Source: Nitrosotalea sp.
Lineage (GTDB): Archaea; Thermoproteota; Nitrososphaeria; Nitrososphaerales; Nitrosopumilaceae
Direction of reading: 5' to 3'
Assembly: GCA_050749105.1 (NCBI GenBank)
Contig: JBOGQT010000042.1
Coordinates: 967-64,966 of the forward strand
Length of the DNA: 64,000 nt
The notes under the pieces were generated by a model. The model was not told the origin of the DNA, ran no database searches, and saw only the letters and a list, made by a program, of their open reading frames with translations. Numbering within the stretch: the first letter of the stretch is position 1; each line of letters begins with the position of its first letter. The translations under genes and the position numbers were made by a program. This document shows positions 1-64,000 of this stretch, piece by piece.

Positions 1-170
1 TTAATCTCTGTTCCATGAAATGTACCTGATATCTTGTCTAATAAACCGGTGTATTGAAATTCACATGACAATCAAGTAAGAATGCGGTCTACATTAGTCA
101 GCCAGTAAGATTCCAATGCACAAAATACGTAGACCGCGTTATTTTGTACTATTTTAACACCATCTGAGGA

Positions 171-1289
171 TCATCCATCATGGTTGCGTTGGATAGTAAG
201 ATCAGTCTTGCCTATCTCCTGCGTCTGCCCATGCACAAAGGTCGGAGTAGGGCCAATGCCAAAGTTGATTGTCTGCACATCGTGCTCTTGCGGCAATGAT
301 GCAAAGAATGCAAGTTCAATCTCGGTTAGTACCATGCTTTTTGAATGCAATTTTTTTGGAACAAAGGCATAAGGATCAATGATACCGATGCCAAAGGCCT
401 CAGCTAATTTTTGTCTGAAACTTTTCTTTCCAAATGAAAGTTTTACCCTGTGTGTAGCAATTCTGTGAGCAAAGCTGTTGAGCAAAACATTGCTGACTAG
501 CTTATCAAGTATACTGATTGTTTCCTTGGTATCATCTCTTACAGTCTTGGTGTCTGCTCTAAAATCATCTTGAATCTTTTTGACTGTATCTTTGTATGAT
601 TCATGTAAGATACCGTTTTCTTTTCTAAACTCCTTTCTGTCAAGCGATTTGAGGTTTTTTATCCTTGATTGCAATATCTTCCTCTCTTCCTCTAACTTTG
701 TGCGTCTTTTGGCCTTCAGCTCTGATAATTCAGGGGTACTAGTCTGTACTCCAAATACTATGGTACAGTTGTAGTAACCATGGCCTTCTCGCCTCTGTTT
801 TGCAGCCGCAAGCTCTGCCTTGTCTCTGCCTGAGAGAGTTACGCCCTTTGTAGCGGCGCGTCTCTCAAGTGCGTTGATCTTTCTGTCAATCTCAGATGAG
901 GTCTTTTTGGTCTGGTTCCATACAAAACAGGCCATCATGCAACCTCTTTGCTCTGTCCATAATTTTGAATAGAGGTTGCTCTTTGTTGTGCTCTTAAGAT
1001 CTACAAGGGGAATCATGGAACGGTTATTTTTTAGCATCAGATATTTTGTAATCATTTTTTCAAAATGCGGTTTTTCAATTGGTTCAGTGGTGATACCTGG
1101 AATAGTCTTGAAGAGATTCTGATCATTTGTAGTTCTGACAATCATTTTCATTTCAGATCTTTCACGAAAAACAAAGAATGTAAACTCTGACGCGTGCTGT
1201 ATGATATCCAGTATCATATTTTCTTCATCATCTTTGAACTTTTGTTGGGGCTTGAGTTCAAGCCAGAAAAACTCTTCTTCTTTTGCCAT
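171..1289 (-). CDS. hypothetical protein with Lys/Arg/Glu-rich coiled-coil centre (accessory region)
   Basis: Long ORF 171-1382. The likely start is MAKEEEFFWLE at 1289. No assignable motif. Confidence 0.45.
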   Translation of the reverse strand: MAKEEEFFWLELKPQQKFKDDEENMILDIIQHASEFTFFVFRERSEMKMIVRTTNDQNLFKTIPGITTEPIEKPHFEKMITKYLMLKNNRSMIPLVDLKSTTKSNLYSKLWTEQRGCMMACFVWNQTKKTSSEIDRKINALERRAATKGVTLSGRDKAELAAAKQRREGHGYYNCTIVFGVQTSTPELSELKAKRRTKLEEERKILQSRIKNLKSLDRKEFRKENGILHESYKDTVKKIQDDFRADTKTVRDDTKETISILDKLVSNVLLNSFAHRIATHRVKLSFGKKSFRQKLAEAFGIGIIDPYAFVPKKLHSKSMVLTEIELAFFASLPQEHDVQTINFGIGPTPTFVHGQTQEIGKTDLTIQRNHDG

Positions 1290-1451
1290 GTCATCTGATA
1301 AAGTCAAAAATTTAAGGCGTAATTTTCCCCTTAAAAAATAACAAAAAACACCTTCTGATAACATTGGAGGTTTGGATTGCAATTCTGATAATCATATTAT
1401 CTCTTTAATTACTCTGACGAGAAACTGTCATCATCAAGTACAGGTGTTATA

Positions 1452-1865
1452 ATGAGTACAAGTCTAAAGCCTCCTTTTAATGAAGAGACCGCACGAGCCA
1501 AAGTAAAAGCTGCTCAGGATGCATGGAACACCAAAAATCCGGAACTTGTAGCAAAGGCCTACACAATAGATTCTCAGTGGAGAAATCGTACAGAATTCTT
1601 TAAAGGTCGCGATGCAATAATTGAATTTCTCAAGCGCAAGTGGGCCAAGGAGCTTGACTATAAACTAATGAAAGAACTGTGGTGCTATACAGGCAATCGC
1701 ATATCGGTGCGTTTTGAATATGAATGGAGAGATGCTGACACCGGTCAGTGGATGCGCACTCATGGCAATGAGCACTGGGAATTCTATGAGAATGGCCTGA
1801 TGAGCAGGAGAGACATGAGTGCCAACGATTACCCAATCAAGGAATCAGAAAGACGTTATCGCTAA
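1452..1865 (+). CDS. DUF1348 / NTF2-like (SnoaL-like) family protein
   Basis: 137 aa. The pattern [56 protein letters not shown] is typical of this family. Confidence 0.65.
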
Positions 1866-1905
1866 CTATATTCCATCTTTTTAAAGAATCTGTGTGATGT
1901 GATAT

Positions 1906-2928
1906 GTGTTACGACTTGTCATTGCAGTTGGAATAATCATGGTCCTGTTGTTTTCTTCGGTTGCATATGCGATAGGATTTGACAACAGCTTTGAAAGATT
2001 GGTCATTGAAAAACAAAAAGAATATCCATCATGGTATATGGGAAAGGGAATAGCTCCAGGTCAGAGTTTCACTTATCACATTTGTGATCGTACCATCAAG
2101 CCAACATTAAACGGCGCTACCACGTGCTATCAGGCAACACTTGACTTTGTATCATTGTTACAGGATCACACGGGGGACATCTGGATAGTACAGGCAGTAT
2201 TCACACCTGACGGTTCTAAAAGCCAATGGCCTGCCATACTGTATATCACTGAAGACTTTGGCACGATAACTACGGACGGCTCCAGCATGAATTATGCTAC
2301 ATCGCTCTCACACACGTTACTGTATCTTCAAAAATATGCAAATACGTTCAAGCCACAGACCTTGGAGATTGGCAGATCGTGGGGGTTTGTAGATGATTAC
2401 GTATCCCCAGTACCACAACTGACTGTTACCATGTTTACCTCAATCGATACAGGCTCCAACTCTACCGGCGTTTACGAGGTTGGATTTGATGTAGTAAAAG
2501 ACAACACCATATACATAAAAGATGGATTTCCATTCCCAATTGAGCAGACAATTTATGATTCACAAGGATATAGTGCCGACCCTCCAATCCTTTACCAGGT
2601 CAAGTTAGAAACAAACAATGTACAAAATGGTATCTATCAGACCATTGATGTTAAGGAATTGTGCTCCAATCCTCTTTTGTATGGTCAGGTTCCTGCCGGT
2701 ACAATGCCACAAAATACAAACAATGTCAACAAGACACAACTTGTCAAGACGTTGTCTTCAATAAATCAGACTGGTAACTTTTTACCAACCGGCAATCTAA
2801 CCCAAACTCTACAAAATGATACCACGCCCTTTAATCCGAACTACACCAGACCATTGAATGTCACAAACGAGCAGCAGATCCTAAAAGAATTGAAATCACT
2901 AGGAAATTTGACAAACTCAACCAGTTAA
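1906..2928 (+). CDS. secreted or membrane-anchored protein, Asn/Thr-rich C-terminus
   Basis: GTG start, N-terminal hydrophobic segment LVIAVGIIMVLLFSSVAYA, many N-x-T/S sequons near the C-terminus. Confidence 0.5.
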   Translation: MLRLVIAVGIIMVLLFSSVAYAIGFDNSFERLVIEKQKEYPSWYMGKGIAPGQSFTYHICDRTIKPTLNGATTCYQATLDFVSLLQDHTGDIWIVQAVFTPDGSKSQWPAILYITEDFGTITTDGSSMNYATSLSHTLLYLQKYANTFKPQTLEIGRSWGFVDDYVSPVPQLTVTMFTSIDTGSNSTGVYEVGFDVVKDNTIYIKDGFPFPIEQTIYDSQGYSADPPILYQVKLETNNVQNGIYQTIDVKELCSNPLLYGQVPAGTMPQNTNNVNKTQLVKTLSSINQTGNFLPTGNLTQTLQNDTTPFNPNYTRPLNVTNEQQILKELKSLGNLTNSTS

Positions 2929-3216
2929 TCTTTTGTACCCTTGATGTTTGATTATCTTCTGGACTACCTCGTCTGCATTTTTGGCATTAAACTTGACATC
3001 ATACTCTTCTTTTCCTTCTGTCCATGAGATCAAAATCATCTCTTTTTTAATTTCTTTTATGAGTATGATGTCATCATAGCTTAGCTCAAGTGCAAGACCC
3101 TTTCCTGAAACTTCCAAGGCAATGCCGGTATTGAGCAAATACAGTATTCCCGAACCCATCTTGCTCCAAACTTTTATCTTGTCAAAAATCTCCTGTCCCT
3201 TTGTCAGGCCAATCAC
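2917..3216 (-). CDS. small hypothetical protein
   Basis: 99-aa ORF, no clear motif. Confidence 0.3.
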   Translation of the reverse strand: MIGLTKGQEIFDKIKVWSKMGSGILYLLNTGIALEVSGKGLALELSYDDIILIKEIKKEMILISWTEGKEEYDVKFNAKNADEVVQKIIKHQGYKRLTG

Positions 3217-3285
3217 GTATTACAAATCTGTATGTCATAAAAGGCTCTTCTCAATTCCTTAAATGATGTACCATGATTTGGAATC

Positions 3286-3624
3286 ATGTCACTTCCGCTT
3301 GCAATTGCAGTAGCAATAATTGTTATCGTTGGCATTGCAATGATACTGTATGTCGAGAGTCAAAACGTATCCTATATGCAAAAGGCAAACAAGATTGATA
3401 CCTTACGCAACAACAAGGAAAAAGAGACTGCTATTGCTTCCTACTCGGGAAACACACTTGATATCAAGAATCCAGAAAACAATCCAATCAACATAAAATA
3501 TATCCGAATTTTAGATGATCAAGGAAATCTCATAGAAAGAATTCCATACAATGCGCAGATCAAGCCCTTCTCTAACTCCACTCTGAATTTTACCGGCGTG
3601 GTTCCCTCACAATATCTAAAATAA
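3286..3624 (+). CDS. small membrane-anchored hypothetical protein
   Basis: N-terminal TM segment LPLAIAVAIIVIVGIAMILYV. Confidence 0.4.
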   Translation: MSLPLAIAVAIIVIVGIAMILYVESQNVSYMQKANKIDTLRNNKEKETAIASYSGNTLDIKNPENNPINIKYIRILDDQGNLIERIPYNAQIKPFSNSTLNFTGVVPSQYLK

Positions 3625-3695
3625 TCCAAGATCTTGACGGTGAGTCATCTCATCATGCCATACATCTTTATATCATACCATATTAATAATATAGT

Positions 3696-3950
3696 ATGAC
3701 GAAGCAAAGACGTACGATTGCACTTTCTACAGAACTAGACGGTGTAATAGGCTCGCTTGCTACACGCAAAAAGATGAACTATTCCGAATACGTCGAATCC
3801 AGACTAAAGCTAGTTCCAGAGATACTAAACGAATTGAAACGACTCCAGAATATGCCTGAGGATGTGCCTCCAATGGTCAAAGGCAGCCTACGGGATGCGC
3901 TCAAGGTAACAGATGACATTGAAGCAGAGCAAAATAATCTTGTAGCCTAA
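3696..3950 (+). CDS. ribbon-helix-helix (CopG/Arc-like) DNA-binding protein
   Basis: N-terminal RRTIALSTELDGVIGSLATRKKMNYSEYVESRL fits a beta-strand/helix/helix RHH pattern. Confidence 0.45.
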   Translation: MTKQRRTIALSTELDGVIGSLATRKKMNYSEYVESRLKLVPEILNELKRLQNMPEDVPPMVKGSLRDALKVTDDIEAEQNNLVA

Positions 3951-3952
3951 AC

Positions 3953-4402
3953 TTAGGCCAAATTCTTTTCCATCTTTGTTAAAGTACCGTAAACTGGGTC
4001 TATTACTATGATCTCTTTTTCAACATAGCCCAACTTTTTGTAGTATGAGATCCTGTTTTCGACTGAATACAAGACCAGCTTTTTGTAATTGAATTGGCGT
4101 GAAATGTCTTCTGCCAAGATGATCAACTCGGCTCCGGGCTTGATGTCTGGGAGAGATGGATCTCTATTGCGCTCAACCAATTTGATCTCAAAATGAGTAC
4201 CCCAGTCCCTTAGAACAGTGAAAGCCAGTATGTCATCGTTCAACTCTCTTACTATGACATAGAGATCTTTTTCATTAATCTCAACCAAGTATGACAGATC
4301 TATTTTGTTGAGATCTGAAAATTCATTTTGAAACTTTTTGATGCGGTCATTTTCATCTATAAACCTAAAAGGCGGTTGAAGAGAAATAATTTTTCTTGCC
4401 AT
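3953..4402 (-). CDS. GNAT-family N-acetyltransferase
   Basis: 149 aa. The C-terminal KKLVLYSVENRISYYKKLGYVEKE region looks like the acetyl-CoA-binding/beta-bulge part of GNAT folds. Confidence 0.6.
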   Translation of the reverse strand: MARKIISLQPPFRFIDENDRIKKFQNEFSDLNKIDLSYLVEINEKDLYVIVRELNDDILAFTVLRDWGTHFEIKLVERNRDPSLPDIKPGAELIILAEDISRQFNYKKLVLYSVENRISYYKKLGYVEKEIIVIDPVYGTLTKMEKNLA

Positions 4403-4463
4403 TAATCTGTCAACTCAAGATTTGAATGTGTAACTGCTTAAAAAACAATCTCTCATTATTTTT

Positions 4464-6815
4464 GTGCAAAAATTAGCGCTACTTCTTTTAGCTCTGACAG
4501 CAAGTATGGTATTCAGTGATGCGTCTGCAACACAGATTCAAATCGTGACAGACCTTGGCAATGTGTTTACAGTGCAAAAGACATCACCTTCTGATACCAG
4601 CAATAATACCAACAATAATATCATTTCAGGAGCAGGACTTGGAACTGCGGCAAGAATCCAAACGGTACAGCCACAGGGAACACTCGTTTACGGTTCTGGA
4701 TATATAGGAACCACATCTCCAATTCAGCCGTATGTTTCAATTCCGCAAGGAACAAACTTTGCGGCATTGATACAAAACAATGACAACTCTGTATCATTGC
4801 CCATGCCGGAATTTTACAGCACGTACCATTATGCCAACGGCCAGCTGGTACAGGAGGCAGGCCCAGCTAACATACTGTCATTTACTGATGCCAAGACACT
4901 AAGCGGTAATCTCTCTCCCACACTTGGCTCAAATGGCATACAGGTCTCTGCCAATCCGTCTGGAAATATAGTCATGAAGATGAATAGTCTTGCGGGAAGG
5001 CAGGTAATACTTCGTGGAACAATACCAACTGGAGATTCTCTGCAGTATGTCCTGTCAGACCCATCAGTTGATCTTACAAAGCTGCCATATGGTACCACAA
5101 ATGGCTGGACTCTTGCAAACTCTCCTGCGTCATTTTCGTTTTCTAATTACAGGCCAACATACAGCTCGGCTTGCGGATATGTCAACCCCTACTATCCGCG
5201 TTATCCGTGGTGGCCAGGCTATTGGGAGTGCTGGCAGTATCAATCTGGTTCCGTTCCAACATCAATGGGCGCATCAGTACCGCTTGATTTTACGGTACCT
5301 GATGCAAAGGGACTGGACGCATATCTTCAAGCAACAAGTTCCCACAGCTACAAATACTGCTACGCCCGCTACGCATGCGGATGGCGTACAGACTATACCA
5401 CCAGTGACACTTCTGCCTCAATCAGCGGTTATCAGACAAGCAACGGGTTTCATGTGACAGGAATCAGTTATTCGAGTTCAAACTACAACGGGGTATCAGC
5501 ACCCTCCAGTGCAGTCTTTGTGATATATGACAAGGCCCCCTACTTGCAGCTCCTAAACTTTGGCAGCAACTTTGAGCAGACCTACACATTTCCAAACGAC
5601 AACAGGCAACTGTATCTGATATCCACCCAGCCAAACGCAGGTGTTCTTGCAGCATCTGCACAACCGTACGATCCAAACACATTCTCGTATCTTAAGATAA
5701 ACAACCTTCCGCCAAACACTCCGTACGAGATAGTAAAGAATGGCATGGTGGGGGCAGCAGGCCTTACGCCGTCTGATGGCAGTCAAGTGATTTTTGACAT
5801 ATCCCAGATAGGGTTTCAGACAACGGACCAGTCGCCTGGAGGCACGCTGATACTATTTCCAAACTCCTTGTGGTACCGTGGTACCGTCACGTCCCTTGTA
5901 CTTGATACAATAAACAAAAACTCGTTTAACTATGACGGCCCATCACAGATTCACATTCCGTTTGCGTTCATTCGAGTTCCAATACCGGCAAAGATGGCAA
6001 TCAGCAATGTATCAATAGATGATACCATAGGTGGTACCATCAAGGTGCCTTACTTGGCAGGAGAGTATGAGCCAGGTACTGCTTTATTGATACCCACACT
6101 TCCAGCCATGAAAGATGTGGGATTTTCTGCCAACGGTACCCCGATGAAGATTGCAATAGCTGATGTCATAGGAGATCCGGGAGTTACAGTATTTTCAGGA
6201 AACAGCGCTTCAGACTCTCACTACAGCCTTACAGCGGCGGTATCAGCAGACGCGGGAACTGACGGCGAGGCAACGGTGATTGCCACACATGACGGCACCC
6301 TCAACGGTATCATCTCTCTTACGGTATCAGCAAGTGCCCATTACTATGACGGATCCTCGACCCTGACAGTTTACGCCAAGACATATGTTAACGGGAACCT
6401 TGTTGGAACAAAGATGCTGTACACATCACAGCCTCCTGCCGGATACTCTTCGCAGGAAATTACAAGTTATACCATAACCGACAATCCTCAACAATACGGC
6501 AGCTATGGCATCGCGCAGACAAACCCGTATCCGTATGCGGTCAACTCGTACAACATTTCCAACCTGCAAGTATCAGGAACCGTAACCGTGCAGGCCCACA
6601 CCGGAGACCTTGTAGAGTTTGAGGTATATGCAGACGAGAGCGCAAAAAGCAGCCTTGTAGCTACATCGCACATATCAGGAGGCTGCGGATATCTTACTAC
6701 CGACGTAAACACTGGAAGGGAAGTAGGGATTTTTTGTACCACGATACCAACCAATTACGTCAGCGAATCATCAGCGCAGGTAAGCCTTGACGAGGGCTAC
6801 ATTCTGACGGGATGA
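4464..6815 (+). CDS. large secreted Ser/Thr/Gly/Tyr-rich protein, function unknown
   Basis: 783 aa, GTG start, signal-like N-terminus LALLLLALTASMVFSDASA. Markedly GC-richer than its neighbours. Confidence 0.6.
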   Translation: MQKLALLLLALTASMVFSDASATQIQIVTDLGNVFTVQKTSPSDTSNNTNNNIISGAGLGTAARIQTVQPQGTLVYGSGYIGTTSPIQPYVSIPQGTNFAALIQNNDNSVSLPMPEFYSTYHYANGQLVQEAGPANILSFTDAKTLSGNLSPTLGSNGIQVSANPSGNIVMKMNSLAGRQVILRGTIPTGDSLQYVLSDPSVDLTKLPYGTTNGWTLANSPASFSFSNYRPTYSSACGYVNPYYPRYPWWPGYWECWQYQSGSVPTSMGASVPLDFTVPDAKGLDAYLQATSSHSYKYCYARYACGWRTDYTTSDTSASISGYQTSNGFHVTGISYSSSNYNGVSAPSSAVFVIYDKAPYLQLLNFGSNFEQTYTFPNDNRQLYLISTQPNAGVLAASAQPYDPNTFSYLKINNLPPNTPYEIVKNGMVGAAGLTPSDGSQVIFDISQIGFQTTDQSPGGTLILFPNSLWYRGTVTSLVLDTINKNSFNYDGPSQIHIPFAFIRVPIPAKMAISNVSIDDTIGGTIKVPYLAGEYEPGTALLIPTLPAMKDVGFSANGTPMKIAIADVIGDPGVTVFSGNSASDSHYSLTAAVSADAGTDGEATVIATHDGTLNGIISLTVSASAHYYDGSSTLTVYAKTYVNGNLVGTKMLYTSQPPAGYSSQEITSYTITDNPQQYGSYGIAQTNPYPYAVNSYNISNLQVSGTVTVQAHTGDLVEFEVYADESAKSSLVATSHISGGCGYLTTDVNTGREVGIFCTTIPTNYVSESSAQVSLDEGYILTG

Positions 6816-6935
6816 AATCAGCGAGTTTTATCAGACGTTGCACAACAGGGACAAAATGAAATCCTTATGAAACATTTACAGATTTTGATGATTTTTCAAT
6901 ACAACCTCGATTATGAAGTTCAAATTTGGTCGATC

Positions 6936-6947
6936 CCATGTCATTGA
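6936..6947. repeat. 12-bp direct repeat CCATGTCATTGA (left copy)
   Basis: Identical to 8469-8480 and abuts the cassette E1 terminal inverted repeat. Confidence 0.85.
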
Positions 6948-7078
6948 GGGGGTAAAGACAGCGGAGGCTCATTTGACCTTTTTTGTTCGTAATTTTTTTT
7001 CTTGTTCTAATCTTTATGCGCAAAAAAACATCGTAATAAACATTTAAACCGTCAAACTTGAGAATTACAATACGGATA

Positions 7079-7396
7079 ATGGATTCTAATAAAGAACCTT
7101 CAAAAACTGAGCCGTTAAAAGAATTCTTCCAATCTAAAGAAAATCTAACTCGGTTTAATGAATTAATGATGGATCTAACTACCCAAATATTCAATGGACA
7201 GATTGAACCTTTAGACGCTTATTCCGAATTTATTGGAATATATCAGAAAGTATTTCCCAAGTCCTCTGATCACCCCATGGTTAGAGAAATACTATTTGAC
7301 AGATTTCAAACATATTTGTTAATTTGGATCCTACGCGAATTAGGACGAGTAAAACGAAATCAGGTATCGAAGCGAAAACAGTCTAACAAATCATAA
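7079..7396 (+). CDS. hypothetical protein (E1 cargo)
   Basis: ORF 7058-7396, with the likely start at MDSNKEPSK. Its upstream part would overlap the cassette end. Confidence 0.35.
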   Translation: MDSNKEPSKTEPLKEFFQSKENLTRFNELMMDLTTQIFNGQIEPLDAYSEFIGIYQKVFPKSSDHPMVREILFDRFQTYLLIWILRELGRVKRNQVSKRKQSNKS

Positions 7397-7403
7397 CCCG
7401 TAA

Positions 7404-7793
7404 TTAATGAATAAATTTTGAAGCTACTATAAGGCCTACAATAGCAGATACGGCTATACTGCCAATTTTGATCGCAGTATCTATTTTCCACTTTCTATGT
7501 TCTTTTCGTTCCTTTTCCTCAACATCTTTTTTCTCTTGTTCGCTGGCATGTGCATCCTTTATGATGTCATGAGTAACAGTTCTAGGTGCGTAATATGGTA
7601 TTTGGGGTGATTCTGTTTTAGGCTTGGATAGTTTCTGTAGTTTATCGATAACATCAAGACCCTTCTTGGTAGTATCTAGGAATATGTTAACATCATCCAT
7701 TGTTATATCCTCTTCCTCCTCACATTCGCAATCGTCTAAGAGTTCTCCGCAATCAGGACAGAGTTCCTCCTCGTCATACTTTTTCCTTGGCAT
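7404..7793 (-). CDS. acidic Cys-cluster protein with C-terminal TM anchor (E1 cargo)
   Basis: Likely start MPRKKYDEEELCPDCGELLDDCEC; C-terminal TM segment IGSIAVSAIVGLIVASKFI. Confidence 0.45.
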   Translation of the reverse strand: MPRKKYDEEELCPDCGELLDDCECEEEEDITMDDVNIFLDTTKKGLDVIDKLQKLSKPKTESPQIPYYAPRTVTHDIIKDAHASEQEKKDVEEKERKEHRKWKIDTAIKIGSIAVSAIVGLIVASKFIH

Positions 7794-7899
7794 AACGATC
7801 TGTAGATATTGTTGCAAATAAATCATGATTATAGAAAGATGAATAAGTCAATGCCAATCTCGTTGAACTATTTTCAAACTTCCTGCATAGTTACACAAT

Positions 7900-8325
7900 C
7901 TACATTTTTCTTTGGGTTTCACTTACTTTATCGTAAAGTTCCTTCATGGATATATCGTGCATTTGTTTTGATTCATCATCAAAACCATACGTAACATCAA
8001 AAACGATTCTAATTTCAGTCACTCTTTTACCATGGTTCTTACCAAAGTCAGTAACTTTAGCAAATACATGGTAGCTACCATCTCCAAAACCGGTCTCCGA
8101 AGTAATAAAATTTCTTGGTTTATTTGTTGTATCTTCTATCGTTTCTATTTTGTCAAAAAGTGGAAATTTTAATTCTTCTTGTCTTTTACACCATTCTTGA
8201 TATTGATTGTCAGATAGAATGGCCATTGGATCGCCTATTATGACACAACCTGAGTCGATATAGATCGTACCTATTTCTTTCCATTCACTTTTTGATTCCT
8301 CATCTGTCTTTCCAGAATCATTCAT
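7900..8325 (-). CDS. hypothetical protein resembling DUF4241 (GFGDGSY motif) (E1 cargo)
   Basis: 141 aa with SGCVIIGDP and ETGFGDGSYHVF motifs, recalled from the DUF4241 family. Not verified by search. Confidence 0.4.
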   Translation of the reverse strand: MNDSGKTDEESKSEWKEIGTIYIDSGCVIIGDPMAILSDNQYQEWCKRQEELKFPLFDKIETIEDTTNKPRNFITSETGFGDGSYHVFAKVTDFGKNHGKRVTEIRIVFDVTYGFDDESKQMHDISMKELYDKVSETQRKM

Positions 8326-8468
8326 TCTAGAACAAGCACCTACATATTTTTAAAATTATCATCGCGTTTGATCTTGTTGTTCACCTAAGAAAACTTTTCA
8401 ACAAATCATAACTTTCGTCAATTTCTAGTCTAAAAAAGGTCAAATGAGCCTCCGCTGTCTTTACCCCC

Positions 8469-8480
8469 CCATGTCATTGA
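8469..8480. repeat. 12-bp direct repeat CCATGTCATTGA (right copy), junction between E1 and E2
   Basis: Identical to 6936-6947. It sits between a CCCCC run (8464-8468) and a GGGGG run (8481-8485). Confidence 0.85.
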
Positions 8481-8529
8481 GGGGGATATAGTTAGGACTA
8501 GATTTTGCACTAAAACAAACTTTGATACT

Positions 8530-9252
8530 TTATGCCTTCTTGACAGAAAGTTTGACGTCTATGTTTGTAGATTCTGAATTTGTATTATCTATGACTATAT
8601 TCCAGACTCGAGTCTTTGGTACCTCAAATTTTAGTGAGTATCTAGTAACTTGTTCACTTTCTAATTCATAGTTAAAATCATCCTCTTGCTCAAATCGTCC
8701 AAGATTTCTGTTATCTAGAACAAATATGTTGACTGGTAGATCGGAACTGATTTTGCCTGTCACTAGATCGCCTTCTTCAAAATTATAGCCATATGTTTCA
8801 AACATATGATCGTCCAACGCTTTGCGTTCGTCTACAAGTTCTTCTTCTTTGCCAGATTGTATTTCTTCAGTAGGTTCTATCTCTCGAACAATATAGTTGG
8901 CTACCTTATCACATGCATCTCGAATATTGCCTTTTGTAAATCGCTTCTGTTCCATATGAAGAAGCATAACCCCAACCTTTGCACCCTCTTCTACAAAAGG
9001 AATGATGTCAATTCCTTCATTTATTGCAAAACCTACCTCTTGGTCTACTGATGGTGAGGGGTGATCTTTTGTAATTATGGCTATTAGAGCATCTGATTTT
9101 TTTATCGCATCATGAATCTTTTTTGAGAGTGGTTTTCCGAATTGAACATCATGCTCTGCAGTATAGAATTCTATGCCTCTTACGCTTAAAGCCAATGTCA
9201 TTTGTTTCATAATTTCTGTATCTGCAAATGGATAACTAATGAAAACTCGCAT
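8530..9252 (-). CDS. TIR-domain protein with C-terminal all-beta domain
   Basis: N-terminus MRVFISYPFAD...IHDAIKKSDALIAIITKDHPSPSVDQEVGFA fits TIR_2-type topology, with a Glu at the usual catalytic position. Confidence 0.65.
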   Translation of the reverse strand: MRVFISYPFADTEIMKQMTLALSVRGIEFYTAEHDVQFGKPLSKKIHDAIKKSDALIAIITKDHPSPSVDQEVGFAINEGIDIIPFVEEGAKVGVMLLHMEQKRFTKGNIRDACDKVANYIVREIEPTEEIQSGKEEELVDERKALDDHMFETYGYNFEEGDLVTGKISSDLPVNIFVLDNRNLGRFEQEDDFNYELESEQVTRYSLKFEVPKTRVWNIVIDNTNSESTNIDVKLSVKKA

Positions 9253-9289
9253 TTTTTTCTCTTATCATAATTATTAATTGGTTATAAAT

Positions 9290-9305
9290 TAGATTTTGCA
9301 CTAAA
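9290..9305. repeat. internal copy of the 16-nt TAGATTTTGCACTAAA motif
   Basis: Identical to 8499-8514, which is part of the E2 left end. A diverged inverted copy lies at 11964-11979. Each copy lies at the 3' end of a minus-strand gene. Confidence 0.7.
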
Positions 9306-10113
9306 TAACGTCAGTTTGTTGCAAAGTGATTACTCTGATATCCAACGATTCACAAACAACTTCGATAAATGCATCACTTTCTTGACATAAAATGGTAACT
9401 CTTGTTTTTCCCAAAGGTTTTGAATATAGTTTACAAAAAATTGCTCTATATCCAATTGCCTGTCCTAATGCTTCCCAATTCAGTCTTCGTTTGGCTTCAA
9501 TAATATCGTATGAACCATCTTTGGCTACATGTAACATATCCATGTACTTTGCAGATGTGTAGGCAAATGATTTGATGAAGTTTCTTGTAGATTCGTCTGT
9601 TGCAGAGTCTGGTTCTATTGGGTTAACAAGAGGATATTCTCTCTTAATTTCTTCTGTATAGCCGTATTGCGTTGCATTTTTTATGAAGTCGACAATTAAT
9701 TGGTCTTCTGGTAAATTTTTTGCCGCTTCGTTTAGATTGTTCTCAACAATATCGTTTACATATGTAGGACCTTGAGAAATCAAGTTTTGTAGTAATTGTT
9801 CTTTTTCCCATGGAAGTGTATAGTAAATAATTTCCTCAGAGTCATCATAGATGCCAAGAACGCCATTTACATAGATATTTCCGCTATTTGATCTAAGAGT
9901 AGTTACTCCTCTACCAGTCCGTTTTTTAAGCATATTTCTATTTTTAAGAAATTCATTACGGTATATCTCACCATCGTCAAAATTTGAGATTATTTGATAG
10001 TCTACCTTCCAGATTTCCTTTATCTTGTTTAACATTTCAATTATTTCAGAGTATTTTGTATGATCATTTTCTGTCCAAGAATCTCCCTGTCTTTGCCAAA
10101 GAGTAATTTTCAT
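9301..10113 (-). CDS. PD-(D/E)xK nuclease, RecB/Cas4-like C-terminal domain, unknown N-terminal domain
   Basis: C-terminal YMDMLHVAKDGSYDIIEAKRRLNWEALGQAIGY gives the D ... ExK ... QxxxY motif series. Confidence 0.6.
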   Translation of the reverse strand: MKITLWQRQGDSWTENDHTKYSEIIEMLNKIKEIWKVDYQIISNFDDGEIYRNEFLKNRNMLKKRTGRGVTTLRSNSGNIYVNGVLGIYDDSEEIIYYTLPWEKEQLLQNLISQGPTYVNDIVENNLNEAAKNLPEDQLIVDFIKNATQYGYTEEIKREYPLVNPIEPDSATDESTRNFIKSFAYTSAKYMDMLHVAKDGSYDIIEAKRRLNWEALGQAIGYRAIFCKLYSKPLGKTRVTILCQESDAFIEVVCESLDIRVITLQQTDVI

Positions 10114-10521
10114 GGATCTAAAGAGAAGGGTTATTCATTAAAATCTTGGTAAAAAATAAGAGTGAAGAATACTTTCTATTCAGATTTCTTCTTCTACTGT
10201 AAACGACTAGTAGCACGCAAGAGACTAATCTCCGGCATATTCGTCATTGTTAGGATTCAGCTGATCTGCGTGGTTGTCCAAGTCAGACTGGTGATCCATA
10301 GTTATCATTTCTTCCCTCCTTTAGCTGCATTTGTTGCTCTTATGATGAAGCCTATATCGCTTGAAGTTTTAGCAATTCGCGCAGCAGCGGTAGAAGTCAT
10401 TTTTTCTGTCATGTATTACTTTGGTACAATCTAGTATTAGTGGCTCAATTGTTATTATCATGCTACCAAAAAATGGCAAAAAACACAAAAATAAGTAGGT
10501 CAGTGTGCTAAATCAACCTAC

Positions 10522-11244
10522 ATGTCTAAATCCAATATAGAGCATCCCTCTAAATTTAGGAATCAGATCATAGAGGCAATCCAAGAATTTCCGCTCATAC
10601 AGCATAACCAGTTATTGGATTATTTAGTAAAGCACAAAGGCTACATGGCAAAAAGGACTGTAGAAAAATATCTTAGAGAATTGATTAATGAAAAAAAGAT
10701 TTTTGAATACAAGGAAGGTAAAACAAAGAAATACGATTTACCATCTGCTTTTGGTTTAACAGAAAAAATGATGAAGAAGCGATTTGACAAGTGGATATCT
10801 GAAATAAGAAAAAGTATTGGAAAGATTGAAAGAGATTATCCAAAATACAACATATACATGAAGGTAAGCGCTCCTGAATATTTACAAACATTATACAAAT
10901 CATTGCAATCAGCCCATTACGCACATGAACACCAAGAGGAATACAGTTGGGAGGATCTTGGAACAATGGAAAATATTCTGTATAATGAAATTTTCAAATC
11001 TCCATATGCACTTACAGATGATTCAAAAATGCAACAAAGGCATGACGCTGCAAAACTTCGTGATGAAATAAGGAGATTAAAAAAAGAGGATCATAGCATT
11101 TACAAAAAATTGAAACGTGGTGTTAAAAGACCAGAGGAAAGAGAGAAGTTGTTTGCTACAAGTAATAAGATAAACAAAGAAATAGCAACAGCATTTGAGG
11201 CTCTAAAAAAAATTCACGGTACACTAGTGAAAAATAAAGATTAG
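10522..11244 (+). CDS. winged-helix DNA-binding protein with coiled-coil C-terminus (E2 cargo)
   Basis: The N-terminal IIEAIQEFPLIQHNQLLDYLVKHKGYMAKRTVEKYLRELINEKKIFEY pattern looks like wHTH. Confidence 0.45.
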   Translation: MSKSNIEHPSKFRNQIIEAIQEFPLIQHNQLLDYLVKHKGYMAKRTVEKYLRELINEKKIFEYKEGKTKKYDLPSAFGLTEKMMKKRFDKWISEIRKSIGKIERDYPKYNIYMKVSAPEYLQTLYKSLQSAHYAHEHQEEYSWEDLGTMENILYNEIFKSPYALTDDSKMQQRHDAAKLRDEIRRLKKEDHSIYKKLKRGVKRPEEREKLFATSNKINKEIATAFEALKKIHGTLVKNKD

Positions 11245-12010
11245 AATGATAAAAATTTACAAAGATTTCTACATCTATTCTAAACTATTTTACATCTATT
11301 TTCAAGTATTCCAACAAGGTTGATTTTGATGATTTAAAGAGAAAATGGTATCTTACATAAAGGAACAATTTTGAGTAGCATTTTCTTCTTTAGTGTAAAA
11401 GGGATGCCAGTTCTCACCTTTTTTTGCCAGTTTTTCTATACTTGGTTTCACGACAGACCAGGATACTTTCCACATCCCTTTCCCTTGAGGCTCTATTTTC
11501 ATCACACAGAGTCGGTCCTATCCATTCAGTGTCATCCGCTAAAGGATTTTGTTCAGGAGATACTTCCACGCAGAAAATGACGAGATACTTGACCTAAAGT
11601 CTTACGACTAGCAGGGTTTTTCGCCTAGGGACATTACATTATGCATCTTAGGAATAAAAATATTTAATCTAAAATCAAAAAAAAGCTCAAAAAGCAGCAG
11701 CGCGTAACCAAATCATGATCCATACGATCACATGGTACATTACAAAAAGTGGGTTGCCAGAAACAGTTCAGATTGAGGTACCAGAAACTAAGGTTCCACT
11801 AAACGTGATTATTCCATACGACCAAATCAAAAGTTAAACAGATGATTGTTGTTAGTGGATTGATCCACAACCCTCATATTTTTTTTAGGTTTTGGCCTTT
11901 TACGAGAAGCGTCGGATTTTTGTGAATAAACAGAGGGATTCTATTTTTTATACCTAATGTAAATAGTGCGAAATCTTCAGTCCTAACTATATCCCCCGCA
12001 TAGTATGGAA

Positions 12011-12480
12011 GGGGTACAGACATGGTCATACAATTTGACTGTGAATGAAAGCTATAACGAGTATTATGATTTGACTGAAAAATAGGAAAAAATCAAAATT
12101 ATTAAGAAAGAACCATGTACAAATATTATTGAAAATTAACAGTGATACAATTAACGTTATCGAAAGCTCCGACGAACTTTTAAATCAAATCTTTTCAGAA
12201 CGTCAAAGGTCACTGCAAACTAAGAAAATTGAACCAAAATTAGAGTTGTTAATCAAGAACCTGCTAGAAAACCTACGTTCTGCCTTGGATTATCTTGCAA
12301 ATCAAATAGCAAAGGAAAATGCTTGTAATGGTAATAAAGTATCATTTCCAATATATTCTCAAACTAGTGATAAATTCCAGCAATTTATGAAGGATAAATT
12401 TCCTAATTTAGAAAAAAAGAATACAGAACTTTTCGAGAAAATTGAGTCTATTCAATACTATAACAATCAAGAAGGAAACG
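12011..12480. mobile_element. possible third, truncated cassette (E3)
   Basis: GGGGTACAGACATGGTCATACAATTTGAC at 12011 resembles the E1 end (15/26). Base composition switches abruptly at about 12480. Confidence 0.3.
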
Positions 12481-12557
12481 AATGGATGAAGACAACCAGT
12501 CACAACGCGATCAGTACAGGAATTCTGCCGCATCCAACGCCGCCGTGTTTGCAATAG
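12129..12557 (+). CDS. hypothetical protein, probably truncated or chimeric at its 3' end
   Basis: TTG start. The AT-rich body ends at about 12480, and the last 25 codons run into GC-rich DNA. Confidence 0.3.
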   Translation: MKINSDTINVIESSDELLNQIFSERQRSLQTKKIEPKLELLIKNLLENLRSALDYLANQIAKENACNGNKVSFPIYSQTSDKFQQFMKDKFPNLEKKNTELFEKIESIQYYNNQEGNEWMKTTSHNAISTGILPHPTPPCLQ

Positions 12558-12706
12558 CTGTCATCAATGAACTCTCCAATCTGACCCGTTCGGAAAAGAC
12601 CGAAGTATTGCATGAGATCCACCGCGTCCTTGCAAGGTCGCATGTTATGGAGTTTGCAGGTATTGCCGGAATAATAGCCTCGTTGCTCCCAATAATTTTC
12701 CATTAA
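12482..12706 (+). CDS. small hypothetical protein with C-terminal hydrophobic tail
   Basis: 74-aa ORF in the GC-richer core, with a competing antisense ORF. Confidence 0.25.
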   Translation: MDEDNQSQRDQYRNSAASNAAVFAIAVINELSNLTRSEKTEVLHEIHRVLARSHVMEFAGIAGIIASLLPIIFH

Positions 12707-12769
12707 TTTTTATTTCTCAAAGGGAACTTTTTGCGCATTAACGCGACCTGAATCTGGCATTTTGCAAGA

Positions 12770-15349
12770 TTGAGCCCGAAATACGACCATGATAGTACCC
12801 GTCCCCCCGGACTCCCACCTGTTAACCACTTTTTAAGATACACCTCATTTCAAGTCATGAGCTCAGGACGATCAACCATTACAGTACTTGGGTTTGATGA
12901 CAATGGCAATGCTGTAGGAATACCAAGAGAAGAACAGATTCACACAGGAATCTTTGGCGAAGTAGGTTCAGGAAAGAGTACGGTTGATACAATCATGATA
13001 AACCAGAACATAAACCGAGAAGAAGGATTTCTTGTGCTTGACCCGCACGGCTCACTTGCTCAGGATGTATTACGGATGATTCCAGACTCAAAAAAGGACC
13101 GTGTAATCTACATCAGCCTTGACGCAGTAAGACAGTGGGGCAAGACTGTCAAGATAAATCCCCTTGAGGTCAAGACAGGAGACGACAGATATGTTGTTGT
13201 CATGAATCTTGTAAATGCACTTCGAAACATTTATCGAGACTCTTGGGGTCCGCAGCTTGAAGCATTACTAAGAAATGGTGCAAATGCACTGGTTGAGATA
13301 GAAGGCTCCACTCTGAGAGATCTCGTAAAGATAATAACAGATGACAGGATGCGCTCGATATATATCAACAAGGTTGCAAACAGGGATGTAAGACACTTTT
13401 GGAATGTCCTATTTCCACAACAGTACCAGAGGGATGCAGGGCGCTCGGCATACAACAAGCTAGACAAGATCCTGTCAACTCCACAGGTTGCAGCAATGCT
13501 GGATGCATCCCAGTCTACAATTGATTTTGCGGACATCTTAGAGTCCGGAAAATGGGTGATAATAGATCTATCCACTGGAGGCTCTGATGATGTGATATCA
13601 TTTGCGGGAACGATACTAATCAACATGGTCTATGTAGAGGCCAGAAAAAGATTTAGCAGGACTGACATTTCTCCAAAGCCTTTTTTCATGTATATTGACG
13701 AGGCTCATCTCTTTGCACCCTTTGCACTTCGTGAGCTGCTAAATACCATGAGGAAGGCAAACGTCAAGGTTACAATCACGGCCCAGACAATCAACACATT
13801 TCCAAGAGAGTTTGCAAAGGAGATATCTGCACTTGTAAGAACCATTGTCTGCTTCAAGGTTGATACCGAGACTGCAAGCATGTTCAAGACTGTAATGCCG
13901 GTACCGGTAGAGACCCTGACATCGATGACGCATGGTAGATTTGCATTTTACTCGCAGGGACATACACCGTTGTCTGGCCTTCTCAAGGCATTTCCTATAG
14001 TTGACAGAAAAAGAGACTGGATGGAACTTGCAAGATACAGCATGGAACGGTATGGCGAGTCTACCTCACTTCAAAAATATATCATGCCAACAAAGACGCA
14101 AAATGAGACACCGCAGATAACACCGCTTGAGGCTGCAATCTTGCTCCTATTGTACAACGAAAACATGGACATGACAAAAGAAGAGATCTATGATTTTGTC
14201 TCTAAAATGTTTCAAGTAGAGAAGCGAGATGTATTTGAAAAACTCGATGACATTTTGGTAAACCATATGCGGCTGGTTGAACGCAAAAATGTTACTGTAT
14301 ATGATGGTGATGGAAAACTTGCCACGCGATATGTGCTATCAGTTCTTGCATACAATAGTTTTTTTTCACAGGCTGCAATGGGAAGACGCGCGGGCTCTCC
14401 TCTACATCTTGCTACCATATTTATGATAATGCGTATGCAGCAAAAGGCCTTCAAGTTCTGCATTCCAGACCTTGGAGACAGAGGAGAACAAAGGCCGGAC
14501 CTCTTGATCTTTGAGCCACAACAGACACAGGATAAAGGCAAGACAATATCTTATGATCCTCTACACTGGTCTGAAAAGATAATCGCAGTAGAGGTAGAGA
14601 CGGATCCGACAAAACATGAATCTCAAGTAGTTGAGAATTTTAGGAAAAACTTTGATCTTGGGTACGACATATGGTTTGTAGTATTTTCTCAAAATCACAA
14701 ACAGTATATCATGGATACAATGAACAAAAACGGAATTGACCAACAGTTCTACAACATAATACTTGTTCCGCCGGAATCAGTAGAATGCATCTCCAACGTA
14801 CAGAACAACTCTGTTACTCATCTTACTCCAGAGGAACTTGAAGTATACAATGTGCTAAAAGATGGAGGAACGGTACCATGGATTGCAGAAAAAACACGCT
14901 TTTCGTCCTATGATGTAATGGGCATACTATGGAAGCTTGAACAAAAAGGAATAACAGAACGTGGGTATGCTGAGACAAAAGAGACAGAGCATGATCCTGT
15001 GTCAGGAAAGAAGACAACCGAGACCAAAAGGCAGGAATATTTTATTCCAACAGAAGAAGCTAGAAAACTTGTAGAATCTCCGAATAGATCTGCCGTAAGC
15101 GTAACAAATAACAAAACAGAAACTCCACAAAAGACAGAGTCGATAGCAGAAGGAAATAAAAAAAACGTCATGGAGAAACCTGCGTTACAGGAAGGGTTTG
15201 ACTTTACACTGCTTAGCGACAAGGGACTAAAGGATCTTGTCACGAATCCAAAGTACGGCAGTCTTGCAAAAAAACTTCTTGAAAACCGTGGAAATTACGT
15301 ATCAATAAAGGATGGAAAGGTAAAACTGAGAAAGAAGGCTAGGAAATGA
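12770..15349 (+). CDS. HerA/FtsK-superfamily (VirB4/VirD4-like) ATPase fused to a PD-(D/E)xK-like and a wHTH domain
   Basis: Walker A GEVGSGKST, LVLDPHGS, Walker B FFMYIDEAHLF. Later motifs are RPDLLIFEP...IIAVEVETD and a wHTH-like LTPEELEVYNVLKDGG...ILWKLEQKGITERG. The start may be the MSSGRS codon at 12857. Confidence 0.7.
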   Translation: MSPKYDHDSTRPPGLPPVNHFLRYTSFQVMSSGRSTITVLGFDDNGNAVGIPREEQIHTGIFGEVGSGKSTVDTIMINQNINREEGFLVLDPHGSLAQDVLRMIPDSKKDRVIYISLDAVRQWGKTVKINPLEVKTGDDRYVVVMNLVNALRNIYRDSWGPQLEALLRNGANALVEIEGSTLRDLVKIITDDRMRSIYINKVANRDVRHFWNVLFPQQYQRDAGRSAYNKLDKILSTPQVAAMLDASQSTIDFADILESGKWVIIDLSTGGSDDVISFAGTILINMVYVEARKRFSRTDISPKPFFMYIDEAHLFAPFALRELLNTMRKANVKVTITAQTINTFPREFAKEISALVRTIVCFKVDTETASMFKTVMPVPVETLTSMTHGRFAFYSQGHTPLSGLLKAFPIVDRKRDWMELARYSMERYGESTSLQKYIMPTKTQNETPQITPLEAAILLLLYNENMDMTKEEIYDFVSKMFQVEKRDVFEKLDDILVNHMRLVERKNVTVYDGDGKLATRYVLSVLAYNSFFSQAAMGRRAGSPLHLATIFMIMRMQQKAFKFCIPDLGDRGEQRPDLLIFEPQQTQDKGKTISYDPLHWSEKIIAVEVETDPTKHESQVVENFRKNFDLGYDIWFVVFSQNHKQYIMDTMNKNGIDQQFYNIILVPPESVECISNVQNNSVTHLTPEELEVYNVLKDGGTVPWIAEKTRFSSYDVMGILWKLEQKGITERGYAETKETEHDPVSGKKTTETKRQEYFIPTEEARKLVESPNRSAVSVTNNKTETPQKTESIAEGNKKNVMEKPALQEGFDFTLLSDKGLKDLVTNPKYGSLAKKLLENRGNYVSIKDGKVKLRKKARK

Positions 15350-15491
15350 ATTGACCTTAAAAATAATATCGAGAATAAATTACATGAGTGAAACAATAGC
15401 AGTGCCAAAAGAACTGGTAGAAAGAATCATAAAAAAGATGGAATGCGTAGAGAGTCGAATCAAAAGACTCGATAAATTATCAAAGGTATAA

Positions 15492-16742
15492 TTACGAACC
15501 TGACTTTTCTTTCAAGACTTTTACAAGCATCTCTTTTAGTTCGTTGTAATCTTTCTTGAGATCGGCCACATCTTTGGCATAGTTTTCAATTAACGTTTCT
15601 TTGTCCTGGCCACTTGCCTCCCTCTGGGCCATCTTGATTGCTACCTGCTCATCAATCACATAGCCACACTTGACACATCTCTTTACGCCGATAGTGTTCT
15701 GCTCGCTGCACCTGGGGCATGTCTTTAGAGTCAGCTCCCTGACGCTTTCCTGTTTTAACAATCCGTGCTCCTTGAGCACGGCCTCCTCTAGATCCGACTC
15801 GCTCAGGTGAACGTAAACATCCATCATATCCGTTCCTTTTTTCCAGTTGCCAAACTTTTTGAGTATCTGGTCTGGGTGCTTACGCGCCACGTCCGTAAGC
15901 TTGGTATGCCTGAACAGATAATTCCACACCTTCTTTTTTATGCCAGCCTTTTTTGCAGCTGATTTGACAAGCTTGCGCAAGTATCCGTAACCAAGAATCT
16001 TCTTTGTTTGAAAAGACCACCAGAGGGGAGCGTCAAGATCGTCTTTGTATGGATGCTGTGAGATCCACTCCAGCAAAGGTCTGTATGAGAGTAACATAGG
16101 GATTGTCTTCTCCCCGGTCTTTCCAGTGGTGGATATGACTGCAATCTTGTCCTTGAAAAGCACTCCGCCTACTGTCATGTTCAGCAGCTCTCCTGGACGA
16201 AATGCTCCCTCGTACATGCATAATACCATTGCCCTGTCCCTGATGGAAAACCTGGATACGATTGAGATTGCATTTATTAGAGATTCAATCTCTTCTACTG
16301 TGAGCAGGTCACCTGGTTTTATCTCCCTCTTCCTTCCGAGCTTGACAAAGTTTTCAGGTCTTATCCACGAGACCTCCTCGACATAATCCTTCCCATCTCT
16401 CTTCTCCCCTATCTCTTCTGCTTTTGCAAAGTGTACCAGTCTCTTTAGCGTCTCCGCATATGCACGGTTTGTCTTGCCAGCGTACTGGTCTCCTGTTATG
16501 TTCCTCAATGCTTCCTTACAGTCATCCCTTGTCAGGTCCCCAAGTGGGATCTTCGTCTTGTCAAACCACTGCAGTATGCGCGGCAGCCTGCAGCCATAGT
16601 AGACAACCCTGCCTTTTGAGAGACCATGGTCTGACAGGGCATCAAGGAACCTTGATGCCGCCTGCCCGTTACCTGAACTTGCAAGCCCCCTCTTGATGGT
16701 CTCTATCCTCTTGGTGTAGTTGTAAATCAGGTCGCTTGTCAT
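15492..16742 (-). CDS. tyrosine recombinase/integrase with C-terminal zinc ribbon
   Basis: Box II-like LFRHTKLT...GTDMMDVYVHL (H-x-x-R ... Y) and CPRC...CVKCG. The start is taken at MTSDLIYNY, because the longer ORF reads through the tRNA. Confidence 0.85.
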   Translation of the reverse strand: MTSDLIYNYTKRIETIKRGLASSGNGQAASRFLDALSDHGLSKGRVVYYGCRLPRILQWFDKTKIPLGDLTRDDCKEALRNITGDQYAGKTNRAYAETLKRLVHFAKAEEIGEKRDGKDYVEEVSWIRPENFVKLGRKREIKPGDLLTVEEIESLINAISIVSRFSIRDRAMVLCMYEGAFRPGELLNMTVGGVLFKDKIAVISTTGKTGEKTIPMLLSYRPLLEWISQHPYKDDLDAPLWWSFQTKKILGYGYLRKLVKSAAKKAGIKKKVWNYLFRHTKLTDVARKHPDQILKKFGNWKKGTDMMDVYVHLSESDLEEAVLKEHGLLKQESVRELTLKTCPRCSEQNTIGVKRCVKCGYVIDEQVAIKMAQREASGQDKETLIENYAKDVADLKKDYNELKEMLVKVLKEKSGS

Positions 16743-16815
16743 CCTGACTGCAATTCCACGGCTTGGCTTTAAGGAAGGTTTATGATTTTGTTCATCCGGC
16801 GCCGAACTTGGAAGA

Positions 16816-16902
16816 TGGCGCGGGGAGTGGGATTTGAACCCACGGGTCCTTGCGGACATGGGATTAGCAATCCCACGCCCTACCAGGCTAGGCGACCCCC
16901 GC
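16816..16902 (-). tRNA. tRNA-Ser (anticodon GCU), CCA encoded
   Basis: 87 nt: acceptor stem GCGGGGG/TCCCCGC, anticodon loop TTGCTAA, long variable arm GTCCGCAAGGACCC, T-arm GTGGG-TTCAAAT-CCCAC, 3' GCCA. Confidence 0.9.
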
Positions 16903-16953
16903 ACAGATGTGCTGAAATTTAAACTGTTAATTAATCTTGGTTAGGTAGTTTGC

Positions 16954-17700
16954 CTACTCTTCTCCAAAACGCTTGTAGTTTTCAACAAGGTCTTTTAGCG
17001 ACATGGTCTTGCCACCGACTATTTTGAGGTCTACCCTGATCTTGCCTTTCTCAATAGTAATTATATTGTAGGTGTTCTCAAAAAGACCTCTCATCCTTTC
17101 TGAGGATGCAGTTCCAGCATTTGCAATGGTCAGATGCCCAAAATGCCAGAACCAAGGCCTGTGTTTGTGACCGCAGATTACCAAGTCTATTTTGCTTGCA
17201 ATTGCGGTGCGCAATACATCACCTGAATCAATTACCGTGACTCTATCAGTGCCTGTGTCTGGCACGCCAATCAAATGATGATGCATGGCAAGTATCTTTG
17301 TCTTGTTTGCGTATTTTTTCATGGTACGTTCAAGCCATAGATTTTGTCTGTATCCTACCTCACCTTCGTCTCTGTCAGGCCTTGCCGTGCCCAGAGTTAC
17401 AAGTACAGTGTTTTCATCAAGCTCGTTTACTGAATCTATAGGAAAGAATTTTTTGAACAAGAGGTACCCCGTGTTTCTATAATCATGATTGCCACTTATT
17501 GCAATAATTTTGTCTGTCTCAAATTCAGAAAATTTTTCTTTGCATTTTTCATATTCTTTGAGTAAACCCTCGTTAGTCAGATCACCTGTTACTACAATAG
17601 CAGAAGGCCCAAGTTCATTGACTTCTGATACAACCTGATCGAATACATCTTCTTGAAATTGTGAACCTACATGAATATCTGAGATTTGAACTATTTTCAT
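16954..17700 (-). CDS. calcineurin-like metallophosphoesterase
   Basis: Motifs SDIHVG, GDLTNEG, GNHD, HHH and GHKH in order. Confidence 0.8.
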   Translation of the reverse strand: MKIVQISDIHVGSQFQEDVFDQVVSEVNELGPSAIVVTGDLTNEGLLKEYEKCKEKFSEFETDKIIAISGNHDYRNTGYLLFKKFFPIDSVNELDENTVLVTLGTARPDRDEGEVGYRQNLWLERTMKKYANKTKILAMHHHLIGVPDTGTDRVTVIDSGDVLRTAIASKIDLVICGHKHRPWFWHFGHLTIANAGTASSERMRGLFENTYNIITIEKGKIRVDLKIVGGKTMSLKDLVENYKRFGEE

Positions 17701-17798
17701 GATTTTATCATAACAAATTGTTGTTTAAGCTTTGGGATTTTCTAGTATAATTCTTGGAAAATTTTCCAGTTAGAGTTAAATATACTCAGATTATCATC

Positions 17799-18836
17799 TT
17801 GGCTGATTTGGGCAAGAAAGCTGCAATTATCAAAGGAGATGGTACTGGCCCCGAACTTGTCGATGCCATGTTGCGTGTTCTAAGAGCTTGTAATACTCAA
17901 GTTGAGATCATCTTGTGTGACGCAGGTTCAGAACAATGGGAAAAACACGGAGGTGCAACATACATTCCAGATGCAACTATGAAATTGCTTGAAGAATGTA
18001 ACGCGTGTTATAAGGGACCCACCACGACGATTCCACGTCCCGATGCACCAAGAAGTGTTGCGGTTACCATACGCCAAAAATTTCAACTTTACAGTAATAT
18101 CAGGCCCATCAAGACGTACGACCGGCTATCACCTAACAAAAAACTAGATTTTGTTTGTTTCAGAGAGGCCACAGAAGGTCTCTATTCTGGGATTGAGTTT
18201 AAGATCTCCGATGATGCCGCTATTGCAATAAGGAAGACAACACGAAAAGGCTGTCAAAGGATTGTCAAATCTGCCTTTGCGTGGGCAAAACAACGTAATA
18301 TCAAGAAGATCTTTCCAATAACCAAGAGAAATATTCTCAAAGAAACAGATGGAATTTTCTGGAGCGAGGTAGAAAAAGCAAAGATTGAGAATCCTGGCAT
18401 AGAGGTAGAAGAATATTATATTGATAATATGACCCAACAGTTGGTAAAAAATCCAGAGAGGTTCAACGATTCAATCTTGGTAAGTACTAACCTCTTCATG
18501 GATATCATATCAGAATGTGCGTCAGGAAGTATTGGTTCAATTGGAAATGTGTATTCTGCTAATATAGGAAATTCTTATGCCATGTTTGAACCTGCTCATG
18601 GCAGCGCACCAAAATACAAAGGATTGGACAAGGTCAATCCTACGGCTGCCATTTTATCTGGTGCATGGATGGTTGAATATCTTGGTGAACCTGACATAAG
18701 AAATACAATATTTGCTGCTACCGAACAGGTAGTCAATGAAGGAAAGTATGTAACATACGATATTGGTGGCAATGCAAATACTTCCAAGATGGCTGAAGCA
18801 ATAGCAGAAATTGCAAAGCAGAAATTAAGAAAATAG
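17799..18836 (+). CDS. isocitrate/isopropylmalate dehydrogenase family protein
   Basis: IIKGDGTGPE, YKGPTTTIP, LYSNIRP. The likely TTG start is at 17799, within ORF 17754-18836. Confidence 0.8.
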   Translation: MADLGKKAAIIKGDGTGPELVDAMLRVLRACNTQVEIILCDAGSEQWEKHGGATYIPDATMKLLEECNACYKGPTTTIPRPDAPRSVAVTIRQKFQLYSNIRPIKTYDRLSPNKKLDFVCFREATEGLYSGIEFKISDDAAIAIRKTTRKGCQRIVKSAFAWAKQRNIKKIFPITKRNILKETDGIFWSEVEKAKIENPGIEVEEYYIDNMTQQLVKNPERFNDSILVSTNLFMDIISECASGSIGSIGNVYSANIGNSYAMFEPAHGSAPKYKGLDKVNPTAAILSGAWMVEYLGEPDIRNTIFAATEQVVNEGKYVTYDIGGNANTSKMAEAIAEIAKQKLRK

Positions 18837-19766
18837 TCAGACTCGACGTATACGCGAACGAGTAGATATCACTAGGACAGAAATTATCGAGAATACAAGA
18901 ATTAGACAAGACAGTTGACCAAATTCAGGAACTGATGCATTTTCATTTGGTGTGAAATTACCTATTATGGGTTGACTTTGTGATACATTGATCTTTGGAA
19001 TAGAAATTAGATCAGAAGAATAATCGCTACTTTCATTGGTCTGCCCTATCAGGTTGTCTGCGGTTGCGTCAAAATTTAGTTTGTACTTGCCAGGCGATGG
19101 GTTATTCCATACAAAACTTACCGGTGAGCTTTGTTTTGCAGGTACATTTGCTGTGGTGATGTTGTCATAAAAGAGATAGCCAGAGTCATTTAGTATCTTT
19201 AGTCTAAAAATTATTGAATTTGCGTCAGTACCTCCAGTATTTTCAACTTGTTTTGTCACTATCAACTTCTGGCTTTGATAGCCTTGATTAGTCAATGAAA
19301 GCGACCCGTTAACCCAACCAAGCTCTGCATGAGTGGGGTTTTGGTTTTCTACAACAATTATACCTGAAGGCCACATGTCGACCTTGTCATAGTATTGATA
19401 CTTTCCCATGGTACCAAAAAACTGTGTAAAAGAATGCCCTGGAAGTATGTCTCCGCTATCAAACAACCCCACAGGTCCATAATTTGGGGTTCCAGTCGTA
19501 ACAGTATGAGTTCTGTTGTCGTTGTTTGTCCATGTGACAGTGGAACCCGGAGATATGTCAACCTCATAAGGCTCATAACATGAATTGTACGGCAAACAAT
19601 GATTTGCGATTCCATTAACGATTGTTACCTGAACATCTGAGGCATATGCACTTCCTGTCAGTATGAAAAGACAGGCAATCATCCCAATGCCACACAATAC
19701 ATACTTTGATCTCAACAAAATCATATAAGTTATTTTAGAGACAAGTAGTGTGTATAGTTTGCGCAT
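18837..19766 (-). CDS. cupredoxin-like surface protein with PEFG-CTERM-type anchor; copper ligands absent
   Basis: GSTVTWTNNDNRTHTV...GKYQYYDKVDMWPSG, where C and H of the usual YYCxxHxxM are both Asp. The C-terminus is VPEFG + TM + RSRIRRV. Confidence 0.6.
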   Translation of the reverse strand: MRKLYTLLVSKITYMILLRSKYVLCGIGMIACLFILTGSAYASDVQVTIVNGIANHCLPYNSCYEPYEVDISPGSTVTWTNNDNRTHTVTTGTPNYGPVGLFDSGDILPGHSFTQFFGTMGKYQYYDKVDMWPSGIIVVENQNPTHAELGWVNGSLSLTNQGYQSQKLIVTKQVENTGGTDANSIIFRLKILNDSGYLFYDNITTANVPAKQSSPVSFVWNNPSPGKYKLNFDATADNLIGQTNESSDYSSDLISIPKINVSQSQPIIGNFTPNENASVPEFGQLSCLILVFSIISVLVISTRSRIRRV

Positions 19767-19790
19767 AATGTATATGCTCTTCCAGAAAGC

Positions 19791-20324
19791 CTAGAGTTTG
19801 ATACATTCCACAAGTACTAGTTCTTCAAAGAACAGTTTCTTTTTTGCAGTTATTTTTGCAGAAAAACCAAGACTTTCGGTCCTCCTTATCAATTCCAGAT
19901 AGTTTGCAAGCGATGATGTAAGATACACCAGTTTACCATTTTTCTTTACTACATTGCTTGCTGATTTTATTATATTTGTAGTAACACCAAGACCTTCTAA
20001 CAAGCCATCTGTCGTAGGATCTATAATTTTCTCGGATGGCAAATATGGTAAATTACACACCACAAGATCAAAATCACAATTAAGACCATCTGCGGCATTG
20101 CAACAAATGCAATTTTCTACAACATCACGTGCCTTTTTTAGTGCATTTGGGTTGATGTCAGTAGATACCACAAGTTCAAATTTATCGGATAAAACTTTGG
20201 CAAGAAATCCTGATCCTGTTCCAATATCAAGTGCGGCACCTCCTTTTTCGTTTTGAATATAGTCTGCCAAAAAGAATGTGTCCTCTGCTGGTTGATAATA
20301 TTCATCAAATGATTTTTTTTGCAA
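19791..20324 (-). CDS. class I SAM-dependent methyltransferase, HemK/Mtq2-like
   Basis: ALDIGTGSGFLA and NLPYLPS (an NPPY-type motif). Confidence 0.7.
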   Translation of the reverse strand: MQKKSFDEYYQPAEDTFFLADYIQNEKGGAALDIGTGSGFLAKVLSDKFELVVSTDINPNALKKARDVVENCICCNAADGLNCDFDLVVCNLPYLPSEKIIDPTTDGLLEGLGVTTNIIKSASNVVKKNGKLVYLTSSLANYLELIRRTESLGFSAKITAKKKLFFEELVLVECIKL

Positions 20325-21006
20325 TATCTATTATCTCTCCATCAGATAGGTCTTCCAGCCTTTTATCAGAGTTCACATCCAGGCCAAAATTCCTTGCAAT
20401 ATTTCGTATAGTCTTTCGCCTAAAGGAAAAAAGCTTGTTTACAGCACCAAGTATGTCTTCAGATATCCTTTGTTTTTGTTTCAGAGAGATTACTACTGAA
20501 TCGACCTTTGGAGTAGGCTCAAAATTGGCTTTTTTGATATCCATGAGGTGTTTTACCTCAAAACAATAGCTTGCAAGTACAGATATGGCTCTTCTGCCCT
20601 TTCCTTCCCTTGCAAGCAACTTTTGAGCAAATTCCTTTTGGACTGTTATTACTGCATGAGAAAACTTTCTTTGAGATAGCCATTCTATGGCATTGCGGCT
20701 CTCTGAATATGGAAGATTTGAGACAAATACAGTAAAATCGACATCCATCTCAAAGGCGTCTCCATGTTCTAGTGTGAGATTTGAAATATAAGAAAATCTA
20801 CTTTTTGCATCCGTGTAAAGTTTGGAATCTTTTTCAATAGAGATTACTCTTTTTGCCTTTTTACACAGATAAGGAACCAAGATGCCCTTGCCAGTTCCCA
20901 CTTCAAGAACAATGTCATCTCTTTTGATACCTGCAAGAGTAACTATTGATTTTGCTATTGAATTTGATGTTAGAAAGTGCTGACCTAATGTATGACGTTT
21001 GCTCAT
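20305..21006 (-). CDS. rsmA: 16S rRNA adenine dimethyltransferase (KsgA/Dim1)
   Basis: GQHFL, VLEVGTGKGILV, NLPYSES. It sits in the conserved L21e-RpoF-DUF655-KsgA cluster. Confidence 0.85.
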   Translation of the reverse strand: MSKRHTLGQHFLTSNSIAKSIVTLAGIKRDDIVLEVGTGKGILVPYLCKKAKRVISIEKDSKLYTDAKSRFSYISNLTLEHGDAFEMDVDFTVFVSNLPYSESRNAIEWLSQRKFSHAVITVQKEFAQKLLAREGKGRRAISVLASYCFEVKHLMDIKKANFEPTPKVDSVVISLKQKQRISEDILGAVNKLFSFRRKTIRNIARNFGLDVNSDKRLEDLSDGEIIDIAKKII

Positions 21007-21563
21007 TTTCTGACAAAGAGATTCATTCTAGTTTCACCAGTGATCTCTTCGATTATTCTTTTTGCAACTTGTTTTGCAGGTTCTTTTAGGCCCACTCTTT
21101 CTTGCAGGTCCTTGAAATCAGAAAATTTTCGTTTTTCTCGCTCTTCAAGCATTGTCTTCATGTATGTTTTTCCAATACCTGGAATCAACTCTAACGCATG
21201 TATTCTTGGAGTTAGTGGTTGGGCATTGTTTAGATAATCTACAAATCTTTGTTCGTTTTGTATTACTATCTTTTCAACTACAGATGCCAATTCGCTTTGT
21301 GCTGATGATGATATGTGTGCAAATTCCAGTCTTCCCAGTACTGATAGAATCTTTGTTCTTCCTTCCTTTCCTATGTAAACACGTTCACCAATTTCAAAAG
21401 TAGAATTTGGCATTGCAAGCAATTCAAGTATTGTAAGTCTTTCTTCGCCTAGTGCTGTTACAATAATTCCGTCTCTTCCTCGTACAGTAGTTGATTTGCC
21501 TCTAGCTACAAAATCTAATACGTATGCGTACTCTTCATACTTTCTAGTTTGAGCTCTCTCCAA
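21003..21563 (-). CDS. DUF655 family RNA-binding-like protein
   Basis: YEEYAYVLDF...LTILELL...IGERVYIGK...LELIPGIGK...EEREKRKF, plus the conserved archaeal gene context. Confidence 0.7.
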   Translation of the reverse strand: MERAQTRKYEEYAYVLDFVARGKSTTVRGRDGIIVTALGEERLTILELLAMPNSTFEIGERVYIGKEGRTKILSVLGRLEFAHISSSAQSELASVVEKIVIQNEQRFVDYLNNAQPLTPRIHALELIPGIGKTYMKTMLEEREKRKFSDFKDLQERVGLKEPAKQVAKRIIEEITGETRMNLFVRK

Positions 21564-21582
21564 GAAAACTCTGCTCCTGAAA

Positions 21583-21909
21583 TCAGGCGTTCTCCTTGAT
21601 TATCTTTAGCATTTTTTCAAGCGTTTCTGCTAGAATTAGTTTTTTCCAACCGAAAGTAAACGCTCTCAATTCAGCCTCTGTAGTAGGTAAATTGTTTACA
21701 ATTTCAACTGCTTCTTCATCAGTTATACCACAGTCTTTTACGAGTTGTTGTTTGAGTTTCTTTGCAGCCTTTGAATCAATTTTTGTAAATTTGGTAACAT
21801 AATCATATGTCCATCTTTGGATTTGATCCATTGATTCAGGATCTACTTTTTCCATGATTTCCTTAACTTCTGGAATAGAGATGGATTGTTTTTTCTTAAC
21901 TTCTTCCAT
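21583..21909 (-). CDS. rpoF: DNA-directed RNA polymerase subunit F (Rpo4)
   Basis: 108 aa with an Rpb4-like pattern, located directly downstream of rpl21e. Confidence 0.65.
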   Translation of the reverse strand: MEEVKKKQSISIPEVKEIMEKVDPESMDQIQRWTYDYVTKFTKIDSKAAKKLKQQLVKDCGITDEEAVEIVNNLPTTEAELRAFTFGWKKLILAETLEKMLKIIKENA

Positions 21910-21911
21910 AT

Positions 21912-22211
21912 TTACACACCAAACGGTTTGATATGGTCTAACCTAGTGATTAAGGTTTTTGTCTTGTTACCAAGTTTAACTGCTAGTTTTACTGTCCTAC
22001 GCCCCACAGCATTTACAGTACCCACCTTACCGTGATACCTGCGGTGCGGTAGAGCTTTGTGTTGTGACGGATCTATGATTACCAGAACCTTGTCTCCTAC
22101 CTTGTACTCTCGAAGTAAGAATGATACTCCTCTCTCTGCGTCCTTTGTCATTACAGATCTTGCCTTGTGCATAAAACCATGAGAATGGCCTCGCGGCTTC
22201 TTAGTAGTCAT
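21912..22211 (-). CDS. rpl21e: 50S ribosomal protein L21e
   Basis: SHGFMHKARSVMTKD...YKVGDKV.V.IDPS.HKALPHRRYHGKVGTV. Confidence 0.85.
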   Translation of the reverse strand: MTTKKPRGHSHGFMHKARSVMTKDAERGVSFLLREYKVGDKVLVIIDPSQHKALPHRRYHGKVGTVNAVGRRTVKLAVKLGNKTKTLITRLDHIKPFGV

Positions 22212-22328
22212 ATAGCCAAGACTTCAGTTGAACCTAATTTAATACTTACTGGCTTGTAAAAAGGAAAAATTGGACTTTGTGGTCTTTTTGATACTCTGAT
22301 TGAAAATAAGGGAAAAGAGGGTTTGAAC

Positions 22329-23327
22329 CTATTCCTCAGGTTCTTCTTTCTTTTTCTTCTTTGTATCGTCTTCTGGGTCTGATACACCACCCTCAGTCAC
22401 AGTGAAGAGTACTTCTTGTTCTGGGTGGTGTGGGCTGTCAACCATTCTTGCAATTCTCTTCTTACCAGATTTCTTTAGGTAAACACGATAAGTTGAGGCG
22501 TGACCAACAACATTTCCACCAGTTGGTCTTGTTGGGTCTCCAAAGAATGTGTCAGGAGATGACTGGACTTGGTTGGTAGCTATTATTGCGATATTGTATG
22601 CCTCGGCAGTTCTCGAAAGCAAGTGCATAAACTTGTTTAGTCTTTGTTGTCTTATCGAGAGAGTTCCTCTGCCAAGATATTCTGATCGGAACAATCCGAC
22701 TGCAGAATCTACTACAATTAATTTGATCTTGTTTTCTTCAATTACAGGACCAACTTCTTGCATTATCAGTTCTTGGTGGGAACTATTGTATGCTTTTGCT
22801 ACTATGATTCTATCAAGAGCTTTTTCGGGCTCTAGTCCCTTTGCTTTTGCAATTGAGACAATTCTTTCTGGTCTGAATGTTCCTTCTGTATCAATGTACA
22901 AAACTCCACCATCCAATCCTCCTTCTTCTTTTGGTTTTTGGACATTAACACATAATGTGTGACAAAGCTGTGTCTTTCCAGAGCCAAATTCGCCATAGAC
23001 TTCTGTTACCGCTTGTGTTTCTATTCCTCCGTCAAACAGAGTATCAAGCGAGTTTGTTCCAGTGGAGATCTTACCTATATCCTGTCTTCTTTTGTAAATC
23101 TCAGTTGCGCTGACAAATTCTTTTTGGAGTTGACCGCTTTCAACTAGTTGCAGCCTTGCCTTGTTTACTAGTTTTACAGCTGTCTCATTATCCATGCCAG
23201 TGATTTCTGATATATCTACAGGACCTCTTATGACAAGATCTAGTATGTTATGGACTCCTGCGTCGGTTAGCTTCTTGGAAGTTACGGGGCCTACCCCTTC
23301 TAGACTTTCTAATCTTAAATCATCCAT
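22329..23327 (-). CDS. radA: DNA repair and recombination protein RadA
   Basis: N-terminal HhH (LEGVGPVTSKKL), Walker A GEFGSGKTQ, Walker B LIVVDS. Confidence 0.9.
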   Translation of the reverse strand: MDDLRLESLEGVGPVTSKKLTDAGVHNILDLVIRGPVDISEITGMDNETAVKLVNKARLQLVESGQLQKEFVSATEIYKRRQDIGKISTGTNSLDTLFDGGIETQAVTEVYGEFGSGKTQLCHTLCVNVQKPKEEGGLDGGVLYIDTEGTFRPERIVSIAKAKGLEPEKALDRIIVAKAYNSSHQELIMQEVGPVIEENKIKLIVVDSAVGLFRSEYLGRGTLSIRQQRLNKFMHLLSRTAEAYNIAIIATNQVQSSPDTFFGDPTRPTGGNVVGHASTYRVYLKKSGKKRIARMVDSPHHPEQEVLFTVTEGGVSDPEDDTKKKKKEEPEE

Positions 23328-23366
23328 CTTACCGTATGTTACGGTACGAGTACCTAATAAATATGT

Positions 23367-23374
23367 CGTTTAGT
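23367..23374. repeat. 8-bp direct repeat CGTTTAGT (left), putative target-site duplication
   Basis: Identical to 27976-27983 and abuts the GGTTCTGT terminus. Confidence 0.7.
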
Positions 23375-23433
23375 GGTTCTGTAAACTTAACAGCACATTC
23401 GCCAACCTAGAAAATTGTCAACCATCGGCTCAT
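23375..23433. repeat. IS terminal repeat, type A
   Basis: GGTTCTGTAAACTTAACAGCACAT...GTCAACCATCGGCTCAT aligns with the reverse complement of 25755-25815. Confidence 0.7.
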
Positions 23434-23476
23434 TTAGGCACGCTTTTATGCGAACGAACGATCGAGGATCTGAGAA

Positions 23477-24433
23477 ATGAAAAAATTCATTCAAGAAAGA
23501 TGTACGGCTATTCAAAATTATTGGAAAGAAATGGTCATAGACATAAAGAAAGACAACTGGTCTCGAATGTTCTATTTCGCAATTCCGTTTATTTTCTTAG
23601 CAATATTATTTCTTATTTTAGGCCATTTCGAGTTAGATTTAGCCATAACTCTGACCATAGTGGAGATACCGATATTCGTGTTTGGTGCATTTCTAGCCAG
23701 TAGAATACTTCGTGAATCCCTTGAACGTGAGATGGAGATAGCAAAGGGAACAACTACAGCGGAAGGCATGAAGGGTCATAAAAAAGACCTCCTAGAAATG
23801 CTAGAGGTTAATGCGTATGAGGGGGGCATGAATTGGACTTATGGTAGACTTGATAGATTCTATTGGAACGATAGAAATAGGAAATTGTCTTACTTACTTG
23901 TTCATCTAAAAGAATACAATGATGTCTATAGATTGTATGAATTATCAAAAAATTTTTCAAATGAACAATGTGATAAAATACAAAGATTACTTGATGAATT
24001 TTTTGATTATGTAAACAAACAGTTTGAATCGTTTATAGATATTCCTGTTAAACCAGATCATCCATTACCTTTATCCCCAGCCTTCATGAAAAGTAGATTG
24101 ATACCATATCTCCTAACCCACATTTACATGAATCTTGGAAAAGAAAAGATTATGTCTTCTTGTGAGATAGTAAATGATTCTTCTTTGCAATACGGGAAAA
24201 ATGATATCGCCTATGGCAATATTGCCTCTTTACAAAATCTAAAAAAATTAATCCAATCTCTAGAGACAGATCATAAGATGCAATCGATTGTGACAGAAAT
24301 TACCAAAATAGGCGGACTTCTAAATGATGATACCTTGATTAAAGAATTCAATGAAAAACGTAAAGCATTAAAAATTGAACATGAACATAAAAACTTCAAA
24401 GGAAAATGTGACGCATGTCCTGAATCAGTTTGA
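23477..24433 (+). CDS. hypothetical membrane protein (transposon cargo)
   Basis: 318 aa, two N-terminal TM segments, lies inside the terminal repeats. Confidence 0.45.
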   Translation: MKKFIQERCTAIQNYWKEMVIDIKKDNWSRMFYFAIPFIFLAILFLILGHFELDLAITLTIVEIPIFVFGAFLASRILRESLEREMEIAKGTTTAEGMKGHKKDLLEMLEVNAYEGGMNWTYGRLDRFYWNDRNRKLSYLLVHLKEYNDVYRLYELSKNFSNEQCDKIQRLLDEFFDYVNKQFESFIDIPVKPDHPLPLSPAFMKSRLIPYLLTHIYMNLGKEKIMSSCEIVNDSSLQYGKNDIAYGNIASLQNLKKLIQSLETDHKMQSIVTEITKIGGLLNDDTLIKEFNEKRKALKIEHEHKNFKGKCDACPESV

Positions 24434-24565
24434 TTTCCTTAGATACTCACTAAGAATTACTCTTATCACTTCGGGCACAGTTTCTAACATTCTCTCCTTT
24501 CGTTCCTTCTCAAGTGCTTTTTCCATCTCTTCAGGTATTGAAACCATGAATCGCTTCATTGCCAT
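24425..24565 (-). CDS. small ribbon-helix-helix protein, divergent from transposase 1
   Basis: MAMKRFMVSIPEEMEKALEKERKERMLETVPEVIRVILSEYL fits an RHH pattern. The start is taken at 24565. Confidence 0.45.
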   Translation of the reverse strand: MAMKRFMVSIPEEMEKALEKERKERMLETVPEVIRVILSEYLRKSN

Positions 24566-24629
24566 ATACTTATTGATACCTATCGATATATTTAATAATA
24601 TCGCTATGTATAGTATCAATAGATACCTA

Positions 24630-25808
24630 ATGACACAAGACACAAACAACAGACAGGAAAAAGGAAAGGAGATAGCCCTTAATCCAAATGTTCAGATTCT
24701 ACGAATTAATGATTATACCTATCATGTAAAATCTCAGACAACCAAGAGAGAGTATGACGTAATTCATACCGAAAGCGGTTGGATCTGCGGATGCTCTGAT
24801 TTCACTTACAGGCATTCTAAGATAGGGTGTTGCAAGCATATCCACGCTGTAGAATTTTCAATCAGGCTTCGAGATCAGGTGCGAAAGGAGAATCAAGTGA
24901 CAATCGAACAACTGAATGTATCTGTTTGTACTGCTTGCAATTCTGACAAGATAGTAAAGCATGGAATCAGACACAACGACAATTATGATATTCAAAGATG
25001 GTTCTGCAATGAATGTAAGAAATGGTTCAGTTTCAACATCGGATTTGAAAAGATGCGAGCAAATCCGCAGGCAGTAACATCAGCAATGCAACTCTACTTT
25101 ACAGGCGAATCCCTAAGAAGCATACAAAAGTTCTTGAGATTGCAAGGTGTCAATGTGTCACATCAAGCTATCTACAAGTGGATAAAGAAATACACTAAGC
25201 TAATGGAGAATTACCTATCCAAGATTACGCCACAGGTAGGCGACACATGGCGAGCCGATGAGGTATGGGTAAAGGTCAAAGGTGATATGAAATACCTATT
25301 TGCCTTGATGGATGACGAAACACGCTTTTGGATAGCAAAAGAGGTTGCCAATTCAAAGGAAAAGCACGATGCCAGTTCATTATTCAAACAAGCTAAGGAA
25401 GTAACTGGAACAAAGCCAAAAGTGATAATCACAGACGGTTTGAGATCTTATGCAGATGCCTATAACAAGGAATTTCGAACACAGCAAAATCCAAGAACCG
25501 TTCACATAAAGCAAATAAGGTTGCAAGGACAAAGGAACAATAACAAGATGGAACGACTAAACGGAGAATTTAGGGATAGAGAGAAGGTAGTAAGAGGATT
25601 GAAAAAAGACGATTCTCCGCTAATCTCAGGCTATCAAATCTATCACAATTACATTAGACCTCACATGGCTTTGAATGGTAAAACACCAAGTGAAGCTTGT
25701 GGAATGAAGATTGAAGGCGATAACAAGTGGCTTACAATAATTCAAAATGCAAGCCATGAGCCGACAGTTGACACGAAGAAAAAGTCAATGGATGTGCTAT
25801 CAAGTTGA
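24630..25808 (+). CDS. IS6-family DDE transposase with N-terminal SWIM zinc finger (copy 1)
   Basis: CGCSDFTYRHSKIGCCKHIHAV (CxC..CxH), then WRADEVWVKVKG, FALMDDETRF, VIITDGLRSY, NNKMERLNGEFRDRE, YHNYIRPH. Confidence 0.85.
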   Translation: MTQDTNNRQEKGKEIALNPNVQILRINDYTYHVKSQTTKREYDVIHTESGWICGCSDFTYRHSKIGCCKHIHAVEFSIRLRDQVRKENQVTIEQLNVSVCTACNSDKIVKHGIRHNDNYDIQRWFCNECKKWFSFNIGFEKMRANPQAVTSAMQLYFTGESLRSIQKFLRLQGVNVSHQAIYKWIKKYTKLMENYLSKITPQVGDTWRADEVWVKVKGDMKYLFALMDDETRFWIAKEVANSKEKHDASSLFKQAKEVTGTKPKVIITDGLRSYADAYNKEFRTQQNPRTVHIKQIRLQGQRNNNKMERLNGEFRDREKVVRGLKKDDSPLISGYQIYHNYIRPHMALNGKTPSEACGMKIEGDNKWLTIIQNASHEPTVDTKKKSMDVLSS

Positions 25809-25815
25809 CAGAACC
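25755..25815. repeat. IS terminal repeat, type A, opposite orientation (overlaps the transposase 1 C-terminus)
   Basis: CATGAGCCGACAGTTGAC...GATGTGCTATCAAGTTGACAGAACC. Confidence 0.7.
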
Positions 25816-25861
25816 ACAAATTCATATCGACTTTTTTTTCTAAAACCTTTTGAGTCATGAT

Positions 25862-26092
25862 TTATCCATGTTTTTGCCGTTTAATAGGGTTTACTATCTT
25901 TGATTCTGTACTTTTATTTTTATACATAGTGGGTGTTATATTGACAGTATCTCCTCTCAATACGAATGTGATTGTCTCAGGTTGACCCAATGCTTCCATA
26001 ACAGGCTTGGGAATACTGCTTTGATAACCTCTTGTTTGATTGAAGTTAACACTCACCGTGAACTCTTTAGCATCCTTCTTCCATTTGGGCAC
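25862..26092 (-). CDS. AbrB/SpoVT-like DNA-binding protein, divergent from transposase 2
   Basis: GYQSSIPKPVMEALGQPETITFVLRGDTVNI resembles the swapped-hairpin AbrB/MazE fold. Confidence 0.5.
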   Translation of the reverse strand: MPKWKKDAKEFTVSVNFNQTRGYQSSIPKPVMEALGQPETITFVLRGDTVNITPTMYKNKSTESKIVNPIKRQKHG

Positions 26093-26106
26093 AATGTAAT
26101 TTTGTG

Positions 26107-26182
26107 CTATCTACGTATAAAAATCTATCTACGTATTTAACACAATGTTAATATATATACGTATATACAATATACGTAGATA
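26107..26182. promoter_or_regulatory. candidate operator repeats in the divergent promoter region
   Basis: CTATCTACGTAT at 26107-26118 and 26125-26136; inverted ATACGTAGATA at 26172-26182. Confidence 0.5.
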
Positions 26183-26185
26183 AGA

Positions 26186-27301
26186 ATGACACAAACAAAC
26201 CCCCGTGAAGAAAAAGGGAAAGAAATCGCACTAAAAAGCGATCTAATCCGTGTATCTGATTATCAATATCATGTTCATTCTCAAACAACCAAACGAGATT
26301 ATGATGTTATCAAAGTAGGTACTAATTGGATTTGTAATTGTCCTGATCACACCTTTAGAAAGATTTGTTGTAAGCACATTCATGCAGTGGAGTTTTCAAT
26401 CAAGATCAGACAAGAGGTTAGAGAAAAGAACAAGGTAACAATTCAATCAATTACAATAGATTCATGCCTATTCTGCAAGTCGAAAGAGATCAAGAAATAT
26501 GGAATCAGGCACAACAAGAATTACGACATTCAAAGATTTGTCTGCCAAGCTTGCCATAAGACATTTAGCGTAAACATTGGCTTTGAAAAGATGAAACATA
26601 ATCCTAAGGGAATCACAACCGCTATGCAACTATACTTTAGTGGAGAATCATTAAGGAACGTTTCAAAATCCCTAAAGCTTCTGGGAATGGATGTTACTCA
26701 CCAGACTGTGTATAATTGGATCAAGAAATACACTGAACTAATGGGAAAATACATTGAGAAAATAACTCCACAAGTAGGGGATGCATGGAGAGCGGATGAA
26801 ATCTTTGTCAAGATTAGAGGGGATCTAAAATATGTATTTGCACTTATGGACGATGAAACTAGATACTTGATTGCTCATGAAGTAGCAGACAAAAAAGAAG
26901 GCCATGATGCAAGCAGCTTATTCAAGAAGGGAAAAGAGGTAGCAGGAACAAAGCCAAAGGTCTTGATTACTGACGGGTTACAATCATACAAAGAAGCTTA
27001 CCAAAAAGAGTTTTGGGAGATTGACAGGACAAAGAGGACACTTCATGTCAGACATATCAGATTACAAGGCGACATGAATAACAACAAAATGGAGAGGATG
27101 AACGGCGAGATCAGAGATAGAGAAAAGGTCATGCGTGGTATAAAGAAGGCAGATACTCCAATCTTGAAAGGGTATGAAATCTATCACAATTACCTGCGGC
27201 CACATCAGGGACTAGAAGGGAAAACGCCTAGTGAAGCTTGCGGAATTAAGATTGAGGGTGATAATAAATGGAAAACTTTGATCGAAAATGCCAGTATTTA
27301 G
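26186..27301 (+). CDS. IS6-family DDE transposase with N-terminal SWIM zinc finger (copy 2)
   Basis: Paralogue of copy 1: CNCPDHTFRKICCKHIHAV, WRADEIFVKIRG, LITDGLQSY, NNKMERMNGEIRDRE. Confidence 0.85.
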   Translation: MTQTNPREEKGKEIALKSDLIRVSDYQYHVHSQTTKRDYDVIKVGTNWICNCPDHTFRKICCKHIHAVEFSIKIRQEVREKNKVTIQSITIDSCLFCKSKEIKKYGIRHNKNYDIQRFVCQACHKTFSVNIGFEKMKHNPKGITTAMQLYFSGESLRNVSKSLKLLGMDVTHQTVYNWIKKYTELMGKYIEKITPQVGDAWRADEIFVKIRGDLKYVFALMDDETRYLIAHEVADKKEGHDASSLFKKGKEVAGTKPKVLITDGLQSYKEAYQKEFWEIDRTKRTLHVRHIRLQGDMNNNKMERMNGEIRDREKVMRGIKKADTPILKGYEIYHNYLRPHQGLEGKTPSEACGIKIEGDNKWKTLIENASI

Positions 27302-27413
27302 ATCTTCGGTTTATCATAATTGATTTAAATATGATTTTATGTTTCACCAATTAACTTTAATTTAAGTATAGACGTAAAACTTAAATACCACATGTGCACT
27401 TATATACAAAATT

Positions 27414-27668
27414 TTGTTAATACAACGCAAGTTGACACAATTCGAGTACAAGATTTTATGTAGTGATCAACATACCTGTGGTCAAGTAATGCAGGGAATG
27501 AAAGACATGAATTTCAAAAACGTGAAAAGAACCCCAAAAGCATCGACAGGAGATCATTCTGCAATAATTAATCTATCAAATGCGGATGAAGCCTTCAAAC
27601 AAGCTAAAAAACTATTTGCTGAATTCGATAACAAGATACTGGATATTCAAGTATCTCCGAAGAAATAA
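27414..27668 (+). CDS. hypothetical protein (transposon cargo)
   Basis: 84-aa ORF between transposase 2 and the right terminal repeat. Confidence 0.3.
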   Translation: MLIQRKLTQFEYKILCSDQHTCGQVMQGMKDMNFKNVKRTPKASTGDHSAIINLSNADEAFKQAKKLFAEFDNKILDIQVSPKK

Positions 27669-27924
27669 CGAGGCATATTACCGTGGGGAGGCATACTAAT
27701 CTATATGTAGTAGCCTCTATGGCGAATTCACCAGAAGCAATCAGAGCATCTCTTTCATCATCTCTTGGTGTTAAACTACCGATACCTATGATCAGAATGC
27801 ATGATTGTGTCAATCCAGTATTCTGGTGGAGTTTGACTATACCAAACAAAACTAAATTTCTAAAAAAATTAAGAATTTATCAACGTGCTAACAGGAATTT
27901 GAAAGTATTTTTGATGGACTAACT

Positions 27925-27975
27925 CATCAACCGAAAGTTTACAGTCAATTTATCAACCGCAGACTTGACAGAACC
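27925..27975. repeat. IS terminal repeat, type B (right end of the composite element)
   Basis: CTCATCAACCGAAAGTTTACAG...ACTTGACAGAACC. Its reverse complement aligns with 27984-28040 and 31190-31245. Confidence 0.6.
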
Positions 27976-27983
27976 CGTTTAGT
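27976..27983. repeat. 8-bp direct repeat CGTTTAGT (right)
   Basis: Identical to 23367-23374. Its reverse complement ACTAAACG recurs at 29490-29497 next to another IS end. Confidence 0.7.
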
Positions 27984-28040
27984 GGAACTGTTACGTTCTC
28001 GGTTGTTTCTTTTTACTGTTAATTTCGGTTGGTAAATCAA
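27984..28040. repeat. IS terminal repeat, type B, end of the minus-strand truncated copy
   Basis: GGAACTGTTACGTTCTCGGTTGTTTCTTTTTACTGTTAATTTCGGTTGG. Confidence 0.55.
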
Positions 28041-28073
28041 GGTTTATTAGAAAAACCCCAAACTGTGGTTTAG

Positions 28074-28562
28074 ATGAATTATCAGAATACTGTAATAGCT
28101 TTGATAACTTTGGCAGTCGCCGTTTCCACACTTGTATCTATGTGGTACATACGCTTTCAGGAGAAAAGACGCATGCTTAGAAATGAGTATTATCAACACG
28201 TAAAAGATCTTATAAAATCAGTTTATGATAGTACTGATCAACATACAGGGCAACCTAGAAAAGACGATGATTTTGGAAAATCAGTAGAGGATCATCAATT
28301 AAAAGAAAACATATTACAGCATTTTTTCTCTTATCAAGAAACTGATCATGTTAAAATCTTTGATCTTTATTTAGAACGTATCAAGTTAAACCATGGCACT
28401 AGAACAGAATTTAGCCATATTTTCCATAGATATTTTTCTGAAATAAACACGACAAGTAATTCTGAATTTGGAGTTTGTAAGGGATGTATTGATAAATTTG
28501 GATTTTTTGACGGGAAGAAAAAATACCGAAAAATATTAGATTCATTTCCTAAAGATACTTGA
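28074..28562 (+). CDS. hypothetical membrane-anchored protein
   Basis: 162 aa, N-terminal TM segment VIALITLAVAVSTLVSMWYI. Confidence 0.35.
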   Translation: MNYQNTVIALITLAVAVSTLVSMWYIRFQEKRRMLRNEYYQHVKDLIKSVYDSTDQHTGQPRKDDDFGKSVEDHQLKENILQHFFSYQETDHVKIFDLYLERIKLNHGTRTEFSHIFHRYFSEINTTSNSEFGVCKGCIDKFGFFDGKKKYRKILDSFPKDT

Positions 28563-28983
28563 ATTTTGTATCAATGTAACCCACTTGTTATCTCCTTGAA
28601 TCTCTATTCCTGCCCTATCTGCTGGCGTATCTCCCTCTAGTGCCATGTGAGGTCGTACGTAATTATGATACAACTGGTAGCCTTTCAATAATGGAGAATC
28701 TTTCTTTTTCAATCCCCTTACTACCTTCTCACGATCTCGTATTTCTCCATTCAATCTCTCCATTTTATTATTGTTCATGTCGCCTCTTAGGTGAATGTGA
28801 TTGATGTGCAAAGTACGCTTAGTTCTATCAATCTCCCAAAACTCTTTCTTGTAAGCATCGTGATACGATGGTAATCCATCAGTGATTATCACTTTTGGCT
28901 TTATTCCTGCTACCTCTTTTCCCTTCTTGAATAAGCTACTTGCATCATGACCTTCTTTTCTGTCTGCTACTTCTTTTGCTATC
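28542..28983 (-). pseudogene. 5'-truncated IS6-family transposase (copy 3)
   Basis: Encodes IAKEVADRKEGHDASSLFKKGKEVAGIKPKVIITDGLPSY...NNKMERLNGEIRDRE...YHNYVRPH. Homology stops at an in-frame TAG near 28985. Confidence 0.8.
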
Positions 28984-29156
28984 TAATATTTTTCCCAGAA
29001 ATCATAATCTTTCCTAATCTTTTCTGAAATGAGCCGAAATTTTGCAAGAAGAAGATCCGAAAAATGTGCCGACAACTAGACAGCGTCTTTTTTAGTATTT
29101 TAGAGGTATGCTATTCTTATCCATATAGTTATAAAATAAAAGCACTAAATCTTTTC

Positions 29157-29393
29157 ATGGCAGAATGGGAAAAAGCCATAGCAGATGTAAAGTTAGAACC
29201 TGGTCATTGGCAAGCACCCGATCCACGTATTAGTGGGCATAAATGGCAGGCAATTAATGAACAATCTGAAATGAGAGTACATACTACAAATGGAAGATTA
29301 GTTAAATTAAAATTCTTCAAGGGGTCAATAGTTCAAATACTTTCAAAAAAAATAAGATACAATCCTACTGACGTTATAGAAGGAACATTATAA
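29157..29393 (+). CDS. hypothetical protein
   Basis: Likely start MAEWEKAIADV, within ORF 29064-29393. Confidence 0.3.
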   Translation: MAEWEKAIADVKLEPGHWQAPDPRISGHKWQAINEQSEMRVHTTNGRLVKLKFFKGSIVQILSKKIRYNPTDVIEGTL

Positions 29394-29497
29394 CCCGTAA
29401 CTTTACACCCATTTTCTGACATCCAAAAACCAACCGTTTCTTTACAGTCTGTTTTGGTTGACAGTTTCAACCTCTAACTAGCCAGTGTAACTAAACG

Positions 29498-29563
29498 AGT
29501 TCTATATAGTTGACGGGAGATAAGATGATTTTTTTCTTCGTGTCAAAGGTCGTGACATATTAT
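29498..29563. repeat. degenerate IS terminal repeat
   Basis: AGTTCTATATAGTTGAC...TTTTTTTCTTCGTGTCAAAGGTCGTGAC aligns with the type A end. It is preceded by ACTAAACG. Confidence 0.55.
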
Positions 29564-29787
29564 TCATAAACAGGAGAATGGCCTTGTTGTGACTTGGGAC
29601 TTCTACTATTGAACTTGTAATGTGTCTTTGAATCCTTTAATGTTTTCTTAGTAAATTTATTGATTTTTTTATCCTTTTTCTTTTGTGGTTTTTTTGACTC
29701 TATTTGAGAAATAACAATATCAATAAAAGTATAGTTCACACTGTTTGGCTTTACTATCTTTGCTTGGTTTTTCTTTTTTGGTTTCAT
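29560..29787 (-). CDS. small Lys-rich hypothetical protein
   Basis: 75-aa ORF; weak. Confidence 0.25.
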   Translation of the reverse strand: MKPKKKNQAKIVKPNSVNYTFIDIVISQIESKKPQKKKDKKINKFTKKTLKDSKTHYKFNSRSPKSQQGHSPVYE

Positions 29788-29933
29788 TTTTTCTCAATAT
29801 CCACGCATGAGTTATTTGGTAAAATGACAATTTGTAAAAACTACAATCAAAATTAGTGTCACAATACTTTAACAACGAGGTTTTTGTTTATGGCAAATAA
29901 CTTGGTGTAGACGCTGAATGGTATAATTTTTTT

Positions 29934-30000
29934 GGTTCTGTCAACTTGAGAGCACATCTGTTGATTTTTCTTCATGTCAACTGTAGGCTCATGGAATTAA
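29934..30000. repeat. IS terminal repeat, type A (solo end)
   Basis: GGTTCTGTCAACTTGAGAGCACATCTGTTGATTTTTCTTCATGTCAACTGTAGGCTCATGG is close to the reverse complement of 25755-25815. Confidence 0.75.
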
Positions 30001-30044
30001 ATCTCCAAAATGATAATCTTCGTAACCATCCAGTATTATGGCCA

Positions 30045-30251
30045 TCAGACATTTTTGTAAAGCCTCCACATATAATGTAAGGTTGCGATAATTGCAGTAA
30101 CTGACAATATTATAATAATCTTAAATTCCCATTGTTGACCGAATGTATTTGAAACATTTGATCCAAATGCTCCAACATAGTGTAATGATACTATGAATGA
30201 TGTAACGGATAGAATTATTATACTTTTGAGTTCCCATTTTCTACTAATCAT
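30045..30251 (-). CDS. small two-TM protein with internal duplication
   Basis: KWELKSIIILSVTSFIVSLHYVG and QWEFKIIIILSVTAIIATLHYMW are tandem halves. Confidence 0.4.
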   Translation of the reverse strand: MISRKWELKSIIILSVTSFIVSLHYVGAFGSNVSNTFGQQWEFKIIIILSVTAIIATLHYMWRLYKNV

Positions 30252-30409
30252 GCCAATGTCCTCTCAGACTTGTCACCAAGAGTCATGGTAGTGAAGTCCT
30301 TTCATCTAATAGTATTTGTATGATTTTTGTTTGTAAACTTGAAATCATTAGAAGTTGACCTACTGCTAGATTCTTTTCTGTTTCAGTCGGAGTTACAATA
30401 TACTTTGTC

Positions 30410-30432
30410 GGTACTGTCAACTTAATGGCTCA
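30410..30432. repeat. short IS end remnant
   Basis: GGTACTGTCAACTTAATGGCTCA. A further fragment lies at about 30350-30392. Confidence 0.45.
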
Positions 30433-30678
30433 TTGTGTGGTATTCATTACGTTATATTTTCGGAGACAAAATAGAATGTTGATCAGTATCACCACTCCAA
30501 ACATAACAAAGATCAATGGAATAGCTATCGTTAATTGATCTTGTGTTGCCGTATTCTTCTGTATAACGAGGTAGGAAATTATTGAGTAGATGAACGTAAT
30601 AATAACAACTCTTGTAATGAGTGCCTTAGTGATGCCTGCAGAGAACATGCCTACCACAAAGAACAGATGTAGTTTCAA
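30430..30678 (-). CDS. small multi-TM hypothetical protein
   Basis: 82 aa, mostly hydrophobic. Confidence 0.35.
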   Translation of the reverse strand: MKLHLFFVVGMFSAGITKALITRVVIITFIYSIISYLVIQKNTATQDQLTIAIPLIFVMFGVVILINILFCLRKYNVMNTTQ

Positions 30679-30724
30679 GTTTATGAATATATCCCATAAT
30701 CATTCGTCTGTTTTCATCTGTCTG

Positions 30725-30795
30725 GCTTTTTGTCCATTTTGTTTTTATTCCTTTGTCCTTGCAACTTGATTTGCTTGACATTGACTGGTCTAGGA
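30725..30795 (-). pseudogene. internal fragment of IS6-family transposase
   Basis: The reverse complement aligns with copy 1 25491-25560 (region HIKQIRLQGQRNNNKME), roughly three quarters identical by eye. Confidence 0.6.
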
Positions 30796-30825
30796 TTTTT
30801 TAATAAGAAAACATGGCCATTGCGA

Positions 30826-31044
30826 TTAACGGCCTAGCCTACCACTTGTCATTATCTTAACCGCATACCACATCATCACTATGAAAGTGATTGCTACTGA
30901 CATGCTGATAAAAAGTCCATATTTAGAAAGCAAATCTGTATGGGATATTTTATCTGAGTAACCTAATGCAAGTAAAACAATAGCACTAGTAATGAAAACA
31001 GCAAGATCTATTGTAAGAAGAATTTTCCTTGTCTGTTTTCGCAT
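30826..31044 (-). CDS. small two-TM hypothetical protein
   Basis: 72-aa ORF with two hydrophobic segments. Confidence 0.35.
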   Translation of the reverse strand: MRKQTRKILLTIDLAVFITSAIVLLALGYSDKISHTDLLSKYGLFISMSVAITFIVMMWYAVKIMTSGRLGR

Positions 31045-31084
31045 TAACCTTTATTCTTTACTTGTGTTTTGAATTAAGGTAATC

Positions 31085-31183
31085 CATTTATGTTCACCTT
31101 CAATCTTAATTCCACAAGCTTCACTTGGAATCTTCCATCTAAAACCATATGTGGCCTAATGTAATTTTTGGTATAGTTGGATC
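31085..31183 (-). pseudogene. C-terminal fragment of IS6-family transposase
   Basis: The reverse complement matches the YHNYIRPHM...GKTPSEACG.KIEG coding region of copies 1 and 2. Confidence 0.6.
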
Positions 31184-31189
31184 TAGTCA

Positions 31190-31245
31190 GGAACTGTTAC
31201 CTGTAGGTTGTTTGTTTTGACTGAATTTTCGTTGCTGGATTACAA
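31190..31245. repeat. IS terminal repeat, type B
   Basis: GGAACTGTTACCTGTAGGTTGTTTGTTTTGACTGAATTTTCGTTGCTGG aligns with 27984-28040. Confidence 0.55.
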
Positions 31246-31294
31246 GTTACACTAGACATTAGCTCCGTTCAGTTTTAGGATCTGTTAGTTGAAG

Positions 31295-31558
31295 TTAGGG
31301 GATCGTATGATATTGGCGTTCTGCTACTCCCCATGCCATGGCAAAAGCAACTATGCTTGCCACCAAAACGCCTCCAATCAATTGTGCTGTATTTAGTGGA
31401 GTGCACCCAATGTATCCGTAAGCTTGCTCTCCACATGATGATGGTTGTTGTGCATAGGCCAAGTTGTTACCTGCCATAGCAACTATGCCTATTGTCATAA
31501 TGACTCCAGTCAGTTTTGCTGCACCTAGGTTAACCATGTTATAAATAGGACATCGCAA
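31295..31558 (-). CDS. small membrane protein with Cys pair
   Basis: 87 aa, two hydrophobic segments flanking QQPSSCGEQAYGYIGC. Confidence 0.35.
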   Translation of the reverse strand: MRCPIYNMVNLGAAKLTGVIMTIGIVAMAGNNLAYAQQPSSCGEQAYGYIGCTPLNTAQLIGGVLVASIVAFAMAWGVAERQYHTIP

Positions 31559-31649
31559 TATTTACGCTAGCTGGAACTCTACTAACATTCGGTATGTGCT
31601 AACCATTTGTTGTCACCTTCTAACCTGTGTAAAGTAACCTTGATACGCC

Positions 31650-31937
31650 CTAACTTTCCATGACCTTGAAAAAACTTACCATGTCTTCTTCATCAATTAA
31701 TTCATCCAAATGGGCTTTTACTTCGCTTATGATTGCATCATAATCTTTTGAATAAACCTCTTTGAGTACGGATTTTAGATATTCCGGGTGTTCATGGCAT
31801 TCCCTGATTGTCATGTTGTAAAGAGAATCCAGTTTGGCTACTAGCAAATTATATTTCGTATTTCCCATGCTCATCAGGACAACTTCTAAGGATGATACTA
31901 GAGCGATTTTATGCTGTTCAGCATAATACCCCATCAC
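31650..31937 (-). CDS. hypothetical protein
   Basis: 95-aa helical-looking ORF. Confidence 0.4.
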   Translation of the reverse strand: MMGYYAEQHKIALVSSLEVVLMSMGNTKYNLLVAKLDSLYNMTIRECHEHPEYLKSVLKEVYSKDYDAIISEVKAHLDELIDEEDMVSFFKVMES

Positions 31938-32052
31938 AGTTCAATATCCCCCATGGTTTTAACCATTTCCGAAATTGGAAAAATTAACGACGTTTACTTG
32001 CATTTTGGATAACTATATCAAATTACTAAACTAGAGTACGGTACTGGTTTTC

Positions 32053-32586
32053 TTATAGTCCTTGCAATCTTCTTTTCCTTTTTTCTTTTAGTATCATCCA
32101 TCCACATCCAATGCTTACAGCTCCACAAACAAGTGATGATAAAGCCAGCCTCAGTATAGTATTTGCTCCTGCCTTATGAATAACAAACAGGTTATAGCTT
32201 ACAACCTCGTTTTGGTTATCTAAAATATTCAGAGTATAGCTTCCTGGTTGGACTTGCCACACAGTAGAATCTGTCGTATCTATTCCGTTTAGAACCAGTG
32301 GATCAGTAACAGTTGTTGCACAATCTGTATTATCACTATCGTCTTCCGGACACAAGGTGGCAGTTGGATTTCCCTGAGTAACTTGGAATTTTACTAGTTT
32401 GTCATTTTGAGCAACATCCACAGTCAAGAAAGAATTTTGTGGTCCAGTTGCGGCATTTGTAAAGTTTAGAGTGTCAGAGACAACTGGCTCTTCCTCCAGT
32501 CCTGCAATTCTGACAAGACCATATCCAAACCACATGAGAAGACATATACTAATTATTTCCACAATGACGTAAACTCTAAAGCCCAA
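32053..32586 (-). CDS. membrane-anchored extracellular protein
   Basis: N-terminal and C-terminal TM segments, basic tail KEKRKRRLQGL. Confidence 0.4.
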   Translation of the reverse strand: MGFRVYVIVEIISICLLMWFGYGLVRIAGLEEEPVVSDTLNFTNAATGPQNSFLTVDVAQNDKLVKFQVTQGNPTATLCPEDDSDNTDCATTVTDPLVLNGIDTTDSTVWQVQPGSYTLNILDNQNEVVSYNLFVIHKAGANTILRLALSSLVCGAVSIGCGWMILKEKRKRRLQGL

Positions 32587-32774
32587 AACAAGTTCTCCTT
32601 TCGCACCTACATCGAGCGATAGATTTTTTCATACAATAACATAACAATGGCATGCTTTTTAGCATTTTTTCTTGCACGAAAATGTTCAACTAATTCATCA
32701 TTGGGTCAGATGCCTGTTACATGTATAGTTTGGTGTACCTGATTGCAATTTAATGCAATCAAAAGTTAATTTTC

Positions 32775-33041
32775 TTATGTTATGCTAGCTGGCTTTAATT
32801 CCACGTCATCACGATTATAGAATATCTTTTCAGGTGTTATTGTAACAGTACAGTTTCGCTTGAATTTCATCTCTCTTCCATTTCCTACCGTATCTTTGAA
32901 AAGAATTCGTGGTTCTTTAGTGACATCAACAGAATATTGTTTTCCTTGTTTGGTTGTCTTGGGTTCTTGACAGTCTTTTACATCAATTAATTTGGAACAC
33001 CCTATAGAATTTGATTCTGTTATCGACATGCAGATTCCCAA
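32775..33041 (-). CDS. hypothetical protein
   Basis: 88-aa ORF. Confidence 0.3.
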   Translation of the reverse strand: MGICMSITESNSIGCSKLIDVKDCQEPKTTKQGKQYSVDVTKEPRILFKDTVGNGREMKFKRNCTVTITPEKIFYNRDDVELKPASIT

Positions 33042-33123
33042 CTCATAACTATAAAAAAAGATTCTGTTATCATTAATTTTGATTGTTTCCCGTAAAACAT
33101 GGCTAGAAAATACGAACCTAAGG

Positions 33124-33303
33124 CTACTTTCTTCTTCTTTGGCCTGGTTTGTTTTGTCCAGGGAATCTTTTTAGTATGAATCTCTTTCTAAAATTATCAC
33201 GATTTCTTGTAATGCCAATTTCCCCATGTCGTTCTCTTGCTGGAACCTTTGGAGTTTGGCCTCTAACTTTACCTGCTTTAGTAAGCGAACCGTGAGTTGG
33301 CAC
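33124..33303 (-). CDS. rps30e: 30S ribosomal protein S30e (missed by the ORF track, 59 aa)
   Basis: GTG start. Translation is MPTHGSLTKAGKVRGQTPKVPARERHGEIGITRNRDNFRKRFILKRFPGQNKPGQRRRK; HGSLTKAGKVR.QTPKV is the S30e signature. Confidence 0.8.
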   Translation of the reverse strand: MPTHGSLTKAGKVRGQTPKVPARERHGEIGITRNRDNFRKRFILKRFPGQNKPGQRRRK

Positions 33304-33349
33304 GAAGTAGTTCGTCTATTAATGCAATTTATGTATTTGGTTTGCCCGA

Positions 33350-35074
33350 CTACCAGTACTTTGCCTTTATTGTCTCAATGACACGTTCGTGTTCTCCGCC
33401 TTTTTTCCTTGCAAATTTTTCCATTGCGTTTAGTGGTACTCCACCCAAGGTTTTTGCAATAGTAGTAAACATCTTTTTCCTAAGTGGACTATTCTGTCCT
33501 GTTTTACTCATGAATTTCTGAATTCCATACTTGAAGTTGTGCTGCCATGTCTTGTACATGACACCTAGCTGAGCCGCAGTCATCTCATTGCCAATATCGA
33601 AAAATTCTGATTTTTCAAGCAATCCAATTGGAACAAAAGTCAATGGTGTTGTCGTAAACATTGATTCTGGTTGTTCTCTTTCCAATTCATTTATCAGACG
33701 TATGGTATCCCATGCGTCCTCTTCAGTCTCTGCATTATCTAATCCCATGATTAGTGTAAACGCAGGTATCCAGTGATACTCGTTTAGTGTTTTGACGCCT
33801 TCCTTTACAACCCAGTGCCATTCTTCTGGCTTGTATGGAGATAATTTTCTGTCAGCATATTTTCCTATCAGTCTGAGGCTTCCGGTCTCAAAGCCGCATT
33901 GGATTCCAATCAAGTTAGTAGGGCTCGAACGAATAATTTTTGAAATGTTTGGAACTAATTTTTCATCAGCTATAGCACCTGCAAGAGTTCCGTGAGTAGG
34001 ATTGGTGTGTACAATACCAGTTGACATTACTGCTGTAAAGAGTTCTTCTAGTGCTTCCCTGTTTGGCGCCATGTTCTTTGTCTTTCTTGGATCAAGACCA
34101 TACACAAAGATATCATCGCTATGCAGCCAAGCATTTCGTTGTCCTCCTTTTTTTATGTTGATTTCGATCTCTCGCTTTACTTTCTCTGGTGGATAGTACC
34201 TGAGTGGTCGTAAAGTAACATCGCAAAACTTACATCCTCTTCCACACCCACGCATGACCTCAACCATTCCGTGCATGCTAGGCTCTACAATATCAGGAAT
34301 ATCATCAATTTCTGGCTCATCCCAGTAATGGATGAATCTTCCGTGGAATTTGTTTTCATCTTTTCCAAATTCTTTTATGTCAACCTTGAAATCGCTTTTA
34401 ACAAATGGATTCATGTTATCAAATTCGTTGCCGATTAGTTTGTCAAAGAAAAGACCAGCGTGACCATCAATTTCTGGAGCAATACCACCAAGTTCTCCTT
34501 CCAGTACAGCATACAGACCATATTCCTGAATTTTCTGTGGGTCGTAATTATATTGCCAAGTTCCAGATGCGCCAACAACTACCTTGGCATGGCTTCCATT
34601 CTTTTTCTTTGCTTCATTAATTTTCTTGTGTAAATCTGCATTGTAATACTCATCATATGATATCTGCTTTCTGCCATAGGTAAATGTCATTGTTACAGGA
34701 CCCATTCCAAGTGGATCCATCTCATATGTACCAACCACCTCGGTTTCAGGACCGATGAATTTGTCAATGTGATCCGGATGAGCAATTACCACATCCTCTC
34801 GTTTGTAGCCATCTCTCAAAAGTGCCGCTTCTACCTTTCTGAGCCCATAAGGAGCATAGTTGGCAATCCCATTGGTATGAGATATTGGATTACAAATAAA
34901 ATCGAAAAGTATCTTGGGAGTTACTTGCTTTCCCAAAAGATAATACCACATGCTGTTTTTTGGCCTGTGCGGGTCAATTGCAGGAGCACATCCAAAGAAG
35001 GTGGCCAAAGATATCCCACGATAGGGCGACATTAGTGTACGATCTGCACTCAATACAACTTTAGGATGAGCCAA
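33350..35074 (-). CDS. radical SAM protein (large, function unassigned)
   Basis: CX3CX2C cluster motif in MRGCGRGCKFCDV; 574 aa. Confidence 0.75.
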   Translation of the reverse strand: MAHPKVVLSADRTLMSPYRGISLATFFGCAPAIDPHRPKNSMWYYLLGKQVTPKILFDFICNPISHTNGIANYAPYGLRKVEAALLRDGYKREDVVIAHPDHIDKFIGPETEVVGTYEMDPLGMGPVTMTFTYGRKQISYDEYYNADLHKKINEAKKKNGSHAKVVVGASGTWQYNYDPQKIQEYGLYAVLEGELGGIAPEIDGHAGLFFDKLIGNEFDNMNPFVKSDFKVDIKEFGKDENKFHGRFIHYWDEPEIDDIPDIVEPSMHGMVEVMRGCGRGCKFCDVTLRPLRYYPPEKVKREIEINIKKGGQRNAWLHSDDIFVYGLDPRKTKNMAPNREALEELFTAVMSTGIVHTNPTHGTLAGAIADEKLVPNISKIIRSSPTNLIGIQCGFETGSLRLIGKYADRKLSPYKPEEWHWVVKEGVKTLNEYHWIPAFTLIMGLDNAETEEDAWDTIRLINELEREQPESMFTTTPLTFVPIGLLEKSEFFDIGNEMTAAQLGVMYKTWQHNFKYGIQKFMSKTGQNSPLRKKMFTTIAKTLGGVPLNAMEKFARKKGGEHERVIETIKAKYW

Positions 35075-35129
35075 TTTTCAATCTCAATGAATTCATATAG
35101 CATTTTAAAGTTTCCTGTATTTTCAAGAG

Positions 35130-35960
35130 CTAATAATTCTCTAGTATGCCTGATTTGCTTCTGTGGGTATATCCAAATTCCTTGTTTGCAAGCAAATACT
35201 GACCATCAAATACTGTACCATCTTTGCATGTCAAGGCATCACCAAAACAACAACTTCCGCAAAGCCCCATTCCGCACTTCATCATCCGTTCAATACTGGC
35301 TTGAACATGGATATTTTTTTCAACAGCAAGTTGTACCACTTTGTGCATCATTTTTTCAGGTCCGCAAGTATAAACTGCATCAAAGGTATTTTCCCTAAGC
35401 AGTCGTTGCATTGCATCAGTTACAAGTCCTGATTCCCCATAAGTTCCATCTTCAGTTACCGCTAAAACTTTGTGTTTGTTTTTCTCTAGGAGTTTATTTG
35501 CAAGCCCCTCAAAGAAAACCTCCTGTTTTGTTTTAGCACCCATTACCACGGTTACGTCATCAGTCATTTTCAGAAATGTTACAAGCCTCATTAGAGGAAC
35601 AAGACCTGTCCCTCCGCCCACCAGCAACAATTTTCCTTGCTTTATGGCAAAGGAATTTCCGTATGGTCCTCTAACTCCAATTTTATCGCCAACTTTCACA
35701 GAGTAAAGGGCAGTTGATGCCAAACCATGTTTTCTAACTGTGAAAGCTGCCTTTTCCCTTTCTTGCGATATCATTATACTCATTGGGAGCTCGTTTACCC
35801 CTGGAATCCAGACCATTGCAAACTGCCCAGGCAGTACTTTTGATAGCAGATCATCAGAGAAAACTAGAGTGCGTACAGTCGGGGTTTCGTCAATTATTTT
35901 TTCAATTGTCACTATTTTTGAAGTGTCAATGTTTCTTTGCAATTCCAACCATATCACCAA
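35130..35960 (-). CDS. pyrK: dihydroorotate dehydrogenase electron-transfer subunit
   Basis: FNR-like fold (FTVRKHG, GGGTGLVP) and a C-terminal 2Fe-2S motif CGMGLCGSCC. Overlaps pyrD. Confidence 0.85.
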   Translation of the reverse strand: MVIWLELQRNIDTSKIVTIEKIIDETPTVRTLVFSDDLLSKVLPGQFAMVWIPGVNELPMSIMISQEREKAAFTVRKHGLASTALYSVKVGDKIGVRGPYGNSFAIKQGKLLLVGGGTGLVPLMRLVTFLKMTDDVTVVMGAKTKQEVFFEGLANKLLEKNKHKVLAVTEDGTYGESGLVTDAMQRLLRENTFDAVYTCGPEKMMHKVVQLAVEKNIHVQASIERMMKCGMGLCGSCCFGDALTCKDGTVFDGQYLLANKEFGYTHRSKSGILENY

Positions 35961-36834
35961 TTTTCTGAAAACTTTTTCTTTGCATGTATTCTGCTATTCC
36001 TTTATTTATTTCCGAGAATGTGCCGACCCATTTTTCTGCAATGGCACTGCCAATTTGAACTGCGCTGGCGCCTCCAAGTATAAACTCCACTGCATCCTCC
36101 CAGCTTGATACTCCACCACAACCAATTATTGGAATATCAAACTTTGATGAGATTTCATAAACACATCGTACCGCAATTGGCTTTATCGGAGTTCCCGACA
36201 GTCCTCCTATCTTGTGACTAAGTACTGGCCGTGTTGTTTCAACGTCAATTGCCATGGCTCTTACTGTGTTTATTGCAGTTATAGCATCGATACCTGCTTC
36301 ACAAGATGCTCGTACTGTTTCAAGATAATCTGATGAACCAAGACCAACTTTGGCTATTACCGGAACCTTGGATGTTTTTTTTACTTCTTTGACTATAGTT
36401 TGTACAAGTTGTGGATCATCACCAACTTCAAGTCCCACTTTTTCTACGTGAGGACATGACAGGTTTAGCTCGTATGCTAAAACCTTGACATTTTCAAATT
36501 GTTTTATCATAAAAGTAAAATCTTCCGGAACAGAACCGACCAAACTAACTACAATTGGAACTGTATTGTTGGACGAGATCATCTTTGCAAAGTATGTAGC
36601 TCCAGGATTTGAAAGTCCGACTGCGTTCAGATATCCACTCTTTACTCCAACTACGGTTGGATTTGGATATCCCTCCCAAGGTTCTTTGCTCAGAGATTTT
36701 GTTACCAGCGCTCCTGCCCCTTCCTTATATAAGCGAGCAAAAACTTCAAGCGATATGCCAAGAATGCCTGAAGCAAGCATTGTGGGTCGTTCAAGTGATA
36801 TTGGCCCCACACATGTTGAGATGTCGGGATTCAC
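35926..36834 (-). CDS. pyrD: dihydroorotate dehydrogenase catalytic subunit (class 1B)
   Basis: NAVGLSNPG, NLSCPH, GGLSGTPIKPIAVR, IIGCGGV. Confidence 0.9.
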   Translation of the reverse strand: MNPDISTCVGPISLERPTMLASGILGISLEVFARLYKEGAGALVTKSLSKEPWEGYPNPTVVGVKSGYLNAVGLSNPGATYFAKMISSNNTVPIVVSLVGSVPEDFTFMIKQFENVKVLAYELNLSCPHVEKVGLEVGDDPQLVQTIVKEVKKTSKVPVIAKVGLGSSDYLETVRASCEAGIDAITAINTVRAMAIDVETTRPVLSHKIGGLSGTPIKPIAVRCVYEISSKFDIPIIGCGGVSSWEDAVEFILGGASAVQIGSAIAEKWVGTFSEINKGIAEYMQRKSFQKIGDMVGIAKKH

Positions 36835-36908
36835 TTCTAATTATAAAAAATAATTGTCTTATAACAGTTGATGCGAGGCTCACCTACTGTTACCTTTTTT
36901 AGTGAGAC

Positions 36909-38183
36909 ATGGAAATGCCTTGTATGCATTCTGTGATTCTGACAGAGCTCGGTATCGCAATTTTTGATAACAACAAATGTGTAAAATCCATTCCGTTTAG
37001 AAATCCTGCAAAAGAATACATCGAGTTAAAGAAAGAAAAGGCAGACATCTACGAGCTTGAGCAATTTCTTTCCCAGTCAAATACAACCGTATCTGTTAAC
37101 GATACAGGTCTTCTCAAAATTTTAAAGAAAAAATCAATAGATGCCGAACTGATGGAAGAAAGCAAGATTGAAACAATTCAATCTTCCAAGATCAGGGTGC
37201 TTGTAGATTCGGGTTTTGCAACAGATGAGCATGATGCAAGAGGAAAATTAAGAGAGTTTGCAATGCAGCTTTCCTCTTCAAAGGTTACAGAGATTTCTGA
37301 AAGTCCCGACCTTCATGTCATTCAGGCTATAAACATGTTAGATGAGACTGACAAGATAATCAACCTGTTAAGCTCAAGGCTCAAAGAATGGTATGGTCTT
37401 CACTTTCCAGAGCTAGACAACCTTATTGATTCAATTGTCGGTTACTCTAAAATAGTTCTGGCTGGCCGTAGAGATGACCTCAATCAAAAGGTGTACGTTG
37501 ATGCAGGATTTCCTGATGAAAAAGTAGAGATGTTATCACTCTTGCAAGAAAAGAGTAGAGGAGGACAAATTTCAAACGAAAATCTTTCCATAGTACAAGG
37601 CCTTGCAAAACAGATTTTGGAACTCTCTGAGCTAAGAACTACTTTGGAAAAACACATAGAAGTACAGATGACGACAATTGCTCCAAATCTTTCTGGAATT
37701 TTAGGAACCTCTGTAGGAGCAAGAATACTAGGCAGAGCAGGCAGTCTCAGAAGACTGGCAACCATGCCCGCAAGTACGATTCAGGTACTAGGAGCAGAAA
37801 AAGCACTTTTCCGTTCTCTAAAGACCGGTGCCCAGCCTCCAAAACATGGCTTACTGTTCCAGCACACTCTGGTTCATGCAGCTCCTAGATGGCAGCGTGG
37901 AAAGATCGCAAGGGCAATAGCCGCAAAGGCCGCTCTGGCTGCAAGGGTAGATGTTTTTGGAGCAGGAAGAAATGAGACACTTTTTGAAAAATTGAACATA
38001 AGAATTACCGAGATTGGGGAGAAATACAAGAACCCTCCTCCTGAGAGACCATCAGCACCCATGCAGCAACGTAGACCGTTTGAGCAAAGAGAGAGAAGGT
38101 ATGGTGGTTCAGGCAAACAAAGAGACAAAAAGAACGACTGGCAAAAGTCAAAACGAAGGAAATTTGGACAACGAAGAAGGTAA
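36909..38183 (+). CDS. Nop56/58 (Nop5) C/D box snoRNP protein
   Basis: Nop domain: LGAEKALFRSLKTGAQPPKHGLLFQH, with a basic C-terminal tail. Located upstream of fibrillarin. Confidence 0.85.
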   Translation: MEMPCMHSVILTELGIAIFDNNKCVKSIPFRNPAKEYIELKKEKADIYELEQFLSQSNTTVSVNDTGLLKILKKKSIDAELMEESKIETIQSSKIRVLVDSGFATDEHDARGKLREFAMQLSSSKVTEISESPDLHVIQAINMLDETDKIINLLSSRLKEWYGLHFPELDNLIDSIVGYSKIVLAGRRDDLNQKVYVDAGFPDEKVEMLSLLQEKSRGGQISNENLSIVQGLAKQILELSELRTTLEKHIEVQMTTIAPNLSGILGTSVGARILGRAGSLRRLATMPASTIQVLGAEKALFRSLKTGAQPPKHGLLFQHTLVHAAPRWQRGKIARAIAAKAALAARVDVFGAGRNETLFEKLNIRITEIGEKYKNPPPERPSAPMQQRRPFEQRERRYGGSGKQRDKKNDWQKSKRRKFGQRRR

Positions 38184-38838
38184 CATTTTCTGGGTTAAGA
38201 TAGAAGGGGAAAAAAAGCTCGCCACTTTAAATCTAGTTCCAGGAAATCAAGTTTACAGAGAAAAACTAGTCAAAATTGATGATGAAGAGTTTAGAGCATG
38301 GGATCCTTTTAGAAGCAAGCTTGGTGCCGCCATAATGAATGACCTCCATATGCTTCCCATAGTTAGAAAATCACGAGTTCTATATCTTGGTGTGTCCACC
38401 GGAACAACTGCAAGTCATGTCTCAGATATAGTAGGTCCAAGCGGTATTGTATTTGGTGTTGAACATACAAGTAGGGTTGCACGAGAATTTCTAGACAGGG
38501 TTGCATCTTACAGACCCAACATAACGCCCATTTTGCAAGACGCAAGAAGTCCCAAAGAATATTTTTCAGTTTATGGAAGTATTGATGTTGTTTATGCCGA
38601 TATTGCACAACCAGATCAAACAGAGATTGCCATCTTGAATTGCAAGACATACCTAAAAAAAGATGGCTACCTTATGTTAGTAGTAAAAACACGCAGCATA
38701 GATGTTACCAAAGAACCTTCCGAAGTGACTCGCATGGAAGCCAAGAAATTAAAAGACAATTTTGAGATAATTCAAGAAATTAACTTGGCTCCATATGAAA
38801 AGGACCACAGTATGATCGTTGCAAGATATCTCGGATGA
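38101..38838 (+). CDS. flpA: fibrillarin-like rRNA/tRNA 2'-O-methyltransferase
   Basis: LATLNLVPGNQVY.E, VLYLGVSTGTTASHVSDIVG, DVVYADIAQPDQ. The start is uncertain (ATG 38101 or TTG 38164). The upstream part of the ORF overlaps nop5. Confidence 0.85.
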   Translation: MVVQANKETKRTTGKSQNEGNLDNEEGNIFWVKIEGEKKLATLNLVPGNQVYREKLVKIDDEEFRAWDPFRSKLGAAIMNDLHMLPIVRKSRVLYLGVSTGTTASHVSDIVGPSGIVFGVEHTSRVAREFLDRVASYRPNITPILQDARSPKEYFSVYGSIDVVYADIAQPDQTEIAILNCKTYLKKDGYLMLVVKTRSIDVTKEPSEVTRMEAKKLKDNFEIIQEINLAPYEKDHSMIVARYLG

Positions 38839-38840
38839 AT

Positions 38841-39461
38841 CTAGTTAGTTCCAAGCAGAATTTTTACTGGCTTCCAACTCTTTCGGACAAACTTTGGCGG
38901 CATGCCATTTGCGTTAATGGCTCCTTTTATGAAGTTCATTGTCTTAGAGTCGGATGGATACCCGCTTCCCACATCAAAGCTCTTTCGTATCTTCTCAATA
39001 GCTCTGTCTCTGTTTACCTTAGCAATGATAGATGCTGCGGAAACTACTGGAAATCTCTTGTCTGCATGATGACTAGAATGTATCTTGTTAATGTGAGAAA
39101 GTTTTGAAATTAGCTTCCCAAACCTTGCTGGATTGACATCACATGAATCAACGTATGCCGAATCAGGTTGCAGCCTAGCAATTACCTTTGCCATGTATTT
39201 TCCCTCCAGTTGATTCAATTCGTTCTTTTTCACGCTTTGATCTATTATACGCGGGGAAATTTTCGCTACATAATAGTCATCCACGATTGCAAGTATTTCC
39301 TTATACAGCCGCTCTCGTGCTCTAGGCGTAAGCTGTTTTGAATCTCTGACACCAATGTCAGAGAGATGTTTTATCTTGTTGCGTTCAATGCATATACCTG
39401 CAATAACAAGTGGGCCCATGACAGAACCCCTTCCAGCGTCGTCAACTCCACAGATCAACAT
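38841..39461 (-). CDS. rnhB: ribonuclease HII
   Basis: ICGVDDAGRGSVMGPLVIAG, DSKQL, DSCD, ASIIAK. Confidence 0.9.
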   Translation of the reverse strand: MLICGVDDAGRGSVMGPLVIAGICIERNKIKHLSDIGVRDSKQLTPRARERLYKEILAIVDDYYVAKISPRIIDQSVKKNELNQLEGKYMAKVIARLQPDSAYVDSCDVNPARFGKLISKLSHINKIHSSHHADKRFPVVSAASIIAKVNRDRAIEKIRKSFDVGSGYPSDSKTMNFIKGAINANGMPPKFVRKSWKPVKILLGTN

Positions 39462-39481
39462 TTGAGTTGTTCTTGCGCTAG

Positions 39482-40645
39482 ATGTATAAAATCATTTTAG
39501 ATTACATCATAGAGTTGGAATCAGATCTTGCTGAAATAGTTGAAGGTACTACCAAGCTTCTAGTACCTAAGGAGTCACTAGTAGCAAAAGCTCCTTCCAG
39601 AGAGCCAGCTTTCTTTAATCCAAGAGCAAAGATAAACAGGGATTTTTCAATAATAGCATATGCGGCTTTTCTAAAAAACTTCAAGGGACCAAAAATCTTT
39701 CTTGACTCACTTGCAGGTATTGGCGCAAGAAGCATCCGAGTTGCAAATGAGATAGATGGCATGGAGAAAGTTTTTGTAAATGACGTAAATCCAAAAGCTC
39801 TGGAAATTGCACAGGACATTGCCAAATTAAACAACATTACAAATTGTGTTTTCTCAGAAAATGAGGCATGTAGATTTCTTAGTTTACATTCTAAAAGAGA
39901 AGAAAGGGGAGCGATTGTTGATATCGATCCCTTTGGTTCTCCATCAAGATATCTTGATTGTGGAATCAGGGCCACATTTCATGGTGGTCTTCTTTCCACC
40001 ACAGCTACAGACCTTACAGTTCTACACGGACTATTTCCCACTGCATGCAAAAGAAAATACTATGGTGTCCCAGTCAGGGCCGAATATGGTGATGAAATTG
40101 CGCTCAGATTGATTCTTGGGTGCATAAATATGGTTGCTGGAAGGCTAGATGTGAAAATTGCTCCCCTATTTGTGCAAAATAACATGCATTACTACAAGAC
40201 CTACGTCAAAGTGCTTGTCAGAACAAATGACCAAGAAGAGATTGGATACATCTTGAATTGTAAAAATTGTGGTAACAGGCACACTACAAAAGAAATCAAG
40301 GGCGAATGTGATATTTGTAAATCAAAAGCAGAACTTGCAGGTCCACTCTGGATTGGAAGCCTCTACGACAAGGACTTTGTAAATGAGATGATTGTCAAGG
40401 AGGAACAGCTCCAAGTAGATAAATCATGCAAGAAGATCTTGGAAAGATGCAGGGATGAAACTGACATGTCACCTACGTACTTTACGATTGATGAGGTAGC
40501 ACATATGAAACGTTCCGCACCAATCTCGCTATCAAAAACAATCGAAAAGATTCAGAAAGCTGGTTTTAGAGCAACTGCAACAAGTCTTAATCCTGCAGCC
40601 TTCAAAACAGATGCTCGCATAGACGAGATTTTGTCTATAATCTAA
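39482..40645 (+). CDS. trm1: tRNA (guanine26-N2)-dimethyltransferase
   Basis: FFNPRAKINRD, LDSLAGIGARSIR, VDIDPFGSP, and a C-terminal Cys cluster CKNCG...CDIC. Confidence 0.85.
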   Translation: MYKIILDYIIELESDLAEIVEGTTKLLVPKESLVAKAPSREPAFFNPRAKINRDFSIIAYAAFLKNFKGPKIFLDSLAGIGARSIRVANEIDGMEKVFVNDVNPKALEIAQDIAKLNNITNCVFSENEACRFLSLHSKREERGAIVDIDPFGSPSRYLDCGIRATFHGGLLSTTATDLTVLHGLFPTACKRKYYGVPVRAEYGDEIALRLILGCINMVAGRLDVKIAPLFVQNNMHYYKTYVKVLVRTNDQEEIGYILNCKNCGNRHTTKEIKGECDICKSKAELAGPLWIGSLYDKDFVNEMIVKEEQLQVDKSCKKILERCRDETDMSPTYFTIDEVAHMKRSAPISLSKTIEKIQKAGFRATATSLNPAAFKTDARIDEILSII

Positions 40646-41238
40646 TTTCCAAGATACCCCAAGCAGATATGGTATAATTCACTGCTTGTTCTTCTACTGG
40701 CCTTTGGTTTCTTTAACTGTACTTTGACAAATTTTTTCTTTAAGTAGTCTCGAAATTCGTTTGAATATTCACCGTCAAAAACCTTGAACAATGCATTACC
40801 CTTTCGTGCAAGAACATGATCCATTATTTTACTTGCCGAATAATTCAAAGATATTTGCTTACCATGGTCCATAGACCAAGTACCAGTAATGTTTGGAGAC
40901 AAGTCACATATTACGGCATTTACTTTTCCACCAAAATAATCAAAGATAGACTCGACAATTGACTCATCTTCAATATCACCCTTTATTATGTGAGCATTTG
41001 AAATTTCTTCAACAAATGATTTGTCTACTCCCATCACTTTTCCTCTATTTCCTGCCAATTCAAGAGCTACCTGAGTCCATCCACCAGGTGAACATCCCAA
41101 ATCTAGAACATAAAATCCAGGTCCTATAATTCTGTAAGATGTGTTTAATTCCTTGAGTTTGTATGCGGCTCTGCTCCTATATCCCTCTTGGTGAGCTAAT
41201 CTCCTGTACAAATCTCGTCTTGCATCTAATAGTTTCAT
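40642..41238 (-). CDS. rlmE: 23S rRNA 2'-O-ribose methyltransferase (FtsJ/RlmE)
   Basis: YRSRAAYKLKEL, VLDLGCSPGGW, VICDLSPN. Confidence 0.85.
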   Translation of the reverse strand: MKLLDARRDLYRRLAHQEGYRSRAAYKLKELNTSYRIIGPGFYVLDLGCSPGGWTQVALELAGNRGKVMGVDKSFVEEISNAHIIKGDIEDESIVESIFDYFGGKVNAVICDLSPNITGTWSMDHGKQISLNYSASKIMDHVLARKGNALFKVFDGEYSNEFRDYLKKKFVKVQLKKPKASRRTSSELYHICLGYLGN

Positions 41239-41933
41239 TTCTCAGTCTTTTTAGAATTCTCAGACTTGATCTTTTTAGAATTTCCAAACTCAGTCAAAAC
41301 CCATTGTTCTATAAGAGGACATGTTCTTGGACTTACTTCTCCTTCTAAAGTACACTTTTGTTCTACAGGACAGATAAGGCATGGCGCAGACTCGATAGAT
41401 TGTGTGCTGACAGGAACATGAGCAATCTTAAGTTTGTATGTCCACCTTCCATCCTCCAGAATCTTTTCTCGTTTGATAAGATGTTGTCTTTCGAGTTTTA
41501 GCGCAAGTCTTGAACCATCTCTGCTTGAAAGTTTGAGTTTCTTCCACAATTCACTTTGAAACATGCCATCATCACCACGTTTTGCGACATGACCAAGTAC
41601 AGTAATTTTGAGTTTTTCCATATCCAGTCCTTCAATTTCAAAGTTTTCGATCTCTTTTTCATCAATATCTTCAAGATCCTCTTCTGTGGGCTCTACCTGT
41701 TTTTTCTTTGCCGAAGACTTTTTGTCTTCCTTGGATGTCTTCTTTTCTGCTTTCTTTTCTTCAGATTTTTTTTCTTCTAGCTTCTTTGATGGTGCTTTCT
41801 TTTCTTCTAGCTTCTTTGATGGTGCTTTCTTTTCTTCTAGCTTCTTTGATGGTGCTTTCTTTTCTTCTAGCTTCTTTGATGGTGCTTTCTTTTCTTCTAG
41901 TTTCTTTTGTTTTTTTTCTGTTTTTTTAGCCAT
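41235..41933 (-). CDS. winged-helix protein with C-terminal 4-Cys motif (TFE-beta/RPC34-like?) and Lys-rich repeat N-terminus
   Basis: wHTH-like MFQSELWKKLKLSSRDGSRLALKLERQHLIKRE; CLICPVEQKC...C; N-terminal 4x KKLEEKKAPS. Confidence 0.45.
   Translation of the reverse strand: MAKKTEKKQKKLEEKKAPSKKLEEKKAPSKKLEEKKAPSKKLEEKKAPSKKLEEKKSEEKKAEKKTSKEDKKSSAKKKQVEPTEEDLEDIDEKEIENFEIEGLDMEKLKITVLGHVAKRGDDGMFQSELWKKLKLSSRDGSRLALKLERQHLIKREKILEDGRWTYKLKIAHVPVSTQSIESAPCLICPVEQKCTLEGEVSPRTCPLIEQWVLTEFGNSKKIKSENSKKTEK
41771..41900. repeat. perfect 30-bp tandem repeat x4.3 inside a coding sequence
   Basis: TTTCTTCTAGCTTCTTTGATGGTGCTTTCT repeated at 41771, 41801, 41831 and 41861, plus a 10-nt partial copy. 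Confidence 0.95.
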
Positions 41934-42007
41934 AATTATATCACAATAACAATAACGTTGTTCCTCATGAATACTTGGTCTACTGCATATAATAAGATAT
42001 AATTCAT

Positions 42008-42487
42008 TTATTGAACGTTAAATGTAGCAGTCACGTTTATGTCGTTTTGATATGACTTGTCTTTCATATCTGCCTCAATCTGATAAGTTCCAGTACTGTT
42101 AATGACTGGAGAAAATATTGCATGAATTGGAAGGGTAGAATTAGTTTGTGCAAAGCACTGTGAAAAGTAGGCATTCTGAGATACGGCTTGTTTTGGAGAT
42201 GTATTTAGATTGTAAATTGTCATGTACAGATCACCACAATCAAAAGAAGTGTTGTTTACTCTTACAGTGAAGTTTAACGGCATGGATACAGGATATGAGC
42301 TGTTAAGACTTACTATTCTGATATCGTTACTGCCTTCTTGAACAGGACCGGTTGGAAAGTTAAACTGCAACATGTTTAGTTGTCTATCTGGTTGCGCCAA
42401 AACATTTGATAAAACATATCCACCAAGTATTACTGAAATCACTACAGGTAGTACGAAAACAACATAAGCTATTTTCCTTGCACCCAT
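42008..42487 (-). CDS. membrane-anchored extracellular hypothetical protein
   Basis: N-terminal TM segment IAYVVFVLPVVISVILGGYVL. Confidence 0.4.
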   Translation of the reverse strand: MGARKIAYVVFVLPVVISVILGGYVLSNVLAQPDRQLNMLQFNFPTGPVQEGSNDIRIVSLNSSYPVSMPLNFTVRVNNTSFDCGDLYMTIYNLNTSPKQAVSQNAYFSQCFAQTNSTLPIHAIFSPVINSTGTYQIEADMKDKSYQNDINVTATFNVQ

Positions 42488-42595
42488 TTCGTAATCTAAC
42501 CACTTGAATTCCCTTATATCTATTTGGTCGAAAAATGAATTCTCATGATAATTTTGACGAATAAGTTAAATCATAGACTAGGCAATAGCCGCTAG

Positions 42596-44677
42596 ATGCG
42601 ACTTAGGAAGTTTAGAGTAAGAGCTTATCGTTGCATTCATGATTCTGGAGAGATCAGAGTTGGAGATTTGGCCTCATTCGTGGGTAGAAATGAGAGTGGC
42701 AAGACAACAATACTTGAGGCTCTTACGCTACTAAATAAAGATCAAAAGATTTCAGAGTTAGATCTCTGTGACGAGATGATAGATGAACTAAAGTCAGAAG
42801 TCAGACTTGCCGAAGGTGATTTTGAACTAAATGAAAAGGAAATTGGGATAATCAGGGAAAAATTCCCAAATCTTCAAGATATAAGAAAAGTCAAGATTTA
42901 CAGGACAAACAACAACTCGCGTGTTCAGTATGACTTTGGAGAAATTAAGATAAGTGGGGAAGCAAGCAAGAGACTCAATTCATGGGAGAATTTTGTGCAA
43001 AGAATACAGGACTTTGTCAATGCCATGCCAAATTCCATTCGAATACGGGTTGATACGAAATTCCTAGCTGCTCCTGCACCACGAACAAGAGATGTTTTTA
43101 TGAACATGATGGCAGAATTTAACAACAATATTTACTTGCTTGCCTCTGAAGATCCACAAATAATATCAGAGTGGAGAAAGATCTACCAAGATTTAGACTA
43201 CATATTTGATAACATGTTGATAGGAACAACTGAAAGATCAGCCTTGGAGAATTTCATTGAGGATAAACTGCATCCAAGATTTGTTTACTTTTCAGATTAC
43301 AAGAAGATACTTGGAAACATAGATCTTGAAGAGTTTTTGAGAGAGACTAGGGGAATTAGGCCTAAAGGATTGGAGTACATCGAAGAGTTTGACAAGGCAG
43401 AGACCGTCATGAATTTGTTCTATCTGGCAGAGCTAGATGCAGAAAAACTTCAAGAGGCACAAAGTAGCCCTTCAAGATTGATAAAACTGCTTCATACCGC
43501 AAGCAGAAAGCTTAGTGACAGACTCAATCCCGCTTGGAAGGGAGACCCCATTCATGTAGAATTAAGATGGAATCCAGGAAATATTTTGAGTGTAGTAATA
43601 TCTGATGTTCACAAGGATGGAACCGTCACCAATACCGGACTCTTAAACAGAAGAGCTGAAGGGTTCAAATGGACATTTTCTTTCATAGTAAACTTTGCAG
43701 CAGAAACTCAGAAAGCCGAGCTGAAGGAAGCAATACTACTGCTTGACGAACCTGCAAGAAACTTGCATCCCGCTCAACAGAGAGGAATATCTGATCTACT
43801 CAAAGGACTTGCCGGGTCCAATCAGATACTGTATGCAACTCATTCTCCGTTTATGATATTTGATTACACGCCAGGGAATCTTTTAGTTGTGGAACTTGAT
43901 AAGAGAAAACATCTAAGCCACATTTACTATGACTACTGGAATGCTGACGATCAAACGCTGATTCCCATATTGTATGGTCTTTCACGAGGATTAACAGAAT
44001 CCATTGTTGACAGACAGATTGGGTTCAATTCAAGACCAGTTATTATTGTTGAAACAATGTCAGATTGCATATATCTAAACGCATTTGACAAATTTCTAAA
44101 AGATCCAAACTTATCCATGAACCCATTAAACATAGTTCCAGCTTACAACAAAAACTCTGTCATGTCTTTAGCCATATTTTACAGAAATCATGGATATGAC
44201 ACATTTGTATTGCTTGACAACACAGATGAATCTGGACAAATTGCTGCCCAGCTAGAATCAAATCAGTTCAAAAAAGTACAAATGATATTCTTTGAGCTTG
44301 GTGGACAAACCAAACAATTCTTGGAAGACTTGATGGTGGATGAGGACTATTTGTATGCAGTAAATCAGACATACGAAGTAAAACTCAGAAAAGAGGGATA
44401 CAAGGCATTAACTAAAGAAGCTGTTTCATCGAAGGGAAAAAGAAGCATAGTAGATAATCTAGATGAGATTTGGAAGGAAAATCAACATCTGGGATGGGAG
44501 AAATTTGACAGAGAGGAAATATGCAGGTACATCAGTGAAAAAATATCCATAAATGAGACTGACTTTTTAACTGATAAAACCAAAGACCAGTTTAGGTCTT
44601 TGTACAGGCTAATAGCAGAACGCATCAGACAGAACCAGAATCTTGTCTCACAAACAACTATGCCCCACTCTAGATGA
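42596..44677 (+). CDS. OLD-family nuclease (ABC-type ATPase + Toprim), stand-alone
   Basis: Walker A GRNESGKTT, Walker B AILLLDEPARNLHP, H-loop YATHSP, then Toprim-like PVIIVETMSDCIYL and FVLLDNTDESG. Confidence 0.7.
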   Translation: MRLRKFRVRAYRCIHDSGEIRVGDLASFVGRNESGKTTILEALTLLNKDQKISELDLCDEMIDELKSEVRLAEGDFELNEKEIGIIREKFPNLQDIRKVKIYRTNNNSRVQYDFGEIKISGEASKRLNSWENFVQRIQDFVNAMPNSIRIRVDTKFLAAPAPRTRDVFMNMMAEFNNNIYLLASEDPQIISEWRKIYQDLDYIFDNMLIGTTERSALENFIEDKLHPRFVYFSDYKKILGNIDLEEFLRETRGIRPKGLEYIEEFDKAETVMNLFYLAELDAEKLQEAQSSPSRLIKLLHTASRKLSDRLNPAWKGDPIHVELRWNPGNILSVVISDVHKDGTVTNTGLLNRRAEGFKWTFSFIVNFAAETQKAELKEAILLLDEPARNLHPAQQRGISDLLKGLAGSNQILYATHSPFMIFDYTPGNLLVVELDKRKHLSHIYYDYWNADDQTLIPILYGLSRGLTESIVDRQIGFNSRPVIIVETMSDCIYLNAFDKFLKDPNLSMNPLNIVPAYNKNSVMSLAIFYRNHGYDTFVLLDNTDESGQIAAQLESNQFKKVQMIFFELGGQTKQFLEDLMVDEDYLYAVNQTYEVKLRKEGYKALTKEAVSSKGKRSIVDNLDEIWKENQHLGWEKFDREEICRYISEKISINETDFLTDKTKDQFRSLYRLIAERIRQNQNLVSQTTMPHSR

Positions 44678-44787
44678 GAACAAAGTCATTATTTTTAGAA
44701 GTTTAATCCTTTAGCCCTTTCTAACATGAACGGCCAAAGAATGAATGATTTATCATTAAGATTTAATTTAGAGGCTGATCGCTTGTT

Positions 44788-46950
44788 TTGCTGGGTAAAT
44801 TGTTATTAAAAACTAGTATTATTTTTGCTTTAATCATCAGCAGTACGTTTGTCACCATCATACCTATGGCACAAGCTGCATCAGGCTTGGTTACAGTGAC
44901 TGCAACAAATGTAGGAGATAAAACCACACTCCAAGTTACCAATAGTCCTTCAGGTACTTCCAATATTGCGTCGTTTATGTTACAGATCAAAAATGGAAAT
45001 TTTCAATCGTTTACATTACAAAATGGTTGGATGGGAAAGAAAACGTCACCTACAACTATAGCTTTTTTTTCTTCAACTCCCATCATGCCCAGCAATTCTA
45101 CAACATTTACAATTAACACAGATCAATCTACGCCAGATCTTGTATGGACTGCATCTGATGCAAACAATAATCAATTAGGCACTGGTGAAATTGGCGCTCC
45201 TCCTCCCACACCACAAAATCAGGGAGGACAAGGTCAACAACAAAACCAACAAACTAACCAGCCTCCACCACAACCAAATCCAGGAATACTATCAGAATCA
45301 ACTTTCAGAATTATACCTTCAACCCCTGCACCAGGTTTTGATGTGCGTGTTGTGGGACAGAGTTTTTCAGCGTCAACGCCTCTTGATTTGTACATAGGTA
45401 GCCAAAAGATAGACACTTTTTCATCAGATAGTAACGGAAACTTTGTTGTTACTACTACGATCCCGCAAACGCAACAACCCGGAAGTGCAGATTTTGTTCT
45501 AAAGGATCAAGTAAACAACCAGAAAACATTCACTACGTCCATAGAACAGACACCACAGTCGCGTACAACAGGTACAACAACAACAATTCCGTTAACAGTA
45601 AATGTCCAACCTATTTTGCATCCAGGAGACACTCAAGAGATCAATGGAACTGCAGACCCTGGAAGTACTGTAACTATGTCCATATTGGATTCAACTGGAA
45701 CAAGCATAACAACTTTTACAGCAACTGCTGACAAAAATGGAAACTATGCAGTTTCACGAACAATTCCTATTGATAGGGCATTTGGAAAATATACAATAGC
45801 AGTATCAGATGAGAAAGACCAAGTTTCTAAAGAGTATACCATAGTGACCGTTCATCAAATCTCAATATCCACTCCGCAACAAGAATACAATCCAGGAGAC
45901 ACCGTGGTGATAAATGGTACTTCGATATCAAACCAGCCAGTATCTATGGTAGTAACAGACCCAACTGGAGTCCAAGTCTTTGCAAAAGATGTCAATGTTA
46001 CAGCTGATGGAAATATATCAACGTCATATCAGGTAGAGTCTTCTGCCATTACAGGCACTTACATTATTACTGCATCACAAGGAAATGATGCGGTATCGCT
46101 ATACATTGGAGTAGGTGTCGAACCAGTGGCACAACTGACTGCTACTTTGAATCAATTGAATTACCAACTTACGGACAAACCAATACTTGATATTTCTGGT
46201 CCACCGGGCGCCACATTAAATTTAGTAATAATAGATCCATCTGACCAAGAAAAGTTTTCTGACATTGTTGCATTAGGACAAGATGGTATTGCCACATATT
46301 CATTCAACTTGACATCTTATACTCCTGGCATTTATGCCGTTGCGCTAACTAGGGGTAATGACAAGGTAGTAACGGAGTTTTCAGTAGGACTTCAGACGGG
46401 CTGCGGACAGATAAGCATTAGAACTGTAAAAGACACGTACTTCCCTGGAGACAGCCTTCTCATTTTCGGCAATGCCAATCCAAACTGCATCATACAACTT
46501 AGTTTAACAGATCCAAATAGCCAACAAGTAAAAACTGAACAAACTTTTGTAGGCAAGTCTGGCTTATTTTCAGCATTTGATTTTAGAATTCCCGATGACG
46601 GTGTACCAGGCACTTGGAGACTAGATGCCACTAGTGGTATAGATCACATAAGCTCCAATATCAATGTAAGACTAGAGACCACAATGACCATCCAATTGGA
46701 CAAGAATCCCCCGATCTATGCAAGAGGAGATATTGTTCAAATCTCTGGAAGTGGCGTAGGCCAATCAGCTGACGTGCTTATCAGCATACTTGGAAGCAAT
46801 TCAACTCTTGACACTTTACAGATCCAATCAACAAATCGTGGAGATTATAGTACAGAATGGGTCATACCTACGGCCTTTGTTCCTGGAACCTTTACTATAC
46901 AAGTATCATCCATAGTAGGTAAGATAACCACGCCCATAACAATTCAATAA
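44788..46950 (+). CDS. large secreted surface protein with repeated beta-sandwich-like modules
   Basis: TTG start, signal-like N-terminus, Q/N/P-rich linker, and recurrent ..GD.V.I.G.A.P...V...V.D modules. Confidence 0.55.
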   Translation: MLGKLLLKTSIIFALIISSTFVTIIPMAQAASGLVTVTATNVGDKTTLQVTNSPSGTSNIASFMLQIKNGNFQSFTLQNGWMGKKTSPTTIAFFSSTPIMPSNSTTFTINTDQSTPDLVWTASDANNNQLGTGEIGAPPPTPQNQGGQGQQQNQQTNQPPPQPNPGILSESTFRIIPSTPAPGFDVRVVGQSFSASTPLDLYIGSQKIDTFSSDSNGNFVVTTTIPQTQQPGSADFVLKDQVNNQKTFTTSIEQTPQSRTTGTTTTIPLTVNVQPILHPGDTQEINGTADPGSTVTMSILDSTGTSITTFTATADKNGNYAVSRTIPIDRAFGKYTIAVSDEKDQVSKEYTIVTVHQISISTPQQEYNPGDTVVINGTSISNQPVSMVVTDPTGVQVFAKDVNVTADGNISTSYQVESSAITGTYIITASQGNDAVSLYIGVGVEPVAQLTATLNQLNYQLTDKPILDISGPPGATLNLVIIDPSDQEKFSDIVALGQDGIATYSFNLTSYTPGIYAVALTRGNDKVVTEFSVGLQTGCGQISIRTVKDTYFPGDSLLIFGNANPNCIIQLSLTDPNSQQVKTEQTFVGKSGLFSAFDFRIPDDGVPGTWRLDATSGIDHISSNINVRLETTMTIQLDKNPPIYARGDIVQISGSGVGQSADVLISILGSNSTLDTLQIQSTNRGDYSTEWVIPTAFVPGTFTIQVSSIVGKITTPITIQ

Positions 46951-46998
46951 ACTCTAGATTGGGAAATATTTTTTACATCCACAGATTGTGAATCATTT

Positions 46999-47511
46999 GT
47001 GAATCTAAGAGAAAAAATTGCAGAAATACCCAACTTTCCAAAAAAAGGCATTCTATTCATGGATATTAGTCCTCTTTTAAGAGACCCGGCAGCACTCTCA
47101 CTTGTGATAGACGAATTCTCAAAACGCATTCATCATAATGAAGTGGATGTCTTTGTCGGGATAGAATCAAGAGGTTTTCCATTGGCTTGTGCGCTGGCTC
47201 TCAAATATAACAAGGGAATGATAATGGTAAGAAAACAAGGAAAACTGCCCGGTCTCACGCATAAACTGACGTACAAGATAGAATATGGTACTGCAACGAT
47301 GGAAATTCAAGATGGTGCAGTAAAAAAAGGTGAACGCGTTTTCATATGTGATGATTTACTTGCAACCGGTGGCACGGCAAAAGCTGCTGCCAAGCTTGTT
47401 GAAAAATTAGGCGGTATTGTTACTGGTTTTGCGTTCATCATAGAATTGACAGACCTGAAAGGATCTAAAGCAATCAAGGACTATAGATACGAATCATTGG
47501 TGAAATATTGA
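46999..47511 (+). CDS. apt: adenine phosphoribosyltransferase
   Basis: [18 protein letters not shown] motif [13 protein letters not shown]. Confidence 0.85.
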
Positions 47512-48302
47512 CAGAGCAGGCTGAAATAGGAATATTCGGTGGTACTGGTATTTATGATCCAGGCTTGCTAAATGAAAGTAAGGAAATTACAATAGATACA
47601 CCGTTTGGAAAGACTTCTGATTCCATAACGGTTGGAGTTTACAAGGGTAGAAAGGTTGCGTTTATGCCCAGACATGGAAAAAAACACACAATTCCTCCAC
47701 ATCTGATAAACTTTAGAGCAAACATTTGGGCCTTCAAGGAGATGGGAATAAAGCGAATAATAGCTCCATCTGCAGTTGGCAGCCTGCAAGAGAAATTGAA
47801 GCCTGGTGATTTTGTAGTTCCTGTTCAGTTTATCGATTTTACAAAATCAAGAAAATATACTTTATTTGAAGACGGTAAAGTAATCCACATATCTGTAGCA
47901 GATCCCTTTTGCCCAGAGCTTCAAACCTCAGTATATAGTGCAGCAAAAAAGATGGATTTACACTTACACAAAGATGCAACATATGTCTGCATAGAGGGAC
48001 CCAGATTCTCCACAAGAGCAGAATCCAAATTCTACAAGAATGTCATAGGAGCTGATATCATAGGAATGACCTTGGTTCCAGAATGCCAACTTGCAAGAGA
48101 AGCCCAAATGTGCTATGTCTCAATCTCCACTGTTACAGATTATGACGTATGGGCAGACAAACCAGTTACTGCAAAGGAGGTTTTAGAAACACTATCGAAA
48201 AATGTACACACCACAAAGAATCTTCTTGGAGTGCTACTTGATTTGATACCTCAACAAAGAAGTTGTTCTTGCGCTAAAGCATTGGAAGAAGCAGGATTTT
48301 AG
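47508..48302 (+). CDS. mtnP: S-methyl-5'-thioadenosine phosphorylase
   Basis: [54 protein letters not shown]. Confidence 0.85.
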
Positions 48303-48583
48303 CTGTCTGCAAAGGATTCTTTTTTAAGCCCCTCAGGAAGAGATATGTCTCCATGAACTAGTTTTTGTTGTAATTCATTTATCACGTCATCTACGTTATA
48401 GCCAAGTTTTGTTAGTTCTTTTTCAACAGATTTTGAAATTTTTGCACCAATGTTATGCCCCCCTATTCTTCCAAAGGCAATAGCGTTAAACTTGAAGGAA
48501 TTACCATCTACTGTAAAGATGCCTGTTATCTTGGCTGCAATTTGACTACCATTTACATTTTTGATATGAACCTCAAGATTCAT
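48299..48583 (-). CDS. hypothetical protein
   Basis: 94-aa ORF. Confidence 0.35.
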
Positions 48584-48591
48584 ACTAAATT

Positions 48592-48990
48592 CTATATCTC
48601 TACTGCCTTATTTACAGAGTTTTCAATTAGAAAGTTCCAGTGCTTGTCATCTTCGATTTTGAAGTCGTTCACCTTAAGAGTGATAACCTTTTCTCCCAAA
48701 CATTCATGTTGAATTTCATCATCTTTTTTAATTTTAACAAGCTTCCACTTGTCCTTGTGTTTTTTTAGATTGCATAAAAGAACTGCCCATTTCTGATCTG
48801 GAGAAATTTTTGGCATTCCAACATAATCTACAATGCTCTCAATTCCTAATTGTTTTTCTTCACAAAATATTTTCTTGCACTTTGCGCAACGCCAAGTATC
48901 TACAGAACCAATTGTCCTTTTCTCATAATTTATGTTAGTAACTCCAAAGTAAACTATCTCATGTTTACAGGATTCTGTATCTACAGACAT
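48592..48990 (-). CDS. hypothetical protein with Cys pairs
   Basis: 132 aa; CKHE...WRCAKCKKIFC. Confidence 0.35.
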   Translation of the reverse strand: MSVDTESCKHEIVYFGVTNINYEKRTIGSVDTWRCAKCKKIFCEEKQLGIESIVDYVGMPKISPDQKWAVLLCNLKKHKDKWKLVKIKKDDEIQHECLGEKVITLKVNDFKIEDDKHWNFLIENSVNKAVEI

Positions 48991-49012
48991 GGTTCCTTCT
49001 CAATATTGGGTT

Positions 49013-49396
49013 CTATTTAGTTCTTGCATCATCATATGGTTTTTCTAAAATAATTGATATGTTATCAACAAGCAAATTCTTTTTAAAAGGAATATTTTCT
49101 CTCAAACACATTCTTCTATACATATTAACCACGGCAAATCGCGGATGCATGGACTCAAACTCTGTCTTTGTAATATCAATAAAACCTCCCAAATCAACAA
49201 GATTTTTTGCTACTTCAAGTGCTTGTGAATTTGATATGCCGAGACTTTGTGCAATATCCTCTGGAGATTTTTTTCCACTTTTTACAATCAAGACAAAAAC
49301 TTTTGCTTGCAATGGTAACAACCTGAGTTCTGAGACAAGCTTTTCTTCAACATCATTGATGCTTACACTCACAAGTGCAAAGACAAATTTTGCCAT
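49013..49396 (-). CDS. TrmB-like winged-helix transcriptional regulator
   Basis: LQAKVFVLIVKSGKKSPEDIAQSLGISNSQALEVAKNLVDLG. Confidence 0.5.
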   Translation of the reverse strand: MAKFVFALVSVSINDVEEKLVSELRLLPLQAKVFVLIVKSGKKSPEDIAQSLGISNSQALEVAKNLVDLGGFIDITKTEFESMHPRFAVVNMYRRMCLRENIPFKKNLLVDNISIILEKPYDDARTK

Positions 49397-49449
49397 AATT
49401 AAAGATGCTCAAACTATGAAATTAAATAACGAAGACGAATAGTTCTATC

Positions 49450-50025
49450 ATGAAACTGGTGGTAGGGATAACAGGTAGTTCTGGAATTGTCTATGGAATA
49501 AGAATGCTCGAAGTCCTAAAGCGTTGTAATATTGATGTTCATCTCATAATGACTGAATGGGCTAAAAAATGCCTAACGTTGGAAACAGATTTTGATCTAA
49601 AATATGTCAAATCTTTGGCAAATGGTTATTCTGAAGATTCTAACATGGCTGCAAATATTTCAAGCGGCACACACAAAACCGATGGAATGATCATAATACC
49701 CTGCAGTATGAAAACACTCTCAGGCATAGCCAATGGTTATGAAGAAACCCTGGTTGCGCGAGCTGCAGGTGTCACAATAAAAGAATCTCGCAAACTGGTG
49801 ATTGTTCCAAGAGAGACGCCATTAACAAGCATACATCTTGAAAACATGTTAAAGCTTGCAAGAATAGGAATAGTCATCTTGCCTGCAATGCCTGGATTTT
49901 ATAACAGACCAAAAAATGTGGATGACTTGTTAAATCACGTAGTAGGGAAATGCCTCGATCAATTCAATATCGAGCATGATCTTTTCAAGAGATGGGGAAC
50001 CCCACAATCCTCAATTGATAATTGA
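49450..50025 (+). CDS. ubiX: flavin prenyltransferase UbiX
   Basis: MKLVVGITGSSGIVYG, IIPCSMKTLSGIANG, VIVPRETPL. Confidence 0.85.
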   Translation: MKLVVGITGSSGIVYGIRMLEVLKRCNIDVHLIMTEWAKKCLTLETDFDLKYVKSLANGYSEDSNMAANISSGTHKTDGMIIIPCSMKTLSGIANGYEETLVARAAGVTIKESRKLVIVPRETPLTSIHLENMLKLARIGIVILPAMPGFYNRPKNVDDLLNHVVGKCLDQFNIEHDLFKRWGTPQSSIDN

Positions 50026-50096
50026 AAAGGACGATCTGAAGAATACGGTCAGAATTAGTTTGCAAATTCAACGAGTGTTTATATTTGGATATATGA

Positions 50097-50585
50097 TTGC
50101 TTATACAGAATAGATTGGCTAGCTACAAAAATCGATATTCTAATGATAAATCGTTTGATTTCATAATCCCACTGATGGTGTTGTTATTCTTGGGAGTTGT
50201 GTACGTATTATCATTAAGAAATGACTCTGGATATGTTAGCTTCATTTTGATCGGAATAACAGGAGCAATCATGATTTATTGGGTCAAAGTGCTCAAGAAA
50301 ATGACAAAAGATAGTCAGCCACAATATACGCCTAAAGAGTCTGAGACAAAGAATTGGGTATACGATCTGATCAAAGGTGATAATGAAATTGTATTTGTAG
50401 CAGAAGTACCAGGACCAGAGGATCAGGTAACAGTTAGACTAATTGATGGAATCTTATACGTGCGTGGCTCAGCTCACTTTTCAAAAGAAGTGCCAATCGA
50501 GGCTACACCTGACATGGGCATCCATGATTTCAAGTACAAAAATGGTGTACTGACACTAAGAATAAAAAAACTAGAAGCTCTTTGA
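50097..50585 (+). CDS. Hsp20/alpha-crystallin family protein with N-terminal TM segments
   Basis: ACD-like IVFVAEVPGPEDQVTVRLIDGILYVRG...FKYKNGVLTLRIKK. Confidence 0.65.
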   Translation: MLIQNRLASYKNRYSNDKSFDFIIPLMVLLFLGVVYVLSLRNDSGYVSFILIGITGAIMIYWVKVLKKMTKDSQPQYTPKESETKNWVYDLIKGDNEIVFVAEVPGPEDQVTVRLIDGILYVRGSAHFSKEVPIEATPDMGIHDFKYKNGVLTLRIKKLEAL

Positions 50586-51674
50586 TTCTTCCAGTTTTGC
50601 TGGAAGGTACTTGTCTGTAATATTTGTCAGGCCATACTTTGAGAATGCCTCTAGTTCGGCTTTTCTCTTAAGTTTTAGAAACACTTCCAATTGTTTCTTC
50701 CAGTTTCCTTCTTGATATCTCGGATCCTTTTGCAAGTCATAGATTCTTTTAATGTCAGACTCGGTCATTGGAATGGTTGGAAGTTTGTATTTTTCAATAT
50801 CGGTTGCCCATACTCCAAGCCATTTGGCATCAGGGACTGTCAGTTCACGCAGGTGAGCTGCATTGGCTGATCCAGATTTTATAACCATAGCAATGTGTTC
50901 ACCATATACGTCACCATCAGCCAAAATTACTACTGGAAGACCCATTTCCTGATTCAGTCTCCTCAAAAGGTTTCGTGTAGAACGTGGCGCCTGACCTGCA
51001 GTGTCCACAATAATTGACTTGAATTTTTTGTGCACATTTTCTTCCACAAATCTTGTGAAAAGACCACCCTTCTCAATTGCGATGACTAGTTCAGCGCTAG
51101 TGTCTACCAATTCTGCACTGCTAAGACTTGGACCAATCAAATATCCATCAGGGTGATCAGAGAGATTCATCCTTTTACCTTCGTATCCCGGTACTGTATA
51201 TTCAATTGTCAGGTCACCAAAGACGCTGCTTCTCTCCTCAGGGAAGATATGAAATTCTTCACGTGGACTTGAGGTCACAGCCTCCAAGTCTACAATAATA
51301 TTATCAGATTCTGGCTGGTCTTCAAAGTCTATACTAAATGCTTGGGATGAATAGTAAATGTCTCTTAATGTAGATGACTTGCCCTCTCTTACCAACCTAT
51401 TAACAAAAAATGCAAGCCATGCAAGCTGTGTGTAAGAGCGAAGTTGTGACATGTTTCGTGAGCTTCTAACTGCATTTGCATTGCCTAGTATGTACTGTCT
51501 TAGCTTCTTGTCATAGACAATGTTGTTTACTGATCTGCTAGGAATAACAAACTGCGGAAACTTGCCCTGATCAAGATGATCATATATGTTAAGACCGTGT
51601 TTCTGCAATACAGAAAGAAGATTCTCTTTTCTTATTTCTGCTGTTTTTGTTTTAGACTTGTTCTTCAATTTCAC
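50571..51674 (-). CDS. top6A: DNA topoisomerase VI subunit A
   Basis: Spo11-like 5Y-CAP region and a Toprim domain (IEKGGLF, VVILADGDVYG). Confidence 0.9.
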   Translation of the reverse strand: MKLKNKSKTKTAEIRKENLLSVLQKHGLNIYDHLDQGKFPQFVIPSRSVNNIVYDKKLRQYILGNANAVRSSRNMSQLRSYTQLAWLAFFVNRLVREGKSSTLRDIYYSSQAFSIDFEDQPESDNIIVDLEAVTSSPREEFHIFPEERSSVFGDLTIEYTVPGYEGKRMNLSDHPDGYLIGPSLSSAELVDTSAELVIAIEKGGLFTRFVEENVHKKFKSIIVDTAGQAPRSTRNLLRRLNQEMGLPVVILADGDVYGEHIAMVIKSGSANAAHLRELTVPDAKWLGVWATDIEKYKLPTIPMTESDIKRIYDLQKDPRYQEGNWKKQLEVFLKLKRKAELEAFSKYGLTNITDKYLPAKLEESKSF

Positions 51675-53580
51675 TTCCCATCTTTACTAGCTGTTTATAA
51701 TTTGGTTCCTTTTTCTTTCCAGATAATTCTGTCGCAAATTGAGATATAAGCGGAACATATTTTGCGTAAAGGTTAGCTCTTTTCTTTGCCATGTCTGCTG
51801 CTCCCTGTCTTGACATGTGAACTGCAAGCTTTCTTGCCAAAAACTGCAATGCGTTTTTTAACTCACGTTCAAGTTCTGGCCTGTCTGCTACGTTCTCTTT
51901 TCCCACAGTTTTATACGGAATTCTAGTGGAACAGATATGGGACACTATGACAAGAGGTGGGTCTCCTTTTATCTTGTACCTGCTCCAATCCATCTCATTA
52001 ACTATCTTTAGTACAACATCACTTCCTTCATCATAAAGTAACGGAATCCTGTTAGCAAACCTGTATACCTTAAGCCCTGCTGACGGAATGTCTCCACCGT
52101 ATGCAATACCCATCTCCACAACAAATGGAAATCCTGAATATGCAGACGCGCTACGTTGTAGTACAGAAGCAAATTCTGGATTGAAGAACTTCATAATCCC
52201 TTTAGAAAGAGGCTCTTCTCCCAATGGTGCAAGACAGCTTGGATCAGGAGACAAGAAATCTTCAAACTTTTGCAATGCGTCAGCTAATCTGACTAGTTCC
52301 TCATTTGTCATGCTACCTATCCTTCTTTCAGGCTTGAGTTTTGCAAATTCGCAGAATTTTTCTGCAGTAGTAGGACCTACTCTTTGGAATCTTTTGGTCA
52401 GAAAGGCAAGCAAGGTGTCGCCCTGTATGGTGTTTGCAAGCTGCTTGTAGTAGGGACTTTCCGGATCAAGTTCTATTGCATGAGATTGTGATTCACCAAA
52501 ATCCCAGTAAGTGATTTTTTTGTTGGCAACATCAATGTCATCAATTCTTATCTTCTGTAACCCACCAAAATCAACATTCAAAAATGACATGACGGCAACT
52601 ATTGTTCTTACTGGCCTTGATAGATCCGACCACCGCTTCTGGGCTTTCTCAAGTATGTCCTTAGTTGTAAAATTTTTCTTGTGACCCAATTCCTTCTTTA
52701 CTTTCTCTATCATTTTATTGTCAACCGCGGGAATCTGGTAATGAGTATCCACTATCATTCGCCTTATTGTTTCAACATCCACACCATGTGGATGCGGTTT
52801 GATTATCGTAGGTGGAGATGGCATCTCCTTTACAATTCTTGAATAGGTGGATTTTTCGCCAGACGGGTCTTCAAATGTTATTGAAGCATAAGGGGTGATA
52901 AGTGATGTTTGAGAAACATAGTCGCGTATCTTTGAGCCTGCCTTTGAGTAATCTCCCTCAAGTACAATACTGACAGAAAGTCCCGTCTTTGATGCTTCCT
53001 TTGTATTATGTTTTAAAATTACGGGTTTGTTTTTCTGTATGTCAAGCAACATCACAAATTCATCAATGGTTTTCCCATCAGAGCAGCTCTTGACAGTAAC
53101 TGGTTTGTTTGTAGTTATTTGGCCATACAATATAGCCATAGTAGCACCAAGGCCAAACATTCCTCTTGCCTGTTTGAGGCCAAATTTTGAGCCATAAAGG
53201 ACGGTGCCAAATGCATGCGGCACGTGTTTGGACTCGATACCAGGACCGTTGTCTTTTACTGTCAAGATGTAATGTTTTGGATCTGATTGTTCTGCATCTA
53301 CTGCTTTTATTGATAGATGAATATCAGGTAGGATTTTCTTTTGGTCACAAGCGTCAAGTGCATTTTCTACAAATTCTCTTACTGATGTGTATAATGACCT
53401 AGTAGGATTACTAAAACCTGCAAGATCTCTATTTCTGTAAAAAAACTCGCTAGGTGAGATCTGGCTGAAAGTCTCTTTACTCAAAGATGTTTTCACCCTC
53501 CCAGAGTTGTAGTTTTTCCATCTTTTGTCTTCTCCTTGATTCTTGGAGATCATTGTAAACCTTCCCATGAGTACTGCCAT
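51652..53580 (-). CDS. top6B: DNA topoisomerase VI subunit B
   Basis: GHKL ATPase motifs EFVENALDA and DNGPGI. The true start is probably internal (a GTG at 53496 is possible), since the 5' end overlaps the upstream gene. Confidence 0.9.
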   Translation of the reverse strand: MAVLMGRFTMISKNQGEDKRWKNYNSGRVKTSLSKETFSQISPSEFFYRNRDLAGFSNPTRSLYTSVREFVENALDACDQKKILPDIHLSIKAVDAEQSDPKHYILTVKDNGPGIESKHVPHAFGTVLYGSKFGLKQARGMFGLGATMAILYGQITTNKPVTVKSCSDGKTIDEFVMLLDIQKNKPVILKHNTKEASKTGLSVSIVLEGDYSKAGSKIRDYVSQTSLITPYASITFEDPSGEKSTYSRIVKEMPSPPTIIKPHPHGVDVETIRRMIVDTHYQIPAVDNKMIEKVKKELGHKKNFTTKDILEKAQKRWSDLSRPVRTIVAVMSFLNVDFGGLQKIRIDDIDVANKKITYWDFGESQSHAIELDPESPYYKQLANTIQGDTLLAFLTKRFQRVGPTTAEKFCEFAKLKPERRIGSMTNEELVRLADALQKFEDFLSPDPSCLAPLGEEPLSKGIMKFFNPEFASVLQRSASAYSGFPFVVEMGIAYGGDIPSAGLKVYRFANRIPLLYDEGSDVVLKIVNEMDWSRYKIKGDPPLVIVSHICSTRIPYKTVGKENVADRPELERELKNALQFLARKLAVHMSRQGAADMAKKRANLYAKYVPLISQFATELSGKKKEPNYKQLVKMGSEIEEQV

Positions 53581-54049
53581 TTGAAAGAGAGGTGATTGCT
53601 TGGACTGCGGATCTTAGCTGTTTATCCTCTCCTATTATGGCAACCGTACGGCCATAAACCGAAACACTGGAACCACTTAGATCCTCAACATTTTTTCTAA
53701 CTCGTCCACCTTCCCCTATTATTCTGCCCTTTACTCGTTCTATTTGAGATGTTGATTTGCCCACAAACTCTCGTAAATCAATTATGTGTAATGAGTTTTC
53801 GCCTTCAAGAAGTCGCATGGCTTTGTCAGGAGAAAATCCTCTCCCTATTGCCAGTACAATCTCTTCTGCTTTAAATGGTAACATATTTTCAACATCACCG
53901 TCTCCACTAACAGTAACTTCACCTGTTTGACTATCAATGGATAAAGAAACAGCACATTTTTTTTCTATCTTTGCCTTTACTTTTCCGGATTTACCTATTA
54001 AAGCTCCCACTCTCTCAAGAGGAATTAATACAATCTTTTCAAAGATCAT
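53477..54049 (-). CDS. KH-domain RNA-binding protein (Dim2/Pno1-like)
   Basis: GxxG loops in IGKSGKVK and IGEGGRVR, plus the conserved context next to the RIO kinase. Confidence 0.75.
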   Translation of the reverse strand: MIFEKIVLIPLERVGALIGKSGKVKAKIEKKCAVSLSIDSQTGEVTVSGDGDVENMLPFKAEEIVLAIGRGFSPDKAMRLLEGENSLHIIDLREFVGKSTSQIERVKGRIIGEGGRVRKNVEDLSGSSVSVYGRTVAIIGEDKQLRSAVQAITSLSNGSTHGKVYNDLQESRRRQKMEKLQLWEGENIFE

Positions 54050-54834
54050 TTCATTATCATCTCCTTTATCACATCAGATGGGTTTGTAACCGTCAATCCC
54101 CTTTTAACAAAGAATTTAGTTATATTTTTAATGTCTCGCTCAAGAAATTCCATTGCGTTTGGATGTTTTATGCCTACAGCAGATCCAAGATCAAAAACTA
54201 CCAGTTCTTTTTTGGTCTTAAAGACATTATATTCTGAAAAATCTGCATGCACAATATTTGCTTTATTGTATAAATCATCAATAATAGAGATAGCATTTTT
54301 GTAATCGTTGTAATCAACTTCGGTTTCGACCAATGTAGGTTCTGGCATACCATTTTTTCCCATGAATTCCATTACAAGTACGTTTTTTATCACAGTTATT
54401 GGTTTTACGCACGGTATTTTGCTATTGAGGCATTGTTTTAGGTTCCCAAACTCCTTTTGTGCCCAGAGTTCGACCAAGTGTCTGGTTCCTTTTCGTATCT
54501 TCGTGAATCTAGGATCTCCTAACAAATACGGTTGCCTTTTTTTGAAATTCGAAGTTGCTACAAGATATATCTTTAACACCAGATCTTTTCCAGAAGGATC
54601 AACTGCCCAGTATGTCTTTTATTCTTTGCCTGAGCCCACAGCACCATTCACATAAGAGATTGTTCCAGAGTTTATCAGACCTGAAACTGTCATCATTGTG
54701 GATTTATCAAAGACCTCATCGAGAACTTTGTTTTTGTCAAATCCATCTTTTTCAATTTTTTTTTCTCTATCTTTTTCTAAAAGCCTATCATCAATCCGTT
54801 TTGCTAGCTTTTTTTGAAGGTCGTCAATCAACAT
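54046..54834 (-). pseudogene. RIO-type Ser/Thr kinase reading frame interrupted by one in-frame TAA
   Basis: One frame reads ...NGAVGSGKE-TAA-KTYWAVDPSGKDLVLKIY...LVMEFMG...IVHADFSEYN...FDLGSAV. The stop is at 54619-54621. Confidence 0.75.
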
Positions 54835-54871
54835 TTTGAATTAAACAGACTTGGTAAAATTAATTACGTTG

Positions 54872-55183
54872 TCAGAAATCTTTTGGCAAGTGCCCGTTTA
54901 CCTTTAGCCAATCTACTTGTGATAATGTGTATCTCCATGTGATATCGCCTCTATCGTCTGCTTTGAAATCCCAAGGTGCGATAACAACAATATCATTGTC
55001 ACGAATCCATATTTTTCTTTTCAATTTACCTCGAATTCTTCCCATTCTTGTTTTATCATCACTGCATTTTACTAAAACATGATCACTGCCCAATAATTTT
55101 ATAACTCTACCAAGCATCTCTCCCTCTTCAGGAATTTTCATTTCCTTTAGTTCACTTTCGTTTAACACTTTGCGTTTACCCAA
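54872..55183 (-). CDS. eif1A: translation initiation factor aIF-1A
   Basis: S1-fold GRVIKLLGSDHVLVKCSDDKTRMGRIRGKLKRKIWIRDNDIVVIAPWDF. Confidence 0.9.
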   Translation of the reverse strand: MGKRKVLNESELKEMKIPEEGEMLGRVIKLLGSDHVLVKCSDDKTRMGRIRGKLKRKIWIRDNDIVVIAPWDFKADDRGDITWRYTLSQVDWLKVNGHLPKDF

Positions 55184-55230
55184 AATTCTCAGTCTTCGAT
55201 CTGCTCAGTATGTATATAACTGTTGTATTT

Positions 55231-55527
55231 TCAAAATTTAAAAACAAGAAGGGTTGGCACACCATCAATCTTTTTTATTCCTTTTGATGATCCCACTCCA
55301 ATTTTTACAGACAGTTCAATTGTCTTTTCCCCAACCATGTTAATGATGGAAGAATTTCGTAGTAATTGTGCCGCTTCTTTTTCGTCTACAATTCTCTCGG
55401 CAAAATAGCTTTTACTTATGTTCATTGTCAGATCTGATTTGACTAGCGTCCTTCCAACTAAATCAACGTCGCATATGTTCAACATTTTATTACGTTGATG
55501 ATTAACAGTTCTTACAGCAAAGGCCAT
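55231..55527 (-). CDS. DUF424 family protein
   Basis: LNICDVDLVGRTL...SYFAERIVDEKEA..LL...SIINMVGEKTI pattern, plus archaeal context. Confidence 0.55.
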   Translation of the reverse strand: MAFAVRTVNHQRNKMLNICDVDLVGRTLVKSDLTMNISKSYFAERIVDEKEAAQLLRNSSIINMVGEKTIELSVKIGVGSSKGIKKIDGVPTLLVFKF

Positions 55528-55950
55528 TTACGCATATTGACCCTTTAGGGGTGATTTCGCGCCACATGCTTCACAGACAAGAAAGTGTACTCGATTAGAT
55601 CTTTCTACCCTAGTATCTGGACTCTTACATGTAGGACATTCCACATATTCCTTGACGTATATGTTCAGAAGAGATGTGAATTCACTAGGCTCCTTCTTAC
55701 CTACAAACACAGCTTTATCACCTGTAAATTGAGCCGGGGTTGCAAATTCTTTAGAAAGATACTGGAGTATTTTTTCAGGTTCTCTACGCAAGACCTTTGG
55801 AAATTCTGAAAAATTTCGAAAGAATGTTCTATTTCCTTGCCACATGATGTCTACTTTGGGAAGCTCAAATCTAGATGTAGTATCCTTTCTAGTTTCAGAT
55901 ACCTTGTCTTGTACTTTCTTAAGCAGTTTTTCATAATCGCTCTTTGTCAA
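55528..55950 (-). CDS. eif2B: translation initiation factor aIF-2 subunit beta
   Basis: YVECPTCKSPDTRVER..RVHFLVCEACGA zinc ribbon; N-terminal YEKLL. Confidence 0.9.
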   Translation of the reverse strand: MTKSDYEKLLKKVQDKVSETRKDTTSRFELPKVDIMWQGNRTFFRNFSEFPKVLRREPEKILQYLSKEFATPAQFTGDKAVFVGKKEPSEFTSLLNIYVKEYVECPTCKSPDTRVERSNRVHFLVCEACGAKSPLKGQYA

Positions 55951-56012
55951 CTAGACTTTTCAGCAATAGTGCTACCTATATTGATTTACTTCAAAAAAGA
56001 AGAAAGTGGTCC

Positions 56013-56156
56013 CTAAGGCTTTCCTATTCGAAAGACGTTAGTGCCACATTTTGGGCATGTCCCTTTTACCGCAGGTCGTCCATTCTTTAGCTTAACTTCT
56101 TTTGGATCTTTGATCTCGACTTTCTTCCTGCATTTTACGCAGTACGCTTGAGTCAT
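56013..56156 (-). CDS. 47-aa zinc-ribbon protein (DUF5679-like), missed by the ORF track
   Basis: Translation is MTQAYCVKCRKKVEIKDPKEVKLKNGRPAVKGTCPKCGTNVFRIGKP, with a CxxC...CxxC pattern. Confidence 0.6.
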   Translation of the reverse strand: MTQAYCVKCRKKVEIKDPKEVKLKNGRPAVKGTCPKCGTNVFRIGKP

Positions 56157-56410
56157 TTCATCTTCTTACAAAAGAAGTTGTATATAGCAAGGCGCTGTAA
56201 AAATTATTTAACTATACGCTAGAGGCTGTTAAATTTTTACAATGTCCTTCTCAGCTCATATGTAAAGAATTTATACAAATAATTGTATTTTTTTGATATT
56301 TCTTAGATTGAAATGATCCAACTTGAAGAAATTAACAGGTTGGGAATTGAATCATCAAATTGTTTTACCCCCGAGTTATACTTTTAAACGTCCTAAAAAG
56401 AGTCATTTAA

Positions 56411-56908
56411 ATGGTAACCAAAAAAGGCATTATTGTTACTGTCATTATGCTTGGCGCCATAACGGCTGCAAGCTCTCTCATATGGATATTTCCGCAAAAC
56501 AGAGGATCAACTGTTGCTGTATCAGATTATGGAAATGAGATCGAGAGTGTCAAAGAAAGACATGCCTTGGTAATGGGTGAGATGGATTCAGACTTGCAGA
56601 GTATGCTAAACAACACTCTCTCACCTGATGACTTTGTGACAAGAGCGCAGGCATCATCATCTCAAACTACCTCTCTCACAGCGGAGCTTATAGAAAGTAA
56701 CCCTCCTACCACATGGAGAGAGAGTTACCTCAACTATGATGAGGCCTTGAAAAAATACAATGATTACCTTACAGAGAGCATTGCGTTGGCCAACAAGATA
56801 AAGAGTGGAATTTCCTCTAGTGATTTGTCTGATGAGATGGCAAAATTGGATTCGTTGAAAAATGATACCAACTCGTTTATTATAATGTCTAATGAGACAA
56901 GGCCCTGA
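56411..56908 (+). CDS. membrane-anchored hypothetical protein
   Basis: N-terminal TM segment IIVTVIMLGAITAASSLIWIF. Confidence 0.4.
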   Translation: MVTKKGIIVTVIMLGAITAASSLIWIFPQNRGSTVAVSDYGNEIESVKERHALVMGEMDSDLQSMLNNTLSPDDFVTRAQASSSQTTSLTAELIESNPPTTWRESYLNYDEALKKYNDYLTESIALANKIKSGISSSDLSDEMAKLDSLKNDTNSFIIMSNETRP

Positions 56909-57012
56909 GATTACTGAAAATCTTCTCACATGGTCAAAACTTTCTTCAGTTTTGACAATATTCAGTAGAAATTAGATTAATTAAGAGGAAGCATGATTTT
57001 CGTCTGTATATA

Positions 57013-58161
57013 ATGTCAACCAAGGAGACCAGTCTACATAAAGGCGGCACAGAAACAAAGACCAGTAGACTATTGGTAATATGTGTAGACAGAGATGATG
57101 ATGTAGGAAGTAAAGCTGGTGTCATTACTCCAGTGGTAGGACGAAATTCTTGCATTGAAGCGGCACAGCGACTAGCGCTTGAAGATCCAGAGGATGCAGA
57201 TTCTAATTCTATTTTTGCTGCTGTTAAAACTTTTGAAGATCTAGTAAGCAAGGGATACCAAGCTGAAGTAGCAATTGTTTCTGGAACAGAAAATAAAGGA
57301 GTACAAGGTGACGAAAAAATTGTTTTACAGGTAAGAACCATAGTGGAAACATTTTCAGCAAATGGAGCTGTAATTGTATCAGATGGAGAAGATGATGAAA
57401 GTGTCATTCCAATAATTCAAAATGTTTTGCCAATAGTGTCAGTCAAACGAGTTGTTATGAGGGCCAGTAGAAGTGTAGAATATTCTTACGCTGTACTTGG
57501 AAGATACCTGAAAGCAATTGCTTTTGATTCAAAGTATTCAAAATTCTTTCTAGGAGTTCCAGGAATTCTACTGGTGATTGGTGGAATTGCAACAGTACTT
57601 GGACTCACCAAAGAAATTTTTGCTGTAATGGTAAGTGTTTTGGGAGGAGCGTTCCTTATCAGGGCATTTGATATTGACAGAGCATGGTCACATTGGACAA
57701 AGCCGACTCCAGCTGGATTCATCAGAGTATTTACATTAGTGGTAGGAATTCTTTTTGTTCTTGCATCAATAACAGCCGGAGTCACTGCTGTTAGTACACA
57801 ACTGTCTGCTGCAAAACCAGACGAGATACTCAAGATGGTCATGAGCAAACAAACAATTGGCATGTTTGTCTCCGGAATGTTACCATTTTTCTGGATGGGA
57901 ATTGGTTGTATGTTTGGAGGATCATTACTGAGCAGTTGGTTTAGAGGAAGCATCAGATCAATTACTGACATATTGAGAATCATAGTACTTGTAACTCTCT
58001 ATCCAATTATTGCACAATTCATTGCAGTCATAACAAAAGACGAGAGCCCGTTCACATTGATTCCTCCATTGCTCATAGGTTTGGCAGTAATACTCATATC
58101 AGCGTCACTGCTCTTCCACAAATACAGAAGGAAGAAGGGTGGCGAGGTATTATCGGAATAA
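57013..58161 (+). CDS. DUF373 family membrane protein
   Basis: N-terminal soluble domain LLVICVDRDDDVG...EDPEDADSNSIFAAV, followed by multiple TM segments. Confidence 0.65.
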   Translation: MSTKETSLHKGGTETKTSRLLVICVDRDDDVGSKAGVITPVVGRNSCIEAAQRLALEDPEDADSNSIFAAVKTFEDLVSKGYQAEVAIVSGTENKGVQGDEKIVLQVRTIVETFSANGAVIVSDGEDDESVIPIIQNVLPIVSVKRVVMRASRSVEYSYAVLGRYLKAIAFDSKYSKFFLGVPGILLVIGGIATVLGLTKEIFAVMVSVLGGAFLIRAFDIDRAWSHWTKPTPAGFIRVFTLVVGILFVLASITAGVTAVSTQLSAAKPDEILKMVMSKQTIGMFVSGMLPFFWMGIGCMFGGSLLSSWFRGSIRSITDILRIIVLVTLYPIIAQFIAVITKDESPFTLIPPLLIGLAVILISASLLFHKYRRKKGGEVLSE

Positions 58162-58940
58162 AAGACAAAGCTTTCCAGTTAGGTGGTTTTTACACCCTTT
58201 ACTCTAAAAAACTTGAAAAAGAGATACGAACTGGAGAGATTCCAAAGCATATTGCAATAATACTTGACGGTAATAGAAGATGGGCCAAGAGAAATCTAAT
58301 CTTAAAAACAGGCGGTCATTTTAGAGGCGCAGATGCAGTTGAAAAACTGTTAGACTGGTGTGAGGAGTTAAACATTAAGATAATTACTCTTTACGTCTTG
58401 TCAGCAGAAAACTTGACTAGAAATGATGGAGAGTTGGAGGATCTCTATGATTTGATCAATCAAAGGTTAGAGAAACTGTACAATGACCCACGAATTCATA
58501 AAAATCGTATGCGAGTAAAAGCAATAGGACGTACTGAATTGCTGCCAGACTTTCTAAAAGAGATCCTAAACAAGCTTGAAACAGCCACTACGAATTACGA
58601 TAATCATTATCTTAACATAGCAATAGCATATGGTGGACAAAATGAATTGGTTGATGCAATAAAGAAGATTGGGGTCAGGATTAAGGAGGGTTCCCTGGAT
58701 GTAGATCAAATAGACAAAGAGGTGGTAGAATCATGTCTTTATACATCACATCTTCCACAATCATCTCCTGACATGATATTGAGGACTTCGGGAGAGAAGA
58801 GGCTGAGCGGTTTTTTAATGTGGCAAAGCGCCTATAGCGAACTTGTTTTCATGGATGTGTATTGGCCAGAATTTAGAAAAATCGATCTGATGAGGGCCAT
58901 AAGAACATTTCAGAAAAGACGTCGCCGACTTGGCAAATAG
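58158..58940 (+). CDS. uppS: cis-prenyltransferase (undecaprenyl/di-trans,poly-cis-polyprenyl diphosphate synthase)
   Basis: HIAIILDGNRRWA (58245-58283) and RTSGEKRLSGFLMWQSAYSE. The track start (TTG 58398) would delete the catalytic N-terminus. The true start is uncertain. Confidence 0.8.
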   Translation: MKDKAFQLGGFYTLYSKKLEKEIRTGEIPKHIAIILDGNRRWAKRNLILKTGGHFRGADAVEKLLDWCEELNIKIITLYVLSAENLTRNDGELEDLYDLINQRLEKLYNDPRIHKNRMRVKAIGRTELLPDFLKEILNKLETATTNYDNHYLNIAIAYGGQNELVDAIKKIGVRIKEGSLDVDQIDKEVVESCLYTSHLPQSSPDMILRTSGEKRLSGFLMWQSAYSELVFMDVYWPEFRKIDLMRAIRTFQKRRRRLGK

Positions 58941-58974
58941 AAAAGAGAAATACTAGTTTTAAAGTTACAACTAC

Positions 58975-59391
58975 ATGCTTGAGGAGAGATCAGCTGGGAC
59001 AATTTTATATCGTGAGTCACCTTCTGGTAAACTCTATTTACTTTTGAACTATCCCTCTGGACACTGGGATTTTGTTAAAGGAAATATTGAGAAAGGCGAG
59101 ACCTTCAAACAGACAGTACTGCGAGAGACTAGAGAGGAGACAGGCATAGTAGATGTGAGTTTTGTAGATGGTTTTGAGAACAAGGTTCAATATCATTATC
59201 AACGCGATGGCGAAGTCGTACACAAAGAAGTTGTCTTCTTCTTGGCAAAGACATCAACAGAACATGTAGAAATATCCCATGAACATCTTGGGTTTATCTG
59301 GCTCAAATTCAATGATGCGTTGGAAAAGGTAACATACAAAACGGCTCAGAATTTGTTGAAAAAAATAAGTGAACTAGGATTCGAGACTTAG
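58975..59391 (+). CDS. NUDIX hydrolase
   Basis: Nudix box GNIEKGETFKQTVLRETREETGI. Confidence 0.8.
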   Translation: MLEERSAGTILYRESPSGKLYLLLNYPSGHWDFVKGNIEKGETFKQTVLRETREETGIVDVSFVDGFENKVQYHYQRDGEVVHKEVVFFLAKTSTEHVEISHEHLGFIWLKFNDALEKVTYKTAQNLLKKISELGFET

Positions 59392-60126
59392 CTGCTGGAG
59401 CTTTTTTGCTTCTAAAATTTTGTTTTGAGAATTGAGAATTGTTCTTCCAACTATTAGATATCTAGAGCCTGCATCTAGGGCTTTTCTTGCATCTCCGCCT
59501 TGCGTTCCCACACCAGGCGAATAAATGTCGCAACGACCTCTGACAATTTTACTTGTAGAAGATATAATGTCTGGCACAGTTGCACCTACTACTATTCCAT
59601 CAACATTTGAAGAATATGACCATTTTAGAAAGAGGTCATGAAGTTTTTGCATCTTACCTGTTCTCGGATCCCTTACACCAAGTCCATACCCCAACTTTGC
59701 ACCAGGATGACTCATGTGTACAAGTGTTATTACTCCACGACCGTTGTTGTGGGATGTCTTGACTAGATCTTTGAGGTTTTCAGGTCCCATTATCGGATTT
59801 GCAATTACTGCATCAAACCCACATCGCCAAAGTCTCTTGATGGCAATCATGTTAGTATTTCCAATATCGTTTAGTTTTATGTCGGCAATTGTCTGCAAGC
59901 CTTCATTGTGTGCTATTTTATTTATTTTTATTAGACTTTTTTCGCTCAACGGCAATATCACATGAAAATTTAATTTAATTGCACAAAGATATGCACTCAA
60001 TTTCTTTATGTTGGAGATTGTTTTTTTTTCTAACGTGTAGGCGTTGGCATCATCAAGATCATTGGCAAGTATTATACTGCCTTTTTCTGATGAGGTTGTT
60101 TCGATTCTCTTTCTAAAACCTATCAT
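59374..60126 (-). CDS. pyrF: orotidine 5'-phosphate decarboxylase
   Basis: ADIKLNDIGNT, a C-terminal PGVGTQGG region, and IVGR. Confidence 0.85.
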   Translation of the reverse strand: MIGFRKRIETTSSEKGSIILANDLDDANAYTLEKKTISNIKKLSAYLCAIKLNFHVILPLSEKSLIKINKIAHNEGLQTIADIKLNDIGNTNMIAIKRLWRCGFDAVIANPIMGPENLKDLVKTSHNNGRGVITLVHMSHPGAKLGYGLGVRDPRTGKMQKLHDLFLKWSYSSNVDGIVVGATVPDIISSTSKIVRGRCDIYSPGVGTQGGDARKALDAGSRYLIVGRTILNSQNKILEAKKLQQLSLES

Positions 60127-60782
60127 AGCTTGACTATGGGGTGTTTGTCTTTCAGCTTTATTACTTTAAGGTATGAATAACCATGTTCGTTTAGACCATT
60201 AACAAAGACAGGTTCAATTCCATCCTTGCTTGAATATTTCAGGAATGGTTTTGTTGGTTCATAGTCAAGTTTTACATGGCAAAAATACGATGCCTCGTCA
60301 GATTCGTTAAAGTTCATGAATACGCCAACAAGCCACTTTGTGCCTTCAGGAAATGCAAATAGTGGGAATGGGGACTCTTCAAATCCGTAGCTTAGTTTTA
60401 GCAGACTTGCAAGATCCTCAAGCTCAAGGGATTCATACGCAATTTCAGGATCAGTCGTAGCTTCTGGTTTGAGCGATTCTGGCATTGACTTTATTCTTAT
60501 AATTGGAGAGTAGAGATAAGTTGGATTAGTTATCGTATTTACTACATCGCAATCTTCCTTACCTGATTTGAAACCATAGGAAAGATAATGCCCAAATTTT
60601 GCATTCGGCACATAGTAGTTTACTGGTCTTTCTTTTAGAAGATCCATCTGAACAGAAATGACATCTTTTCCATTCAATACAAAAGAGAAGCAGGTGCGCG
60701 GAATTCTTTCTAGTGCACAAACTAGTCTTGAAAATTCATTTGTGTCATAAAGTTCAACATAATACGGATGATGTTTAGCCAT
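60123..60782 (-). CDS. conserved-looking hypothetical protein
   Basis: 219-aa ORF overlapping the pyrF start by 4 nt. Confidence 0.45.
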   Translation of the reverse strand: MAKHHPYYVELYDTNEFSRLVCALERIPRTCFSFVLNGKDVISVQMDLLKERPVNYYVPNAKFGHYLSYGFKSGKEDCDVVNTITNPTYLYSPIIRIKSMPESLKPEATTDPEIAYESLELEDLASLLKLSYGFEESPFPLFAFPEGTKWLVGVFMNFNESDEASYFCHVKLDYEPTKPFLKYSSKDGIEPVFVNGLNEHGYSYLKVIKLKDKHPIVKL

Positions 60783-60832
60783 AGAACCCTTCCTAAAACT
60801 ACCCCATTAAAAGTAGTCGTTTGTTATTTCAG

Positions 60833-61834
60833 TTAGATCCGTCTATCAATCGTGTCGTTTACATCTGGTCCAGTACCAATCAGAGTCACAGGCACCTTTA
60901 GTTGATCTTCAATAGTTTTTATGAAATACTTGGCAGGTGAGCTTAGATCGGAAAAGGATTGCATGTGAGCACACTCAGGATACACTACATCGAGTTTGGT
61001 TATTGCAATTTGTGTTGCGCTGTTTAGCATTATGGCTCTTTTTGCAAGATCAAAATCAAATTCAGCAGCTCGTCTTGTCCTACCTGTAACTGTACCTACC
61101 TCTTTCCATCCTTTTGCTGCTGCAATTTCTGGACTTAGTTCATTTTTCAGCGGCCCCGTCCCAACCCTAGTCACATATGACTTGAAGACTATAACAACAT
61201 CATCAACACTTTTTGGTCCTATTCCCACATCAGCGCATATTCCAGAGGCAGTAACATCCTTTGATGTAACATACGGATATGTTCCATGCCATAAGGAGAG
61301 GAAAGTACCTTGAGTTCCTTCTATCAGAACTTTTTCTTTCCTTTCTAGTGCAAAATTAACTGCGTTAGGAATATCGTCAAGATACAATGCCAATGATTCT
61401 ATGTCTTTTGCAAGCTTGAGTGTCCTCATGGCCCTATCAGCATTGGCAGGTCCAGTTCCTGTTCCAGTACTGCCAATAGATTCTTTCAGTCTTCCTTGAG
61501 AATCAGTTGCCTTGTGAGATTCTTCGATGATTCCACACTGATAGTCAACAAAGGCTCTGTCTTGAACACCAAATTCAGATATTTCTTTTAGTAATACTTC
61601 CTGACTTACCACAACACCTGGTCCTACTAACAATCTTGTGCCAGGATTTAGAAATGCGCTTGGTAGCATTCGTACTTTGTATATCTTGCCTCCATGTTCT
61701 ATGGTATGACCTGCGTTAGGACCCACACCACCTCTAACAGCTATTACTGGATTATCTTTCATGGCAAGATATGAAATGATCTTGCCCTTACCTTCGTCCC
61801 CGAAGAATCCGCCGACAACAACTGTAGAAGGCAT
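60833..61834 (-). CDS. purA: adenylosuccinate synthetase (short archaeal type)
   Basis: GGFFGDEGKGKIISYL, GPNAGHT, GSTGTGTGPA. Confidence 0.9.
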   Translation of the reverse strand: MPSTVVVGGFFGDEGKGKIISYLAMKDNPVIAVRGGVGPNAGHTIEHGGKIYKVRMLPSAFLNPGTRLLVGPGVVVSQEVLLKEISEFGVQDRAFVDYQCGIIEESHKATDSQGRLKESIGSTGTGTGPANADRAMRTLKLAKDIESLALYLDDIPNAVNFALERKEKVLIEGTQGTFLSLWHGTYPYVTSKDVTASGICADVGIGPKSVDDVVIVFKSYVTRVGTGPLKNELSPEIAAAKGWKEVGTVTGRTRRAAEFDFDLAKRAIMLNSATQIAITKLDVVYPECAHMQSFSDLSSPAKYFIKTIEDQLKVPVTLIGTGPDVNDTIDRRI

Positions 61835-61914
61835 AGAGGAGGGACGTATGTGGATATATTTAAGCCAAATCTTAGCAATACAATTTTAGCAAAGAAGATG
61901 AGCTGCAACTTTGC

Positions 61915-62376
61915 ATGTCACAGCCAAATTATGCTGGAAATATCATTGTCTCCTTGGCAAATCTTCCAGAATTTCTTCGCAAGCCCATCCTACAAAAAAG
62001 ATTGTCAGAGTTTTTTCCAATGTCAAAAGAAGACAAGCAAGAGATCATAAATAACGCATTACAGGCTGGCCCTACAATACAGTTTGACAGGTTTGCTACT
62101 TTGTTTAAGACATGGCTTGAAGTATTGTGCAACCTATCAGAAGAGCAAAGATTTGTAATGTTTAGCACGTATATTGTCGAGATTGCAGATCATCCTGAAA
62201 AGATTATTTCGTTTAACCTAGATGGAATTTTAGAGATTTATCTCATGCTTACAGATTTGCAGAGAAATACAATATCAAATACTATCAAAAGAATTGTAGA
62301 TTCGCTTGATAGTGATTTAAAAAAGCGAATTTGCCTTGTAATTCCGGAAAGAGCCAAGAAAGAAATAGGAATTTAG
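61915..62376 (+). CDS. hypothetical protein
   Basis: 153-aa helical-looking ORF. Confidence 0.4.
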   Translation: MSQPNYAGNIIVSLANLPEFLRKPILQKRLSEFFPMSKEDKQEIINNALQAGPTIQFDRFATLFKTWLEVLCNLSEEQRFVMFSTYIVEIADHPEKIISFNLDGILEIYLMLTDLQRNTISNTIKRIVDSLDSDLKKRICLVIPERAKKEIGI

Positions 62377-62648
62377 AGTGGTTTGTCAGGCTTTCGTTGA
62401 TTTTCATCTGCAAAATTTACGACGTCACCTTCAGGTGTCATCACTCCAACAAAGACCTTTTCGTATCTTTTTATCACTTTGCGGTGATCCGGCATAGACA
62501 TGTCTAGTCGCATTTCATTCATGACCATGACCCTGTATTGCTTCCATTCTTCCCAACACGGGTTACAGCAGGGATAGGCGGCGGCAATGATATCTAGTTC
62601 CATACTATCAGGAATTTCCTTTTTGCACTTGGTACAGTTTTTTGCCAT
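62373..62648 (-). CDS. YggX-like Fe(2+)-trafficking / oxidative-damage protection protein
   Basis: CWEEWKQYRVMVMNEMRLDMSMPDHRKVI resembles YggX W.QW...QTMLINE.KLNM...HRK. The start is taken at MAKNCTKC. Confidence 0.45.
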   Translation of the reverse strand: MAKNCTKCKKEIPDSMELDIIAAAYPCCNPCWEEWKQYRVMVMNEMRLDMSMPDHRKVIKRYEKVFVGVMTPEGDVVNFADENQRKPDKPL

Positions 62649-62719
62649 AGCAAGACACCAAAGATTTAGCAATTTATTCTTTTAAGAAAAGATATTAGGG
62701 AAATCAAAGAAAGTAAGAT

Positions 62720-62926
62720 ATGAAGATCAAGTGCCCCAAATGTGACGGAATAGCAGAAATGGGGGATGACTTTTCCTATGTCAAGTGCTCAAAATGTGAC
62801 CTAGACATGACATATGGTGAGTATGTCAGATTTTTAACATACAAGGATGCCAGATATTCTGACATACTTGGAGATTATGCCACTGACACCGATGGCAAAA
62901 CAGCAGGAACTCTTGATGAGTGGTAG
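62720..62926 (+). CDS. small zinc-ribbon protein
   Basis: CPKCDG...CSKCD. Confidence 0.4.
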   Translation: MKIKCPKCDGIAEMGDDFSYVKCSKCDLDMTYGEYVRFLTYKDARYSDILGDYATDTDGKTAGTLDEW

Positions 62927-62967
62927 AAAAAAAGTAACTACAATACTTAATTAATTTCAAAATACTA

Positions 62968-63627
62968 GTGCGCTTAGTGGCGTTTGTATCAGATACTATT
63001 CTTGAGATAGCTCTTAACTTGCTAGGATTTGTTGTTGGACTTGTGTTAGGCATCTTTTCCTACATTGGGTTCAAGAACACCGGAAGCCCAACATTGTTTA
63101 GACTAAACATTGCCTTTTTTTCAATCGGAATAGGTTTCGGGGTTGTTGGATTTGGATACATGATAGAGTTGTTCATACTAAACTATACTCAGATTGATAG
63201 TTGGATCCAGACACTTGGAATAGGAATTCAGACTGTAGGGTACTTTTTCATCGCATTTTCACATGGTATCAAATCATTTTTCCCAAAATCGAGATACTTC
63301 AAATCGATAATGTTCCCTCTTTTCATCATACCTGGAAATTCAATTGAGCATATTATAAGGTCAATTTCTTTTATCCTATTGGTATATGGGACAATTGAAA
63401 CCATTATGTCCTATATGGAGAATAGGAATAGAAACACTATCTTTGTCGCCGCAGGGCTTGGATTGCTTGCCTTGGGCGAATTTCTAGGCTGGTATTCGAT
63501 CATATTTCCAAAATCAATACTCTATTTTGTCTCGCTTTCTACAAAAATAATAGGGCTTGGTGCTCTATTCATACCGATATCTCAAGTTCCCTTAAGAGGA
63601 GGCATGAAACTTGGCGGTAGCATATAG
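62968..63627 (+). CDS. polytopic membrane protein
   Basis: About 6 hydrophobic segments. Confidence 0.5.
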   Translation: MRLVAFVSDTILEIALNLLGFVVGLVLGIFSYIGFKNTGSPTLFRLNIAFFSIGIGFGVVGFGYMIELFILNYTQIDSWIQTLGIGIQTVGYFFIAFSHGIKSFFPKSRYFKSIMFPLFIIPGNSIEHIIRSISFILLVYGTIETIMSYMENRNRNTIFVAAGLGLLALGEFLGWYSIIFPKSILYFVSLSTKIIGLGALFIPISQVPLRGGMKLGGSI

Positions 63628-63634
63628 AACTCAC

Positions 63635-63901
63635 ATGAGCATCATAGGAGATATTCTCTCTACTACTAGAGATGAGGCTCCTGACGAATCTGGCGCAAGT
63701 GTAACCTACCTAATACGAAAAGCCAATGTCTCATATGGAAGACTGGCAAAAATATTGGAAACCCTAGTTCAACAGGGGCTTTTAGAACAGAGCACTTCAG
63801 ACAGAGCTTGTAAATATAGAATCAGTACTAGGGGCAGAGAGTTCCTACAAGCATATCGTGGTTTTAGGGAATTTGCTGACTCGTTTGGGTTAAGAATTTA
63901 G
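63635..63901 (+). CDS. winged-helix DNA-binding protein
   Basis: MSIIGDIL...TYLIRKANVSYGRLAKILETLVQQGLLE...YRISTRGREFL. Confidence 0.55.
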   Translation: MSIIGDILSTTRDEAPDESGASVTYLIRKANVSYGRLAKILETLVQQGLLEQSTSDRACKYRISTRGREFLQAYRGFREFADSFGLRI

Positions 63902-64000
63902 TCACTTTCATTTTCAACATCGTCATATTCATCTTCTACATCGTCGTCGAATTCATCTTCAAAATCATTCTCAAAATCTTCAGACATCAAAGATAGAGAA

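What the first reader, a model, noticed from the sequence alone, without database searches (positions are those of the whole stretch)
6936..12480. Head-to-tail array of inverted-repeat-bounded cassettes joined by CCCCC-N12-GGGGG junctions
Read directly from the sequence. Unit E1 (6948-8468, 1521 bp) is bounded by a perfect 37-bp inverted repeat: GGGGGTAAAGACAGCGGAGGCTCATTTGACCTTTTTT at 6948-6984, with its exact reverse complement at 8432-8468. E1 is flanked by identical 12-bp direct repeats CCATGTCATTGA (6936-6947 and 8469-8480). Unit E2 begins on the very next base. It is bounded by GGGGGATATAGTTAGGACTAGATTTTGCACTA (8481-8512) and an inverted partner at 11964-11997 (19/19, a 2-nt indel, then 12/13). 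E2 is followed by GCATAGTATGGA (11998-12009), which matches the 12-mer at 7/12. Next comes a third G-run-initiated end, GGGGTACAGACATGGTCATACAATTTGAC (12011-), which resembles the E1 end (15/26, sharing TA.AGACA and ATTTGAC). Every junction therefore reads [TA.CCCCC][12-13 nt][GGGGG.TA]. No unit encodes a recognisable transposase. The only recombinase nearby is the tyrosine integrase at 15492-16742. There are two readings. (a) These are non-autonomous TIR transposons with a 12-bp target duplication that repeatedly hit the same target. (b) Small circles integrated serially by site-specific recombination, each with an attP made of palindromic arms around a 12-bp core (lox/FRT-like logic); that would be an integron-like accretion site for multi-gene cassettes. 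I know of no described element with these ends, and the cargo looks defence-like.
Basis: partly seen in the sequence, partly recalled or inferred. Interest (0 to 1): 0.8.

Follow-up and report, generated by a model that had tools for sequence, protein, structure and literature searches.

The report
Array of cas1-less mini-casposons
The repeat-bounded cassettes are small derivatives of casposons, the Cas1-driven transposons thought to have given rise to CRISPR; they have lost their own Cas1 and polymerase genes, carry other genes instead, and are stacked one after another at a tRNA-like landing site.

Summary
The ends start with GGGG, and the duplicated target is 14 bp (CCCATGTCATTGAG), not 12 bp. 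It begins exactly 8 nt after a T-loop-like TCAAATT motif.

Both end types belong to family-2-like casposons of Thaumarchaeota.
- The E1/E3 type (GGGGTAAAGACA-N10-ATTTGAC) bounds a Cas1 + DNA-polymerase element next to tRNA-Pro in a thaumarchaeal MAG.
- The E2 type (GGGGATATAGTTAG...) bounds an ~18-kb Cas1 + PolB element. It shares its tip with the Aciduliprofundum boonei casposon TIR studied in vitro (GGGGATATATATAC...).
- The target geometry matches the published A. boonei casposase rule.

E1 (1.5 kb) and E2 (3.5 kb) encode no Cas1 or PolB. They are non-autonomous, cargo-carrying casposon derivatives in a tandem array. E3 is a solo or truncated end. The lox/FRT-like, integron-like reading is not supported.

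Tandem full casposons and solo TIRs are already described. I found no report of natural cas1-less cargo units, or of arrays at pseudo-tRNA sites. Movement of the small units in trans is inferred, not shown.

Verdict: a new variant of a known kind, of moderate to high interest.

The parts
6816..6919 (+). Intergenic module upstream of the landing site. About 110 nt are conserved with L030 (Nitrosotalea MAG) and L091 (metagenome), although the upstream genes differ.
   Evidence: Alignment. blastn gave 80% identity over 128 nt to L030 and 72% over 102 nt to L091. No Rfam match.
6920..6934 (+). Pseudo-tRNA-Pro 3' end acting as the 'leader': T-loop-like TCAAATT (6920-6926) plus 8 nt, TGGTCGAT (6927-6934). 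There is no tRNA body.
   Evidence: Read from the sequence. The same TCAAAT[C/T]-N8 sits in front of the 14-nt repeat in 57 other places in the fetched loci. ARAGORN finds no tRNA here. It matches the A. boonei casposase recognition motif TCAAATC, 8 bp upstream of the TSD (PMC6614799).
6935..6948 (+). Target-site duplication, copy 1: CCCATGTCATTGAG (14 bp, starts with CC).
   Evidence: Identical to 8468-8481 (D6).
6949..8467 (.). E1: a 1519-bp casposon-type unit without cas1 or polB. It has perfect 36-bp TIRs (6949-6984 and 8432-8467).
   Evidence: Its TIR matches the right TIR of the Cas1-encoding REEA70 casposon at 34/36 positions. No Cas1 or PolB by tblastn, Pfam or NCBIfam.
7058..7396 (+). 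E1 ORF, 112 aa, unknown function.
   Evidence: No family hits.
7404..7826 (-). E1 ORF, 140 aa. It has an N-terminal Cys-rich motif and a C-terminal hydrophobic segment; function unknown.
   Evidence: Translation. No significant family hits.
7900..8325 (-). E1 ORF, 141 aa, unknown function (phrog_5209; weak DUF4241).
   Evidence: Only 7 homologues were found in 5.8 billion proteins. The distant ones lie in chromosomal contexts without these ends.
8468..8481 (+). Target-site duplication, copy 2: CCCATGTCATTGAG. It is shared as the spacer between E1 and E2.
   Evidence: D6.
8482..11996 (.). E2: a 3515-bp casposon-type unit without cas1 or polB. Its TIRs are imperfect (8482-8512 and 11964-11996).
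   Evidence: The end type GGGGATATAGTTAG-N-GATTTTGCACTA was found more than 120 times in metagenome contigs, including around Cas1 + PolB elements.
8530..9252 (-). E2 cargo: TIR-domain protein, 240 aa.
   Evidence: Pfam TIR_2, E = 5e-11. PADLOC SAVED_TIR-like, E = 1.7e-6.
9301..10113 (-). E2 cargo: 270-aa protein of unknown function. The C-terminal D...EAK motif suggests a PD-(D/E)xK-like nuclease, read by eye only.
   Evidence: Translation. No family hits.
10522..11244 (+). E2 cargo: 240-aa protein with a weak winged-helix-like match (DUF7342, below the Pfam cut-off).
11997..12010 (+). 14-nt spacer CGCATAGTATGGAA between E2 and E3. It is TSD-like (CGCA followed by an AT-rich stretch) but matches the E1 TSD at only 8/14 positions.
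   Evidence: The CGCA-plus-AT-rich form is the TSD consensus of M. mazei family-2 casposons (PMC4779613, PMC6977970).
12011..12039 (+). E3 left end: GGGGTACAGACA-N10-ATTTGAC, a diverged E1-type casposon TIR.
12011..12801 (.). E3: a solo end or a truncated or degenerate unit. The right boundary is uncertain. A candidate degenerate partner lies at 12782-12801. It contains ORFs 12129-12557 (142 aa) and 12482-12706 (74 aa).
   Evidence: Inverted repeat 12007-12030 / 12782-12805, 18/24, not significant on its own. MAG contig 19 diverges from the window left of 12829.

Best explanation
The region 6920-~12800 is a tandem array of casposon-type elements. They were inserted by a family-2-like Cas1 integrase (casposase) at a single landing site that mimics the 3' end of tRNA-Pro.

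**How insertion works.** The casposase recognises the T-loop-like motif TCAAAT(C/T). It joins the 3'-CCCC ends of an element to the two strands, 8 nt and 22 nt downstream of that motif. Gap repair then duplicates the intervening 14 bp. The leader-proximal copy of the 14-mer rebuilds the target, so the next element lands between the leader and the previous one. This is the same logic as spacer insertion at a CRISPR leader.

**Order of events.** E1 has perfect TIRs and a perfect TSD and is the most recent insertion. E2 is older. E3 is a remnant.

**Autonomy.** E1 and E2 encode neither Cas1 nor a DNA polymerase. They are non-autonomous derivatives carrying other genes, including a TIR-domain protein in E2. 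They depend on a casposase encoded elsewhere in the genome or community.

**Shown:** the anatomy, the family relationship of both end types to Cas1-encoding elements, the target rule, and the absence of cas1 and polB.

**Inferred:** that the small units moved as small units (in trans) rather than shrinking in place; the order of insertion; and which casposase acted.
For: 1. **E1/E3-type ends are lineage-specific.** A scan of one genome per species for GGGGTAMAGACA-N10-ATTTGAC gave 15 hits, 13 of them in Thaumarchaeota.
2. **They bound a Cas1 element.**
   - On MAG contig JAGWHF010000007.1 such ends lie next to tRNA-Pro and carry identical 14-bp TSDs, CCCATCTTTTTTCA.
   - The interior sequence read inward from each end holds a 413-aa Cas1 (Pfam PF01867, E = 1.3e-53) and a DNA polymerase (PHROG 1907, E = 3.8e-18). 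No further junction was found in that sequence.
   - That Cas1's best solved relative is the M. mazei family-2 casposase 6OPM (E = 3.3e-67), aligned through the C-terminal HTH region.
3. **E2-type ends are abundant and also bound Cas1 elements.**
   - They gave more than 120 metagenome hits.
   - Cas1 homologues or fragments occur in 12 of the 120 loci and PolB homologues in 8.
   - One ~18-kb element on contig Ga0224508_10001927 has both ends, a Cas1 (E = 1.4e-58) and a PolB homologue.
4. **E2-type ends resemble the biochemically studied TIR.** The A. boonei casposon TIR is GGGGATATATATACATCCCC..., with 3'-TCCCC as the critical residues (PMC6614799 supplement). E2-type ends read GGGGATATAGTTAG... 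and ...TATCCCC-3'.
5. **The target rule holds widely.** Of 103 E1/E2-type ends, 39 have TCAAATY ending exactly 22 nt upstream, and 22 have another element's CCCC exactly 14 nt upstream. Outside the window there are 57 leader sites and 24 junctions. This matches the A. boonei rule of TCAAATC 8 bp upstream of a 14-15-bp TSD starting with CC. It also matches the M. mazei rule of a 14-bp TSD overlapping the last 4 bp of the tRNA.
6. **The window has no cas1 or polB**.
7. **Other complete small units exist with perfect 14-bp TSDs and no Cas1.** L052 is 2053 bp and carries an acetoacetate-decarboxylase-family gene. L081 is 4571 bp and carries a PolB fragment plus HxlR and PNPOx genes.
8. **Trans-mobilisation is mechanistically plausible.** Casposases integrate artificial mini-casposons carrying arbitrary cargo in vitro (PMC8464041; PMC6614799).
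Against: - No casposase gene was found in the 64-kb window, and none could be tied to this genome.
- No second copy of E1 or E2 at another site, and no empty site, was found. Movement of the small units themselves is therefore not demonstrated.
- The two 14-mers flanking E2 differ (8/14), which a single simple insertion does not predict. A later recombination or deletion between E2-type copies must be invoked.
- E3 has no convincing right end.
- The landing site carries TCAAATT rather than the tested TCAAATC, and its use by a casposase has not been tested.
- The window joins two MAG contigs inside the HerA gene. This does not affect 6920-13126.
Confidence: 0.85

Rival explanations
1. The units are casposon remnants that shrank in place. 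Full-length casposons inserted one after another, then lost cas1, polB and most of their content by internal deletion. On this view E1 and E2 never moved as small elements and are dead.
For: L081 is a 4.6-kb unit with perfect TSDs that still holds a C-terminal PolB fragment, i.e. a deletion derivative. Cas1 fragments occur in several E2-type loci. No second copy of E1 or E2 was found anywhere. Solo TIRs formed by decay are documented in M. mazei (PMC4779613).
Against: E1 keeps 36/36 TIRs and a 14/14 TSD. It contains three intact ORFs and no trace of Cas1 or PolB. E2 likewise has no Cas1 or PolB trace. Several unrelated small units with perfect TSDs and intact unrelated cargo exist. Related interiors occur with unrelated flanks.
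Confidence: 0.25
2. Serial site-specific integration of small circles by the neighbouring tyrosine integrase (15492-16742), using a palindromic attP with a 12-bp core. This is the lox/FRT-like, integron-like accretion proposed as the first reader's reading (b).
For: A tyrosine integrase lies 3.5 kb away, next to tRNA-Ser. Homologues of it sit next to pseudo-leaders in L113 and L069. Tyrosine-recombinase elements are known to form tandem arrays at tRNA genes (PMC6563490).
Against: The direct repeat differs from site to site while the ends stay the same, so it comes from the target and is not an element-borne core. Complete elements with these ends hold Cas1 inside; the integrase homologues examined (L113, L069) lie outside the ends. 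The geometry fits casposase biochemistry base for base. In the window the integrase sits beside its own tRNA-Ser, 10 kb from the landing site.
Confidence: 0.04
3. MITE-like derivatives of a DDE-type TIR transposon, for example Tn3-like elements with GGGG-initiated ~38-bp inverted repeats, mobilised by a DDE transposase and unrelated to casposons.
For: The ends start with GGGG and are about 36 bp long, resembling Tn3-family IRs (my recollection, not tested). IS6-family DDE transposases are present in the window at 24.4-27.3 kb.
Against: A 14-bp duplication is not the 5 bp of Tn3 or the 8 bp of IS6 (established knowledge). No DDE transposase was seen within the ends in the complete elements examined; Cas1 was. 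The single DDE_Tnp_1 hit (L019) lies in the 1.5 kb of interior read from one E1-type end, an element whose other end was not fetched. The IS6 copies in the window have their own, different ends of the GGTTCTGT... type.
Confidence: 0.02

Closest known systems
Family 2 casposons (AciBoo-C1 of Aciduliprofundum boonei; Methanosarcina mazei casposons; NitNCS1-C1 of Ca. Nitrosotalea okcheonensis)
   Same: - TIRs of about 31-37 bp ending 3'-CCCC; the E2 tip GGGGATATA matches the A. boonei TIR tip.
- A 14-bp TSD that overlaps the last bases of a tRNA 3' end.
- Target recognition through the T-loop motif TCAAATC, 8 bp upstream of the TSD, with CC or CGCA at its start.
- A preference for tRNA-Pro.
- Full-length relatives carrying these ends encode a Cas1 with a C-terminal HTH, plus a PolB.

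Sources; PMC6563490 for NitNCS1-C1 at tRNA-Pro.
   Different: The units in the window have no cas1, no polB and no other conserved casposon gene. They are 1.5 and 3.5 kb, against roughly 8-20 kb for full casposons. The landing site is not a tRNA gene but a tRNA-like remnant (TCAAATT, no tRNA body).
Tandem casposon arrays (Methanosarcina sp. 2.H.T.1A.x and 2.H.A.1B.4; NitNF5-C1/C2 in Ca. Nitrosopumilus adriaticus)
   Same: [quoted passage not shown]
   Different: The described arrays consist of two full-length, Cas1-encoding casposons (one sometimes inactivated). Here there are three units of two different TIR types, and none encodes Cas1.
Artificial mini-casposons used in vitro (a resistance gene between casposon TIRs)
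   Same: Arbitrary cargo sits between short TIRs. The constructs are integrated by casposase supplied in trans, with TSD formation at the reconstituted target and often in tandem (PMC8464041; PMC6614799; PMC9939771).
   Different: Those are laboratory constructs. The units here are natural, carry host-type or defence-type genes, and recur in metagenomes.
CRISPR arrays (leader-repeat-spacer organisation)
   Same: Insertion is mediated by a Cas1-family enzyme next to a leader. A short repeat is duplicated at each insertion. The newest insert is inferred to be leader-proximal.
   Different: The inserts are kilobase gene cassettes with their own TIRs, not ~30-bp spacers. There are no cas2 or effector genes, and the repeat is 14 bp. 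This is an analogy of mechanism, not membership.
Integron cassette arrays
   Same: Promoterless-looking, variable gene cassettes accumulate at one site, with the newest next to the attachment site.
   Different: Integrons use a tyrosine recombinase (IntI) and attC hairpins and produce no target duplication. None of these features was found here.

Membership tests
Casposon (family 2-like) | Terminal inverted repeats related to those of Cas1-encoding elements, with a 3'-terminal ...CCCC | tested here: met
   The E1 TIR matches the right TIR of the REEA70 Cas1 element at 34/36 positions. E2-type ends flank Cas1 + PolB elements. They share the GGGGATATA tip and the 3'-TCCCC with the A. boonei TIR.
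Casposon (family 2-like) | Target-site duplication of about 14-15 bp | tested here: met
   E1: 14/14 identical, 6935-6948 = 8468-8481. The spacing is exactly 14 nt at both junctions and at 24 junctions in other loci.
Casposon (family 2-like) | Insertion at a tRNA 3' end, with the T-loop motif TCAAATC 8 bp upstream of the TSD and CC (or CGCA) at its start | tested here: met
   The window reads TCAAATT-N8-CCCATG.... The same geometry occurs at tRNA-Pro, tRNA-Gly, tRNA-Ser and tRNA-Glu, and at 57 sites overall. The rule comes from PMC6614799. Caveat: here it is a pseudo-tRNA remnant with T at the last motif position.
Casposon (family 2-like) | Encodes a Cas1-family casposase | tested here: not met
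   There is no Cas1 in E1, E2, E3 or anywhere in the window (tblastn; Pfam and NCBIfam). The units are therefore derivatives, not autonomous casposons.
Casposon (family 2-like) | Encodes a family B DNA polymerase (self-synthesising) | tested here: not met
   No PolB in the window. It is present in full-length relatives.
Non-autonomous transposon (trans-mobilised derivative) | The same small unit present at two or more sites, or an empty-site allele | tested here: inconclusive
   E1 and E2 proteins were found only on this MAG and in Logan unitigs of the same sample. No other copy exists among 135 fetched loci; only the TIRs match. Public raw reads could not be searched.
Tyrosine-recombinase integrative element / integron-like cassette | An identical core sequence carried by the element (attP) and found at every integration site, with a tyrosine recombinase associated with the ends | tested here: not met
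   The direct repeats differ between sites for near-identical ends. Cas1, not an integrase, lies inside the complete elements examined.
CRISPR array | Short spacers between longer direct repeats, with adjacent cas genes | tested here: not met
   The units are 1.5-3.5 kb with their own TIRs, the repeat is 14 bp, and the window has no cas genes.

The most novel reading that the evidence does not exclude
Thaumarchaeal casposases actively mobilise cas1-less cargo cassettes in trans and stack them, newest first, at portable pseudo-tRNA 'leader' sites. That would be a Cas1-powered gene-accretion platform, integron-like in outcome. It would also be a living analogue of the proposed intermediate between casposons and CRISPR arrays: leader, short duplicated repeat, then a series of inserts that no longer encode the integrase.

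Three observations point this way but prove nothing:
- Pseudo-leaders outnumber real tRNAs next to these ends.
- In several loci a new leader lies directly behind a solo TIR (L098, L060, L100, L067, L086).
- Complete small units in other loci have perfect TSDs.
Probability: 0.4. Interest if true: 0.8.

Novelty: new variant of a known kind. Interest (0 to 1): 0.62.

Why it matters
Casposons are the proposed ancestors of the CRISPR adaptation module. So far they are known as rare, large, self-contained elements, with a few tandem pairs and decayed solo TIRs. This locus and the related loci show four further things.

- These ends bound small units that lack cas1 and polB and carry unrelated cargo, both defence-type and metabolic.
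- Such units of different TIR types pile up at one site with the exact geometry established in vitro for casposases.
- Most landing sites are not tRNA genes but short tRNA-like remnants.

If the small units are mobilised in trans, casposases act as a general gene-cassette delivery system in these archaea. The arrays would then give a natural system for testing the leader-repeat logic shared with CRISPR.

The result also has a practical use for annotation. The motif TCAAAT(C/T)-N8-N14-GGGG flags these insertions when no Cas1 gene is present.

Tried and rejected
- **Full casposon in the window:** rejected. The 859-aa ORF is a HerA/TraG-like ATPase and the 470-aa ORF a tyrosine integrase. tblastn with Cas1 and PolB was negative.
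- **attL/attR repeat of tRNA-Ser that would place the array inside the integrase island:** none found. There were only 8-11-nt chance matches, including a 10-nt match to the TSD region that does not extend.
- **Viral-contig scans** with both end types and with Cas1: only chance hits or nothing.
- **blastn of the region against phage and plasmid collections:** no match.
- **Homologues of the E1 141-aa protein:** only 7 found. Their loci carry no such ends.
- **Exact-protein look-ups for E1 and E2 genes, aimed at an empty site or a second copy:** only the same MAG and same-sample unitigs, which break inside the TIRs.
- **Rfam on the leader module:** nothing.
- **PDB, Pfam and NCBIfam for the L074 923-aa polymerase homologue:** no hits. 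Its identity rests on 38% identity to the L025 polymerase, which matches PHROG 1907 and, weakly, PF00136.
- **Right end for E3:** only a weak candidate, 18/24 at 12782-12805, no better than shuffled controls in a free local alignment.
- **Origin of the differing TSD on the right of E2:** not resolved.

Full report

Yes. E1's arms (6945-6984 / 8432-8471) are 98% complementary over 40 nt. The 31-nt core occurs exactly twice in the window, against zero expected. The flanking direct repeat is an identical 18-mer, CCCATGTCATTGAGGGGG, at 6935-6952 and 8468-8485. E2's ends match as described: 19/19, a 2-nt indel, then 12/13. The E2/E3 junction reads CCCC-CGCATAGTATGGAA-GGGGTACAGACA.

An independent assembly reproduces window 1-13126 at 100% identity: NCBI MAG GCA_974105105.1, contig CDBESE010000042.1. 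Logan unitigs of the same sample break inside the TIRs, as expected for inverted repeats longer than the k-mer. The array is not an assembly artefact.

The MAG's contig 19 matches the window from 12829 rightwards but carries different sequence to the left. The population therefore holds at least two arrangements upstream of the HerA-like gene. The window's join lies inside that gene, outside the array.

**2. Surroundings**

- Left of the array is a GC-rich gene for a 783-aa secreted protein with no family match.
- Right of it are a HerA/TraG-like ATPase (12770-15349), a tyrosine integrase (15492-16742) and tRNA-Ser(GCT) at 16816-16902.
- No Cas1, PolB or DDE transposase lies in or next to the units. 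E2 encodes a TIR-domain protein.

**3. What the ends are**

E1's end and E3's end share GGGGTA-AGACA and ATTTGAC at identical spacing. I scanned one genome per prokaryotic species for this bipartite motif and got 15 hits, 13 of them in Thaumarchaeota.

The flanks were the key.
- The ends sit 13-14 nt after the 3' end of tRNA-Gly, tRNA-Pro or tRNA-Ser, or after a tRNA-Pro-like remnant.
- On MAG contig JAGWHF010000007.1, a left end beside tRNA-Pro and a right end carry identical 14-bp flanks, CCCATCTTTTTTCA.
- The 8-kb stretches read inward from each of those ends hold a 413-aa Cas1 (PF01867, E = 1.3e-53) and a DNA polymerase. They contain no further junction, so the two ends most likely bound one insertion.
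- That Cas1's best solved relative is the M. mazei family-2 casposase 6OPM (E = 3.3e-67), aligned through the C-terminal HTH region.
- E1's TIR is 34/36 identical to this casposon's right TIR.

- Cas1 homologues, 50-56% identical to the first one, and PolB homologues occur in these loci.
- One ~18-kb element has both ends, a Cas1 (E = 1.4e-58), a PolB homologue and an ApeA-HEPN gene.
- The supplementary oligonucleotide table of Béguin et al. 2019 gives the A. boonei casposon TIR as GGGGATATATATACATCCCC..., with 3'-TCCCC as the critical residues. E2-type ends begin GGGGATATAGTTAG and end ...TATCCCC-3'.

**4. Re-parsing the junctions**

Across the related loci the base before GGGG varies, so the TIR starts with four G. 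The window then reads as follows.

| Feature | Coordinates | Sequence / note |
|---|---|---|
| Leader motif | 6920-6926 | TCAAATT |
| N8 | 6927-6934 | TGGTCGAT |
| TSD copy 1 | 6935-6948 | CCCATGTCATTGAG |
| E1 | 6949-8467 | 1519 bp |
| TSD copy 2 | 8468-8481 | CCCATGTCATTGAG |
| E2 | 8482-11996 | 3515 bp |
| 14-nt spacer | 11997-12010 | CGCATAGTATGGAA |
| E3 left end | 12011 onward | GGGGTACAGACA... |

This geometry is general. Of 103 E1/E2-type ends, 39 have TCAAATY ending exactly 22 nt upstream, and 22 have another element's CCCC exactly 14 nt upstream. Outside the window I counted 57 leader sites and 24 junctions with these exact spacings.

It is also the published casposase rule. For A. 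boonei the recognised motif TCAAATC lies 8 bp upstream of a 14-15-bp TSD that starts with CC (PMC6614799). For M. mazei the 14-bp TSD overlaps the last 4 bp of the tRNA and starts with CGCA followed by an AT-rich stretch (PMC4779613, PMC6977970).

**5. Mechanism (inference built on the above)**

A casposase recognises the T-loop-like motif. It joins the element's 3'-CCCC ends to staggered positions 14 bp apart, and repair duplicates the 14-mer. The leader-proximal copy restores the target, so the next element lands next to the leader. E1 (perfect TIRs and TSD) is then the youngest, E2 is older and E3 is a remnant.

E1 and E2 lack cas1 and polB, so the enzyme must come from elsewhere. Casposases do integrate mini-casposons with arbitrary cargo in vitro.

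Other complete small units with perfect 14-bp TSDs exist.
- L052: 2053 bp, with an acetoacetate-decarboxylase-family gene.
- L081: 4571 bp, with a PolB fragment plus HxlR and PNPOx genes.
- L035: 613 bp (TIR pair only; its two flanks do not match).

Related element interiors occur with unrelated flanks. Only the TIRs are shared between elements.

**6. What is not explained**

- E2's two flanking 14-mers differ (8/14). The right one looks like a TSD from a CGCA-type tRNA end. Recombination or deletion between two E2-type copies at different sites would explain it, but this is untested.
- E3's right end is uncertain. The weak candidate at 12782-12801 lies just before the allele breakpoint at 12829.
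- No empty site, second copy or cognate casposase was found. Shrinkage in place therefore remains a live alternative to trans-mobilisation.
- The landing site is a pseudo-tRNA remnant. It shares about 110 nt of upstream sequence with two unrelated loci, and no RNA family matches it. Its origin is open: an att remnant of an integrase element, or a sequence carried by the elements themselves.

**7. Rivals**

Site-specific integration by the tyrosine integrase is disfavoured. The direct repeat varies with the target while the ends stay constant, and Cas1 is the gene found inside complete elements with these ends; integrase homologues beside E2-type ends lie outside them where examined. A DDE-type MITE is disfavoured by the 14-bp duplication and by the absence of a DDE gene within the ends of the complete elements examined.

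**8. Comparison with what is known**

Already described:
- Family-2 casposons at tRNA-Pro, including one in Nitrosotalea.
- Tandem pairs of full casposons.
- Solo TIRs.

These are in PMC6563490 and PMC4779613. My literature searches found no description of natural cas1-less, cargo-carrying casposon derivatives, or of arrays at pseudo-tRNA leaders. The library does not hold every paper, so this absence is provisional.

**9. Verdict**

The finding is real, and it is explained as an array of casposon derivatives. It is a new variant of a known kind.

Noticed in passing
window 16805-16837 (minus strand, 3' end of tRNA-Ser 16816-16902): The tRNA-Ser(GCT) carries an unoccupied casposon target: TCAAATC-N8-CGCGCCATCTTCCA followed by AGTT, not GGGG. 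The corresponding tRNA-Ser in Nitrosarchaeum MAG nzgw8 is occupied by an E1-type element with TSD CGCGCCATTGATT[C/T] (L026/L023).
   Followed up: partly
window 6816-6919; L030 1390-1516; L091: About 110 nt upstream of the pseudo-tRNA-Pro leader are conserved between three loci whose upstream genes are unrelated. There is no Rfam match. This could be an att remnant of an integrative element or part of a mobile 'landing pad'.
   Followed up: partly
L098 291-440; also L060, L100, L067, L086: A solo E2-type TIR is followed within about 12-50 nt by a fresh pseudo-leader, a 14-mer and another TIR (73-nt period in L098). This suggests that leaders can lie inside arrays or elements and may travel with them.
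   Followed up: no
L113 8540-9798; L069 191-1484: Homologues of the window's tyrosine integrase (37-38% identity) have their 3' ends directly beside pseudo-leaders that carry E2-type elements. This hints that pseudo-leaders are att remnants of integrase elements.
   Followed up: no
window 12829 and L003 14872-16025: MAG contig 19 shares the HerA-integrase-tRNA-Ser side with the window. Left of 12829 it carries a different sequence: a 244-aa membrane protein with a faint DUF6789 hit. The population has at least two arrangements here. The window's join falls in a ~300-bp stretch where the two contigs differ slightly.
   Followed up: partly
window 24375-31170: Two IS6-family (DDE_Tnp_IS240) transposase genes lie at 24375-25808 and 26186-27301. 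Several long imperfect inverted repeats reach to 28.5-31.2 kb, indicating further IS copies or fragments. Their ends (GGTTCTGT...) are unrelated to the casposon-type ends.
   Followed up: no
window 4464-6815: A 783-aa predicted secreted protein with no Pfam or PADLOC match, at 47-48% GC against about 38% for the surroundings. It is probably foreign DNA adjoining the landing site.
   Followed up: no
many E2-type loci (e.g. L039, L042, L053, L085, L090, L094, L111): One class of E2-type ends carries a conserved subterminal palindrome, ACCCACGTGGAA, just inside the TIR, while the other class reads GCACTA. This may distinguish the left and right ends of full casposons.
   Followed up: no
L029 7068-7155: A second copy of the E1-type TIR lies 56 nt inside the terminal one (nested or duplicated end).
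   Followed up: no
L022, L023, L025, L030, L074: Full or partial casposon-type elements with these ends carry defence-type genes: SIR2-like, KAP NTPase, HSDR_N-STAND NTPase, TIR domain and ApeA-HEPN.
   Followed up: partly

What the first reader, a model, noticed from the sequence alone, without database searches (positions are those of the whole stretch)
8530..10113. TIR-domain protein paired with a RecB/Cas4-like nuclease on a mobile cassette: candidate archaeal defence module
Gene 8530-9252(-) starts MRVFISYPFAD and carries ...ALIAIITKDHPSPSVDQEVGFA. This gives the beta-A FISY strand and a Glu at the position used by NAD-cleaving TIR domains. A C-terminal region of about 120 aa follows and looks all-beta. 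48 bp upstream (co-directional), gene 9301-10113(-) ends with YMDML...DIIEAK...QAIGY. That is the D / ExK / QxxxY motif series of RecB-family PD-(D/E)xK nucleases. It sits behind an unassigned N-terminal domain of about 170 aa. Each gene's 3' end carries the same 16-mer TAGATTTTGCACTAAA (8499-8514, 9290-9305), which is also part of the cassette E2 end. This suggests each gene was captured as its own sub-cassette. TIR sensor/signal generator plus separate effector is the established logic of Thoeris-like systems. I do not recognise a TIR plus RecB-like nuclease pair in a thaumarchaeon as a described system.
Basis: partly seen in the sequence, partly recalled or inferred. Interest (0 to 1): 0.7.

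Follow-up and report, generated by a model that had tools for sequence, protein, structure and literature searches.

The report
Archaeal TIR gene beside undescribed nuclease
Two neighbouring genes on an integrated element of an ammonia-oxidising-type archaeon encode a TIR immune-signalling enzyme and a previously unclassified DNA-cutting enzyme, and relatives of that nuclease turn up next to three unrelated kinds of TIR systems, so the pair is a plausible but unproven new variant of the Thoeris antiviral system.

Summary
Gene 8530-9252(-) encodes a TIR domain plus an all-beta DUF1883 domain. Its Glu72 aligns with the catalytic Glu of Thoeris ThsB TIRs. Gene 9301-10113(-), called NUC here, lies 48 bp upstream on the same strand. 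It has a confidently modelled C-terminal PD-(D/E)xK nuclease domain closest to NucS/EndoMS. D192, E206, K208, Q218 and Y222 are invariant in 17 homologues. Its N-terminal alpha/beta domain matches nothing in Pfam or PADLOC, or in PDB by sequence.

NUC is a rare family. About 6 of about 17 informative contexts have a TIR gene nearby, and the TIRs are of three unrelated kinds: TIR-DUF1883, ThsB with Cap9/10/11 and 8xMP, and TIR-SAVED in type III CBASS. In other genomes TIR-DUF1883 is preceded by a multi-pass membrane protein, which fits effector swapping.

The coupling is not obligate. NUC also occurs without TIR and moves as a single gene, and TIR-DUF1883 occurs alone. The repeated 16-mer is better read as a shared intergenic or promoter element than as a capture scar.

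Verdict: a plausible Thoeris-like module with a new nuclease effector (about 0.45). The main rival is two independent defence genes side by side (about 0.35). This is a new variant of a known kind.

The parts
8530..9252 (-). TIR-DUF1883 protein gene (240 aa)
   Evidence: ORF. Pfam TIR_2 5e-11 and DUF1883 3.4e-5. AF2 model pLDDT 82.8. Foldseek hits to TIR, NDT and GOLD structures.
8878..9252 (-). TIR domain (residues 1-125). Catalytic-position Glu72 is encoded at 9037-9039.
   Evidence: E72 is invariant in 10 homologues. It aligns in an invariant column with the Glu of published ThsB TIR domains.
8539..8847 (-). C-terminal all-beta DUF1883 / GOLD-like sandwich (residues 136-238), a putative sensor or interaction domain
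   Evidence: TIR-DUF1883 is listed as a predominant prokaryotic TIR architecture in PMC9153377.
9253..9300 (-). 48-bp spacer between NUC and TIR. On the minus strand it holds a TATA-like ATTTATAA about 35 nt before the TIR ATG, preceded by the 16-mer.
   Evidence: Sequence. The motif AGTGCAAAATCTAAT(T/C)TAT is conserved upstream of the solitary TIR gene in L001. The promoter role is inferred.
9301..10113 (-). NUC: 270-aa two-domain nuclease gene of an unclassified family
   Evidence: ORF. No Pfam, PADLOC or PDB sequence hit. AF2 model pLDDT 93.3, pTM 0.86.
9319..9651 (-). PD-(D/E)xK nuclease domain (about residues 155-265). Codons: D192 at 9538-9540, E206 at 9496-9498, K208 at 9490-9492, Q218 at 9460-9462, Y222 at 9448-9450.
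   Evidence: Foldseek: NucS 2vld 8.4e-5, EndoMS 5gke/5gkj, AF1548, then the nuclease domains of Can2, Card1, Cdn1 and Cap4. An archaeal-virus 146-aa protein scores 3.5e-7. Wider relatives hit PDDEXK_9, NERD and NucS_C.
9769..10113 (-). N-terminal alpha/beta domain (residues 1-115). Element order is b-a-b-a-b-b-a, with a conserved basic loop KKRTGxG...LRSxSG. A helical linker follows (residues 117-150). Function unknown; candidate ligand sensor.
   Evidence: Secondary structure. Conservation. A profile of this domain finds nothing in PDB sequences. The thioredoxin-like topology is my reading of the element order and was not verified by structure search.
8499..8514 (.). 16-mer TAGATTTTGCACTAAA, copy 1, 15 nt after the TIR stop. 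It is the outer end of the ~95-nt repeat.
9290..9305 (.). 16-mer, copy 2. It overlaps the NUC stop codon and lies upstream of the TIR TATA-like box.
8432..8516 (-). Full copy of the ~95-nt intergenic repeat: 16-mer, then GTCCTAACTATAT, then CCCCC-N10-GGGGG, then TAAAGACAGCGGAGGCTCATTTGACCTTTTTT
   Evidence: Two other assemblies of the same DNA were compared. One (L030) ends exactly at 8432, the edge of this repeat; the other (L029) ends at 13126.
11962..12050 (+). Diverged copy of the same repeat, inverted relative to 8432-8516. Together the two copies bracket the 3.5-kb segment that holds TIR and NUC.
   Evidence: I2: 44 nt, 77%. sequence shows the extension to AGTGCGAAATCT with a 2-nt indel..

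Best explanation
The two genes form a two-component, Thoeris-like abortive-infection module carried as cargo on an integrated archaeal mobile element.

Inferred mechanism: the TIR-DUF1883 protein senses infection, perhaps through its beta-sandwich domain. It uses its Glu72 active site to convert NAD+ into an ADP-ribose-derived signal. NUC binds that product, or otherwise responds to TIR activity, through its N-terminal alpha/beta domain. This unleashes its C-terminal NucS-like PD-(D/E)xK nuclease on DNA.

Shown here: the folds, the intact catalytic residues, the gene adjacency, the mobile-element context, and the recurrent but non-obligate neighbourhood of NUC relatives with TIR systems.

Inferred: signal production, ligand sensing by the N-domain, nuclease activation, and any antiviral effect.
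For: (1) TIR fold and catalytic-position Glu.

(2) NUC has a PD-(D/E)xK domain with invariant D/ExK/QxxxY, fused to a separate conserved N-domain. That is the layout of signal-activated nucleases such as Can2, Card1 and Cdn1, which appear among the structural hits.

(3) TIR genes lie near NUC in the window, L007, L006, L010, L011 and L019/L025. That is about 6 of about 17 informative contexts. The TIRs are of three unrelated architectures (TIR-DUF1883, ThsB_TIR, TIR-SAVED), and the NUC genes fall in three separate clades of the NUC tree.

(4) The Cap10-Cap11-Cap9-ThsB-8xMP neighbourhood persists across NUC proteins only 43% identical, and in two gene orders.

(5) Effector-swap pattern: in L002, L003 and L009 the slot immediately upstream of TIR-DUF1883 holds a ~246-aa multi-pass membrane protein. 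In the window that slot holds NUC, and L007 has both. Yirmiya et al. used this same logic to define new Thoeris effectors, which include DNases.

(6) In bacteria NUC sits 19-27 bp after the last gene of signalling-type defence operons.
Against: NUC occurs with no TIR within about 3 kb in L008/L017, L013, L016, L024, L027, L028, L020 and L022. TIR-DUF1883 occurs alone in L001.

In L007 the two genes are divergent with an ORF between them. NUC moves as a single gene: L013 and L025 are 82.6% identical in nucleotides only within the ORF.

The TIR gene appears to have its own promoter. The TIR domain scores better against generic or effector-type TIR models (TIR_2, CAP12, SAVED_TIR) than against ThsB.

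The N-domain of NUC matches no known ligand sensor. In L006/L011 and L019/L025 the neighbouring system already has its own effector (8xMP or TIR-SAVED).
Confidence: 0.45

Rival explanations
1. These are two independent single-gene defence modules that merely sit side by side in the cargo or defence region of a mobile element. TIR-DUF1883 would be a self-contained NAD+-depleting abortive-infection protein, with sensor and effector in one chain. NUC would be an autonomous restriction-like nuclease whose N-domain recognises DNA or a modified base.
For: TIR-DUF1883 is solitary in L001, next to Hachiman and UDG. Its TIR resembles effector-type TIRs more than ThsB. NUC is found with HNH and SRA nucleases (L008/L017), with UDG, an NDT-like protein and a thymidylate-synthase-like protein (L027), and near SIR2-HerA (L024), all without a TIR. 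NUC transfers as a single ORF. The orientation of the pair is not conserved, and each gene has its own promoter-like region.
Against: NUC lies next to three unrelated TIR architectures in three NUC clades. That is more than I would expect from defence-island clustering alone (the expectation is my estimate, not a computed statistic). The N-domain is net acidic apart from one basic loop, which is not typical of a DNA-recognition domain (sequence). The slot upstream of TIR-DUF1883 is elsewhere filled by a membrane protein typical of Thoeris effectors.
Confidence: 0.35
2. NUC is a selfish, free-standing endonuclease gene, comparable to a homing endonuclease. It inserts at the 3' ends of other genes in mobile DNA and has no functional tie to the TIR gene.
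For: Single-ORF mobility with similarity that stops at the ORF ends. The gene sits at the 3' end of unrelated operons. There are neighbouring small HNH genes in L007 and L008. Many stand-alone copies of the nuclease domain exist, including one in an archaeal virus.
Against: No relatives were found in the viral contig collection. The non-nuclease N-domain is conserved and shows no DNA-binding signature. The gene is recurrently placed beside signalling-type immune operons rather than inside conserved host genes.
Confidence: 0.1
3. The pair serves the mobile element itself, for example as an addiction or exclusion module, or in DNA processing during transfer. It is not antiviral.
For: The genes lie between a HerA/VirD4-like ATPase with an integrase and a block of small element genes. 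They are bracketed by element-specific repeats.
Against: Homologues of both genes lie in chromosomal defence islands next to Hachiman, CBASS, Cap9-11/ThsB, HEPN_AbiV and OLD-like genes, not next to conjugation genes.
Confidence: 0.05

Closest known systems
Thoeris (ThsB TIR plus effector; types I-XI and further predicted types, Yirmiya et al. 2025, bioRxiv 10.64898/2025.12.03.692087)
   Same: A small TIR protein with the catalytic Glu lies next to a separate two-domain candidate effector. The order is effector upstream, TIR downstream. The effector is swapped among related TIR genes. The location is in defence or mobile regions. DNase effectors are among the predicted types.
   Different: The candidate effector belongs to a family absent from Pfam and PADLOC, and its N-domain is not SLOG, Macro, or any sensor I could recognise. 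The TIR carries a DUF1883 domain and scores weakly against ThsB models (E 0.03-0.06). The pairing is not obligate. The host is an archaeon. No signalling has been demonstrated.
Thoeris operons with the type IV CBASS ancillary genes Cap9 (QueC), Cap10 (TGT) and Cap11 (OGG)
   Same: NUC relatives in L006, L010 and L011 lie next to a TGT-Ogg-QueC-ThsB_TIR-8xMP operon. Such TIR operons are described. The Cap9/Cap10 biochemistry is described in bioRxiv 10.1101/2025.04.06.647259.
   Different: The window has no Cap9/10/11 genes. In those loci an 8xMP membrane protein already occupies the effector slot, and NUC is separated from it by 287 bp in L006, by a small ORF in L011, or is divergent in L010.
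Ligand-gated PD-(D/E)xK nucleases of CRISPR type III and CBASS (Can2, Card1, Cdn1, Cap4)
   Same: Two-domain layout with a non-catalytic alpha/beta domain plus a PD-(D/E)xK nuclease. Their nuclease domains are among the structural hits. NUC follows a CD-NTase gene in L019 and L025.
   Different: There is no CARF or SAVED match. TM-scores over the whole chain are only 0.25-0.30. In L019/L025 the CBASS operon already encodes a TIR-SAVED effector.
NucS/EndoMS mismatch endonuclease
   Same: It is the best structural match for the C-terminal domain (2vld 8.4e-5; 5gke; 5gkj). From my knowledge of NucS, it uses the same D...ExK...QxxxY motif order. Some relatives give weak NucS_C Pfam hits.
   Different: The N-terminal domain has a different element order from the NucS beta-barrel. 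The family is patchy and rare (158 clusters among 1.84 billion representatives) and lies in mobile or defence contexts, so it is not a housekeeping repair gene.
TIR-DUF1883 proteins
   Same: Same architecture, noted as predominant among prokaryotic TIR proteins (PMC9153377).
   Different: I found no function reported for this architecture. Here I add that the thaumarchaeal subfamily alternates between a multi-pass membrane partner, NUC, or no partner.

Membership tests
TIR domain (NAD+-cleaving class) | Flavodoxin-like TIR fold recognised by profile and by structure | tested here: met
   Pfam TIR_2 scores 43.6 bits against a cut-off of 28. Foldseek hits the SARM1, SPARTA and TIR-STING TIRs. 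A profile of the family hits PDB TIR chains.
TIR domain (NAD+-cleaving class) | Catalytic Glu at the start of the alphaC helix (W-x-x-x-E motif position) | tested here: met
   E72 is invariant in the family. It aligns in an invariant column with published ThsB TIR domains and lies in helix 67-78 of the model.
TIR domain (NAD+-cleaving class) | NADase or cyclase activity | not testable with these tools
   This needs biochemistry.
Thoeris-type system | The TIR gene and effector gene form a conserved gene pair across genomes | tested here: inconclusive
   The same pair is present in L007, but divergent. NUC lies near other TIR types in L006, L010, L011, L019 and L025. NUC lacks a TIR in at least 8 loci, and TIR lacks NUC in L001, L002, L004 and L009.
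Thoeris-type system | The effector carries a recognisable sensor domain for an NAD-derived signal (SLOG, Macro, etc.) | tested here: not met
   The N-domain has no significant Pfam, PADLOC or PDB-profile match. A weak YpsA-SLOG hit at E 0.046 over residues 4-46 is not significant. A new sensor fold is not excluded.
Thoeris-type system | Signal production, effector activation and virus protection | not testable with these tools
   This needs experiments.
PD-(D/E)xK nuclease superfamily | Core fold with D...(D/E)xK catalytic residues | tested here: met
   D192, E206 and K208 are invariant. Foldseek hits NucS, EndoMS, AF1548 and restriction enzymes. Relatives hit PDDEXK_9, NERD, NucS_C and PDDEXK_4.
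Cas4 / RecB-family nuclease in the strict sense | QxxxY motif | tested here: met
   Q218 and Y222 are invariant.
Cas4 / RecB-family nuclease in the strict sense | Four-Cys Fe-S cluster (Cas4) or an associated helicase domain (RecB) | tested here: not met
   Only two conserved Cys (C243, C254) and no helicase domain. ACE1/Cas4-family structures are only weak hits, E about 0.1.
NucS/EndoMS | N-terminal beta-barrel DNA-binding/dimerisation domain plus a C-terminal nuclease | tested here: not met
   Only the C-domain aligns, 74-145 columns. The N-domain is alpha/beta.
CBASS | A CD-NTase gene in the operon | tested here: not met
   I found no CD-NTase among the window ORFs scanned between 171 and 17700. 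One is present only in the distant loci L019 and L025.
TIR-DUF1883 architecture | A DUF1883 beta-sandwich C-terminal to the TIR | tested here: met
   DUF1883 scores 24.1 bits against a cut-off of 26, so it is marginal by Pfam's threshold. Homologue P0010 carries a precomputed DUF1883 hit, which marks as weak. The model shows an all-beta sandwich with pLDDT 85-93.

The most novel reading that the evidence does not exclude
NUC may define a new class of effector whose N-terminal alpha/beta domain is a previously unknown sensor for a TIR-generated NAD-derived molecule. It would work as a plug-in nuclease that attaches to any TIR-containing system. Those would include Thoeris-like pairs (TIR-DUF1883), Cap9/10/11-assisted ThsB systems, and type III CBASS. 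In that last case the NAD+ breakdown product of the TIR-SAVED 'terminal' effector would itself act as a second messenger in a two-tier cascade.
Probability: 0.2. Interest if true: 0.8.

Novelty: new variant of a known kind. Interest (0 to 1): 0.55.

Why it matters
If the pair works together, it would add an archaeal Thoeris-type system with a nuclease effector from a family that current defence catalogues (PADLOC 2.0, Pfam) do not recognise. The effector's N-terminal domain would be a new candidate receptor for TIR-derived signals.

The same nuclease recurs beside ThsB, TIR-DUF1883 and TIR-SAVED genes. This gives a concrete, testable hypothesis about cross-talk between TIR enzymes and downstream effectors, including inside CBASS.

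If the genes are independent, the result is still useful. It defines a rare, mobile, two-domain NucS-like nuclease family that marks defence islands in Nitrosopumilales-type archaea and in some bacteria.

Tried and rejected
- **Sequence searches of NUC.** Searches against Pfam, PADLOC and PDB chains gave nothing significant.
- **N-domain profile.** A profile of the N-domain alone against PDB sequences gave only chance hits. The thioredoxin-like reading therefore rests only on the order of secondary-structure elements.
- **N-domain-only proteins.** Pfam scans of proteins that match only the N-domain were uninformative.
- **Viral contigs.** There are no relatives of NUC or of TIR-DUF1883, and no copy of the intergenic repeat.
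- **att duplicate.** I looked in the window for a duplicate of the tRNA-Ser gene that would mark the far end of the integrated element. Only chance matches of 13 nt or fewer appeared, so the element's far end is undefined.
- **Structured RNA.** Folding the three repeat copies as RNA gave z-scores of -0.84, -0.48 and +0.77. I rejected a structured RNA.
- **Casposon idea.** I considered that the TIR/NUC pair is part of a casposon, because L002 has a Cas1 gene next to TIR-DUF1883. I found no Cas1 among the window ORFs scanned near the pair, so I did not pursue it.
- **Preprint tables.** I searched the supplementary tables of the Yirmiya et al. preprint for a matching nuclease effector category. 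The stored tables are truncated and gave no answer.
- **246-aa membrane partner.** This partner of TIR-DUF1883 is absent from the window, by HMM search of all six frames.
Full report
**1. What is in the sequence**

The two ORFs are exactly as described: 8530-9252(-) of 240 aa and 9301-10113(-) of 270 aa. They are co-directional and 48 bp apart.

The region lies in lower-GC DNA, 0.34 against about 0.39-0.44 in the flanks. On one side are a HerA/VirD4-like ATPase (12770-15349), a tyrosine recombinase (15492 to about 16800) and tRNA-Ser(GCT) at 16816-16902. On the other side is a block of small unannotated genes. This is the signature of an integrated element of the kind catalogued in Thaumarchaeota (PMC6563490).

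Homologues of both proteins come mostly from Thaumarchaeota or Nitrosopumilales-type MAGs. I did not test the window's taxonomy directly.

Two other public assemblies carry identical DNA. One of them (L030) ends exactly at 8432, the edge of the local repeat described below. The other (L029) ends at 13126.

**2. The TIR protein**

- Pfam TIR_2 is above its curated threshold (E 5e-11). ThsB_TIR, CAP12-type TIR and nucleoside 2-deoxyribosyltransferase give weaker, sub-threshold hits.
- PADLOC's best match is the TIR part of a SAVED-TIR effector.
- An AF2 model built on 10 homologues has pLDDT 82.8. It shows a flavodoxin-like domain (residues 1-125) and an all-beta domain (residues 136-238).
- Foldseek matches the first domain to the SPARTA, SARM1 and STING-fused TIRs and to the sister NDT/DNPH1 fold. 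It matches the second domain to GOLD-type beta-sandwiches.
- Pfam calls the second domain DUF1883, just below threshold.
- Glu72 is invariant in the family. In a MAFFT alignment with published ThsB TIR domains taken from the Yirmiya et al. supplement, a ThsB-like TIR from L006 and a TIR-SAVED from L019, only two columns are invariant. Glu72 is one of them, at the W-x-x-x-E position.
- TIR-DUF1883 is a known, common prokaryotic architecture with no assigned function that I could find (PMC9153377).

**3. The nuclease (NUC)**

- There is no significant hit in Pfam, PADLOC or PDB sequences.
- The family is rare. An exhaustive profile search of 1.84 billion representative proteins gave 158 clusters at E <= 1e-3 and 27 at E <= 1e-10. 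Many of them match only the C-terminal 80 residues.
- The AF2 model built on 17 homologues is confident: pLDDT 93.3, pTM 0.86.
- The C-terminal domain matches NucS (2vld, 8.4e-5), EndoMS and AF1548. It then matches the nuclease domains of Can2, Card1, Cdn1 and Cap4 and several type II restriction enzymes. It also matches a 146-aa protein of an uncultured archaeal virus (3.5e-7).
- D192, E206, K208, Q218 and Y222 are invariant in 17 homologues. In a set of 100 wider relatives E206 is invariant and D192 and Q218 are at least 90% conserved.
- A few distant relatives reach Pfam PDDEXK_9, NERD, NucS_C and PDDEXK_4.

'RecB-like' is acceptable in the NucS sense. 'Cas4-like' is not, because there is no four-Cys cluster.

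Residues 1-115 form an alpha/beta domain with element order b-a-b-a-b-b-a, followed by a helical linker. Its most conserved feature is a basic loop, KKRTGxG...LRSxSG..YVNG. The domain as a whole is slightly acidic. The element order and the 'YVNG' strand recall a glutaredoxin-like fold without the CxxC motif. That is my reading only. A profile search against PDB sequences found nothing, and I could not run a domain-only structure search.

**4. Do the two genes belong together?**

I collected about 20 loci with NUC relatives. Two pairs of these are the same arrangement (L008/L017 and L019/L025), which leaves about 17 informative contexts. I scanned all of them for TIR domains with Pfam and with a custom TIR HMM.

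A TIR gene lies nearby in these loci:
- **The window.**
- **L007.** NUC is 80% and TIR-DUF1883 58% identical. The genes are divergent and about 460 bp apart, with a 98-aa ORF between them.
- **L006 and L011.** The order is TGT-Ogg-QueC-ThsB_TIR-8xMP-NUC, all co-directional.
- **L010.** The same operon is present but divergent from NUC.
- **L019 and L025.** The order in L025 is TRIP13-HORMA-TIR_SAVED-CD-NTase-NUC; L019 holds the HORMA-to-NUC part. The gap before NUC is 19-22 bp.

TGT, OGG and QueC are the type IV CBASS ancillary proteins Cap10, Cap11 and Cap9. Thoeris operons that carry them have been described.

In a neighbour-joining tree, the TIR-associated NUC genes fall in three separate clades. 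The Cap9-11/ThsB context appears with NUC proteins only 43% identical to one another.

No TIR is present near NUC in:
- L008/L017 (HNH, SRA, Fic)
- L013 (MBL, an E2-E1-JAB fusion, a membrane protein, MBL)
- L024 (near SIR2-HerA)
- L027 (UDG, an NDT-like protein, a thymidylate-synthase-like protein)
- L028, L016, L020 and L022, and the more distant relatives L014 and L015

L013 and L025 carry NUC genes 80% identical in protein and 82.6% in DNA. The similarity stops at the ORF ends, and the genes sit at the 3' end of unrelated operons. NUC therefore travels as a single-gene module.

From the TIR side:
- In L002, L003 and L009, TIR-DUF1883 is immediately preceded by a ~246-aa protein with several hydrophobic helices and no Pfam match.
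- That family is also present in L007 and absent from the window.
- In L001 the TIR gene is solitary, beside Hachiman and UDG.

The slot upstream of this TIR subfamily therefore holds either a membrane protein, NUC, or nothing. This is the effector-swap pattern used to define new Thoeris types.

**5. The 16-mer and the 'cassette'**

The exact 16-mer at 8499-8514 and 9290-9305 is real.

Read on the coding (minus) strand it is TTTAGTGCAAAATCTA. At 9305-9290 it directly precedes a TATA-like ATTTATAA about 35 nt before the TIR start codon. The stretch AGTGCAAAATCTAAT(T/C)TAT is conserved upstream of the TIR gene in L001, which has no NUC.

The other copy is the first part of a ~95-nt repeat with this structure:
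- the 16-mer
- GTCCTAACTATAT
- CCCCC-N10-13-GGGGG
- TAAAGACAGCGGAGGCTCATTTGACCTTTTTT

The repeat occurs at three places:
- in full on the minus strand at 8516-8432
- diverged on the plus strand at 11962-12050
- in part on the plus strand at 6935-6984

Each copy lies between two co-directional genes. The copies at 8432-8516 and 11962-12050 are inverted relative to one another and bracket the 3.5 kb that hold TIR and NUC.

Separately, the segment 6948-8468 has perfect 37-nt terminal inverted repeats. It is flanked by a 12-13-nt direct repeat, CCATGTCATTGA, and has no transposase inside. This looks like a non-autonomous insertion.

The repeats do not fold better than shuffled controls.

I conclude that the 16-mer is part of a shared intergenic element (promoter, operator, terminator or recombination site). 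It is not evidence that each gene was captured separately. The comparative data do, independently, show that both genes move as single units.

**6. Mechanism and weighing**

The best-supported reading is a Thoeris-like pair. The TIR-DUF1883 protein would make an NAD-derived signal, and NUC would be a ligand-gated NucS-type nuclease that kills or arrests the infected cell.

The catalytic equipment, the two-domain effector layout, the mobile or defence context and the repeated TIR neighbourhood are shown. Signal production, sensing and activation are inferred.

The main rival is simple co-residence of two autonomous defence genes. Its support is the non-obligate association, the single-gene mobility, the separate promoters and the effector-type flavour of the TIR domain.

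I put the coupled model at about 0.45 and the independent model at about 0.35. A selfish-endonuclease reading gets about 0.1 and an element-maintenance reading about 0.05.

My sense that TIR adjacency exceeds the defence-island background is a rough estimate. TIR genes are a small minority of defence genes, yet they appear in about 6 of about 17 informative contexts. This is not a computed statistic.

**7. Novelty**

TIR signalling with swapped effectors is established, and DNase effectors have been predicted. The concept is therefore not new.

What appears new is the effector family itself, which is unrecognised by Pfam and PADLOC. Also new are its unidentified N-terminal domain, its occurrence in archaea, and its recurrent placement beside three unrelated TIR architectures, including a CBASS operon that already has a TIR-SAVED effector.

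The most interesting reading not excluded is that NUC senses a generic TIR product and acts as a plug-in second-tier effector.

Noticed in passing
window 6935-6984, 8432-8516, 11962-12050: A ~95-nt intergenic repeat occurs in three copies. Its parts are the 16-mer, GTCCTAACTATAT, a CCCCC-N10-13-GGGGG palindrome and a 32-nt tail ending in T6. Each copy lies between co-directional genes. Its function is unknown (promoter, terminator or recombination site), and its RNA folding is no better than shuffled controls.
   Followed up: partly
window 6948-8468: This 1.5-kb segment has perfect 37-nt terminal inverted repeats (GGGGGTAAAGACAGCGGAGGCTCATTTGACCTTTTTT). It is flanked by a 12-13-nt direct repeat, CCATGTCATTGA. 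It carries three small ORFs (7058-7396+, 7404-7826-, 7900-8325- DUF4241-like) and no transposase. It looks like a non-autonomous transposon-like insertion. A DUF4241-like gene also neighbours NUC in L007.
   Followed up: partly
window 12770-16902: This stretch holds a HerA/VirD4-like ATPase (859 aa; PADLOC mad8 1.9e-17), a tyrosine recombinase with a C-terminal zinc ribbon, and tRNA-Ser(GCT). It is the likely end of an integrated element. I found no duplicated att sequence within the window, so the other end is undefined.
   Followed up: partly
L006 1883-6351; L011 2289-6792; L010 1683-6789: Nitrosopumilales-type loci carry a TGT(Cap10)-Ogg(Cap11)-QueC(Cap9)-ThsB_TIR-8xMP operon. This is a Thoeris operon with type IV CBASS ancillary genes, here in archaea, and a NUC homologue is always next to it.
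   Followed up: partly
L013 5992-6786 and L025 6001-6795: NUC genes 80% identical in protein and 82.6% in nucleotides sit at the 3' end of two unrelated bacterial operons. One is MBL, an E2-E1-JAB fusion, a membrane protein and MBL. The other is TRIP13-HORMA-TIR_SAVED-CD-NTase. The DNA similarity stops at the ORF ends.
   Followed up: yes
L002 5223-6702; L003 1307-2786; L009 1190-2689; L007 3793-4530: A ~246-aa multi-pass membrane protein family with no Pfam match lies immediately upstream of TIR-DUF1883. It is a likely membrane effector partner. In L002 the pair abuts a Cas1 gene, possibly a casposon. In L009 it abuts an OLD-like ATPase-TOPRIM gene.
   Followed up: partly
L004 6001-7128 (protein P0005): In a Thaumarchaeota MAG, a TIR-DUF1883 homologue carries a 140-aa N-terminal extension with a weak Phage_integrase match. 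This may be a fusion or a mis-called start.
   Followed up: no
window 4464-6815: A 783-aa ORF has a signal-peptide-like N-terminus and Ser/Thr/Asn/Gly-rich, low-complexity sequence, with no Pfam match. It is probably a secreted or surface protein encoded beside the mobile block.
   Followed up: no
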